The notes below the pieces were generated by a model. The model saw only the letters and a list, made by a program, of their open reading frames with translations. It searched no databases and had not been told where the DNA came from. This document shows, one piece after another, positions 1-38,253 of a stretch of 38,253 nt of DNA. This DNA is from a virus (Duplodnaviria > Heunggongvirae > Uroviricota > Caudoviricetes). Made by a program: the position numbers and the translations under genes. Each line of letters opens with the position of its first letter. Positions within the stretch are counted from its first letter, which is position 1. The stretch lies in IMG/VR virus record IMGVR_UViG_2778261538_000002; one strand, given 5' to 3'.

Positions 1-258
1 ATGCAAACCGTTATTTTTGGTCGTCCGGGTTGCCCTTACTGTGTGCGTGCAAAAGATCTGGCTGAGAAATTGAGCAATGAACGCGATGATTTCCAGTATC
101 AGTATGTAGATATTCGTGCGGAAGGGATCACTAAAGAAGATCTACAACAAAAGGCAGGTAAACCCGTAGAAACCGTGCCGCAGATTTTTGTCGATCAGCA
201 ACATATCGGCGGCTATACCGATTTTGCTGCATGGGTGAAAGAGAATCTGGACGCCTGA
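1..258 (+). CDS. grxA: glutaredoxin 1
   Basis: 85-aa ORF with CPYC redox motif (GRPGCPYCVRAK); matches E. coli GrxA as I recall it; stop TGA at 256-258. Confidence 0.93.
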   Translation: MQTVIFGRPGCPYCVRAKDLAEKLSNERDDFQYQYVDIRAEGITKEDLQQKAGKPVETVPQIFVDQQHIGGYTDFAAWVKENLDA

Positions 259-287
259 TCGTCTGACAAGCCCTCGCATTGAGGGCT

Positions 288-665
288 TTATTGATTTTTT
301 CTGTGCTGTGGTTTAAACAAACTACTGATAAATAAGAAACACAATGCCCCCAGCGCACACCAGAACACCGCACTTAATAACCATGCCAGCTCTTGCCAGA
401 ATGAGCGCGTCGGTGAAAAAAACAGCCGCATAATGAGCATCGAGCAGGGTGCCGCCAGCATTGCGCCAAACAGAGGTTTCAGGACTTCTCTACGATGTGA
501 AAAGAAGCTGGCAACTGCACCAGGAAGAATGAAAAATAGCAAACCGATTTCAGGATGCCCGGCAGCCCGAAAAGCGCCTTTCATGTGCGTCGCCAGAAAA
601 AGACACACCACAATGAAGAGGACAAAACAGCAGATTGCCCCCGCCCAACGTTGTTTATGTTTCAC
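288..665 (-). CDS. ybjM: inner membrane protein YbjM
   Basis: 125-aa hydrophobic ORF convergent with grxA, as in the E. coli K-12 neighbourhood (window is reverse-complemented relative to K-12). Confidence 0.8.
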   Translation of the reverse strand: MKHKQRWAGAICCFVLFIVVCLFLATHMKGAFRAAGHPEIGLLFFILPGAVASFFSHRREVLKPLFGAMLAAPCSMLIMRLFFSPTRSFWQELAWLLSAVFWCALGALCFLFISSLFKPQHRKNQ

Positions 666-934
666 TCGTTCCTCCTGACACTGCGTCTATCGAACACATT
701 TTTCGCCAGTGTGGCGTTCAGTAAGATAAAGCCGCTTCGCATTCCATGCTAATATAGGCCAACGCAATTCATATAGCCGTTGATACCTAATGTGATTACA
801 CTAGTAAAATATATTGTTACTTTACTATCGTTTAGGTGCGCTGAATGAATCTGCGCCCTGAATTCTGGTAAAAAACATTATCGTAAATTACCATTTCTTT
901 CAACAGCTTACTAGTAAACAAGAAGTTAGCCTCC

Positions 935-2620
935 GTGAATATAAACGTCGCCGAATTGTTAAATGGGAATTACATTCTGTTATTATTTGTGGTCCTCGCG
1001 CTTGGGCTATGTCTCGGGAAATTACGACTTGGTTCGATCCAACTGGGTAATTCCATTGGCGTTTTAGTCGTATCGCTGTTATTAGGCCAACAACATTTCA
1101 GCATTAACACCGACGCGCTTAATCTTGGCTTTATGCTGTTTATTTTCTGCGTCGGGGTCGAAGCCGGACCGAACTTTTTTTCCATTTTTTTTCGCGATGG
1201 GAAAAATTACCTAATGTTAGCACTGGTGATGGTTGGCAGTGCGCTGGTGATCGCCTTAGGGTTAGGTAAGCTGTTTGGCTGGGATATTGGCCTGACGGCC
1301 GGTATGTTAGCTGGCTCTATGACGTCGACACCGGTTCTGGTCGGTGCTGGCGATACACTGCGTCATTCCGGCATGGAAAGCAGGCAGCTCTCACTGGCAC
1401 TGGATAATCTGAGCCTCGGGTATGCCTTAACCTATTTAATCGGTCTGGTGAGTTTGATTGTTGGTGCGCGTTACTTGCCGAAATTGCAGCATCAGGACTT
1501 ACAGACCAGCGCCCAGCAAATCGCCCGCGAACGTGGCCTGGACACTGATGCCAACCGTAAGGTTTATTTACCGGTGATCCGCGCCTACCGCGTCGGCCCG
1601 GAGCTGGTGGCCTGGACCGACGGCAAAAATCTGCGTGAACTGGGTATTTATCGACAAACTGGCTGCTACATTGAACGTATTCGACGTAACGGGATTCTGG
1701 CAAATCCAGACGGTGATGCGGTGCTACAAATGGGCGATGAAATAGCGTTGGTAGGCTATCCCGACGCCCACGCCCGACTCGATCCCAGCTTCCGTAACGG
1801 CAAAGAAGTTTTCGATCGTGACCTTCTCGACATGCGTATCGTCACTGAAGAAGTGGTCGTTAAAAACCATAACGCCGTTGGCAAACGTCTCGCACAACTG
1901 AAGTTGACCGATCACGGTTGCTTCCTTAACCGCGTCATTCGTAGCCAGATTGAGATGCCGATAGATGACAACGTCGTGCTTAACAAAGGTGACGTTTTAC
2001 AAGTCAGCGGCGATGCCCGTCGCGTAAAAACCATCGCCGATCGCATCGGCTTTATCTCGATTCACAGCCAGGTCACTGACTTGCTGGCATTCTGCGCCTT
2101 CTTTGTTATTGGGCTGATGATCGGGATGATCACCTTCCAGTTCAGCACATTCAGTTTCGGCATGGGGAACGCTGCCGGGTTGTTATTCGCCGGAATTATG
2201 CTGGGATTTATGCGCGCTAACCACCCGACCTTCGGTTACATTCCGCAGGGTGCATTAAGCATGGTGAAAGAGTTCGGCTTAATGGTGTTTATGGCAGGCG
2301 TTGGTCTGAGCGCCGGTAGCGGTATTAATAACGGCCTGGGCGCGATTGGCGGTCAGATGTTGATTGCCGGATTGATTGTCAGTCTTGTGCCAGTGGTTAT
2401 CTGTTTCTTGTTCGGTGCTTATGTATTGCGAATGAACCGCGCACTGTTGTTCGGCGCAATGATGGGCGCACGCACCTGCGCGCCGGCAATGGAGATCATC
2501 AGTGATACAGCTCGCAGTAACATCCCGGCGCTGGGCTATGCGGGCACCTATGCAATCGCCAACGTCCTGCTGACGCTGGCAGGGACAATCATCGTCATGG
2601 TATGGCCAGGATTAGGATAA
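935..2620 (+). CDS. ybjL: putative AAE-family transporter YbjL
   Basis: 561-aa polytopic membrane ORF with central soluble domains; GTG start at 935; matches my recollection of E. coli YbjL. Confidence 0.88.
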
Positions 2621-2855
2621 AACTGAAGTTGCCCTGAAAATGAAATTTTTTTGCACAACCGCAGAACTTTTCCGCAGGGCATCAGTCTTAATTAGTGCCA
2701 CTGCTTTTCTTTGATGTCCCCATTTTGTGGAGCCCATCAACCCCGCCATTTCGGTTCAAGGTTGATGGGTTTTTTGTTGCCTTAAATTTATGCCGTTTAA
2801 AATCATGATGTTAGAAGCACTGTTTTTTAACGATGGCGACAAAATGGCGGCAGCG
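2621..2855. other. host-prophage junction; attachment site expected here
   Basis: interval between the ybjL stop and the first phage gene (ogr); exact core repeat cannot be defined because the other att lies outside the window. Confidence 0.4.
2733..2776 (+). terminator. rho-independent terminator downstream of ybjL
   Basis: perfect 10-bp inverted repeat cccatcaacc/ggttgatggg (2733-2742 and 2760-2769) followed by TTTTTT; loop is long (17 nt). Confidence 0.5.
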
Positions 2856-3074
2856 TCAAAGAGAGAGCGCCACCTGTCCTGATTTCATTGGATGCGGCTG
2901 AACCGGATTTGACTCTTTTGGCGTTGCAATCGAACGAACAAAAGTTTCATGGGTAACAAAAGTATGGCTGCAGTTAATGTTCTGGCACTGGTTGTAACGC
3001 TCTTTGGTCAATGAAGATACCTGAAAACTGCTGCGAGTATGGGCGGCACTTCCACACAGTGGGCAAATCATCAT
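2856..3074 (-). CDS. ogr: late gene transcriptional activator (Ogr/Delta zinc-finger family)
   Basis: about 72 aa from the tandem Met; CPLCG...CQNINC four-Cys zinc finger and KERY motif as in P2 Ogr; sits next to gene D as in P2. Confidence 0.8.
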   Translation of the reverse strand: MMICPLCGSAAHTRSSFQVSSLTKERYNQCQNINCSHTFVTHETFVRSIATPKESNPVQPHPMKSGQVALSL

Positions 3075-3164
3075 TTTTCGAGTTCTCCCCATTTTTGCTA
3101 AATTCACAATAATGATACCGCATTATTCCATTTTGCAAACTTAAAAGTTCTCCATTGCGAAGAA

Positions 3165-4265
3165 TCATTCCATTTCGAAATCATCAATCCTCACTTCAAG
3201 TTCCAGACTGGTTGTAAAACCGTTATCCGGGCTGACGGTATGTGTCAGAGTCGTAATGGTCCATTCCGCATCATCTATCGGCTGTTTAAAGCCACTGACT
3301 TTCACAGGCATTTCCGTATAAAGATCTGCCCGTCCTTCTGCCAGTTGCAGCGAGAATGACGCAACGCCGCGTTGCAGGCGTTCCCACTGCATTTTTGCCG
3401 CTCGTTCGGCGTTGCTCCGGTTGGCATAAGTGCGATTAAGTACCAGCACGTTTTCATCCGTCCCCACCAGGTAATCGCCCTGCTTCGCTTCCGGCTCTTT
3501 CTTCTGCTTCTTGGTCCTGCGCTTACGCTTCACCGTTGTGTTTTCTTTCTTCGCGGGTTCACGGGTATGCAACCAGCTGGCAATGACGCCCGTGTAAGCT
3601 CCGCGATCCGCCAGGGTAAAGCGGTGACTGTCGCCGTCCTTACGTGTGATAGTGATCACCGGCAGAGGTTTACCGCTGGCACTTTTACCCTGACCCTGCA
3701 GGATGAATAACAGATTGCCATTTTTCACCGACGCAATAGCACCGTACTGGCGCGCCAGCCGCATCAGAAAACTGCCGTCACTCTCATTAGTCTGGTCTAT
3801 ATGATCCACGGGTTTATCAGACAGGTCTTTACCCAGTGCCATCTTCAGTTTGTGACGCGCAGCTATTTCCTTCACCACTTCCCCGACAGTGGTCTTGTGC
3901 CACGATTTTTCACGACGGGTATTCAGCGTTTCCCTAAAATCAGCACTTCGCGCCCGGATAGTCAGGCGATCCGGTGCGCCAGTGTGTTCAATCTCGTCCA
4001 CCGTGAATGCCCCTTTCGGGAAAAGCGGCTGCCCTTTCCAGCCCAGCGCCAGCGTAATAACCGCACCACGACGCGGCAGCACGATTTTTCCGTCGGCATC
4101 ATCCAGTTCCAGATCAAGCTGGTCCGCTTCAAAGCCCCGGTTATCCGTCAGCGTCAGCCCCATCAGGCGGTTGTCCAGCACAGTAGTGATATCTCTGCCC
4201 TCAATACTGATGCTGAATGCGGGAGTTTTGTTGCCTTTGTTAAGCAGTTCAGAGCTGAAATTCAC
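3165..4265 (-). CDS. D: tail protein D (late control gene D)
   Basis: 366-aa ORF, last gene of the tail operon, recognised as P2 gpD-like; stop of U abuts its start. Confidence 0.88.
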   Translation of the reverse strand: MNFSSELLNKGNKTPAFSISIEGRDITTVLDNRLMGLTLTDNRGFEADQLDLELDDADGKIVLPRRGAVITLALGWKGQPLFPKGAFTVDEIEHTGAPDRLTIRARSADFRETLNTRREKSWHKTTVGEVVKEIAARHKLKMALGKDLSDKPVDHIDQTNESDGSFLMRLARQYGAIASVKNGNLLFILQGQGKSASGKPLPVITITRKDGDSHRFTLADRGAYTGVIASWLHTREPAKKENTTVKRKRRTKKQKKEPEAKQGDYLVGTDENVLVLNRTYANRSNAERAAKMQWERLQRGVASFSLQLAEGRADLYTEMPVKVSGFKQPIDDAEWTITTLTHTVSPDNGFTTSLELEVRIDDFEME

Positions 4266-4747
4266 GACAGCAGCCCTCCCACCGTTTTACTGATATAGCT
4301 TAAGGCAGACGTTGCCGTGTCCTGCAGATTATTCAGTTGCGCACTAAGATCACCGAACATATCGGACAGGGATTCATCCACCCGTTTGAGCGACAAAGTG
4401 AACTCAATCCGGCGCGGCATACCATCGCGGAAAAACTCCGTTTTAGTCTGATTCAGTCCCTCAATCACATACATGCCGTAAATCGTGCCGCTGCCTTCAA
4501 TCAGAGGCCATGCTTTCCCCTGTTCTGCCATCTGCTCCAGTGCCAGCAACGACAGCCTGCCACCTGTTATCTCCGGCATAAGAACACCGGAAAGTGTCAG
4601 CATGTCGTTGTCCGGTCCCAGAAACTGCGTGGACGGACGTCGGTTTACCCGGCTGTTAGCCACATGTCGCCAGCTGCGTTGATACTGCAGTTCCTGATAC
4701 GGAACGGTGCGCAGCATAAACACGTACAATCCCAGCACCATCATCAT
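4262..4747 (-). CDS. U: tail protein U
   Basis: 161-aa ORF; start overlaps the T stop (ATGA); P2 gpU-like. Confidence 0.85.
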   Translation of the reverse strand: MMMVLGLYVFMLRTVPYQELQYQRSWRHVANSRVNRRPSTQFLGPDNDMLTLSGVLMPEITGGRLSLLALEQMAEQGKAWPLIEGSGTIYGMYVIEGLNQTKTEFFRDGMPRRIEFTLSLKRVDESLSDMFGDLSAQLNNLQDTATSALSYISKTVGGLLS

Positions 4748-7700
4748 GCGTCGTATCCCCCCTGATCGCTGTAGTTACTCCTGGCTTTTGCCTTCAGCCT
4801 GCGTTCACGTTCATCAAGCTGGCGTGCCACCTCCCGCGCAATATCCTGCGCACTTTGTCCTGGCTGCGTCTGGATGATGATCTGCGTCGGTGCCTCAATC
4901 CGGTGAACGGGCGGCACAGTAGCTGCGCGACTCACCATCGCTTTGCCGCCTTTCGCGGGAAGCGCCAAAGGATGCAACGGTGGAAGCTCTGCTGGCGCGG
5001 CAGCAACGCCCATCATTCCGGCAACAACGGCAGCCAGTGCAGCTGTATTTCTCCGGCTGGTCACATTTGCCGGGCCGTTAACAATTTCCGGCCCGTTTTC
5101 ACCGACGATGCCAAACTGCCCGCGCGGGATATACCCGCCGCTGTCATACATCCCCGCAAAGCCATATCCCCATGACGGAAAACCACCCGATGGCATCATC
5201 ACTTTGCCGTCTGCATTCACCGTCGCAGGTTGCTGACGCGTCACGCTTTCCGGTAGTTTTGCCTTTGCGGCCTCTTTACTGACAATGCCGAGTTTCTCCA
5301 GCAACCAGGAAACGCCGGATTTCAGGGAGTCCAGCGGATGCATGACCATATTCAGCCCTTCCGCCAGTGCCTCCCCGAATCGTCGCCCCATTGCCGCTGC
5401 GCTCTGCAGTTCGGCAGAGGTCGACTTAACGGGCGTCAGCAGATCAGTAAACCAGCCCCACAGAGCCTGCACTTTGTCACCAATCCACTGAAACACGGGC
5501 TTAAGTGGTTCGAATGCGGCACTGATGGGACCTACCGCCGCTTTGAGTCCTTCCACCACGCCACCGAGAAATGCGGTGATGGGTTGCCAGTATTTCCAGA
5601 CAACCAGCGCCACGCCCGCCAGTGCAGTAACCACAAGACCTATCGGACTGAGCAGAGCACCTAACAGACCAGATATGGCATACAGGGCAACGCGCAGCAT
5701 CACCAGCGGACCGGATGCCAGCACTCGCAACACTGCACCTGCGGCAGTCAGTCCACCGCGCAGTGCCGCCAGTGGATTCATAAACATCAAGGCAACAGCA
5801 CGTAAACCGGATAAACCGGACCGCAACAGTGCAACAGGCGCAGCTGCCACAGTTTTCAGGGCATTTCCCGTCAGTGATGCCGTGCGGCGCAAAGACAACA
5901 GCGGCGCAGTAAGCAAACCCGCACTGCTCCCCGATGAAGCAAACCCGCGTCGCAGCACTGCCAGTGGCGCGCCTGCCAGCCTGGATAACGCGCTGCTGGT
6001 TCGTGTTACTGCATCCGTCACCGAAGGTAACGTCTTGATACCCAGCACAGAGAATCCCAGACGGATGACTGCCAGCGGCCCCAGCACTGCAGCCAACACC
6101 ACAGCCAGGGTGCCGAGGCCCACGGTAACCGCAGCCACAACAGCGGCTACTTTCATCAGTGTGCCCGTCAGTTCCGGGTTAGCTTCCACCCAGCGACGCG
6201 ACGCCCCCGTGACGCTTTTCACCATGTACAAAATATCCATCAGCGGCTGGCGCAGCGTTTCGCCCAGGCTGCTGAAGGTGTTCTGCGCTCCGGTTTTGAC
6301 CAGCAACCACTGCGCAGAAAGTGAATCCTTGTTAATGTCGGATTCTTTCTGCATGGAGCCGAGCGCATCATTGCCCGCTGTCAGTTTTAGCTGGCGCTGC
6401 AGTTCCGGCAGGTTGTTTGCCAGTTTCGCCGCGTCATCGCCAAACTCTTTACCAAACAACATGGTCATGGCAGACAGGCGCTTATCCTGCGGAAGCGCAT
6501 TCACCTTCTCCAGTACGCGCTGGATGGTTCCCATCGCATCCTTCGTCATCTGCTTTTCAATCACTTCAGGATTGAGTTTCAGCAGATTCATTCCTTCAAA
6601 GAAACTCTTGCTCTGCATGGTGGCAATGGACAATTCACGCACCATCGCGTTTGCTGCACTGGCTGCAACCTCCGGCGCAGCACCCAGTGTCAGGAAGGTT
6701 GAACCCAGCGCCGCCGCTTTACGATAATCCAGACGGTCAGCCACACCGCCCAGGCGTTGCATGACATCAATGATGTCTGCCCCTTTCGACATGGCGTTAT
6801 CATCCAGATAGTTCAGCGCGTCACCGAGCTGTTCAATATTGCGGGTAGGGATTTTGTAGAGCTGGGCGATTTTCCCCAGACTTTCTGACAGTTCATCCGC
6901 TGGCAGCTCAAAGGCTGTTGCCGCCTTTGCTGCCGTGCTGGCGAAGGCCAGCAGGTCACGTTTCTGGTCTTCCCAGCTGTCGTCAGGGTTTGCGACGTTC
7001 ATGCGCGCACCACCTTCAACCAGTGCAGCGAAATCCACCGCACCGTTTTCCATCGGCAACTGTTCGCTGGCAGCCTTGATGGCATCCTGCATTTCATAAA
7101 AACGTGCAGTGCGGTTGCCATTATCGTCACGCAGACCATTGACCTGCTTTGCCACACCTTTCATGGCATCTTCCATGCTGGTATAGCTTTTTACTGCCGC
7201 CATCACTGGTGCGCCCATTGCCAGCCCTGCAGCCGTGGTGGTGGCTCCTGCACCTGCAATACGATCACGCACCTCCAGTGAACGAGCATAACTGGCACGC
7301 GCCGCATTCATCCTGCGCTGAGCTTCCCCCAGTCGCTTCAGCCGCGCCTCCTGTTTCGACAATTCCTGGTTATAACGTGATGTTTCACGTGCTAAACGGG
7401 CAGTTGCTCCCGCATCATCTTTCGCAGAAATTCCCGCCCGGTACAGTTCTGCACGCACAAGCGCCGTTTGCTTCTGCAAATATTTTTGTTGTTCTTCCAG
7501 GCGTTGGACTGCCAGCGTTTGCCGACCTAAAGCCACAAGGTGCCGTTGTGATGGTTGTTCCATCGCTTCCAGCTCAGAACTAAGCAAATTTGCCTTCTGT
7601 CTGGCATAGTTCAGCCTGTCGCCTAACTTTTTGTTATCGGCCTGCAGCTTGCGAAATTTTTCCAGGCTGTTACCCGCCTGATTGAGTTGCTTTAATGCGT

Positions 7701-7821
7701 CACGGGAGTTTCTGATTGCGCCAGCCAGCTCTTTCGAACTGGCCTGTGCAGCACGAAATGGGCGGGTGAGCTTGTCAACCGCATTCAGAATCACCTGCAG
7801 ACGCAGGTTATTGTCACTCAT
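4744..7821 (-). CDS. T: tail tape measure protein
   Basis: 1025-aa ORF, N-terminal coiled-coil, Ala/Gly-rich hydrophobic repeats; position between E/E' and U. Confidence 0.9.
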   Translation of the reverse strand: MSDNNLRLQVILNAVDKLTRPFRAAQASSKELAGAIRNSRDALKQLNQAGNSLEKFRKLQADNKKLGDRLNYARQKANLLSSELEAMEQPSQRHLVALGRQTLAVQRLEEQQKYLQKQTALVRAELYRAGISAKDDAGATARLARETSRYNQELSKQEARLKRLGEAQRRMNAARASYARSLEVRDRIAGAGATTTAAGLAMGAPVMAAVKSYTSMEDAMKGVAKQVNGLRDDNGNRTARFYEMQDAIKAASEQLPMENGAVDFAALVEGGARMNVANPDDSWEDQKRDLLAFASTAAKAATAFELPADELSESLGKIAQLYKIPTRNIEQLGDALNYLDDNAMSKGADIIDVMQRLGGVADRLDYRKAAALGSTFLTLGAAPEVAASAANAMVRELSIATMQSKSFFEGMNLLKLNPEVIEKQMTKDAMGTIQRVLEKVNALPQDKRLSAMTMLFGKEFGDDAAKLANNLPELQRQLKLTAGNDALGSMQKESDINKDSLSAQWLLVKTGAQNTFSSLGETLRQPLMDILYMVKSVTGASRRWVEANPELTGTLMKVAAVVAAVTVGLGTLAVVLAAVLGPLAVIRLGFSVLGIKTLPSVTDAVTRTSSALSRLAGAPLAVLRRGFASSGSSAGLLTAPLLSLRRTASLTGNALKTVAAAPVALLRSGLSGLRAVALMFMNPLAALRGGLTAAGAVLRVLASGPLVMLRVALYAISGLLGALLSPIGLVVTALAGVALVVWKYWQPITAFLGGVVEGLKAAVGPISAAFEPLKPVFQWIGDKVQALWGWFTDLLTPVKSTSAELQSAAAMGRRFGEALAEGLNMVMHPLDSLKSGVSWLLEKLGIVSKEAAKAKLPESVTRQQPATVNADGKVMMPSGGFPSWGYGFAGMYDSGGYIPRGQFGIVGENGPEIVNGPANVTSRRNTAALAAVVAGMMGVAAAPAELPPLHPLALPAKGGKAMVSRAATVPPVHRIEAPTQIIIQTQPGQSAQDIAREVARQLDERERRLKAKARSNYSDQGGYDA

Positions 7822-8250
7822 GGCTGGCCCCGCTTCTCTGAATCGCTTTATACCGCCATTCCAGCACTTCGGTCAGCGGCATAACGTCAGTAACGGATGG
7901 CGGCCAGTGAAAGATGGTGGCGATATCAGCCACCAGATCGTCAACCGTCAGGCTGTCGGTAAACCGGCAAGCACCGACTTCTTCAACAAAAAAGTGACAA
8001 CCTCAACCGACATGGCAGTGAGATCTGCCGGGTCCATCTCTGCAATTTCCTGTGCAGTCAGTGCCGGACTGGAAATGCGGGGGATCACGGTCATCATCGC
8101 GTTCACATCCATATCCATAATGGCCTGCAGGCGTGTACCGCGCAGCGCACCAGACTGCGGTTTACGCAGCACAATTTCGGTGATTTCCGTTTTACCGCGC
8201 TTGATAGGGGTATCCAGTTGAATGGTCTTTTCAGTCTGCTTATCACTCAT
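7814..8250 (-). CDS. E+E': tail assembly chaperone E+E' (programmed -1 frameshift product)
   Basis: slippery heptamer TTTTTTG on the - strand (forward 7987-7993); hand translation of the -1 frame gives an open extension ending TGA at 7814-7816 that overlaps the T start (ATG at 7821). Confidence 0.65.
7948..8250 (-). CDS. E: tail assembly chaperone E
   Basis: 100-aa ORF between FII and T; P2 gpE-like. Confidence 0.85.
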   Translation of the reverse strand: MSDKQTEKTIQLDTPIKRGKTEITEIVLRKPQSGALRGTRLQAIMDMDVNAMMTVIPRISSPALTAQEIAEMDPADLTAMSVEVVTFLLKKSVLAGLPTA

Positions 8251-8304
8251 TTTTCTGTCCTGTAAATTGGGTTCTGGCGCGGCATTCCGCGCCGTTCAGA
8301 TACA

Positions 8305-8820
8305 TCAGAGGCCGAGGGCGTTGCGGTGCGCTTCCATCAGGTCCACTCCGTCCACAATTTCCACCATGTTGATAAGGTCCACTTCATAGAGCACCTCACC
8401 ATTGATGGTCAGCTTCGCGTAGCTGTTGGTACTGGTCACTTTGGTGGTGTTACTTTCGCCCGTCTTCCACTCGCCGGAATCCACTTCTTTGTGACGACCA
8501 CGCACCACAAGCTCCACGGCCTGCACTTCCCCGGTATCGTCACGCTGGATAGAGCCGGTAAAGCGCAGCTGGATGCCATCCACAGTGGCTTTGCCCATCT
8601 GCTTAAACAGCAGCAGTTCAGTACCACCAATGGAAAATTCTGTGTCCAGCGCGCTGTCATCAAGCCCCAGATCCACATCCACTGCACCCGGCATTCCGCC
8701 GCCGCGATACTTCTCATATTTGCGGGTGAATTTCGGCAGCGTCAGCGATTCAACGATCCCCTGCCAGTTGTTCCCCTCGTTAAACAGGTTCAGGTGTTTT
8801 AATTTGCGTGGTAAAGCCAT
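8305..8820 (-). CDS. FII: major tail tube protein
   Basis: 171-aa ORF directly downstream of the sheath gene; P2 FII-like. Confidence 0.88.
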   Translation of the reverse strand: MALPRKLKHLNLFNEGNNWQGIVESLTLPKFTRKYEKYRGGGMPGAVDVDLGLDDSALDTEFSIGGTELLLFKQMGKATVDGIQLRFTGSIQRDDTGEVQAVELVVRGRHKEVDSGEWKTGESNTTKVTSTNSYAKLTINGEVLYEVDLINMVEIVDGVDLMEAHRNALGL

Positions 8821-8829
8821 GTTGTCCCC

Positions 8830-10002
8830 TTACGCGCTGACCTGGCTGGCAAAATTCACCAGGTACTGATCGGTGATGCGCTGACGCAGCATCAGATTTT
8901 CAAGTGGCGGCACTGGCGTGTAGTCATAGTCGATGGTGAGTTTTCCGGCTTTCAGCGTGTCTTTGTCGTTCACCGACTCATCCAGCCAGCAATCACCACC
9001 AATGAGATAGCCCTGACTGACCAGGCTGCGCATTTTGGCGCGAATACCTTCGATAATGTCGCGGGCCAGCGACGGGTTAAGCGGTTTGTCCACCGCCCAC
9101 ATGTGCGCTTCTGCCATCGTGTCCATCAGCACCTGCGCCGTGCGGGTGTAGTTCTCAAAGGCAAAAAGCGGATCATCACTCAGACAGCGGGAACCCCAGA
9201 AGCGAAAACCGTCTTTGCGGATAAGCGTGGTAACGTCGTTCTGGTTAAGCAGACCTGCATCGGTTGCCGGGTCTTGCAGATCCCAGAACACATCAGCAGA
9301 AATTCCGGTGACACCGTTCACGCCCACGTTGGACAGGCTTTTGTGCCATCCGGTCTGCTCGTCAATTTTGGCGCGCAGGCCAAGCGCACGCGCGGTGGCA
9401 TATGCCGTTGCTTCGGTATTCAGCACCGTGTCCCAGCTGATAAAATCCGGCCAGATCAGCATCCCTTCACGCTGACTGAAGTTTTCGCGGTAGGTAAGCA
9501 CTTCTTCCACTGTTTTGCAGCCATACGCCGACAGGTAAGCAAACCCGCGCAGGCTTTGCGCCACGCTCAGCAACTCAGTCGCAACGGCTTTGTTATCGTG
9601 ACCCGGCACGCCGAGAATGCGCGGTTTAACGCCGAGCTGTGACTGGGCAGATAACAGGGCTTTCATGCCTGTTTTTTTACCTTCAGCAGTCACTGCGCCG
9701 ATGATATTGGTTGTGGTTTCTTCTTCCGTTTCACCCTGCGGCACACGCACAACAACGGTCACGGGTTTTGCCTGGTCAGCGATGGCATCCAGCGAACGGG
9801 CCAGCGTGCCGGACTCACCCGCTTTACCGCTGGCAGTCAGTACATCAGTGATCAGCACGGGTTTATTAAGAGGAAACATTTTTGCATCGGCATCATCGCC
9901 CGTGCAGACCATACCCACGATGGCGGTGCTCACCGTGGTAATGGATCGGGTGCCTTCGTTGACTTCAACAACGCGCACCCCGTGGTGGTAATCCTGAGCC
10001 AT
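8830..10002 (-). CDS. FI: tail sheath protein
   Basis: 390-aa ORF; P2 FI-like; first gene of the FI-FII-E-T-U-D operon. Confidence 0.9.
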
Positions 10003-10029
10003 AGTGGCGAACCTCCTGATTGGATTAGG

Positions 10030-10095
10030 CTTCGCCCTATATTGAAGTGATTGTGCCTGACAAACAGCTAAGCGCAGTTGTACCGTTATTCACAC
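10030..10095 (-). promoter_or_regulatory. putative Ogr-dependent late promoter for the FI operon
   Basis: TGT-N12-ACA dyad at 10078-10095, about 80-90 nt upstream of the FI start, as in P2 late promoters. Confidence 0.45.
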
Positions 10096-10252
10096 AAAAT
10101 GACGGTATTTGTCCGCTTCCAGAAAAAATCAAAATAATGCTGATTCAGGGCGATTCATTGCTCTTATTTGCCGGAAATTTTCTATACATGGCCAGATTAT
10201 CTGGATGCGCTTGAGGTGGTAGATACGACCATCGCACCAGATATCAAATGGC

Positions 10253-10684
10253 CTACACCTCCGGCTTCGGTGGAAAGGTAATGTCAGGCGCGGTACTGGT
10301 ATCGACTTTAGTCAGTTTGTAGCGGTACCGCTGCCATTCAGCCAGACGTGGCACGTCAACATCGTCGATGTAGCCTCCTGCCTGAGCATCTGCCAGTGGG
10401 GCGATAATCGCCGTTGCCTCCGCCAGTAATGCTGATTTCTGAAAGTCCGCAGCGATAATTTGTTCTTTTTTAGATGGTGGCTGTACATCTATCCATGATG
10501 GTTTCCCATTAACATCCGGGCCGCGAGTTTTGCCTTCTGGCGGTGTGCCGCTATATTCCGTAAAAATATCTTCGTCAACATCCACCCCATTTTCAGGCCA
10601 TGCATTAACTCGCGTGTAATCATCAAATAATGCCCAGGGATAAAAAGAATTTGTCTCGCCAGAATATCTGTATTTCATTATCAA
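10253..10684 (-). CDS. G: tail fiber assembly protein
   Basis: 143-aa ORF overlapping the 3' end of the tail fiber gene; Tfa-like C-terminus. Confidence 0.8.
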   Translation of the reverse strand: MIMKYRYSGETNSFYPWALFDDYTRVNAWPENGVDVDEDIFTEYSGTPPEGKTRGPDVNGKPSWIDVQPPSKKEQIIAADFQKSALLAEATAIIAPLADAQAGGYIDDVDVPRLAEWQRYRYKLTKVDTSTAPDITFPPKPEV

Positions 10685-12084
10685 TACCCCACAGCTATAT
10701 ATGAGAGGTTGAATCCACCGGCACCACTCATCCAGGCCTGAAAACCTGTCCTGGTTTGTGACCCCACGACTATTCCATAAGACATTGTAGTCCCCGGAGC
10801 TGCGCCACCTGACGTGACGTCAGACCACGTTAGATTGACTACTGCCCCTGAAGCAAACGCGATCGGAAATGTAGTGCTTGATAGATTTGAACCAATACTA
10901 AATCCCAGCGATCCCTTTTGAATAATCATTCCACCTACAGTTTTGACCCAATTAGGCCCATAACCCTGAAAGCTCATATCCGGTATCTGATTTACCCCCG
11001 TTCCCACATCCCGTTTTGCCGCTTCTCCCAAACCAAGGTATGCGAGAAGACCAGCAACATCCTTTCCACTCAAATTAGTCAGCGTATTATCCAGCGGTTG
11101 TTTTCCCGCCAGCGAATTGAGCATTGTCGTGGCAAAGTTCGGGTCATTCCCCAGCGCCGCCGCCAGTTCGTTCAGCGTATCCAGTGCCGCAGGTGCAGAA
11201 CCCACCATTGCCGCAATTGCCGATTTCACAAAAGCCGTGGTGGCAATCTGTGTATTGTTGACCGACTGTGCCGCAGTAGGTGCTGTTGGCGTTCCGGTGA
11301 GTGCAGGACTCGACAGCGGTGCTTTGAGTGCCAGCGCATTGTTAATGGTGGTACTGAATTTCGGGTCATTATTAATAGCAGCTGCAATTTCTTTCAGCGT
11401 GTCCAGTGTGGCTGGCGCACCATTAATCAGGGCCATCAGTGCCGCCTGAACAAACGCGGTGGTCGCAATCTGCGTGGTGTTATTCCCCTCCGCAGGTGTT
11501 GGCGCTTTTGGTGTTCCGGTCAATGTCGGGCTTTCTTTGGGTGCATACTGTGAATGCGGGTCCGGTGCGGCAAGGTGTTTTGCCATCAGGTCATCCACAT
11601 ACACCTTCAGCTCCAGTACCTTGTCATCCACATACTTGCGGGTTGCCAGCACTACAGCAGGGTCGATTTTCAGGATGATATTGTCCGTACTGCTGGTAAT
11701 CAGCACCATGCACACGGTCTGGGTACGCCCGCTGCCTTCAGCCAGTTGCGGCTTATAGCTTTCCGGGCAGTTTCCCACGGCAATCAATGCCCCGGACTCA
11801 TCAAACAGGCCCACTTCACGTATCCACCAACCGCCCTCGTTTTCAGGGATCACCTGTTCAGCAATAATCTGGCTACTGTTCTGCGGGTCGATATAAAGCA
11901 TATTCAACGCAGCCCGGCGTTTCTCATTTACCAGTACCGTCTGCTTTGCGTCCGGCGTTGGTAATGTTCCGCCACCATCGCCCACCGCCATATGGGTAAT
12001 TTTAAGCGGCACACCAAGTGCAGTGGCGCTGGCAAGTTTCGCCGCACCAATCTCCGTCAGCAGGGTATAAAATTTTGTGCTCAT
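10681..12084 (-). CDS. H: tail fiber protein
   Basis: 467-aa ORF; conserved N-terminus, two internal tandem repeats (TGTPxAPT...NNTQIATTAFV...LDTL...AAA..NDP), divergent C-terminal receptor-binding part. Confidence 0.88.
   Translation of the reverse strand: MSTKFYTLLTEIGAAKLASATALGVPLKITHMAVGDGGGTLPTPDAKQTVLVNEKRRAALNMLYIDPQNSSQIIAEQVIPENEGGWWIREVGLFDESGALIAVGNCPESYKPQLAEGSGRTQTVCMVLITSSTDNIILKIDPAVVLATRKYVDDKVLELKVYVDDLMAKHLAAPDPHSQYAPKESPTLTGTPKAPTPAEGNNTTQIATTAFVQAALMALINGAPATLDTLKEIAAAINNDPKFSTTINNALALKAPLSSPALTGTPTAPTAAQSVNNTQIATTAFVKSAIAAMVGSAPAALDTLNELAAALGNDPNFATTMLNSLAGKQPLDNTLTNLSGKDVAGLLAYLGLGEAAKRDVGTGVNQIPDMSFQGYGPNWVKTVGGMIIQKGSLGFSIGSNLSSTTFPIAFASGAVVNLTWSDVTSGGAAPGTTMSYGIVVGSQTRTGFQAWMSGAGGFNLSYIAVGY
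11060..11540. repeat. imperfect tandem repeat inside the tail fiber gene (2 units of about 230 bp)
   Basis: two similar DNA segments encoding the repeated about 70-aa fiber module; visible in both DNA and protein. Confidence 0.5.
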
Positions 12085-12686
12085 GGATTCACTCTCACTG
12101 TGTCAATAACGTGGACTGCCCCGCCCTCATGCGCGGTGCCGCCGGAAATAATTGTTTCGTTGATATACGGATAGATCGTGATTTCTTCGCCAAGATAGCT
12201 GGCGGCTCCCACCCAATGCGGGCCGCTGGTCTGCAGATTGATGGACATGCCGATCATGTGACGGCTACATGGTTTGGCATCGCTTATCAGTCGCTCAAGT
12301 TCCAGATAGGTATCTTCGGTGATGCCCTGGTCCTGCACGCCGATATCCAGGCGAAACGTGCCTGGTGTTTCTCCGGTCTGCCACCACTCAATAATGCGGA
12401 TCAGAAAGCCGAACGGCTCCACCACCCGCCGCACGGCACTGGTGGTTCCTTTGTGCTGATGAATATAAAAAGCATCCTTCACCACCTGGCGTTTGACGCT
12501 TTCCGTCCAGTCCTCGTCCCAGCGATCCACAGAGAACGCCCAGGCGAGATAAGGCAGGAAACTGACCGGACAGGTAGCCGGATCCCACAGGTCACGCAGT
12601 GGCACCTGCAGATCAGAAATCCCGCTGCAGGTTTGCGCCAGTCGGCGCTCCAGTGGTGTTGAACCCGGCGGCAGCAAACTATTCAT
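12081..12686 (-). CDS. I: baseplate assembly protein I
   Basis: 201-aa ORF; P2 gpI-like (conserved WDPxTCP...LPYLAWAFSVDRWDE); coupled to J and H. Confidence 0.88.
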   Translation of the reverse strand: MNSLLPPGSTPLERRLAQTCSGISDLQVPLRDLWDPATCPVSFLPYLAWAFSVDRWDEDWTESVKRQVVKDAFYIHQHKGTTSAVRRVVEPFGFLIRIIEWWQTGETPGTFRLDIGVQDQGITEDTYLELERLISDAKPCSRHMIGMSINLQTSGPHWVGAASYLGEEITIYPYINETIISGGTAHEGGAVHVIDTVRVNP

Positions 12687-13587
12687 CCGTTCCTCCGTTG
12701 GTTACGCTCCACTGCGTACATGATGCCGCCTGTGTTTTGTTCAGGACCACATCCGCCAGCGGCGAAGCCAGTTCCACACGCTGCACTCCCTCAACATGCA
12801 GGGCGGCAAAGATGGCGCTACGGCGAATATCCCGACCAAGCCGCGTCTGACTGGCGATGTACTTCTGCAGGCTGGCTTTTGCCGCTGCCATTACCGGCTC
12901 TGCTTCCGGTCCCGGATAAAGAAAAATGGTGGCTTCCACTCGGTACGGGATGATTTCTGCGCTGCGAACCGTCAGACGATCAGCCACCGGGCGGACGTTC
13001 TCACTGTTCAGGGCGTTCTCCACCACATCCAGCAAGTCTTTTTCTGCTGTTCCGTCGCCTTCGCGGCTAAGAACTGTCAGCACCACCTCTGCTGGTGCCG
13101 GACTGGTTGCACTGGCATCCGCCACCCGACCGTCGGCGCTTCGTGCATGAAACTCATAAGCGGCAGTTGGCCCAGCAACAGAAAGCCCTTCAAAGGCTGC
13201 AGGCACACGCAGGCGTAACGCTTCATCACTTTCCATCACAGCCGCAACGGGCGGTACAGCGTCATCATCAGCAGGTGTCACCGTCAGGCGTTTCACGTTG
13301 TAGTTAGCAGCGAGCTGGTCAAGATCGCCGCCCATCGCGTAAGCCACCATCACAGCCTGCGCGGCTTCGTTAATGCGCTGGCGCAGAAGCAACTCACGGT
13401 AAGCGTTCTCCTGCAGCAATTTAGTGACGGGTTCAGATTCCAGTTCCAGCGTACGCATCACTGCTTCCTGCTCATCTTTCGGATGAAGCGCCACAAATTC
13501 TGCCTTGCGTTCGGCAAGCAGCGTCTCAAAGTCCGGCACATCCACAATCTGCGGCGCAGGTAACTGCGAAAGGTCAATCACTGCCAT
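12679..13587 (-). CDS. J: baseplate protein J
   Basis: ORF 12679-13626 trimmed to Met14 (MAVIDLSQLPAP) by analogy with the P2 gpJ N-terminus. Confidence 0.85.
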   Translation of the reverse strand: MAVIDLSQLPAPQIVDVPDFETLLAERKAEFVALHPKDEQEAVMRTLELESEPVTKLLQENAYRELLLRQRINEAAQAVMVAYAMGGDLDQLAANYNVKRLTVTPADDDAVPPVAAVMESDEALRLRVPAAFEGLSVAGPTAAYEFHARSADGRVADASATSPAPAEVVLTVLSREGDGTAEKDLLDVVENALNSENVRPVADRLTVRSAEIIPYRVEATIFLYPGPEAEPVMAAAKASLQKYIASQTRLGRDIRRSAIFAALHVEGVQRVELASPLADVVLNKTQAASCTQWSVTNGGTDE

Positions 13588-13933
13588 TCTCTGCTCCTGT
13601 TGATACGGAAAGGGAAACAGGCACACCGTTATTCCGCCGCCCGGTCAGCTCCACCACCATTGAACCGTCAAAATTGCTGTTGATGGTGATGGAATCCAGC
13701 GTCAGCCGTGGCTCCCAGCGACTCAGCGCGACATACACTGCCGACATGACCTGCAGGCGTAACGCCGGATTTTGTGGCTGGTCTATCAGTGCCGACAGCA
13801 GGGAACCATATTCACGACGGGCAATGCGGCTACCCTGCGGTGTCAGCAGAATGTCCCGCACCGACTGGCGCAGATGGTCAATATCAGTAATAGCTTTACC
13901 GCTGGTATTGTTCATCCCGCTATAAAGCGTCAT
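13574..13933 (-). CDS. W: baseplate wedge protein W
   Basis: 119-aa ORF; P2 gpW-like. Confidence 0.85.
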   Translation of the reverse strand: MTLYSGMNNTSGKAITDIDHLRQSVRDILLTPQGSRIARREYGSLLSALIDQPQNPALRLQVMSAVYVALSRWEPRLTLDSITINSNFDGSMVVELTGRRNNGVPVSLSVSTGAENGSD

Positions 13934-14508
13934 ACCGGTCCTCCGGTTGTATCGCCGCCTTTCAGGACGCCAGTATGCTGATGCGCATCAACCACGATCC
14001 CGTTAGAACTCATTGCACCGCCGCCCTGGGTAACACCACCATTGATCACCACTTCGCTGTTAATTCGCGTGCGGTCAGCCTCCAGCACAAACTCACTGGT
14101 TTTCAGGGTGATATTGTCAGCGGCCTCAATGACCATGGATTTGATGCCTCTGACATACCAGCGCCCGGTAGCGGGTTCGTATTCAAACCAGCCACCGTCC
14201 GGGTACTCAACCACGTTGCCGTCCTCAGAGTCTGAAGGTGGCGGAAACTGATTTGAGTAGACGGCAGGCAGGGCAAACGCGGTTTCCAGATTGCCGCCCA
14301 GGCTGAACAGCACAACCTGCTCGCCCACAGACGGTTTCCACCAGGTGCGCGATTTGCCCGCGCGCAGTGTCAGCCAGTTAATCCAGTTGGTTTCAAGGTC
14401 GCCCGTTTTCACCCGACACAGCCAGTTTGCCCTGTCCACTTCGGTGACTACACCTGTGCGGATCAGGTTGGTGATAAGGCGCATGATTTCGGTAAGTTGT
14501 GCATTCAT
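13930..14508 (-). CDS. V: baseplate spike protein V
   Basis: ORF 13930-14586 trimmed to Met27 (MNAQLTEIMRLI), which matches the gpV N-terminus; ATG read at 14506-14508. Confidence 0.85.
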   Translation of the reverse strand: MNAQLTEIMRLITNLIRTGVVTEVDRANWLCRVKTGDLETNWINWLTLRAGKSRTWWKPSVGEQVVLFSLGGNLETAFALPAVYSNQFPPPSDSEDGNVVEYPDGGWFEYEPATGRWYVRGIKSMVIEAADNITLKTSEFVLEADRTRINSEVVINGGVTQGGGAMSSNGIVVDAHQHTGVLKGGDTTGGPV

Positions 14509-14556
14509 GAGAGCGATCCTTGCACAACCGGGTAGAGTGATGTAATACAGAGCGTA

Positions 14557-14574
14557 TGTATGGAGAACCACACA
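14557..14574. promoter_or_regulatory. TGT-N12-ACA dyad (candidate Ogr box) between V and the divergent cargo gene
   Basis: TGTATGGAGAACCACACA read directly; could serve the V operon late promoter or the cargo gene. Confidence 0.35.
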
Positions 14575-14603
14575 AAAGAGAAACAATTTCTAAGGTATTT
14601 AAG

Positions 14604-15470
14604 ATGACACAAATCGCAATTTATGGATTTAATTTTACTAAAAAAATCACATTTGACGGTGGTGAGTTAACTCCTATTTTCAGTTCATGGAGTGAGTTAA
14701 AAAAAAATGGCTGGGCTAATGATAGGTACATCCTCACTGGTTTTTTCAAACCAAACTCGAATAACTACGCCACTCAACAGCAGCTTATTTTTGATTTACA
14801 AGCAGTCCTTAGTTTTATTGAACAAAAAAATGTAATCATTTCAGGAGAACTTGAAAATGATGAAACCCCTTTCAATTTCAAACCATCTCTACCCAAAAAG
14901 CTTGACAAAAAACGAGATAAGGGTGCGGGCATTATCATCATGGAAGATTATTTTGCACCAAACAGCCGAGAAAATTTTATTTGCTTAGCCATGGAAAAAC
15001 TAAATAGTAAAGCCATGCTAAAACAAGATGCCTTTAGAACATCATTTTTTAAATCAATGCTAGCTTTCCGCGACTCAATAAATTATATCGACGTCAGATA
15101 TTATTTATTATTCTCGGCACTAGAAGCACTTTGCAGATTTATTAAAAATGACTACTCCCCTGCCAAAACACCACAAATAATCACTCAGGTTTTAAAAGAA
15201 TATGGTTTTAATGTCGAAAAAACAGGACATACATTAGCTCAAAGAAACATTATGCATTACTGCAAACTCCGTCACTCGCTGTTCCACAATGGTAAATACA
15301 TTGCCTATCTTGATGAAAAAAACTCAGATGGCAAAATTGAAATTCAAGATTACTCATCAAATTTGAATTTACTGGTGCCACTTGTACTAATGAAATTCAT
15401 AGGATTTGATGACAATTATATAAACTGGGACTCATGGATTGATAGGAATCCATTTATCAGTAAAAAGTAA
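14604..15470 (+). CDS. hypothetical protein, AT-rich cargo gene at the P2 orf30 position
   Basis: 288 aa from Met17 of ORF 14556-15470 (AAGG RBS 8 nt upstream); opposite strand to the flanking tail genes V and S; Lys/Asn-rich composition unlike the neighbours; no motif I recognise. Confidence 0.7.
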   Translation: MTQIAIYGFNFTKKITFDGGELTPIFSSWSELKKNGWANDRYILTGFFKPNSNNYATQQQLIFDLQAVLSFIEQKNVIISGELENDETPFNFKPSLPKKLDKKRDKGAGIIIMEDYFAPNSRENFICLAMEKLNSKAMLKQDAFRTSFFKSMLAFRDSINYIDVRYYLLFSALEALCRFIKNDYSPAKTPQIITQVLKEYGFNVEKTGHTLAQRNIMHYCKLRHSLFHNGKYIAYLDEKNSDGKIEIQDYSSNLNLLVPLVLMKFIGFDDNYINWDSWIDRNPFISKK

Positions 15471-15496
15471 ACTAAATTTTATAAATGTGGTTTTAT

Positions 15497-15943
15497 TTAT
15501 CTCTGTAACCAATTTAGCAAAGCATCCTGAATGACAGTTTCCACATCATCATTTACGCCTAGGAGACGACGCTCTGCGTAACGGACCTCCGGTCCTCTTC
15601 GACTGATGCGATCACGCAGGCCGTAGTGATGAACGCGGGCAATGCGCTGCACCTTGCCTTCAAACTGCACGCTGGCAGAATCGGCGCTGGCGGCAGTTTT
15701 CAGGTATTTTGTGGTTCGCAGCTTTGCAAACATCTGACGTTTGATGCGCCCCTTTTTACTGCGTGCTGTTACCCGTCGCGGTTCATAACTACTGCCATCT
15801 GGATTGCGTTGCATCCTGATGTTCTGCTGCTGTATCCGGCGCAGTTCCTGCGCCAGCTGGCGCATCATGCGGCTTCTTGCGGCTGGCTCCAGATTCGCCA
15901 GCAAGGCACTCAGCCAGTCGTCCACTTTCTGCAGTTCAGCCAC
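15497..15943 (-). CDS. S: tail completion protein S
   Basis: 148-aa ORF; P2 gpS-like. Confidence 0.85.
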   Translation of the reverse strand: MAELQKVDDWLSALLANLEPAARSRMMRQLAQELRRIQQQNIRMQRNPDGSSYEPRRVTARSKKGRIKRQMFAKLRTTKYLKTAASADSASVQFEGKVQRIARVHHYGLRDRISRRGPEVRYAERRLLGVNDDVETVIQDALLNWLQR

Positions 15944-16388
15944 GTTTCACCGTCCACATTTCTTCAGGTTCATCAGGTTCCGCTATAGCTTCAACGCTCG
16001 ACACACTACCGTCAGTGCTGACCAGCACACGCTCCGTCAGTTGCAGGTTCAGGCTGATATCACAGACATCGTTGCGCAGAATATCCACCTCAAGGGTGAA
16101 TAGTTTTTCCCGTAACGCCGGGTTATTGATGGCATCGGGCTGGTTATCCCTCAGCCACAGCAAAACCGGGGCCATCAGCAGATTCTGGTCGCCGCTGAAA
16201 TCTTCAATCACCACGTTCAGGGTGTAGCGGTACTCCCATGACATGGAGCTGGCCCCGGTGGCAACCAGCGAACCGTTATCCACAAACAGATGCAGTTTAT
16301 CCGGGTTATTACGGACATAAGGCACTGCTTTATTGAGGGCGTGGCGCAGGGATTGTGGTTTGTTCACTGTTTCGCTCCTGACACGCAA
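15936..16388 (-). CDS. R: tail completion protein R
   Basis: 150-aa ORF; P2 gpR-like; true start may lie a few codons inside (possible GTG near 16367). Confidence 0.8.
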   Translation of the reverse strand: MRVRSETVNKPQSLRHALNKAVPYVRNNPDKLHLFVDNGSLVATGASSMSWEYRYTLNVVIEDFSGDQNLLMAPVLLWLRDNQPDAINNPALREKLFTLEVDILRNDVCDISLNLQLTERVLVSTDGSVSSVEAIAEPDEPEEMWTVKRG

Positions 16389-16620
16389 TAATCATGTCCA
16401 CTTTGTCTGCACAGACCGCCCAGGCGGCCTCCGTTTCATCCAGCAATGCGTTCAGATCACCGTTATTGTGTGGCGCTGCCTGATCCAGCTGACACGGCGT
16501 CACTCGCGGACAACCACTGACGGTAAGCTGCACCTCCGGTGAGTGCCGGACGTTCCCGCAGCCGGATAATGTCAGCAGGCAAAGGAGTATTAGCCCAGCG
16601 GCGTAAATCCTCGTTCTCAC
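16330..16620 (-). CDS. lysC: o-spanin (LysC/Rz1-like lipoprotein)
   Basis: 96-aa ORF with signal peptide and lipobox LTLSGC, embedded out of frame in the lysB 3' region. Confidence 0.75.
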   Translation of the reverse strand: MRTRIYAAGLILLCLLTLSGCGNVRHSPEVQLTVSGCPRVTPCQLDQAAPHNNGDLNALLDETEAAWAVCADKVDMIIACQERNSEQTTIPAPRPQ

Positions 16621-16891
16621 GTTTCAGTTCCTCAATCCGATGTTGTCGTTGTCTCAGCAGCGCGCTGGTCTGTTCTGCTTCGGCATACAGCCGCGCCTGC
16701 TCCCGGTTATTGGTTTCAGTCAGAATGGACAGGCTGATAAGCTGGCTGTTGCTCTTTGCCAGTGCCTGACTTTTGCTCCGCAGCTCGTCTGCCTGCGTGC
16801 TGATGGTCTGGCTGGCATCAGCCAGCCGCCACGTCTGCCAGCCCAGCGACGCCAGTAATAACGCCAGCACAACCAGCAGCAACCGGTTCAT
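16463..16891 (-). CDS. lysB: i-spanin (LysB/Rz-like)
   Basis: 142-aa ORF with N-terminal TM helix and coiled-coil; ATGA coupling with lysA. Confidence 0.8.
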   Translation of the reverse strand: MNRLLLVVLALLLASLGWQTWRLADASQTISTQADELRSKSQALAKSNSQLISLSILTETNNREQARLYAEAEQTSALLRQRQHRIEELKRENEDLRRWANTPLPADIIRLRERPALTGGAAYRQWLSASDAVSAGSGSATQ

Positions 16892-17265
16892 GCTGCTACC
16901 TGTTGCGCCATCTGATTACGGGTGATCCAGAAGGCAATAACGGTCAGCAGATAAAAGACCAGGGTAATGGCCCACCCCGTCCAGGCGAGACTTACGATAA
17001 TCAGCAATCGCATCACCCAACTGATAAATACGTTTTCTTTTCGGGTAATTGTCTTCAGCAAAGATGCCCTTAACTCCTGCCAGAGCGGGCCATTCTTAAT
17101 TAACGCAGCCAGTGCTACCGGAATTACCGCCCATGTCAGCAAACAGGCTACCCAAACGCCGGACGCTGCCAGTACCGGAAAAATCCCCTGCGGATACACC
17201 ATTGCTGCGATTAACAGCGCCATCCATAACATCAGAAACAGTCCGCTGATTAATTTCTTTTTCAT
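16888..17265 (-). CDS. lysA: lysis regulatory membrane protein LysA
   Basis: ORF 16888-17337 trimmed to Met25 (MKKKLISG); multi-TM protein after the endolysin gene. Confidence 0.75.
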   Translation of the reverse strand: MKKKLISGLFLMLWMALLIAAMVYPQGIFPVLAASGVWVACLLTWAVIPVALAALIKNGPLWQELRASLLKTITRKENVFISWVMRLLIIVSLAWTGWAITLVFYLLTVIAFWITRNQMAQQVAA

Positions 17266-17266
17266 T

Positions 17267-17779
17267 TCAGTTTGCTCCCTGTAAACACCAGGCCATCTCC
17301 CGCGCACGGCGGTTATCCAGCCCCTGATTAAACACACCTTTTACATAAACCCAGCGCGGCAACTGTCGGCACGCATCCGCCCAGCGCCGCTGATTGAGCA
17401 ATTTCACCAGCGTGGAACTGCAGGCATTGCCTGTCCCCACGTTGAAGGCAAATGACACCACCGCGTCATACACTTTCTGCGGTGGCTGTTGCTTCACACA
17501 CCTTTCCAGTGCCCGCTCCACACGCAGCACGTTGGAGATCAGCCCTTCTGCGGCCTGTCGTTCCGTAATGGTTTGGCCTGGAATGACGCCAGATGTATTA
17601 CCAATGCCGTCGGTCCAGACACCCGCGCTGCACTGATACGGCTGCAGACGACAGCCTTCGTAATCTGCAATCAATTTCAGTCCCTCCACGGAGGTGTGAA
17701 GCTGCTGAAAACCCGGCAACGTGGCAGCAATAGCCAGCACGGCCCCGACAAGGCAGCGTTTAACGATTGATGGATTCAT
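17267..17779 (-). CDS. K: endolysin (lysozyme-like)
   Basis: 170-aa ORF with signal-anchor-like N-terminus; P2 gpK-like. Confidence 0.85.
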   Translation of the reverse strand: MNPSIVKRCLVGAVLAIAATLPGFQQLHTSVEGLKLIADYEGCRLQPYQCSAGVWTDGIGNTSGVIPGQTITERQAAEGLISNVLRVERALERCVKQQPPQKVYDAVVSFAFNVGTGNACSSTLVKLLNQRRWADACRQLPRWVYVKGVFNQGLDNRRAREMAWCLQGAN

Positions 17780-17975
17780 AGTCCTCCCGCGAGATCTGCC
17801 CGTCGCGCAGAAGCTGGTAGGCTTTGTGTTTGTAGTACCAGTTGATAGCCAGCATCAGCACACCGATCATCAGGCCGCCCAGCGTTGAGGCATCCTTGAT
17901 GGACAAATCGCCCAGCCAGGCCAGCACGACGGCGATGCAATACGTGATAAAGGCGCTGATTCGCTCAAGCGTCAT
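17760..17975 (-). CDS. Y: holin
   Basis: 71-aa ORF with two TM helices and a charged C-terminus, directly upstream of the endolysin. Confidence 0.75.
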   Translation of the reverse strand: MTLERISAFITYCIAVVLAWLGDLSIKDASTLGGLMIGVLMLAINWYYKHKAYQLLRDGQISREDYESINR

Positions 17976-17978
17976 AAT

Positions 17979-18182
17979 TCAGTCCCATAACTGGACGGTC
18001 TGCACGGTGGTGGTGGTCGGAATGTCCGGCAGCTCCACCTGCAGCCCGTGAGGTAAAAAGGGGCCGTATTCGGCAAGCCCCGGATTTGCCTTCAGTACCT
18101 GTTCCGTGACACCCTGCGTGCGCCCGTAATGACGCCAGCAAAGCGCGTCCACCGTGTCATACTGATGCGCACACACTTTCAT
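17979..18182 (-). CDS. X: tail protein X
   Basis: 67-aa ORF; P2 gpX-like. Confidence 0.8.
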   Translation of the reverse strand: MKVCAHQYDTVDALCWRHYGRTQGVTEQVLKANPGLAEYGPFLPHGLQVELPDIPTTTTVQTVQLWD

Positions 18183-18646
18183 CAGATAAGCTCCACTGTG
18201 CAGTGCGGCGCGTCCTGTACCCGGCTGATGGCCCAGCGGGCGTCACGCCACAAATCACCGCTGGCTTCCGCCAGTTCCTCGCCCCGCTTCACACCAGACG
18301 CCGTGGCGTCATAGTCCTGGTAACGTTCGTTGAGCATGGCGCGTGCCCAGCAGTAAACCGCGTTGAAATAGTGCTGAATGCGCTCACTTTTGCCGTCCAG
18401 TTGTTCCGCCGGAACCTCTGCCAGCGAGGAATACCCCAGCATCTGCTGGCGTCTGCGAAACTCATACAGTTCTGCGTTGACCTCCGAAATTGCCGACAGC
18501 GCAACCTGCTTTAAACGCGGCTGCGTCACCGTGCCGTCAGTGCGCATGACACTGCGAAACTCCGACAGGTCCACATCAGGCCAGAACGGCGTATTCCTGA
18601 TGATTTCCGCCTGTTCCGGTGCCTGTTCTGGCGCAACAAACTTCAT
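18182..18646 (-). CDS. L: head completion protein L
   Basis: ORF 18182-18709 trimmed to Met22, which has an AGGAG RBS about 9 nt upstream; C-terminus (ELWRDxRWAISRVQ) is gpL-like. Confidence 0.8.
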   Translation of the reverse strand: MKFVAPEQAPEQAEIIRNTPFWPDVDLSEFRSVMRTDGTVTQPRLKQVALSAISEVNAELYEFRRRQQMLGYSSLAEVPAEQLDGKSERIQHYFNAVYCWARAMLNERYQDYDATASGVKRGEELAEASGDLWRDARWAISRVQDAPHCTVELI

Positions 18647-18741
18647 GCTGCTTTCTCCTGAAATAGAGGGCGGTGGACGGGGTTTTGATGTGGCAGTGCC
18701 TTTCGCCACCCCGTGCCGCCCGTGCGCGGGGGCACGTTCTG

Positions 18742-19392
18742 TCAGCGGCTGTCATTGCGCAGTCTGCGCTCCAGCTGCTGTTTGTCTTTTTTCACGCCAC
18801 AGCGGGGATCGAGCTGTAACGCATGGTTGAGATGATTAAGGGCGGAAGCCGGGTTGCTTTCACTCAGGACAGCGCCAATCGCTTTATGCAGACGCGCCCG
18901 TGACTGGTCCGGCATATCCAGACCGTCTGTCAGCTCCAGCGTCTGCAGCAACAGATCGGCATCAAAGCCGGTGGCGGCAAGCATTGCGCTCTGCGCCGCG
19001 TCTGCCATTTCCTCTGCCAGCACGGTCTGCACATTGCGATTACCCAGCGGCATCACCCAGCCATGACGCAGGGCATGACGCCCGATCTCCAGCGCCCCGG
19101 CATAATCTCCGGCATCAATGCGCCACAGCATCACGTACATCAGCACGTCATCCTGTTGAGCGCCTCCGGCAGCCAGGACACCCTCTGCCCAGGCGACGTA
19201 TTTCGGCAGCAGCTCCACCTTGATTTCCGCTTTTTTGACCGTGGACTGAACGCCCTTGAGACGGCGGCGGTCTTCCGCCAGTTGCAGCAGCATCAGGTCA
19301 TAGCCCGACGCGTGGCGAACACTGCCGCCCTCGCGGGCGGCCTGTTCAGCCTGAACGCGCAGGCGATGCTGCCGTGCGGGACTCAGGCTCAT
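18742..19392 (-). CDS. M: terminase small (endonuclease) subunit
   Basis: 216-aa ORF; P2 gpM-like. Confidence 0.85.
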   Translation of the reverse strand: MSLSPARQHRLRVQAEQAAREGGSVRHASGYDLMLLQLAEDRRRLKGVQSTVKKAEIKVELLPKYVAWAEGVLAAGGAQQDDVLMYVMLWRIDAGDYAGALEIGRHALRHGWVMPLGNRNVQTVLAEEMADAAQSAMLAATGFDADLLLQTLELTDGLDMPDQSRARLHKAIGAVLSESNPASALNHLNHALQLDPRCGVKKDKQQLERRLRNDSR

Positions 19393-19395
19393 GGA

Positions 19396-20454
19396 TTACG
19401 CTCCGGTTTCTGCTGCGGCGGCGCTGAAGTCGCCAATCTGGATGTTTTCCACCAGTGCGGCGCAGCGGTAGTCCTCAACCACATAGGCTTCGTTAACGGA
19501 TTCAAAGTTTTCAATCCGGTCACGTTTCGGGTTGTCGATAACTGAACGGCGGCGAGTGTCTTCCTGCCAGTAGATGGACAGGTTATCCAGACGGGTGATC
19601 AGCAGCGCATTCGGCGGGAAGAACGGCGCACGCACGGCCTGCAGGCCACCCATGCGTTTCTGGCTGATGATCATATCTGCAGCCAGTTTTTCACTGTTCT
19701 CCTGCTCTTTGTTGACCAGCGGGAAATACTTGTCAGACAACAGTTCACGACCGCAAATCACCACCAGATCGTCATCGTCCTGGTAAACCACGTCGATAAG
19801 CTCATTGACGGCATCCATCACCACGGCGTCCAGGTTGGCATATTCGCCACCTTTGCCGACTTTCACTGCGCCCGGTGTGGTTTCACCGCCCGTGGTGGTG
19901 CTGCCCATGACGTGATCCGGTGCATCCTCACGGATTTTCTGCAGCCAGCCTTTATTCACATCCTGCAGCAGCGGGTTTTCGCTACGGTTGGAGGTTTTCG
20001 CACGCTTCACGCCGTTAAAGCCGATCATGATGCGGTCCAGTGCCTGACGTTTCACGATGGCGTCACGGATGCGCACCTGGAAATCCTGAAACTTCGCCCA
20101 CAGATCCAGCTTCGCGTAGGTCAGCACCGTGTCAAAGTTGGTCTGCTCGCATTTATATTCCACATCGACCATCAGCGTCGGATCGACAGGCTCACGCTCT
20201 TTCGCGGTGGTATCAGTGGTTCCGGCAATGGTGCTGCCAACACCCAATCCAAGCAGCTGACCGGACTGCTCAGTCACTGGCGTGACGTTAATCAGCGTCA
20301 GGAAAGCGGCGGACTGCTGGATCTGGTCTTCCAGCGTCTGCTGTACAGACGGCTCCACGGTGAACTTGCTGGACAGTTCTTCAACTGCCACACCGTTCAG
20401 ACGCGCCAGCTGCTGCAGGTAAGCGTTAAAAGCAAAGCGGGTATTCTTCTTCAT
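19396..20454 (-). CDS. N: major capsid protein
   Basis: 352-aa ORF; P2 gpN-like. Confidence 0.9.
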   Translation of the reverse strand: MKKNTRFAFNAYLQQLARLNGVAVEELSSKFTVEPSVQQTLEDQIQQSAAFLTLINVTPVTEQSGQLLGLGVGSTIAGTTDTTAKEREPVDPTLMVDVEYKCEQTNFDTVLTYAKLDLWAKFQDFQVRIRDAIVKRQALDRIMIGFNGVKRAKTSNRSENPLLQDVNKGWLQKIREDAPDHVMGSTTTGGETTPGAVKVGKGGEYANLDAVVMDAVNELIDVVYQDDDDLVVICGRELLSDKYFPLVNKEQENSEKLAADMIISQKRMGGLQAVRAPFFPPNALLITRLDNLSIYWQEDTRRRSVIDNPKRDRIENFESVNEAYVVEDYRCAALVENIQIGDFSAAAAETGA

Positions 20455-20470
20455 CAGGTTTTGTGCTCCA

Positions 20471-21304
20471 TCAGCAATTGGTCAGAGTGTCAGTGGGGGC
20501 GTTACCGCCTGTTGCACGCTGGCGGTAGTCCTGGCGGCTGTCTTCATGGCTCAGCTTGTCCACCAGTTCGTTAAAGGCGGTCAGCTGTGCCTGCAGGGAT
20601 GTCTCCAGCTCAGACAGGCGTTCTTCCTGTTCAGACAGGGATTTTTCGGTGCGCGCACTCAGGTTTTGCTGCTCAGTGGCGACCAGCTCCACGGCCTTAT
20701 GCACATCAGAGAACCGGGCATCGTCGGACTGCTCTTTTTTGGTGAACAGCGCCGTGACACGGGCAAACAGGGACGGCTTGTCCTCCTGGATTTCTTCCAG
20801 TTCGATCACCGTTTCCTCTGCGGCGGTAAAAAGATTGGCGGGATTCTGCTTGCGGTTTGCCAGCGGGTTATGGGCTGCACTCGCGCTGAATGTCAGCATT
20901 TCCGTACCCAGACTGGCTGGATCATCAGTGGCGGCCAGGCCAACCAGGTAGGCTTTGCCCGTATCAGCGAACTTCGGGCTGACTTCCATAGAGGTGAATA
21001 ATTTCTGGCCTTTTTTCACCAGTTCCACCAGGGACTCCGTTGGCTCAACGTCGGCATACAGCGCCATCTTGCCTGCCAGCGGACCTTCCGTGATTTCTTC
21101 AGCAAACAGCGCCGTCACCTTGCCGTAGCGGTTAAAGGTGCTGTCCGGCAGATAAGACTTGATGTGCTCAAGGTTAATCAGCGCGGTGTACACCGCCGGG
21201 TTGTAGCTGGCTGCCATCTGTTCCAGCCATTCACGCTGGATTTCGCGTCCGTCGGTGGTGGCACCTTCCACCCCGATGCGAAAACGCTTTGCTTTCACTG
21301 TCAT
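20471..21304 (-). CDS. O: capsid scaffolding protein
   Basis: ORF 20471-21424 trimmed to Met41 (MTVKAKRFRIGVEG), matching the gpO N-terminus. Confidence 0.85.
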   Translation of the reverse strand: MTVKAKRFRIGVEGATTDGREIQREWLEQMAASYNPAVYTALINLEHIKSYLPDSTFNRYGKVTALFAEEITEGPLAGKMALYADVEPTESLVELVKKGQKLFTSMEVSPKFADTGKAYLVGLAATDDPASLGTEMLTFSASAAHNPLANRKQNPANLFTAAEETVIELEEIQEDKPSLFARVTALFTKKEQSDDARFSDVHKAVELVATEQQNLSARTEKSLSEQEERLSELETSLQAQLTAFNELVDKLSHEDSRQDYRQRATGGNAPTDTLTNC

Positions 21305-21445
21305 GAGCCGTGCTCCGTTAGAAAAACTTACTGGAGCCTTATGGTTGCGGTGATGGGGGCAGTGAAACAATGCGCGGTATTTGTACCGACAACCACACAA
21401 ACCGCAGGCGGGGAAAGCCTTCATTCAAGGCTGTAGGTTTGTGCC
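21305..21445. promoter_or_regulatory. divergent late promoter region between O and P
   Basis: 141-bp interval between divergently transcribed capsid (O) and terminase (P) operons, as in P2. Confidence 0.45.
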
Positions 21446-23212
21446 ATGAACACCACACTGACACCCGCAGATCTCGATCCCCGTCGGCAGGCCATGCTGC
21501 TGTACTTTCAGGGATACCGCGTAGCCCGCATTGCTGAAATGCTGGGCGAAAAAGTTGCAACCGTTCACAGCTGGAAGAAACGCGACAAGTGGGGTGACTA
21601 TGGGCCGCTGGATCAGATGCAGCTCACCACCGCCGCACGTTACTGCCAGCTCATTATGAAGGAGCACAAAGAAGGGAAAGATTTCAAAGAAATTGACCTG
21701 CTGGCGCGGCAGTCGGAGCGCCACGCGCGGATCGGCAAGTTTAACAATGGCGGCAACGAAGCCGACTTAAACCCTAACGTCGCCAACCGCAACAAAGGCC
21801 CGCGTCGTCAGCCGGAAAAGAACGTTTTCACCGATGAACAGATTGAAAAGCTGGAAGAAATCTTCCATTCCTCCATGTTCAACTACCAGCGCCACTGGTG
21901 GGAAGCCGGAAAAACCAACCGCATCCGCAACCTGTTGAAGTCACGCCAGATCGGCGCGACCTTCTATTTTGCCCGTGAAGCCCTGATTGACGCTCTGCTG
22001 ACTGGACGTAACCAGATTTTCCTTTCCGCAAGCAAGGCACAGGCCCACGTCTTTAAGCAGTACATCATCGACTTCGCCAAAGAAGTGGAGGTGGAGCTGA
22101 AAGGTGATCCGATGGTGCTTCCCAACGGGGCCACGCTTTACTTCCTCGGCACCAATGCCCGCACGGCCCAGAGTTATCACGGCAACCTGTATCTGGATGA
22201 ATATTTCTGGATACCGAAATTCCAGGAGCTGCGCAAAGTGGCTTCCGGTATGGCTATTCACAAGAAATGGCGACAGACCTATTTTTCCACGCCATCCAGT
22301 CTGACACACAGTGCTTATCCGTTCTGGTCCGGTGCGCTGTTCAACCGTGGGCGCAACAAAGCCGATAAGGTGGACATCGACCTGTCCCACAGCAATCTGG
22401 CCCCCGGCCTGCTGTGCGCAGACGGGCAATACCGCCAGATAGTCACCGTGGAAGATGCGGTGCGCGGCGGCTGTAACCTGTTCGACCTTGACCAGTTGCG
22501 CATGGAGTACAGCCCGGACGAATACCAGAACCTGCTGATGTGCGAGTTCGTGGACGATCTCGCGTCCGTGTTCCCGCTCAGCGAGCTGCAGGCGTGCATG
22601 GTGGACAGCTGGGAAGTCTGGACCGACTTTCATGCACTGGCCCTGCGCCCGTTTGGCTGGCGCGAAGTATGGATCGGCTATGACCCGGCAAAAGGCACGC
22701 AGAACGGCGACAGCGCCGGATGCGTGGTGGTGGCACCGCCAGCCGTACCGGGCGGCAAATTCCGCATTCTTGAGCGGCACCAGTGGCGCGGGATGGACTT
22801 CCGCGCCCAGGCTGACGCCATCAAAAAACTGACACAGCAGTACAACGTGACCTATATCGGCATTGACTCGACCGGCGTCGGTCACGGGGTTTATGAGAAC
22901 GTGAAAGCGTTCTTTCCTGCCGTCCGGGAGTTTGTCTACAACCCCAATGTTAAAAACGCCCTGGTACTCAAGGCCTACGACATTATCAGCCACCGCCGTC
23001 TGGAGTTTGACGCCGGACACACCGACATTGCGCAGTCATTTATGGCAATCCGTCGTGCCACCACCGCCAGTGGCAACCGCCCGACCTATGAAGCCAGCCG
23101 CAGCGAAGAAGCCAGTCACGCCGATCTGGCCTGGGCAACGATGCACGCACTGTTTAATGAACCGCTGCAGGGCGAGTCCGCCAATACCAGCAATATTGTG
23201 GAGATTTTTTGA
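21446..23212 (+). CDS. P: terminase large (ATPase) subunit
   Basis: 588-aa ORF; P2 gpP-like. Confidence 0.9.
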   Translation: MNTTLTPADLDPRRQAMLLYFQGYRVARIAEMLGEKVATVHSWKKRDKWGDYGPLDQMQLTTAARYCQLIMKEHKEGKDFKEIDLLARQSERHARIGKFNNGGNEADLNPNVANRNKGPRRQPEKNVFTDEQIEKLEEIFHSSMFNYQRHWWEAGKTNRIRNLLKSRQIGATFYFAREALIDALLTGRNQIFLSASKAQAHVFKQYIIDFAKEVEVELKGDPMVLPNGATLYFLGTNARTAQSYHGNLYLDEYFWIPKFQELRKVASGMAIHKKWRQTYFSTPSSLTHSAYPFWSGALFNRGRNKADKVDIDLSHSNLAPGLLCADGQYRQIVTVEDAVRGGCNLFDLDQLRMEYSPDEYQNLLMCEFVDDLASVFPLSELQACMVDSWEVWTDFHALALRPFGWREVWIGYDPAKGTQNGDSAGCVVVAPPAVPGGKFRILERHQWRGMDFRAQADAIKKLTQQYNVTYIGIDSTGVGHGVYENVKAFFPAVREFVYNPNVKNALVLKAYDIISHRRLEFDAGHTDIAQSFMAIRRATTASGNRPTYEASRSEEASHADLAWATMHALFNEPLQGESANTSNIVEIF

Positions 23213-24237
23213 TGGGAAAGAGTAAGAAAAACCGCGCTGCGGCGACGAACCAGATCCAGCATAAAAACCAAACTTCAGCCGAAGCATTCAGCTTCGGTGA
23301 TCCCGTTCCTGTTCTGGACCGCCGCGAATTACTGGACTATGTGGAATGCGTACAGATGGACCGCTGGTATGAGCCACCAGTGAGTTTCGACGGGCTGGCG
23401 CGAACCTTTCGCGCCGCCGTGCACCACAGCTCACCGATTGCCGTAAAGTGCAACATTCTGACCAGCACCTACATCCCTCATCCGCTGCTCAGCCAGCAGG
23501 CTTTTTCACGTTTTGTGCAGGACTATCTGGTATTTGGTAACGCCTACCTGGAGAAACGCACGAACCGCTTCGGTGAAGTGATCGCCCTTGAACCTGCCCT
23601 GGCGAAATACACCCGACGCGGGTTAGACCTAGATACCTACTGGTTTGTGCAATACGGTATGACAACCCAGCCGTATCAGTTCACGAAAGGCAGCATTTTT
23701 CATCTGATGGAACCGGACATCAACCAAGAGATCTACGGCCTGCCCGGTTATCTTTCTGCCATTCCGTCAGCCTTGCTCAACGAGTCCGCCACGCTGTTCC
23801 GCCGCAAGTATTACATTAACGGCAGTCATGCTGGCTTCATCATGTACATGACCGACGCCGCGCAGAACCAGGAAGATGTGAACAACCTCCGTAATGCGAT
23901 GAAAAGCGCCAAAGGTCCGGGCAACTTCCGCAACCTGTTTATGTACTCGCCGAACGGCAAAAAGGACGGACTTCAGATTATCCCGTTGTCAGAAGTCGCG
24001 GCGAAGGATGAATTTCTGAATATCAAGAACGTGAGCCGTGATGACATGATGGCTGCGCACCGCGTGCCGCCTCAGATGATGGGGATTATGCCGAATAATG
24101 TCGGGGGATTTGGGGATGTGGAGAAGGCCGCAAATGTATTTGTGCGTAATGAGTTAATTCCGCTTCAAAGAATTATACAAGGATTTAACGGATTTATTGG
24201 TGACGACATCATAAACTTCGAAAAATATAAATTATAG
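23209..24237 (+). CDS. Q: portal protein
   Basis: 342-aa ORF, ATGA-coupled to P; P2 gpQ-like. Confidence 0.9.
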   Translation: MMGKSKKNRAAATNQIQHKNQTSAEAFSFGDPVPVLDRRELLDYVECVQMDRWYEPPVSFDGLARTFRAAVHHSSPIAVKCNILTSTYIPHPLLSQQAFSRFVQDYLVFGNAYLEKRTNRFGEVIALEPALAKYTRRGLDLDTYWFVQYGMTTQPYQFTKGSIFHLMEPDINQEIYGLPGYLSAIPSALLNESATLFRRKYYINGSHAGFIMYMTDAAQNQEDVNNLRNAMKSAKGPGNFRNLFMYSPNGKKDGLQIIPLSEVAAKDEFLNIKNVSRDDMMAAHRVPPQMMGIMPNNVGGFGDVEKAANVFVRNELIPLQRIIQGFNGFIGDDIINFEKYKL

Positions 24238-24266
24238 AAAATAGGCCTGTAATCAGGCCTAGTATA

Positions 24267-25346
24267 CTAACATTGTTTACATAAATCAGAAAAACTACCA
24301 CCGAAATAATACAGTGCAGATTTATCATTTAGTTCTTTAAAAACTTCACACGCACGCTGGTGTATCTCAATAGCACTAGATTTATTTCGTCCAATAATAA
24401 CAGTCTCTTTTTCAGTACTATCGCCATCCAGAAAAGTCTTCAAAAGAAAATTAATAATAAAGTCTTCCTTTGGGAAAGAATAACCTATAAAGATCAACAG
24501 ATCTGCTTGTCTCAACTGGGTAGAGGATTTCACAAAAGCTGTCTTAAAGTATTTATCCCCATAGTCTTGTTCATTTGAAGGCAAGATAATATTTGGAACA
24601 ACTTTTGCGTTCAATAATGAATCATAATCTATTTTAAAACCATCCCTTGCAGCAACAACCTCAAATCCTCCATTAAGCTTATACAAACCTATACCTTTAG
24701 GCTGAGGACACACTAATATATTATTATGATGCACAGGAAAACCCCGATTAACTGAACGTTCAGGGAATGCATGATGTAGCACTTTATCAATAACTATATC
24801 GTAGTTTGTTGTGACTACATCCAGTGCTGAAGCTTCCTGTAAACTCTTAAAGAAAGAAATAATATTCCTTTTATTCTGCCCAAATTTTGCAGTTTGACTT
24901 AGCTTTAAATCATTTGCCGGTATTTTTTTTGCAAACTTATTTTTTACATATAGTTTTACTTGTGCCTCAAACAACTCAAGCGTATGCCTATCAAGATACG
25001 ACGGCAATAAACTTGGATATCGCTTATAAACATCCAATGCATATTTAAAACTCTTGAAAACATTAGCTTTGTCATCTAAACCTGCATTAGCATCCGCCCA
25101 TTTAAATTTAAGACTGTCGAACAAAGAAAAAAAACCATACTCATCAATATTTTCTAATGCTTCGTCTTCAGAGATGGAAAAGACTTCATTACTCAATGGG
25201 TATTTGTCATCCCAGGCTTTAGAAAATCCTGCTCCGAGAAAAACACATACTCTTCGCTCTCTTATTTTTGATTTCAATGTGGCGAAGGATGTAATTTCTA
25301 AATTATTAGGTGTCAAAATATCACCATCATAAGCAAAGCTAGTCAT
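24267..25346 (-). CDS. SIR2-like domain protein (candidate NADase effector)
   Basis: 359 aa; RVCVFLGAGFS Rossmann motif near the N-terminus, TTNYD motif, His cluster (VLHH, PVHH) and IFIGYSFP motif, which I recognise as the SIR2_2 (PF13289-type) pattern; AT-rich; starts 14 nt after the ATPase stop. Confidence 0.7.
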   Translation of the reverse strand: MTSFAYDGDILTPNNLEITSFATLKSKIRERRVCVFLGAGFSKAWDDKYPLSNEVFSISEDEALENIDEYGFFSLFDSLKFKWADANAGLDDKANVFKSFKYALDVYKRYPSLLPSYLDRHTLELFEAQVKLYVKNKFAKKIPANDLKLSQTAKFGQNKRNIISFFKSLQEASALDVVTTNYDIVIDKVLHHAFPERSVNRGFPVHHNNILVCPQPKGIGLYKLNGGFEVVAARDGFKIDYDSLLNAKVVPNIILPSNEQDYGDKYFKTAFVKSSTQLRQADLLIFIGYSFPKEDFIINFLLKTFLDGDSTEKETVIIGRNKSSAIEIHQRACEVFKELNDKSALYYFGGSFSDLCKQC

Positions 25347-25359
25347 GTTTTTCTCACGC

Positions 25360-26589
25360 TTAGTTTTTTATATCAAGAAAAGCTGGAACTAATCCAAATT
25401 CGCCACGTAAATATTTGGCAGACACTTTAGCATCTTTCCTTACAGAAAATACCGTAGCATTAGTTATTATCGACGCTTTAGATGAATCCTTGACTATAAT
25501 ATTAAGCTCATCTCTTCTAAACACATCATCTAATAAAGGAATATTATGTGTAGACATAATAAACTGCACACCATTTTTACGGCAGGTTTTATCAAATATT
25601 TTTTTGATTAGTGCACTTGCCAAAGAATAGTGAATAGATGAATCTATTTCATCCACATAAAGTGTAAAATCATATTCACTAGCCCAAATCAATATTGCTA
25701 AAAATGTTAAAACATTTAGTGTGCCTTGGGAAAAAAATTCATCCCTACGGTCAGGGCCTATTCTAGTAAAATCACCATCATCATTTTTTATGAGATAAAC
25801 AAATTTATACTCATTATCTTCGCCAAATCTTACAAATTCAACTTTATCTATATGCAGCGGCGACTGAATAACCATTTCATTATAGGTATTTAAAATTCTT
25901 TGACCACTCTCATTTAATTTTTCATTTCCTTCCTCACCTGATAACTGGCGCTTAAGTTGTCCTTCAACAAATTTAAGACTTGGATTTTTGAATTTTTCAG
26001 AGTAATAAGGCAATTGTTTTAATGCCCAGCGTTGGGTTTCAACAAGAGCATCAATTTCTAAAGATTTTGCAAAAGTTACAACAGCTCCACTTTCTCTTAA
26101 GACAGGATTAATCAACGACTCGTATTTTTTTAAGTCGGGCTTTTTGAAAACCAACCCATTTTCATTGCGAATAAAAATACATTGTTCCCTTGCACTTTTT
26201 CTTATCGGTCTAATGTATAAATACTCATCTACAATAACTTCATTTAAAACTGACACACCATAACGGACGAAGTTTTTTTGCTCTTCATCAATCAGTATCG
26301 CTTCATAGGAAGTAGGTTTGTTACGACATTCCTTATTTAGAAGGAAAGGCATATGCAATTTGTGTAATGTGTCACTATGAATTGAATTTGCAAATTCAGT
26401 AATAGCATTTATTAATTGTGTTTTACCAACACCATTTCCGCCTATTAATGCGGCAAATCTGTTTACTCTTAAACCATTCGCTAATGTCACGATATGTTCA
26501 GGATGCTCATCCCCAATTGAGGAAGCAAAACTAAGAACCTGTCTTTCGCGAAAGCTCTTGTAATTTTCTAAACTGAATGCAACTAGCAT
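25360..26589 (-). CDS. ABC/AAA_15-21-type ATPase (candidate defense sensor)
   Basis: 409 aa; Walker A GGNGVGKT, Walker B LYVDEID, H-loop-like FIMSTHN; GAGGA RBS; AT-rich; no TOPRIM or coiled-coil evident. Confidence 0.75.
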   Translation of the reverse strand: MLVAFSLENYKSFRERQVLSFASSIGDEHPEHIVTLANGLRVNRFAALIGGNGVGKTQLINAITEFANSIHSDTLHKLHMPFLLNKECRNKPTSYEAILIDEEQKNFVRYGVSVLNEVIVDEYLYIRPIRKSAREQCIFIRNENGLVFKKPDLKKYESLINPVLRESGAVVTFAKSLEIDALVETQRWALKQLPYYSEKFKNPSLKFVEGQLKRQLSGEEGNEKLNESGQRILNTYNEMVIQSPLHIDKVEFVRFGEDNEYKFVYLIKNDDGDFTRIGPDRRDEFFSQGTLNVLTFLAILIWASEYDFTLYVDEIDSSIHYSLASALIKKIFDKTCRKNGVQFIMSTHNIPLLDDVFRRDELNIIVKDSSKASIITNATVFSVRKDAKVSAKYLRGEFGLVPAFLDIKN

Positions 26590-26704
26590 CTGAAGTCCTC
26601 ATTTTTGCGTAAAAAACGCATTTTTGACTATTTCGGTAATGTAATCCAGTGCTAACGCAAAAGCAACTTAACATTTTATGTTATATTATTAATTATGTAT
26701 CCGC

Positions 26705-26735
26705 GCGCGCTCGTATCCCCGCCACGCCTGCCCGC
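26705..26735. other. putative cos site (cohesive end)
   Basis: - strand reads GGCGTGGCGGGGATACGAG; the first 13 nt match the P2/186 cohesive-end sequence as I recall it (GGCG[A/T]GGCGGGGAAAGCA). Confidence 0.5.
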
Positions 26736-27037
26736 TTTATGCAGTGGTTTTCATGCACCTGCATGACATGAGTAAAAGCCCGCCAGTTCTAGCAGGTCTC
26801 TGCAAAAACGATCCTCAATCGATCATGCGATTTCATGCAGCATAGTCATGCACAGCCGAGGGAAGCGTAAATCCGTATCTGAATGACCGCTGAAAAGCGA
26901 ATCATACGGGTTTACAAAGATGAAAGTCCGCTGTGAACGAGAAACGGACTATGATACTAACAAGAGAGCATCACTGTTAATATTTGAACAATTAATGCTC
27001 AGCTATTTATCTATTTTACAATCAGAAAGGACTTGTA

Positions 27038-27424
27038 ATGGTTACGGTTGATGAATTAAAGATGAAATATCCGGACGCGAATGCCTGGCAAGTGGGCGAC
27101 AGCCCTGAACTGGCTAACGAGCTTGCAGCACTTATCAAAAAAGGGATTAAAACGGCCTCCTGCGGCTCTTATGCCTCTTACCAGAAGGAAGAGTTTGCCC
27201 CAAGGATTGGGAGCTATAACATCATCCTTAACGGCCAGGATGTACCGGTATGCGTGACCCGGCTAGTGTCGATGCGACTGGTGCGTTTTTGTGATGTTAC
27301 TGCCGAGTTCGCTCGCAAGGAAGGTGAAGGCGATTTGAGTCTTGAATATTGGCAGAGAGAGCATCAACGATTTTTTACATGTGAAGGTTACTTTTCTGAC
27401 GATATGGAGCTGATTATGGAATAG
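27038..27424 (+). CDS. ASCH-domain protein
   Basis: 128 aa; ASCH/PUA-like pattern (LIKKGIKTASCG ... FARKEGEGDLSLEYWQREHQRFF); AAAGGA RBS. Confidence 0.7.
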   Translation: MVTVDELKMKYPDANAWQVGDSPELANELAALIKKGIKTASCGSYASYQKEEFAPRIGSYNIILNGQDVPVCVTRLVSMRLVRFCDVTAEFARKEGEGDLSLEYWQREHQRFFTCEGYFSDDMELIME

Positions 27425-27638
27425 TTTGAAGTTGTTGATGTTTTGTAATCCAACAACGTTTATGCATGTCAGATTAGAATAACTGAGTACCGTTTTATCA
27501 CGTGAAATTTGTATTAATGCCCGCCTCTGGCACAAAGCGAACGAGCACTTATCAAAATGCCCACCCACCTTACGCCTCGTTTCACTCGTTGCCCAAACTA
27601 GCCCCCATCAGAATGAATCCTCCTGGGGGCAACGTTTC

Positions 27639-27872
27639 TTAATGCAGCCAGCTGTCGTCTTCCCACACCTTCTGCATAATTTTCATCACTTGTTTTCTTT
27701 CTTCATCCAGTTGCAGTCCGGTCAGTTCCACACCGTTAGAGCTACCTTTACGGATACGAATTACCGTTTTGGGATACAGGGGGCGCAGATTGCGGTAAAG
27801 CTCGGATTCAAGGGCGTCCAGGGTAGACTGGCTAATCTTCTGCTCTTTATCGATCATTATTTCAATGCGCAT
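27639..27872 (-). CDS. DinI-family protein (C-terminal part of a 186 Tum-like SOS module)
   Basis: 77 aa from Met25 of ORF 27639-27944 (MRIEIMIDKEQ ... WEDDSWLH), clearly DinI-like. Confidence 0.75.
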   Translation of the reverse strand: MRIEIMIDKEQKISQSTLDALESELYRNLRPLYPKTVIRIRKGSSNGVELTGLQLDEERKQVMKIMQKVWEDDSWLH

Positions 27873-27882
27873 AAAAGTCACC

Positions 27883-28071
27883 TCAACTGATGACATCCAT
27901 TGAGCGGTTGTATTCGTGGGTTCTGATTTTTGCCATGAGTTCATCTGTCAGTTCAGAAACCCACTGCAGGGCCAGCCCCTTCTCTTCATCACTACACTCA
28001 CTAGCCGCTACAAGCTTAAGAAAAAAATCAATGCGCTGGAGCTTCAAAGACTCCAAAAAATAGTCCTGCAT
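27883..28071 (-). CDS. small protein upstream of the DinI-like gene (possible Tum N-terminal/antirepressor part)
   Basis: 62 aa from Met35 of ORF 27883-28173; AGGAGG RBS; overlaps the DinI-like ORF out of frame. Confidence 0.55.
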   Translation of the reverse strand: MQDYFLESLKLQRIDFFLKLVAASECSDEEKGLALQWVSELTDELMAKIRTHEYNRSMDVIS

Positions 28072-28099
28072 TTTTCCTCCTATGACACCACAAGCAATA

Positions 28100-28130
28100 C
28101 TGTACACATAACCACTATTTATATTTACAG
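28100..28130. promoter_or_regulatory. putative LexA (SOS) operator overlapping the promoter of the tum-like operon
   Basis: CTATTTATATTTACAG (28115-28130) is one mismatch from CTGT-N8-ACAG; adjacent CTGTACACATAACCAC is a weaker site; TTTACA -35-like element on the - strand. Confidence 0.45.
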
Positions 28131-28224
28131 TATATAATAATCTTACTGATGTAAAACGTTTTTTTACGCTCATCAGCCTGATATGCCTGGTATTATTAAG
28201 AGCACGAATTGTTAACCCGCGTAA

Positions 28225-30639
28225 TTAATACAGGTTCCGCCATTTATCATCCTCCTGCAGACGCTGGTTCCGATAGAAGATACGCAGGCCTGCTTCTGAC
28301 GGAATACTGCCGCCGCGAAGGAGTAAATCGACCTCTTTCTCGCTGCCATCAAATCCTCTGGACTTCAGCTCATAGACGAGCTGCAGTCGTTGATGGTCTG
28401 TAATTCGCTGTTTGTAGTCTTTACGCCGTATCGGTTTAACCAGGCGTAACCTTGCAGCCAGTTCCCGGCGCTCTTTTTTGCTCATACTGTGCAGGTAATC
28501 GTGCAACTCCTTGTCATCCATGCGGGTAATGTCCGTTCTGGTGTCCCCATCAGCTGATTTATCTTTCTCCTGTTGGTTCAAATTTTCAGCAAGGGGACAG
28601 TTATTGCCACGAGTCCAAGGGGCGCAAGCGCCCTGGTCGGCTGCCGCCTCCTGAACGTCAACGGCCTTACGAACCATTTTCCACTTCACGGCATGAGTGC
28701 AGATCTTGCCCTCTGCAATGGGTGACCAGATGCCATAAATACGAATGCCGTGATCGCCATAGGCGGTCGGCTCTTCGTTAATTTCATAAGCGGTTCTGAT
28801 GAGGTGATATTTGCGGGGAACCAGTACGCCGCCCTGCTTCATGATGTAGGTGGCAAAACAACCAGCATCAGCAGCAGCCAGGATGGCATCAAGGCGCGGG
28901 TTATCCAGTACCGGCGCACCTGCTTTTTTGTCGCCCTGTTGCCTTGCCGCCTGACCAGCCAGCAATCGCAGTTCACGGTAAGCCTGACGCCCCGGAATGC
29001 CAAAGAAGCGGAATTGCTGAACACGATGCAGAGACGCCCAGGCATTAACGTATTCAGCGTTATCACGCAGGGATTTACCCGTTTCCTTACTGATCTCGCC
29101 AGCCAGACCACGCCCGTCAATGTTCTTACTGATGTATTTCGCGATGTAGCTTGTTGGCGTACCTTTGCGCGGGTTTATCAGCTCAGACTTAAAGCGTGGT
29201 CCCGTGTTATTACCCAGCTCCTCGCGGTCTTCACGAATGGCAAACTTACGCAACAAAGCAGTAATGGCGCGGCGATCTTTTTTGCGCATAAAACACAACA
29301 GGTGCCAGTGAACTGTACCGTCATGATGCGGCTCAGCCACCCGCACGCCATACCAGCGCAATCCGGCTTTGTGCATCGCCTTACGAAATGCAGCAAACAT
29401 GCCGACCAGATAATCACTGCTTTGTCTTACCGTCGCATTTGTCCAGGTCGGGTTGGGCCTGCCGTTATTTAGCGTGGAATGGAAACGTGACGGACAGGTG
29501 ATGGTGTAGAAAACGGCGCAGTCACCGCGCATTTCCGCGATAAGCTCCAGACCTTTAACACAGGCCATCATCTCATTGCGGCGATGCGCAGGGTTGCTGC
29601 TGCTGGCGTTTACCACATCCTCCATGTCCAGCGTGTCGCCGTCTTCGTTCACCAGTTCATGAGAACGGAAAAACTCCAGCGACTTACGGCGCTGCTCACG
29701 TTTATGCATCACGGCTTCATAGCTGACATAGGGAGATGCTTTTTTGCTGACCAGGCAAACAGCACGCAACTGCTCTTCCCGCCATTCGCAACGCATCTTC
29801 CATAATTTCCGGTACCACCAGTCGGCGCACAACATACGCGCCAGCGAACCCGGAATGAGTTCATAGGGCACGGGTTTACGGCGGTTTCTTTTCCGGCGGA
29901 GTTGCTCAAACGCAGGCGGTATGACATCCAGTCGCAGGGTTTCTGCTGCCACCTTTTCCCATGTCTTGCGGATTTCTTCTGGCTTAACATCATCGGTGGC
30001 GTACAAATCACCACAAGCGGCATCAAGACACATGCTCATATGCGCAGCGACAAGAGTAGACAGGCGTTTCACCTGATCCTGACTCATTTCAGGCAAGTTC
30101 AGCAGGCCGTCCAGCCCTTCATGGCTTGCCATAAAGCGAAAAGAAGTGGATAGCTGACTCTCGCGTACATGCTCCAGTCGTTCCAGACATGGCTTAATCG
30201 TCTCACGCAAATAGCGGGAATAAGCCTTTGGCCTGCCCAGGCTGCTGAAGTATTCAATACGTTGCATCAGCGGCTTGCTGATATGGGAAGGCTGGGCGTT
30301 AACGTCCGCCAGTATGACCATGTCCGGATTAAAACGCTGCTGCTCATGCGCCAGCTTTGCCCGGCTAATGAGCTTATCCTGCTCCATTTCGCGTTGGACA
30401 GGATCACGGGATTCATTAAAGAAATAACGCTCCCAGACCTGATCACTCAGTGCCTCGAGGCGCAGTTGTTCCTGCTCGTTATCGGCAGCGTACAGAGTGA
30501 TCAGGTTTGAAAGCGCAGAAACCGGCGCAACTTCCGCCGGGTCCAGATAAGGGTTAATAGCCTTTTTCGGGCTGTTCCATGAGAATGCTGCGGCGGCCTC
30601 GTTAAAGCCGCTGCAGTTGTTCATATCAGCATGGCTCAT
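28225..30639 (-). CDS. A: replication initiation protein A (rolling-circle nickase)
   Basis: about 804 aa from the ATG at 30639 (ORF track begins at an upstream TTG); HUH-type [10 protein letters not shown] motif and tyrosine pair YIAKYISK; ATGA-coupled to dam. Confidence 0.88.
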
Positions 30640-31493
30640 GCACGCACTCCGTACACGACGGAACAATCCACGCCACGCGAAGGATCAAATCCTACCCAGC
30701 AGCGCGGCCCGGAAACAGCGATGATTTCTGTTGCAGATTTACTCTCACCAGCTGCCACGCCGATGCTGCGTTTTGCCTTGATGTAGTGGTGAGTAAAATT
30801 GCGATACAGCGAACGGATCAGGGATGTGTCACTGTTAGAAACAATGACCGGATGTCCTTCTGATGACCGATGTTCAAGAACGGATGCCAAGTGATACTGG
30901 TCATCTTCAGTGAAGCCGTCAGTGTGATAGCCGGAAAACGTACCGTCATAAGGCGGATCGCAATACACCACATCCCCCGCCTTCAACATCGCCAGCGTTT
31001 CATCAAAGCTTGCGCAGATAAACGTTGCCCGCTGGGCTTTCTCTGCAAATGCGCGAATTTCTTTTTCAGGGAAATACGGATTTTTATAATTACCGTACGG
31101 AATGTTGAAATGCCCGCTCTTGTTATAGCGACATAACCCACGGTAACCATGACGATTGAGATACAGGAAATATACCGCTTTCATGAAATCAGTAATTTCA
31201 GTGGAGTAATTAAACTCCTGCCTTATGTTGTAATAAGCCACCTCCCTGTTTGCTTCCTCAAATAAAGCTCTGGCACGAGATATAAACGCCTCGCAATCAG
31301 CAGCAACCTTTTTATAGAGGTTGATTAAATCAGGATTAATATCCGCAACAAGATAGCTGGGGTAATCCGTCTCCATCATCACAGCACAGGAACCCGCGAA
31401 AGGTTCAACCAGTCGCGGGCCTGCAGGAAGATGTTTTTTCAGTTCGGACATAATGGCGGTTTTATTTCCCGCCCATTTCAGGATGGTGCTCAT
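30636..31493 (-). CDS. dam: DNA adenine methyltransferase (Dam-like)
   Basis: ORF 30636-31553 trimmed to Met21 ([11 protein letters not shown]); motif [10 protein letters not shown] and motif IV DPPY. Confidence 0.85.
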
Positions 31494-31717
31494 ACAACAC
31501 CTCCGTTGTAATGTTTGCCTTTCAGCTCTGCGATTTCCTGACAGGTAATGCAAAGCTGCACTCCAGGAATGGCGCGGCGTCGTGCTGGCGGAATTGGCGC
31601 TTCACATTCAATACAAAGCACACGAGACACGCCCGGTGTTTTGGCACGGGCAGCACGGATATAGCGCTGGCGTTCTTCTTCAACGCGCTGCTGTACGAGA
31701 TCCATTGCATCAGCCAT
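31490..31717 (-). CDS. DksA/TraR-family C4 zinc-finger protein
   Basis: 75 aa; CIECEAPIP...CITCQE zinc finger; position equivalent to P2 orf82. Confidence 0.75.
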   Translation of the reverse strand: MADAMDLVQQRVEEERQRYIRAARAKTPGVSRVLCIECEAPIPPARRRAIPGVQLCITCQEIAELKGKHYNGGVV

Positions 31718-31956
31718 TAGTGGATCTCCTGCGCTTCGTTCTGGATTGCTTCAGCAGTCACACGCAGCAGTTCTGCCGCTTCGACGTGGTTTAGCTGGCG
31801 GGATGTGATATGACACGCCAGGCTATCAAGGCGAGCTGCCATTGCTTCAGCCCTTGCCCGGCGTTCTTCCAGACGAGCCTCTGTCAGTAAAATATTAAGC
31901 CCTGCATCATCCGGTCCGGTTTTAGTCGTGAGGGTTTCAATATTACGCATAATCAA
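31717..31956 (-). CDS. hypothetical early protein
   Basis: 79-aa ORF, coiled-coil-like, coupled to the downstream gene. Confidence 0.5.
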   Translation of the reverse strand: MIMRNIETLTTKTGPDDAGLNILLTEARLEERRARAEAMAARLDSLACHITSRQLNHVEAAELLRVTAEAIQNEAQEIH

Positions 31957-32017
31957 TTCTCCTGAATTTAGATAAATGGATGCCCGGCGGGTTTACGCCA
32001 TTAATTTCATTAGTTGC

Positions 32018-32359
32018 TTAATTCGGCATGGTTAGCCGTCTGGGAAATAAGCTCACCACTGCACGAAAATGATTCATTGCTTTAATCAACTCCCGCTTTT
32101 CGTCAGTGGTCAGCTCATTAATGCTGATGCTATGACGTTCAGCTGGAATTTTTGCCATAAAGAATATGGCAGCCAATGCCCGTTTATTTTGTTCATTATT
32201 GATATCCCGTGGATCACGCATATCTTTAATAAACCGCTCAAGCTCTGACTCAATATTCAGGCCAAATACTTTCGCCCTTAATTCTGCAATGTGATTAAGT
32301 CCATTCAGGCGTTCACCGGGGCTTAATGGAACAGTCGCCGCAGCGCCATTAATTGCCAT
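32018..32359 (-). CDS. hypothetical early protein
   Basis: 113-aa ORF in the early operon; not recognised. Confidence 0.5.
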   Translation of the reverse strand: MAINGAAATVPLSPGERLNGLNHIAELRAKVFGLNIESELERFIKDMRDPRDINNEQNKRALAAIFFMAKIPAERHSISINELTTDEKRELIKAMNHFRAVVSLFPRRLTMPN

Positions 32360-32381
32360 ACTTCATATCCCCCAAACGCAC

Positions 32382-32606
32382 CTATCGTTCTTTGTTCTTA
32401 CGGTAACGCTCAAGGGGAGATACATTTTTTCGTACCGTCTCTTTAACCTGCTCTCCCCGTAAAAACGTCCCATCCTTTAGCGTGAAAAAGTAACTGCCAT
32501 CGCCCGACAACGACGGATAACAACAGAGCAAATCATCTTCAGGTACTGAATAACTCTCCCCTCTGTAACAAAACTGATAAACCACTTCACTTTCCGCTGC
32601 ATACAT
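32382..32606 (-). CDS. hypothetical early protein
   Basis: 74-aa acidic ORF; protein-like composition. Confidence 0.5.
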   Translation of the reverse strand: MYAAESEVVYQFCYRGESYSVPEDDLLCCYPSLSGDGSYFFTLKDGTFLRGEQVKETVRKNVSPLERYRKNKER

Positions 32607-32773
32607 TTTGACTTTCTCCGTTTCCTCGTGGTCAATTCAGACAGCAATTCATCTTGTGAATGACATGGATGCCAGCGTTTTCCATCCTCACCCATGATCC
32701 AGCCGTGACCGTAGTGCATTGCCGGGCTTTGTTTTACCAGCAGCGATGCAAATGATGGTTCTTTCGACAGCAT
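32477..32773 (-). CDS. hypothetical early protein (possible fil/dhr-region gene); 3' part doubtful
   Basis: ORF 32477-32803 from Met11; N-terminal about 55 aa look protein-like, the remainder overlaps the 74-aa ORF out of frame. Confidence 0.3.
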   Translation of the reverse strand: MLSKEPSFASLLVKQSPAMHYGHGWIMGEDGKRWHPCHSQDELLSELTTRKRRKSKCMQRKVKWFISFVTEGRVIQYLKMICSVVIRRCRAMAVTFSR

Positions 32774-32780
32774 AAGCACC

Positions 32781-33290
32781 TCACAGCAAACCGAATGAAG
32801 CACCGAGGCCAGTCACGGTATCAACCGCACTCGCCATCGCAGGGTTAGCCTGTAAACGGGCCTGCAATGAAACAGCAGCCAGCGCCATCAGTCGTGTTAC
32901 AGAGTTAATGCTGCTGATGGCATCACGACGACCTGCACTGGTTTTTACATCGCCAGATACCGCACCTGCAGCAACACGCCCGATCTCTGCGGTTGCACTC
33001 ATGACGTAATGTGGCAGTTTCTCTTTTGCCACCTCATTAATCGGCACACATGGCAGACAATGAATCTGAGCCAAAAAACCATCTACCAGCGTCGAATCTT
33101 CAGTCAGATCGGTAAGCAACCAGATTTCTGGTGCGGTTAATAAATGAGGTTGAGCTGGGTTCAGCTTGTTCCGCAGGATCTGCACATTCATGCCTGCACG
33201 TTCTGCCAGTTGCACCAGGTTGTGGCGCAGTGCGAATGCACGACAGGCTTCATCAAAATGTGGATGTTTGGAAACTTGGTAATCAAACAT
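32781..33290 (-). CDS. cII: CII-like lysogeny establishment protein
   Basis: 169 aa from Met19 ([20 protein letters not shown]...), nearly identical to coliphage 186 CII as I recall it. Confidence 0.85.
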
Positions 33291-33322
33291 AGTCGCCCCT
33301 CTTGATGTACCCCAAAATGGAA

Positions 33323-33544
33323 CTAGTTGAATACAACATTGCAATCAGTAAGTGCATCAACGGTAAGAGCAGCAAGGTTGATCATTACCTTTTCCCTTTT
33401 CTTGTCTTTCCGAAGGCGATGGCGAGGGATGCGACCATCTGCCAGCATATCGTTGATTGTGTCGATTGAAAGGCCAGTAAGTTCGCTATAACGCTCGATT
33501 GTGACGTGTGGCGTATTCAGAGTTATTGAAATGTTAGGTGTCAT
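33323..33544 (-). CDS. apl: Apl/Cox-like excisionase-repressor
   Basis: 73-aa HTH protein, first gene of the lytic operon, divergent from the repressor gene. Confidence 0.75.
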
Positions 33545-33632
33545 GATGCAACATCTCCTTTTAGCTTGTGGTGAGCTGGTTTTAATCGTGATAACAACAT
33601 CACAAAACGGAGAATAGGTTCACATAACGAAC
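33545..33632. promoter_or_regulatory. lysis-lysogeny switch region (pR/pL and operators)
   Basis: 88-bp interval between apl and the repressor gene; architecture by analogy with 186; individual promoters not resolved. Confidence 0.5.
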
Positions 33633-34583
33633 ATGTCAACTCAAAAATTCACATTTCGCCATATCAAAGAGGATGCGAAAGCCATTGTTATGCAGAATCG
33701 TGGGGGACAGAAAGTCATTGAGCGAATACTCAAAGCTTATGGCTTCAAGTCACGCCAAGCGTTCTGTAACCATCTTGGTATTTCACAAAGTACGATGGCC
33801 AATAGATATGCTCGCGATACATTTCCTGCTGATTGGGTTGTTATATGCTCAATGGAAACAGGAGCATCTTTGGAATGGCTGGCGTTTGGTTCTGATGCGG
33901 CAGAAGAAATACTCTCAACTGCTCCAAATGGATACAACGAAGACGACCAGCGAGATGACGTTGAAAGTGACAATCATATACCTTCCTTTAATTTTCATAA
34001 TGATCATCAAGTCGATTTCAATCAGGGAGGAAAAGCGGCAATAGAACGGATAGTTAAGGCTTATGGCTTTAAAACTCGTCAAGCACTGGCAGATCATCTT
34101 GGTATATCAAAAAGTACATTAGCTACACGCTATATGCGTGACTCATTCCCTGCTGATTGGATAATACAGTGTGCCCTTGAAACTGGATTCTCATTGAAAT
34201 GGCTTGTTGATGGGCAAGGACTTAATAAAAGTTCACAAAATGAAAACATTGTGTGCATAAACAAGTACGTGCTTGCCGATGGTGCACTCGAAATGAAGGG
34301 TAACTACATTTTTGATAAGTCCTTTGTACCTAAGTCGATTAAAGATCCAATGTTAATATTTGATGGCAGCAGGATATACTTAGCTGAGGGGAACTTTGAC
34401 GAAATTAGCGATGGATTGTGGTTTGTTGAAATTGAAGGAAAAATCAGTGTTCGCGAGGTAATAAGAATACCGGTAGGTAAAGTAAGAGTAACGAGCTCAA
34501 ACTCAAATATTACTTTTGACTGTGCAATTAATGAACTCAAACCGGTTGCAAAATGCCAGTTCAACCTAATGACTATAATATAA
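33633..34583 (+). CDS. cI: CI-type immunity repressor with duplicated N-terminal HTH domain
   Basis: 316 aa; two tandem copies of a 186-CI-like HTH module (ERILKAYGFKSRQAF...HLGISQSTMANRY..FPADW and ERIVKAYGFKTRQAL...HLGISKSTLATRY..FPADW) plus a CI-like C-terminal domain. Confidence 0.8.
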   Translation: MSTQKFTFRHIKEDAKAIVMQNRGGQKVIERILKAYGFKSRQAFCNHLGISQSTMANRYARDTFPADWVVICSMETGASLEWLAFGSDAAEEILSTAPNGYNEDDQRDDVESDNHIPSFNFHNDHQVDFNQGGKAAIERIVKAYGFKTRQALADHLGISKSTLATRYMRDSFPADWIIQCALETGFSLKWLVDGQGLNKSSQNENIVCINKYVLADGALEMKGNYIFDKSFVPKSIKDPMLIFDGSRIYLAEGNFDEISDGLWFVEIEGKISVREVIRIPVGKVRVTSSNSNITFDCAINELKPVAKCQFNLMTII

Positions 34584-34614
34584 ATTTATTTGACCGATAA
34601 CGAATGGTGTTGTT

Positions 34615-35733
34615 ATGTCTAGAAGTTTTGCTATTTGGGGATGCCGAAACTACGCTAAAGGCCCAGGAGAGGATTATAATGAGACTCAAGCAGATTTTAT
34701 AAACGAACTACACATCAACTTTTGGAATATCACATCCCAAAAATGCTATCATCTAGATTTTGGCATATCATTTTCTCGCCCCCAAGATAATGAAATTTCA
34801 GAACAGGGTGCAATCTGTTTATTTTTACCGTTTGTAAAAGAAAAAGATGACTTCATTGATTTAAGTACGAACCTAGATAGCAGCAAAGAACTGATCACCG
34901 CGGTTTTTAATGAATACGTCATAAATAAAGACTCAATAAACGAGAAACACTTATTATTAAATTTAACACGAAAAGGTAAACTAATAGTTAATACAAAACT
35001 TGATTTTCAAGGGGGGGCATTCGACAAAAGAATCACATTGAGAAAGAGGAATGATGGGACATATGTATTTTTCCATCTGCAGGATTGTTTGTCTAATTGC
35101 AATAATTGCAATTACTACATCAGATTCAGAATTAACCTAAATGAATCTGATGTTGAAGCAATTGTTAAAACATTCTATCCAAAAGATTTATTCTTAAAAA
35201 GCAATATTGAACGTTCTGATATTATAGATTTCAGAATTAACGAACAAAGAAATTTGCCAAACGAAGTCGCAACCACACTGGCCAGCGCCTCTTGCACTCC
35301 AAGCAAATATCATTTTTTCGTTATACGAGATATGGTTGACGAAGCATCGGCATCAGGTTCAAGCTATCAAGGTTGTCGTATTCTTGAATCAGAGACATGG
35401 AAAAAATACTTTTCAAATAATGTCAATTTTGGTAAGAACGATCCTATGATTTACCACTGGAAAGCTAAAAAGGATGATGGCGCACGGCTAGGTGACTTCT
35501 CTGTAGTAGTGAAGTTCAAGACTACTAAATCAAAAATTAGTAAAATATTTACATATATGTTCTATGCTGCAGCCATAGCATACATAATGAAATTTATTCC
35601 AACAGATGGTGTGCATAAAGACATTTATCTAATTTGCACCATTGCATTTATTGTAGCTTACATTGCCGCTCACTTTATTAAACCACAAAAATTATCCAAC
35701 TTTATTGCACTGGTGAAAAAATGGAAAAATTAA
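34615..35733 (+). CDS. hypothetical protein with C-terminal transmembrane helices (cargo gene 1)
   Basis: 372 aa; large soluble N-terminal region, two hydrophobic helices near the C-terminus; AT-rich; 32 nt after the cI stop. Confidence 0.7.
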   Translation: MSRSFAIWGCRNYAKGPGEDYNETQADFINELHINFWNITSQKCYHLDFGISFSRPQDNEISEQGAICLFLPFVKEKDDFIDLSTNLDSSKELITAVFNEYVINKDSINEKHLLLNLTRKGKLIVNTKLDFQGGAFDKRITLRKRNDGTYVFFHLQDCLSNCNNCNYYIRFRINLNESDVEAIVKTFYPKDLFLKSNIERSDIIDFRINEQRNLPNEVATTLASASCTPSKYHFFVIRDMVDEASASGSSYQGCRILESETWKKYFSNNVNFGKNDPMIYHWKAKKDDGARLGDFSVVVKFKTTKSKISKIFTYMFYAAAIAYIMKFIPTDGVHKDIYLICTIAFIVAYIAAHFIKPQKLSNFIALVKKWKN

Positions 35734-36800
35734 AACACATTCAGTTTAATGAAGTTAATTTTAACGATGTTTTTTTTGACTCCTTAAAAAAAGACTATCA
35801 ACATGGATTTATCGATTGGTTCAATAAAAAATGTAATTCTATCGAAGAAAAAGCTTATGTCTTATATAATGATGACAACACAATTGATGGTTTTTTATAC
35901 TTGAAAATTGAGCGTGGTATTATTGACGACGTAATACCACCTTTGACTCGTGCTAAACATCTAAAAATAGGCACATTTAAATTCAACCCGAAGGGGACTC
36001 TACGAGGACAAAGATTCCTCAAAAAGATTTTTGATCATGCACTAAAAGAAAAAGTAGATGATATCTATGTGACTGTTTTTGAAAAACATGATTATTTAAT
36101 TAGACTATTCAAAATTTATGGTTTTATTCATGTTGCTACAAAACAAACTGCTAATGGTAGTGAACAAGTCTTAGTAAGAGAGATGAATAAAAATCATCTT
36201 ACAGGGGATATTTTGTCTGATTATCCGTATATAAATAATAGCAACGATGAAAACAAATATCTGTTATCCATATATCCTGAATTCCATACAAAACTGTTTC
36301 CTGATTCGATACTCACCACAGAGTCCCCTGATATAATCACGGATGTATCTCATGCGAATAGCATTAGAAAAATATATATATGCAGAATGCATGACGTAAA
36401 AAAAATAAAAAGACATGACATTTTAGTTATTTACAGAACAAGTGACAAAGAAAACAGAGCGTATTATCGCTCTGTCGCAACGTCATTATGTGTAGTTGAA
36501 GATATTAGACATATTGATTCTTTTTATAGTGAAAAAGAATTCATACAGTATTGTACACGATACAGTGTATTCTCTGAAAATGAATTAAAAAAATCCTATC
36601 AAACAAAAAGATACCCTTACATTATTAGTTTTACATATAATCTAGCTTTACCTAAAAGAATAAACCGTGCTAAACTAATCAAAGAAATTGGTTTAAATCC
36701 TAAAAACCGTTGGGGTGTTGTTAAATTAACCGATGAGCAATTTGACGATATAATTAAACTTGGTGCTGTAGATGAAAGTATTATTGTCAATAAAACCTGA
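35721..36800 (+). CDS. hypothetical protein, N-terminal GNAT-like fold fused to an unknown C-terminal domain (cargo gene 2)
   Basis: 359 aa; N-terminal 150 aa have GNAT-like topology (…KIGTFKF…RGQRFLKKIF…YLIRLFKIYGF…); overlaps neighbouring genes at both ends. Confidence 0.65.
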   Translation: MEKLKHIQFNEVNFNDVFFDSLKKDYQHGFIDWFNKKCNSIEEKAYVLYNDDNTIDGFLYLKIERGIIDDVIPPLTRAKHLKIGTFKFNPKGTLRGQRFLKKIFDHALKEKVDDIYVTVFEKHDYLIRLFKIYGFIHVATKQTANGSEQVLVREMNKNHLTGDILSDYPYINNSNDENKYLLSIYPEFHTKLFPDSILTTESPDIITDVSHANSIRKIYICRMHDVKKIKRHDILVIYRTSDKENRAYYRSVATSLCVVEDIRHIDSFYSEKEFIQYCTRYSVFSENELKKSYQTKRYPYIISFTYNLALPKRINRAKLIKEIGLNPKNRWGVVKLTDEQFDDIIKLGAVDESIIVNKT

Positions 36801-37143
36801 ATTTGTTGAAAAAATCCTTAATGGGACGAAGAAGTTTGAATTCAGGAAAGGTATTTTTAAAAAACCGGATGTAAAATCTGTGGTTATTTATTCAACAATG
36901 CCTGTCGGTAAAGTTGTTGCTGAATTTGACATTGCAGATGTTATAGAAGATAAGCCGAGTATTGTATGGGAAAAAACAAGCCAATACGCAGGTATCAGTA
37001 AACAATTTTTTGACTCTTATTTTCATAGCAAAGAAAAAGCCTTTGCTATAGAAATTGGTAATCTAAAAATCTATGACCAACCACTTCATCTAAGTTCATT
37101 AGGTGATAACATAACGGCCCCGCAATCATATCGGTACTTATGA
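36772..37143 (+). CDS. ASCH-domain protein (cargo gene 3)
   Basis: 123 aa; MKVLLSIKPEFVEKILNGTKKFEFRK is a typical ASCH N-terminus. Confidence 0.7.
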   Translation: MKVLLSIKPEFVEKILNGTKKFEFRKGIFKKPDVKSVVIYSTMPVGKVVAEFDIADVIEDKPSIVWEKTSQYAGISKQFFDSYFHSKEKAFAIEIGNLKIYDQPLHLSSLGDNITAPQSYRYL

Positions 37144-37221
37144 TGTATGTAACCTTAAGCATCATACATTGACACTGGTTATATATACAGTAAAAATGCT
37201 CTCCACTGGAGGGCATTTTTT

Positions 37222-38253
37222 ATGGCAGTACGAAAACTCACCACAGGAAAATGGCTTTGCGAATGTTACCCCGCCGGACGTAGTGGGCGTCGTGTGCGTA
37301 AACAATTCGCCACCAAAGGCGAAGCTCTTGCTTTTGAGCGTCACACGATGGAAGAAACTGAATCAAAGCCCTGGCTGGGCGAATCAGTGGATCGTCGAAC
37401 CCTGAAAGACGTGGTTGAGCTATGGTTCAAACTACATGGTAAATCTCTGACTGCTGGGCAGCATGTCTATGACAAATTGCTGCTGATGGTTGACGCTCTG
37501 GGCAATCCCCTTGCAACCGATCTCACATCTAAAATGTTTGCCCATTATCGAGATAAACGACTGACAGGTGAGATCTACTTCAGCGAGAAATGGAAGAAAG
37601 GAGCCAGCCCGGTCACCATTAACCTGGAGCAAAGCTATCTAAGTAGTGTTTTTAGCGAACTATCCCGCCTGGGCGAATGGACGTATCCGAACCCACTGGA
37701 GAACATGCGAAAATTCACCATCGCAGAAAAAGAGATGGCATGGCTTACCCATGAGCAGATTGTTGAACTGCTGGCTGATTGCAAACGTCAGGACCCAATT
37801 CTGGCTCTGGTAGTCAAAATATGCTTAAGCACAGGCGCACGCTGGCGAGAAGCCGTAAATCTTACCCGCTCACAGGTGACCAAATACCGAATTACCTTTG
37901 TAAGAACGAAGGGGAAGAAAAACAGAAGCATCCCTATCAGTAAAGAGCTTTACGAAGAGATCATGGCGCTTGATGGGTTCAATTTCTTCACAGACTGCTA
38001 TTTTCAATTTTTATCCGTGATGGAAAAAACGTCTATCGTGCTCCCTCGCGGTCAACTGACACACGTTCTGCGCCATACGTTTGCGGCGCATTTCATGATG
38101 TCGGGTGGAAATATCCTTGCTTTGCAAAAAATCCTCGGACATCACGACATAAAAATGACCATGCGTTACGCACATCTGGCACCGGATCACCTGGAAACTG
38201 CATTACGGTTTAATCCGCTGGCAACACTACCAACATCAACAGCAACTGTTTGA
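37222..38253 (+). CDS. int: tyrosine integrase
   Basis: 343 aa; C-terminal catalytic region HVLRHTFA...LGHHDIKMTMRYAHL; stop at the window end. Confidence 0.92.
   Translation: MAVRKLTTGKWLCECYPAGRSGRRVRKQFATKGEALAFERHTMEETESKPWLGESVDRRTLKDVVELWFKLHGKSLTAGQHVYDKLLLMVDALGNPLATDLTSKMFAHYRDKRLTGEIYFSEKWKKGASPVTINLEQSYLSSVFSELSRLGEWTYPNPLENMRKFTIAEKEMAWLTHEQIVELLADCKRQDPILALVVKICLSTGARWREAVNLTRSQVTKYRITFVRTKGKKNRSIPISKELYEEIMALDGFNFFTDCYFQFLSVMEKTSIVLPRGQLTHVLRHTFAAHFMMSGGNILALQKILGHHDIKMTMRYAHLAPDHLETALRFNPLATLPTSTATV

Follow-up and report, generated by a model that had tools for sequence, protein, structure and literature searches.

The CI-type immunity repressor of the prophage described here carries two different DNA-binding heads per subunit. 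The prophage is a 186-like element (Peduoviridae) of E. coli, and cI encodes its immunity repressor. The protein has two helix-turn-helix (HTH) domains, D1 and D2, in front of a single C-terminal domain (CTD). It is best read as an oligomeric repressor of the 186 kind that has two heads of differing DNA specificity, and in which an extra heterotypic head has been fused in frame via an acidic, disordered tether of ~40 aa. A probability of roughly 0.6 is attached to this reading.

The repressor of phage 186 is the textbook model of cooperative, wheel-like repression and promoter interference. Its dimers assemble into a 14-mer wheel, with cooperative wrapping of DNA. Background on this wheel is available (PMC3675496). 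No description of 186-type CIs with two HTH domains was found in the literature, and the two-headed CI is an uncharacterised architectural variant of this well-known repressor family, common in enterobacterial prophages.

Gene neighbourhood and domain organization

The window, i.e., the whole stretch of 38,253 nucleotides that was analysed, has a 186-like neighbourhood around cI. A divergent apl/cox-like gene, cII, the early operon and a replication gene run leftwards; to the right of cI, a low-GC cargo block is followed by int (37222 onward, + strand). This layout of int, cI, apl and cII matches the annotated 186 record, in which the gene order is the same (int side, cI, divergent apl, cII), the lytic promoter pR abuts the start of cI and the operators lie over pR, as the candidate operators do in the window. 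A DinI/Tum-like gene is found at 27639-27944. The genes and the parts of the repressor are the following.

33633..34583, + strand: cI, immunity repressor with two HTH domains (ORF; Pfam PF07022 twice plus PF16452)
33633..33695, + strand: N-terminal leader, residues 1-21, the DNA of which overlaps the pR -35 box and candidate site 3
33696..33890, + strand: D1, first HTH, residues 22-86, recognition helix SQSTMANRYARD
33891..34019, + strand: linker between D1 and D2, residues 87-129, acidic, with predicted disorder
34020..34214, + strand: D2, second HTH, residues 130-194, recognition helix SKSTLATRYMRD
34257..34580, + strand: CTD, residues 209-316, beta-rich oligomerisation domain of the 186 CI type (PF16452, Foldseek)
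33323..33544, - strand: apl/cox-like gene, 73 aa, with which the lytic operon begins (ORF, weak HTH_17 match, position as in 186)
32781..33290, - strand: cII (PF06892), likely start at the ATG at 33290

A sequence-only reading of this DNA had described a CI-like repressor of 316 aa at 33633-34583, longer than 186 CI (about 190 aa) by a second 186-type HTH module ahead of one CTD. This description is borne out. The cI ORF runs from its ATG through 316 codons plus the stop, and the divergent apl/cox-like gene, cII and the downstream int are those expected around a 186-type cI. In a Pfam search, PF07022 (Phage_CI_repr) matches two separate stretches of the protein (overall E 5.3e-60) and PF16452 (Phage_CI_C) matches once, at residues 209-308 (E 2.2e-25). 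186 CI (192 aa; PDB 2FJR, 2FKD) is built from the same Pfam domains with a single PF07022, and has one HTH per subunit, whereas the CI of the window has two, separated by the tether. A BLASTP comparison of the N-terminal part with the rest of the protein aligns residues 22-86 with residues 130-194 without gaps (42/65 identical, 65%; E 7e-33), and the second copy is indeed an HTH domain. The pattern proposed to be common to both copies, AYGFK(S/T)RQA..HLGIS(Q/K)ST(M/L)A(N/T)RY..FPADW, is present. Both stretches are also recovered by an HMM made from single-domain relatives, with 115 and 148 bits. Identity to the N-terminal domain of 186 CI itself is only ~36-39%.

The reading frame of the leader is open in 42/42 distinct sequences. 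In homologues, PGAP sometimes places the start at an internal Met equivalent to M20 of the 316-aa CI, and start calls are inconsistent. A separate D2-CTD protein made from an internal start was considered and rejected for the window, the gene of which has no such start: the ancestral Met has become Val (GTC), so that an internal start is not a general feature.

Predicted structure

An AlphaFold2 (AF2) model of the monomer, built with 41 relatives, contains three independent folded units, i.e., a five-helix D1, a five-helix D2 and a beta-rich CTD, with a short leader helix ahead of D1. No packing between domains, and hence none of D1 on D2, is predicted by the model, because residues 89-128 of the linker have a pLDDT below 50 and the pTM of the whole model is 0.39. 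Across 42 relatives the linker is 35-46 aa long and carries a negative net charge in every case (-1 to -11), reaching -11 in L043, the window's closest relative. Such a narrow range of length in an unconserved sequence would be expected for a tether the length of which is important.

The CTD is predicted with a pLDDT of ~90 or more over most of the domain. Its fold is that of the 186 CTD (2fkd_A; Foldseek TM 0.88, rmsd 2.0 Å), at ~28-31% sequence identity. D2 and the CTD together align to residues 10-180 of 2fjr, and 186 CI is the best match among solved structures. The engineered lambda-186 hybrid repressor (PDB 7JVT), in which a foreign N-terminal domain sits on the 186 CTD, matches the CTD of the window as well (sequence E 1e-10, Foldseek E ~1e-11) and illustrates that the scaffold is modular. 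However, 7JVT is man-made and single-headed, its head having been replaced, whereas a head has been added to the CI of the window.

Repressors of the LexA/lambda CI type are built differently, with a peptidase S24 domain that has a Ser-Lys dyad and a RecA-stimulated cleavage site. The Pfam search of the window's CI gave no S24 match, and the CTD shows only a distant fold similarity to LexA (Foldseek E 3e-6, 10% identity).

Occurrence of the two-headed architecture

A repeated domain in a prophage gene could stem from a misassembled direct repeat, or from an accidental and functionless fusion in a defective element. Practically no weight is left to this explanation. The DNA of D1 and D2 is only 64% identical; third codon positions are saturated, at 38% identity, and the longest common run is 12 nt. 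Together with the many independent records, this leads to the rejection of both misassembly, which the sequence-only reading had named as a possible refutation, and recent tandem duplication. The identical protein, which heads a protein cluster named 'phage repressor protein CI [Escherichia coli]', is present on 36 contigs from several sources. Among the 120 best-matching protein clusters at 90% identity, 44 have the two-HTH architecture; the 42 full-length ones among them comprise ~1,580 member sequences, the sources of which are Escherichia, Salmonella, Klebsiella, Citrobacter, Enterobacter, Kosakonia and Edwardsiella. Decay is further contradicted by the strong purifying selection on both heads (see below) and by the genome records of phages PSP3 and 4LV2017, both of which show the architecture. 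Apart from the inconsistent start calls of PGAP among homologues, nothing was found that would favour an artefact.

The expectation that a doubled HTH is unusual for this family has to be dropped in view of these numbers. Two-headed CIs are annotated as repressors in Klebsiella phage 4LV2017 (313 aa, ARB15674) and in the ST437-OXA245phi4.2 group of Klebsiella phages, and as 'immunity repressor' in the classic Salmonella phage PSP3 (286 aa, AAN08403). Judged by the PSP3 record, the two-headed design is used by viable phages, PSP3 being culturable. D1-specific peptides match 243 IMG/VR stretches, a figure that includes a single-HTH class of ~207 aa. A scan of genome contigs returned almost only single-HTH loci, which served as comparators, and no further two-headed loci.

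Origin of the two heads

Three classes of single-HTH CIs from enterobacterial 186-like prophages are named here by length and N-terminus: ~207 aa ('MSTxxITxRH'), 190 aa ('MNLEKGGRG') and 198 aa ('MSTSKYPNEIKINPN'). D1 and its 20-residue leader show 82-86% identity with the N-terminal part of the ~207-aa class, in which the recognition helix of D1, SQSTMANRYAR(D/N), is found as well. D2 shows ~83% (82-83%) identity with the only HTH present in CIs of the 190-aa and 198-aa classes, which have the recognition helices SKSTLATRYMRD and SKSTLANRYMRD. In the ~207-aa class, a single-headed CI has the leader and D1-type helix of the window, accompanied by the TCACA sites close to pR; the 190-aa and 198-aa classes, likewise single-headed, have its D2-type helix, hinge and CTD. 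The protein of the window combines one head from each side. The earlier term 'tandemly duplicated' is not supported: the copies, only 64-65% identical to each other, belong to two different HTH lineages, each of which also occurs as the sole HTH of single-domain CIs, and sequence comparison indicates that D1 and D2 are not sister copies.

The start of D2 corresponds to the former N-terminus of a complete cI. The old Met is kept in 4LV2017 and L056, and the string NENHMEFTRGGK of 4LV2017 corresponds to MDFNTGGK in P0076, a single-HTH protein. The leader of the 198-aa class (KYPNEIKINPN) persists in other relatives, with KFPIEIKINPNQGGK corresponding to MSTSKYPNEIKINPNQGGK. DNA homology with single-HTH cI genes starts at codons 2-5 and not upstream. 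The surrounding DNA is mosaic as well. The pR-proximal part of the switch is common to the ~207-aa class, and the apl/cox-like gene and the pL-side DNA are common to the 198-aa class. Downstream, D2-CTD of the window is 78% identical to the 190-aa CI P0027, and the cargo gene that follows this cI, in the 190-aa locus L038, is 84% identical in amino acids to the downstream cargo gene of the window. These two values point to a 3′ half of cI that travels together with the cargo, and to a recombination breakpoint inside D2.

The combination of heads varies among relatives and is always heterotypic. Among 76 distinct two-headed proteins there is none in which D1 and D2 share a recognition helix (0/76), and each common helix type is also found alone in single-HTH CIs. 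The T-type helix is in D2 in the window's protein and in D1 in the Edwardsiella protein P0044; the SNSTLANRYLRD (SN) type is in D1 in P0033 and in D2 in P0044. The helices of PSP3, AKHSVSGWVQRD and SSGTISTWVRRD, are of other types than those of the window and form a fourth pair. PSP3 CI and 4LV2017 CI both contain PF07022 twice plus PF16452, with CTDs that differ from the one in the window. From apl through D2, 4LV2017 is ~83% identical to the window in DNA, and the two-headed CI of PSP3 probably has a separate origin, as suggested by its helix types. In the literature, PsP3 CI has been described with 'a longer C-terminal domain' (Nilsson et al., 2011, PMC3448106).

Taken together, the sequences fit better with an in-frame fusion of two heterotypic, pre-existing modules, repeated across the subfamily, which is the simplest reading, or else with a very old duplication. 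One possible route towards such a fusion is seen in L065-L068, where a normal 191-aa cI lies beside apl and is followed, 50 bp on, by a two-headed cI and then by a KAP-like cargo gene.

Selection on both heads

Selection was analysed in 42 distinct two-headed genes, among which synonymous divergence is near saturation (pS ~0.67). The values per region are given below.

D1: pN/pS 0.10
D2: pN/pS 0.22
Linker: pN/pS 0.76, 28% amino-acid identity
D2-CTD hinge: pN/pS 0.82
CTD: pN/pS 0.65, 39% identity, highly variable among relatives

In both D1 and D2, conservation is highest in the recognition helix. Because of the low pN/pS, and because each helix type is the sole HTH of single-domain CIs, both heads are judged on these comparisons to be functional and under strong purifying selection.

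This bears on the idea that one of the heads does not bind DNA, being instead a regulatory or decoy module (e.g., the target or a mimic of a Tum/DinI-like antirepressor) or an autoinhibitory partner. The DinI/Tum-like gene in the window and the acidic nature of the linker would agree with such a role. However, both helix types act as the sole DNA-binding domain in single-HTH CIs, conservation peaks precisely at the recognition helices of both domains, and AF2 predicts no packing of D1 on D2 (pTM 0.39), which together make a non-binding head improbable. Two DNA-reading heads remain the preferred interpretation.

The switch region and candidate operators

The gap between cI and apl measures 88 bp in the window vs 129 bp in 186. 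The following elements were located in and around it.

33611..33639, - strand: putative lytic promoter pR, with -35 TTGACA at 33639-33634, a 17-nt spacer and -10 TATTCT at 33616-33611 (scan 10/12)
33600..33609, + strand: candidate operator site 1, TCACAAAACG, directly downstream of the pR -10 box, kept in the two-headed and ~207-aa classes
33620..33629, + strand: candidate operator site 2, TCACATAACG, within the spacer between the pR -35 and -10 boxes
33649..33658, + strand: candidate operator site 3, TCACATTTCG, upstream of the pR -35 box, in cI codons 6-9
33588..33603, no strand: inverted repeat GTGAT-N6-ATCAC, overlapping site 1, with a spacer of 5 to 7 nt among relatives
33542..33547, + strand: putative pL -10 box, CATGAT, placed from the annotated pL -10 of 186 and overlapping the apl start codon
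33310..33323, no strand: conserved element CCCCAAAATGGAAC, separating the apl stop from the cII start, where 186 has operator FR and promoter pE

The -35 box of the putative pR overlaps the ATG of cI. Its position relative to cI is that of the annotated pR of 186 and is kept in relatives. The three candidate sites are described by TCACAWWWCG, which has exactly three exact matches in the 38-kb window (33600, 33620 and 33649), all on one strand; as the motif was derived from these same sites, the count alone is circular and support for the motif rests on conservation. The sites are kept in the two-headed and ~207-aa classes, and synonymous variation in cI codons 1-12, which hold the -35 box and site 3, amounts to 0.13-0.21 bits vs ~1.1 elsewhere. 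The site 3 motif is lost (TTAAAATTTAGCC) in the two-headed cI copies of L065-L068, which sit away from any pR. Codons 1-12 alone stand out in this respect, and synonymous-site conservation revealed no embedded DNA elements within D1 or D2.

Two sites flanking the -35 box at a 29-bp spacing recur in other immunity types with quite different site sequences (L127, L038). In the 198-aa class, CCCAAATG(G/A)G occupies the equivalent positions, and because of this difference in site sequence D1-type and 198-type phages probably differ in immunity. The arrangement of the candidate operators differs from that in 186, where three inverted repeats are spaced two helical turns apart, whereas the repeats in the window are on the same strand, 20 and 29 bp apart.

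Other parts of the switch are more widely shared. The GTGA(C/T) arm of the inverted repeat at 33588..33603 is part of a left module that the 198-aa class also has. The string tCATGATGCAA at the putative pL -10 box is conserved across all CI classes, and the element CCCCAAAATGGAAC is likewise kept in all of them although their apl genes differ.

An operator specific for D2 was not found within the window. The motif of the 198-aa class, CCCAAATGGG, is absent from the window at up to one mismatch. A relic of the D2 donor's pR/operator in the linker, which might act as an FL-like site, was considered and rejected: CCCAAATG(G/A)G occurs at +344/+353 only in L070-L072 and not in the window, and homology to single-HTH cI DNA does not extend upstream of the ATG. 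Single weak matches, TCACAAAATG at 34233 in the hinge and TCCAAATGGA at 33923 in the linker, have no conservation support. 186 has distal FL and FR sites ~300 bp away, of which no clear palindromic counterparts were found in the window; palindromes resembling TTCAC-N5-GTGAA are not enriched there (24 found vs 18.7 expected) and none is convincingly placed, so FL/FR-type palindromes were rejected. A CI site at the B/ogr promoter was likewise discarded, the lone TTCACA upstream of the B homologue (2856-3077) not being significant.

Proposed mechanism and alternatives

In the preferred, two-specificity model, the CTD would oligomerise by analogy with 186 CI, with dimers assembling into a wheel that carries the HTH heads on its outside. 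D1 would read the three TCACAWWWCG candidate sites, which would have come along with D1. By occupying sites that flank and fill pR, D1 would shut off this promoter and relieve the convergent pL. D2 would retain a second DNA specificity, namely that of the 190-aa and 198-aa CI classes. It is plausible, as the sequence-only reading suggested, that an additional head would alter the use of operators or the specificity of immunity.

The role of D2 can be pictured in two ways, which are not mutually exclusive and either of which would make the protein a two-specificity repressor. On the one hand, it would make extra contacts at the prophage's own switch, at site 2 in the pR spacer and on the pL side. 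This is favoured by the TCAC core that the site types have in common and by the failure to find D2-type sites elsewhere in the window. On the other hand, it would repress superinfecting heteroimmune phages of the 190-aa and 198-aa immunity types. In favour of the latter are the invariably heterotypic head pairs, the circulation of both head types as stand-alone immunities in the same hosts, and the additional two-headed cI carried in the cargo hotspot of L065-L068. The position of this additional gene, downstream of a normal cI, fits a role in trans-acting immunity. Generalised to the group, 186-like prophages would build bispecific repressors from heteroimmune heads and so silence their own pR together with a second immunity group ('immunity stacking'), a proposal that is made tentatively.

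The main competitor of the two-specificity model is that both heads bind only the prophage's own switch via related TCAC-core half-sites, raising the occupancy or wrapping of the pR-pL DNA. The sites of the D1 type (Q-type, TCACAWWWCG) and the T-type sites of 190-class phages, (A/T)TCAC-N5-..., indeed have the TCAC core in common, and because of this the two heads may overlap in specificity, or may even lack truly distinct specificities, which would speak against the two-specificity model. Site 2 of the window (GGTTCACATAACGAAC) resembles T-type sites and departs from the consensus of the ~207-aa class, GGATCACAAAACG. Moreover, the tether, with its conserved length of ~40 aa, would be long enough for D1 to contact an adjacent site at a distance of 20-29 bp, and no separate D2-type operator was found elsewhere in the window. 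However, simple avidity should sometimes be reached with two identical heads, a combination that is absent from all 76 proteins. The single-HTH phages of the ~207-aa class manage the same three sites with one head, and two-headed cI genes also occur away from any pR of their own. Binding to the own switch only is considered the less likely explanation.

The sequence of site 2 tracks the helix type of D2 in three groups, with one exception (L101). As D1 DNA forms the same three groups, this covariation is confounded by shared ancestry and was rejected as proof that D2 binds site 2, although it provides a lead. A further difficulty for the two-specificity model is that, by linkage, it is the outer, tethered D1 and not the head adjacent to the CTD that appears to match the prophage's own operators, which would be awkward for a 186-style wheel.

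Implications and relation to other repressors

If the two-specificity model applies, the wheel would make twice as many DNA contacts, with two different heads on every subunit of a natural and abundant repressor. This prompts the question whether the DNA-binding head of a rival gives a prophage immunity against a second phage group. The pattern of conserved heads with a swapped CTD and downstream defence cargo, and a breakpoint in D2, bears on the movement of defence islands among P2/186-like prophages. Practical consequences are modest. Annotation pipelines name all such proteins 'phage repressor protein CI' and disagree over the start codon, and a prediction of immunity group from a single HTH would be wrong for the two-headed subfamily.

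Compared to the C repressor of P2, which is a single-domain protein of ~99 aa that binds direct repeats, the protein of the window has CI-type domains instead. Its candidate operators resemble those of P2 C in one respect, as they are same-strand repeats too.

Conservation pattern and start of the two-headed cI

In the cI genes of loci L043–L101, the DNA-binding heads are highly conserved, with an amino-acid identity of 79–89%, while the hinge and the oligomerisation domain, equivalent to window 34215–34580, are hypervariable at 24–39%. The breakpoint in similarity is located inside the second head, D2, or just past it. The combination of conserved heads with a hypervariable hinge and C-terminal domain is the reverse of the usual pattern for an immunity gene.

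Two PF07022 domains are also present in the 286-aa CI of phage PSP3 (locus L041, 1453–2313). In a comparative paper, this protein is described as having a longer C-terminal domain (PMC3448106), an account which looks like a misread alignment.

For the two-headed cI of E. coli KBN10P04869 (locus L123, 1888–2766), the RefSeq/PGAP start is an internal Met, yielding a protein of 292 aa; this residue is the equivalent of M20 in the window protein, which is read from 33633. The longer frame, starting from the ATG equivalent to window M1, is open in all distinct sequences (42 of 42), and the leader is under weak constraint at the protein level. The true start may be either the M1 or the M20 equivalent.

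Tandem cI loci and the region between apl and cII

The prophages of loci L065–L068 each carry two tandem cI genes (e.g., L066 1875–3424). A normal, single-HTH cI of 191 aa adjoins apl, and a two-headed cI of 307 aa, which has no promoter region of its own, lies 50 bp downstream of it. The latter is followed by a gene for a 505-aa KAP-NTPase-like protein.

Comparison of the related loci also revealed a conserved element in the gap that separates the stop codon of apl from the start of cII:

33310–33323, element CCCCAAAATGGAAC

The element is kept in all CI classes, including loci that have unrelated apl genes, and is similar to CCCCAAATGGGAAC, the pR-side motif of the 198-aa class. In phage 186, the equivalent position is occupied by the operator FR and the promoter pE.

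DinI-like ORF and cargo genes

Other features of the window are the following.

27639–27944 (−), DinI-like ORF
within 34615–37143 (+), gene of a 372-aa protein with a hydrophobic C-terminal stretch
35721–36800 (+), match to PDC-M11 component A (PADLOC, E 7e-139)
36772–37143 (+), match to PDC-M11 component B (PADLOC, E 2e-49)
within 24267–26589 (−), 409-aa AAA ATPase (PADLOC AbiLi, E 4e-50; AriA-like, E 4e-16)
within 24267–26589 (−), 359-aa SIR2-like protein (E 2e-9)
935–2620, 561-aa membrane transporter-like ORF
2856–3077 (−), B/ogr-like zinc-finger gene

The C-terminal ~75 residues of the DinI-like ORF match NCBIfam NF007893 with an E-value of 1e-10, a match too weak to reach the curated cut-off. 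Tum, the antirepressor of 186, likewise has a DinI-like C-terminal part. The product of the ORF could be an SOS-linked inducer that acts on the window CI.

The interval between cI and int (34615–37143) is low in GC (29–35%). Its 372-aa protein gave no family match in the domain search, and the gene is 84% identical to the one downstream of the single-HTH cI in L038, a locus of the 190-aa class. PDC-M11 is a candidate defence system in PADLOC. A second cargo pair, consisting of the AAA ATPase and the SIR2-like protein, adjoins the portal gene and is probably another anti-phage module.

At the left end, positions 1–2750, which include the transporter-like ORF, appear to be host DNA; the B/ogr-like gene is a prophage gene and adjoins gene D.

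What the first reader, a model, noticed from the sequence alone, without database searches (positions are those of the whole stretch)
34615..37143. Three-gene AT-rich cargo cluster between the repressor and integrase genes (membrane protein, GNAT-like fusion, ASCH protein)
In 186 and P2 the repressor and integrase genes are adjacent; here three extra same-strand genes, tightly packed and overlapping each other by 13 and 29 nt, lie between them, so they should be co-transcribed with cI in the lysogen. That is the classic position and expression mode of lysogenic-conversion and superinfection-exclusion genes. The products are a 372-aa protein with C-terminal transmembrane helices, a 359-aa protein with a GNAT-like acetyltransferase fold fused to an unknown domain, and an ASCH (PUA-like) protein. 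As inference only: ASCH domains bind or process modified nucleic acid (an ASCH enzyme deacetylates N4-acetylcytidine) and GNAT enzymes acetylate, so this could be a modification-sensing module with a membrane effector.
Basis: partly seen in the sequence, partly recalled or inferred. Interest (0 to 1): 0.85.

Follow-up and report, generated by a model that had tools for sequence, protein, structure and literature searches.

The report
Prophage GNAT–ASCH cargo with membrane partner
A Klebsiella 186-like prophage carries, inside its repressor–integrase operon, an untested candidate anti-phage module (an acetyltransferase fused to a nucleic-acid-reader domain, plus an ASCH protein), together with a membrane-anchored protein that proves to be a widespread, unannotated partner of such modules.

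Summary
Three tightly packed, AT-rich + strand genes (34615-35733, 35721-36800, 36772-37143; overlaps of 13 and 29 nt) lie between a 186-type cI and int, which directly abut in phage 186.

Genes 2 and 3 are not new. They match PADLOC candidate system PDC-M11 (A: E 7e-139; B: E 2e-49). This is the "GNAT-EVE + ASCH" operon predicted by Bell et al. 2020 to be a toxin-antitoxin or defence module common in prophages. No published test was found.

Gene 1 is the new part. It has a cytoplasmic all-beta domain, a C-terminal transmembrane hairpin and no match in any family library. Its family has about 1,170 cluster representatives. In 31 of 31 metagenome loci with enough flanking DNA it sits beside an M11B-type ASCH and a GNAT, in several gene orders.

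The most likely function is a lysogen-expressed acetylation writer/eraser abortive-infection module with a membrane partner. This mechanism is inferred, not shown.

The parts
33633..34583 (+). Context: 186-type CI immunity repressor (316 aa) with two tandem N-terminal HTH domains plus a CI C-terminal domain. It is the first gene of the lysogenic operon.
   Evidence: Pfam Phage_CI_repr E 5e-60 (2 stretches) and Phage_CI_C E 2e-25. 186 record annotation of the pL/pE lysogenic operon.
34615..35733 (+). Gene 1 ('g1', 372 aa): an unannotated family. It has a cytoplasmic all-beta domain of about 300 aa, a TM hairpin (aa 305-326 and 335-354) and a basic C-terminal helix. It is a conserved facultative partner of GNAT + ASCH modules.
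35721..36800 (+). Gene 2 (359 aa) = PDC-M11A, the 'GNAT-EVE' fusion. It has an N-terminal GNAT acetyltransferase (about aa 1-155) and a C-terminal PUA-like domain of ZmASCH type (about aa 175-357).
36772..37143 (+). Gene 3 (123 aa) = PDC-M11B, a stand-alone ASCH protein of the ZmASCH family with an intact GxKxxExR octapeptide (K20, E23, R25).
   Evidence: PADLOC PDC-M11B E 2e-49. Pfam ASCH above cut-off. phmmer to PDB 5gus/5guq E 3e-9. The ZmASCH sequence itself hits PDC-M11B at E 5e-27. K20, E23, R25, Y40 and S119 are 100% conserved in 53 family members.
37192..37220 (+). Strong hairpin (13-bp stem, 3-nt loop) flanked by an A-run and a T-run, ending 1 nt before the int ATG. It is a possible terminator or attenuator that separates the cargo genes from int.
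   Evidence: RNA fold -19.2 kcal/mol, z = -4.97, 0 of 200 shuffles as stable. Sequence. The simple terminator scan missed it.
37222..38253 (+). Context: P2/186-type tyrosine integrase (343 aa).
   Evidence: Pfam Int_N E 2e-32 and Phage_integrase E 7e-22.

Best explanation
The cluster is horizontally acquired cargo inserted in the cI-int lysogenic operon of a Klebsiella 186/P2-like prophage, so it is probably expressed in lysogens.

Genes 2 and 3 form the core. Gene 2 is a GNAT acetyltransferase fused to a non-catalytic PUA-like nucleic-acid-binding domain. Gene 3 is a translationally coupled ASCH protein that keeps the catalytic Lys/Glu/Arg of ASCH N4-acetylcytidine amidohydrolases and belongs to the family of ZmASCH, an ssRNA-binding RNase and ac4C eraser.

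The most likely mechanism is a toxin-antitoxin-like 'writer/eraser' abortive-infection module, analogous in logic to DarT/DarG:
1. The PUA-like domain targets the GNAT to an RNA substrate (tRNA or aminoacyl-tRNA) or another nucleic acid.
2. Acetylation of that substrate arrests translation.
3. The ASCH protein reverses or blocks this until a superinfecting phage tips the balance.

Gene 1 is a membrane-tethered cytoplasmic beta-domain protein with an Arg/His-rich conserved site. It is a dedicated optional third component, either a membrane effector or a membrane-proximal sensor or scaffold.

Shown here: gene structure, domain identities, family memberships, residue conservation, genomic linkage and prophage position. 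Inferred: expression from pL, acetylation substrate, ASCH as antidote, anti-phage outcome and the role of gene 1.
For: Position:
- cI and int abut in 186 within the pL/pE lysogenic operon.
- Here there is a 31-nt cI-g1 gap, overlapping genes and no + strand terminator until the pre-int hairpin.
- The site is variable cargo on a conserved backbone.
- The same A-B pair follows the cI-like repressor in lambdoid ST131 and O157 prophages.

Identity:
- PDC-M11A and PDC-M11B HMMs match. PDC systems were derived by 'guilt-by-embedding' in BREX, DISARM and type I RM loci.
- Bell et al. describe (PIN)-GNAT-EVE + ASCH (+AAA_17) operons as putative TA/defence modules, with the GNAT-EVE form common in beta- and gamma-proteobacterial prophages.
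- A->B adjacency holds in 48 of 48 species-level loci.

Chemistry:
- The GNAT fold is present with a Gly-rich beta4-alpha3 loop and the motif-B Tyr.
- B keeps K20, E23 and R25 in 100% of members, plus Y40 and S119, which correspond to the ZmASCH residues whose mutation impairs binding or cleavage.
- ASCH proteins including ZmASCH remove ac4C from tRNA, with Lys and Glu essential.

Gene 1:
- It was never seen without a GNAT and an M11B-type ASCH: 6 of 6 look-ups, 7 of 7 E. coli genomes and 31 of 31 well-flanked metagenome loci.
- It occurs in permuted orders (g1-A-B, A-B-g1, A-g1-B, ASCH-g1-GNAT), which argues for functional coupling rather than hitch-hiking.
Against: - No experiment on any member was found. 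PDCs are explicitly 'untested', and Bell et al. state that none of the modules has been characterised.
- Bell et al. suggest that prophage GNAT-EVE could instead be a counter-defence or host-toxic factor.
- The reported ZmASCH activities (RNase versus deacetylase) are not reconciled, so gene 3 could be an effector rather than an antidote.
- Most PDC-M11 loci lack gene 1 (39 of 48; 305 of 312 E. coli genomes), so it is not required for the core function.
- The gene 1 fold gives no functional clue.
- Profile-profile similarity between the C-terminal domain of A and B is weak (HHalign probability 10%).
- Promoter-like sites are not enriched (21 found against 18.1 expected), and expression in lysogens was not measured.
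Confidence: 0.4

Rival explanations
1. This is a prophage addiction or stabilisation toxin-antitoxin module. The GNAT fusion is a toxin and the ASCH protein its antidote, and the pair only stabilises the prophage or mobile element, with no role against other phages.
For: A and B are translationally coupled and overlapping in 48 of 48 loci. The pair is found on prophages, a conjugative element (L004) and chromosomal islands. Bell et al. classify it as a putative TA system.
Against: The PDC-M11 models derive from genes embedded in BREX, DISARM and type I RM loci. The PIN-containing form associates with RM and CRISPR loci. The position directly after the immunity repressor in two unrelated prophage types mirrors known exclusion genes. 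TA and abortive-infection functions are not mutually exclusive.
Confidence: 0.2
2. This is a counter-defence or host-manipulation factor. The prophage GNAT-PUA protein acetylates host or phage nucleic acid, or aminoacyl-tRNA, to protect the phage from host restriction or to reprogramme the host. The ASCH protein regulates it. This is the suggestion Bell et al. made for the GNAT-EVE form.
For: Bell et al. propose this for prophage GNAT-EVE proteins that lack the PIN domain. The window's gene 2 is the PIN-less short form.
Against: The genes sit in the lysogenic operon, not the lytic one, so they would be expressed when the phage is dormant. Identical short-form pairs also occur outside prophages (L010, L014-L032). 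No anti-restriction evidence exists.
Confidence: 0.12
3. Gene 1 is an independent superinfection-exclusion or lysogenic-conversion membrane protein that merely shares the hotspot with PDC-M11.
For: The cI-int gap is a cargo hotspot with swappable genes. E. coli WP5-type prophages carry an unrelated 260-aa protein in front of A-B, and phage 4LV2017 carries an unrelated 349-aa gene alone. Most A-B loci lack gene 1.
Against: Homologues of gene 1 at 23-34% identity, from Bacteroidota, Pseudomonas and diverse metagenomes, always have an M11B-type ASCH and a GNAT within one or two genes. They appear in at least four gene orders, including between A and B (L045), and in non-prophage contexts. In M11A-less loci a small GNAT immediately follows gene 1.
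Confidence: 0.05
4. This is an RNA-modification housekeeping pair: an ac4C-type writer and eraser that tunes tRNA or rRNA for phage or host translation, with no conflict function.
For: ASCH proteins act as tRNA ac4C erasers. M11B-like domains are fused to ribosomal protein L22 in NCBIfam PRK12279 (E 7e-13).
Against: The distribution is patchy and on mobile elements (312 of 5,426 E. coli genomes). The composition is AT-rich and foreign. The pair associates with HNH, PIN, AAA_17 and defence loci. Known bacterial ac4C writers (TmcA) have a different architecture (background knowledge).
Confidence: 0.06

Closest known systems
PADLOC candidate system PDC-M11 (Payne et al. 2024 preprint, 10.1101/2024.01.29.577857)
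   Same: Genes 2 and 3 match the PDC-M11A and PDC-M11B HMMs at E 7e-139 and 2e-49, and are adjacent on the same strand.
   Different: PDC-M11 is defined as two genes and has not been tested. The window adds a third gene that no PADLOC model covers and that proves to be a conserved partner.
(PIN)-GNAT-EVE + ASCH (+AAA_17) operons (Bell et al. 2020, BMC Biol, PMC7641849; earlier Iyer et al. 2013, cited there)
   Same: The architecture is the same: GNAT fused to a C-terminal PUA-superfamily domain, followed by an ASCH gene. The PIN-less form is typical of gamma-proteobacterial prophages. AAA_17 genes were seen in 10 of 48 related loci here.
   Different: Pfam EVE was not detected in gene 2, and the best structural match of its C-terminal domain is ZmASCH. 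Searches of the paper's main text for 'transmembrane' (0 occurrences) and 'membrane protein' (reference list only) found no mention of a membrane-anchored partner. No AAA_17 or PIN is present in the window.
ZmASCH (ZMO0922; PDB 5GUQ/5GUS) and ASCH ac4C amidohydrolases (YqfB, TthASCH)
   Same: Gene 3 aligns to ZmASCH at E 3e-9, and ZmASCH itself hits the PDC-M11B models at E 5e-27. The K/E/R octapeptide, Y40 (= Y47) and S119 (= S128) are conserved.
   Different: No biochemistry exists for gene 3 itself. Identity to ZmASCH is low. The genomic context of ZmASCH was not examined here.
DarT/DarG and GNAT toxin TA systems (TacT, AtaT, KacT)
   Same: The logic is a nucleic-acid- or tRNA-modifying toxin encoded just upstream of, and overlapping, an enzyme that could erase the modification. 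GNAT toxins acetylate aminoacyl-tRNA (background knowledge, cited).
   Different: There is no sequence relationship to DarTG. Gene 2 is twice the size of TacT-type toxins, carries a PUA-like domain and has no RHH/HTH antitoxin. Toxicity is untested.
Lambda rexAB, and the P2-related cI-int defence hotspot of Vibrio K139-like phages (Rousset et al. 2022, PMC9122126)
   Same: Cargo sits immediately downstream of the immunity repressor and upstream of int, and is expressed in lysogens. Rousset et al. report a cI-int hotspot carrying defence systems.
   Different: The phage lineage differs (Klebsiella 186-like). There is no homology to RexAB. This specific system was not among those Rousset et al. 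tested: neither 'ASCH' nor 'acetyltransferase' occurs in that paper.
Ligand-gated membrane effectors of abortive infection (e.g. CBASS Cap15: beta-barrel + 2 TM)
   Same: Gene 1 combines a soluble beta-rich domain with a one- or two-helix membrane anchor.
   Different: The domain order is reversed, the beta domain is much larger (about 300 aa) and no structural or sequence match was found. The resemblance is recalled from memory only.

Membership tests
PADLOC PDC-M11 | A protein matching a PDC-M11A HMM | tested here: met
   Gene 2 matches PDLC04419 at E 6.7e-139 over 3-357 of 359 aa.
PADLOC PDC-M11 | An adjacent protein matching a PDC-M11B HMM | tested here: met
   Gene 3 matches PDLC04425 at E 1.7e-49 over its full length. 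It overlaps gene 2 by 29 nt on the same strand.
PADLOC PDC-M11 | Demonstrated anti-phage activity | not testable with these tools
   The PDCs are described as 145 untested candidates. A literature search for 'PDC-M11' returned only a genome survey.
(PIN)-GNAT-EVE / ASCH operon (Bell et al. 2020) | GNAT acetyltransferase domain | tested here: met
(PIN)-GNAT-EVE / ASCH operon (Bell et al. 2020) | C-terminal EVE (PUA-superfamily) domain fused to the GNAT | tested here: inconclusive
(PIN)-GNAT-EVE / ASCH operon (Bell et al. 2020) | Separate ASCH-domain gene in the operon | tested here: met
   Gene 3 scores 28.9 bits against Pfam ASCH (cut-off 21.2). Adjacency holds in 48 of 48 related loci.
(PIN)-GNAT-EVE / ASCH operon (Bell et al. 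2020) | N-terminal PIN domain (long form only) and AAA_17 gene (facultative) | tested here: not met
   The window has the short form without the roughly 150-aa N-terminal extension and has no AAA_17 gene. Both features are optional in the published description. Pfam did not detect PIN in the long-form N-terminus of L004.
ASCH N4-acetylcytidine amidohydrolases / tRNA ac4C erasers | ASCH beta-barrel with the GxKxxExR ('GKER') octapeptide; Lys and Glu essential | tested here: met
   Gene 3 carries G18-T-K20-K-F-E23-F-R25. K20, E23 and R25 are invariant in 53 family members. The requirement comes from the mutagenesis reported in the preprint.
ASCH N4-acetylcytidine amidohydrolases / tRNA ac4C erasers | Deacetylase activity on ac4C or tRNA | not testable with these tools
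   Reported for ZmASCH and 18 other ASCH proteins, but not for gene 3.
GNAT toxins of type II TA systems (TacT/AtaT/KacT) | Single-domain GNAT of about 170 aa paired with an RHH/HTH DNA-binding antitoxin | tested here: not met
   Gene 2 is a 359-aa two-domain fusion and its partner is an ASCH protein without a DNA-binding HTH. No PADLOC or NCBIfam TA model was hit.
Experimentally named defence systems in PADLOC-DB v2 (for gene 1) | HMM match to any component | tested here: not met
   Gene 1 and its Bacteroidota homologue hit 0 PADLOC families. Gene 1 also hit 0 Pfam, PHROGs and NCBIfam families.

The most novel reading that the evidence does not exclude
GNAT, ASCH, the AAA_17 nucleoside/nucleotide-kinase-like protein and gene 1 together form a small-molecule immune signalling pathway. 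On infection the GNAT makes an acetylated nucleoside or nucleotide. The ASCH amidohydrolase degrades it to keep the system off. The Arg/His-rich cytoplasmic beta domain of gene 1 is its receptor and drives a membrane-disrupting TM hairpin. This would be a new second-messenger chemistry and a new effector family. The evidence neither supports it specifically nor excludes it. ASCH enzymes do act on free N4-acylcytosine nucleosides (YqfB, PMC6972931 abstract). Gene 1 is always linked to a GNAT and an ASCH, even when the PUA-fused form is absent.
Probability: 0.07. Interest if true: 0.9.

Novelty: new variant of a known kind. Interest (0 to 1): 0.55.

Why it matters
PDC-M11 (GNAT-EVE + ASCH) is widespread. 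It occurs in about 6% of complete E. coli genomes, including ST131 and O157:H7, and in many phyla. Nobody has tested it.

This work gives it a concrete, falsifiable mechanism: an acetylation writer with a catalytically intact ASCH eraser, and a crystal structure already available for the eraser family.

It also adds a large, completely unannotated protein family (about 1,170 cluster representatives) as a dedicated membrane-anchored partner. This family defines three-gene and four-gene subtypes that current defence-finding tools miss.

The work further documents the cI-int junction of Klebsiella and enterobacterial 186-like prophages as a cargo hotspot expressed with the repressor.

Tried and rejected
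- The word-indexed homologue search for gene 1 found only 28 clusters.
A 14-sequence alignment worked. The viral-contig scan returned only close relatives.
- Iyer et al. 2013 could not be read, so its content is cited only through Bell et al.
- Pfam did not confirm a PIN domain in the long-form N-terminus.
- The idea that gene 1 is independent cargo was rejected on the linkage data.
- The E. coli WP5-type 260-aa protein and the 4LV2017 349-aa protein that occupy the same slot are unrelated to gene 1.
- The simple terminator scan missed the pre-int hairpin. It was found by eye and confirmed by folding.
Full report
**1.

One search lists three + strand ORFs at 34615-35733 (372 aa, 'g1'), 35721-36800 (359 aa) and 36772-37143 (123 aa). 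They overlap by 13 and 29 nt.

They are flanked by a 316-aa 186-type CI repressor (33633-34583) and a P2/186-type integrase (37222-38253). GC content drops to 0.28-0.35 over the cluster, against about 0.45-0.55 in the flanks.

The annotated phage 186 record shows cI and int abutting. Both lie in a 'lysogenic operon' driven by pL and pE. The three genes are therefore an insertion into that operon.

The window is a Klebsiella 186/P2-like prophage. Its structural genes are 95% identical to Klebsiella phage 4LV2017. That phage carries a single unrelated 349-aa gene in the same cI-int gap. E. coli 186-like prophages at the rcdA/ybjJ site carry either a g1 homologue (62% identity) plus the same downstream pair, or an unrelated 260-aa protein plus that pair. 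The junction is thus a cargo hotspot.

No + strand terminator was found between the cI stop and the ASCH stop. A strong hairpin with a T-run (37192-37220; -19.2 kcal/mol, z = -5) sits immediately before the int ATG.

**2. Genes 2 and 3 are a known, untested candidate system**

Gene 2 matches PADLOC PDC-M11A (E 7e-139) and gene 3 matches PDC-M11B (E 2e-49). PDC systems are 145 untested candidates, predicted because they are embedded in BREX, DISARM and type I RM loci.

The same operon type was described by Bell et al. 2020 as (PIN)-GNAT-EVE plus an ASCH protein and often an AAA_17 ATPase. They interpreted it as a putative toxin-antitoxin or defence module. They noted that the PIN-less GNAT-EVE form is common in beta- and gamma-proteobacterial prophages, and that no component had been characterised. 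Searches for 'PDC-M11' and 'GNAT-EVE' found no functional study.

A scan of one genome per species returned 48 loci from Proteobacteria, Bacteroidota, Treponema and Bacilli/Mycoplasma-like MAGs. A is followed by B in all 48, and the two usually overlap. In complete E. coli genomes the pair occurs in 312 of 5,426. In ST131 it lies directly after the cI-like XRE repressor of a lambdoid prophage, which is a rexAB-like position.

**3. Domain anatomy**

The family keeps a Gly-rich beta4-alpha3 loop (G92, G96) and the motif-B Y133-G134-F135. This is consistent with an active acetyltransferase.

The C-terminal domain keeps Y238 in a 'VIYRT' motif, which is equivalent to ZmASCH Y47. It has K217 and Y219 in place of the catalytic K/E/R octapeptide. 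It looks like a binding domain rather than a catalytic one.

Gene 3 is a true ZmASCH-family member. phmmer gives E 3e-9 to 5gus/5guq, and the ZmASCH sequence itself hits PDC-M11B at E 5e-27. ZmASCH is a Mg-dependent ssRNA-specific RNase in which Y47F, K53E and S128A impair binding or cleavage. A 2026 preprint reports that 19 ASCH proteins, including ZmASCH, remove N4-acetylcytidine from tRNA, with the octapeptide Lys and Glu essential. In 53 M11B sequences K20, E23, R25, Y40 (= Y47) and S119 (= S128) are invariant.

**4. Gene 1 is the new element**

Gene 1 has no hit in Pfam, PADLOC, PHROGs or NCBIfam.

Its AF2 model (pLDDT 80.6) shows an all-beta domain of about 300 residues, two TM helices (305-326 and 335-354) and a basic C-terminal helix. 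There is no signal peptide, and basic residues flank the hairpin on the N- and C-terminal sides. The beta domain should therefore be cytoplasmic (read from the sequence).

An exhaustive profile search finds 1,167 cluster representatives at E<=1e-3, and 356 at E<=1e-30. Fifteen positions are invariant across 50 members that are mostly 21-36% identical to the window protein. They are rich in Arg, His, Asn, Asp and Glu (H33, N35, D48, R170, R172, R207, N209, R255, E258 and others). This suggests a ligand- or nucleic-acid-binding site.

Linkage to GNAT and ASCH genes is consistent across every test:
- All six homologue look-ups showed M11A and M11B nearby. These contexts included a Bacteroidota conjugative-element locus and a non-prophage island.
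- All 7 E. coli genomes with g1 also carry M11A-B.
- In an unbiased metagenome scan seeded with g1, all 31 loci with at least 2 kb on both sides carry an M11B-type ASCH and a GNAT. The GNAT is M11A in 24 loci and a small stand-alone GNAT in 8 (one locus has both).
- Gene orders include A-B-g1 (18 loci), g1-A-B (17), ASCH-g1-GNAT (10) and AAA_17-ASCH-g1-GNAT (7) in the metagenome set, and A-g1-B in L045.

Conversely, only 9 of 48 species-level M11A loci have g1. It is therefore an optional but dedicated third component. Other recurrent accessories are AAA_17 kinase-like proteins (10 of 48) and, in three g1-containing loci, an HNH_5 nuclease.

**5. Mechanism**

Shown:
- The cargo lies inside the lysogenic operon.
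- Gene 2 is a GNAT fused to a PUA-like binding domain.
- The overlapping ASCH partner has an intact catalytic motif.
- The membrane-tethered partner is tightly linked to these genes.

Inferred:
- The GNAT is targeted by its PUA-like domain to RNA (tRNA or aminoacyl-tRNA) or another nucleic acid, and acts as a toxin.
- The ASCH protein erases or blocks the modification, following a DarT/DarG-like logic.
- Infection unbalances the pair and aborts the infection.
- g1 acts as a membrane effector, or as a sensor or scaffold.

Rivals are a pure addiction TA module, the counter-defence role proposed by Bell et al. for prophage GNAT-EVE, an independent exclusion gene (disfavoured by the linkage data) and housekeeping RNA modification.

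A more radical reading is an acetyl-nucleotide signalling pathway with g1 as receptor and effector. The evidence does not exclude it, but nothing supports it specifically.

**6. Verdict**

The gene 2/3 core is already catalogued and untested. What is new here:
- the identification of the second PUA-like domain in gene 2;
- the placement of gene 3 in the biochemically studied ZmASCH family;
- the recognition of g1 as a large, unannotated, dedicated partner family that defines new three- and four-gene architectures.

Noticed in passing
window 24267-26589 (- strand), beside the portal gene at 23209-24237: A second AT-rich island (GC 0.32-0.38) encodes a SIR2-like protein (359 aa; Pfam SIR2_2 E 1e-8; PADLOC SIR2 models) and an ABC-type ATPase (409 aa; PADLOC AbiLi E 2e-51; AriA-like; Pfam AAA_21). 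It looks like a second defence-cargo hotspot of this prophage.
   Followed up: partly
window 27038-27424 (+): A second, unrelated ASCH-domain protein (128 aa; Pfam ASCH E 1.5e-19) has no detectable sequence similarity to gene 3 (BLASTP E 1.9). Its octapeptide region reads G-I-K-T-A-S-C-G. Its function is unknown, and its relation to the cI-int cargo was not explored.
   Followed up: partly
window 33633-34583 (+): The CI repressor is 316 aa, with two tandem Phage_CI_repr HTH domains (about aa 20-93 and 135-197) before the CI C-terminal domain. In phage 186, cI spans only 579 nt (about 192 aa). Similarly long CI genes occur in E. coli WP5-type prophages and in phage 4LV2017.
   Followed up: partly
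window 37192-37220 (+): A 13-bp-stem hairpin with flanking A- and T-runs ends 1 nt before the int start codon (-19.2 kcal/mol, z -5). It is a possible terminator, attenuator or translational occluder of int. A promoter-like TTGACA-17-AAAAAT site at 37169-37197 overlaps it.
   Followed up: partly
window 1-2900: The left end is host DNA. A 561-aa Asp-Al_Ex/TrkA_C permease lies at 935-2620. Similarity to phage 4LV2017 starts only at about 2665, so a prophage boundary lies near 2650-2900.
   Followed up: no
L008 1-6514 and L009: This rearranged locus carries both architectures. CI, a 527-aa protein and M11A lie on one strand. They converge on M11B-type ASCH, an AAA_17 kinase-like protein, a g1 homologue and a small 155-aa GNAT on the other strand.
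   Followed up: partly
L033 4704-5534, L040 4703-5542, L045 3080-3898: A protein of about 275 aa forms one similarity cluster across three Bacteroidota-type loci that also contain g1. The L033 and L040 members have an N-terminal HNH_5 endonuclease domain; the L045 member was not scanned. It may be a further optional effector.
   Followed up: partly
L063 (E. coli ST131, NZ_OX637959.1) 4000-6189: In lambdoid prophages of ST131, O157:H7 and other E. coli, the M11A-M11B pair (66% nt identity to the window) sits immediately downstream of the cI-like XRE repressor and upstream of kil/gam/bet/exo. This is a rexAB-like position, with no g1.
   Followed up: partly
window 36772-37143 (gene 3): Gene 3 matches the C-terminal 'unknown domain' of NCBIfam PRK12279, a '50S ribosomal protein L22/unknown domain fusion protein' (E 7e-13). 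This hints that the ASCH subfamily can be physically coupled to the ribosome.
   Followed up: no
L002 4223-5005 (E. coli WP5-W18-ESBL-11): The slot that g1 occupies in the window holds an unrelated 260-aa protein in the commoner E. coli 186-like prophage variant. It has weak PADLOC hits to DUF3644, HEC-08 and NsnC (E 2e-5 to 7e-3). It may be an alternative accessory.
   Followed up: partly
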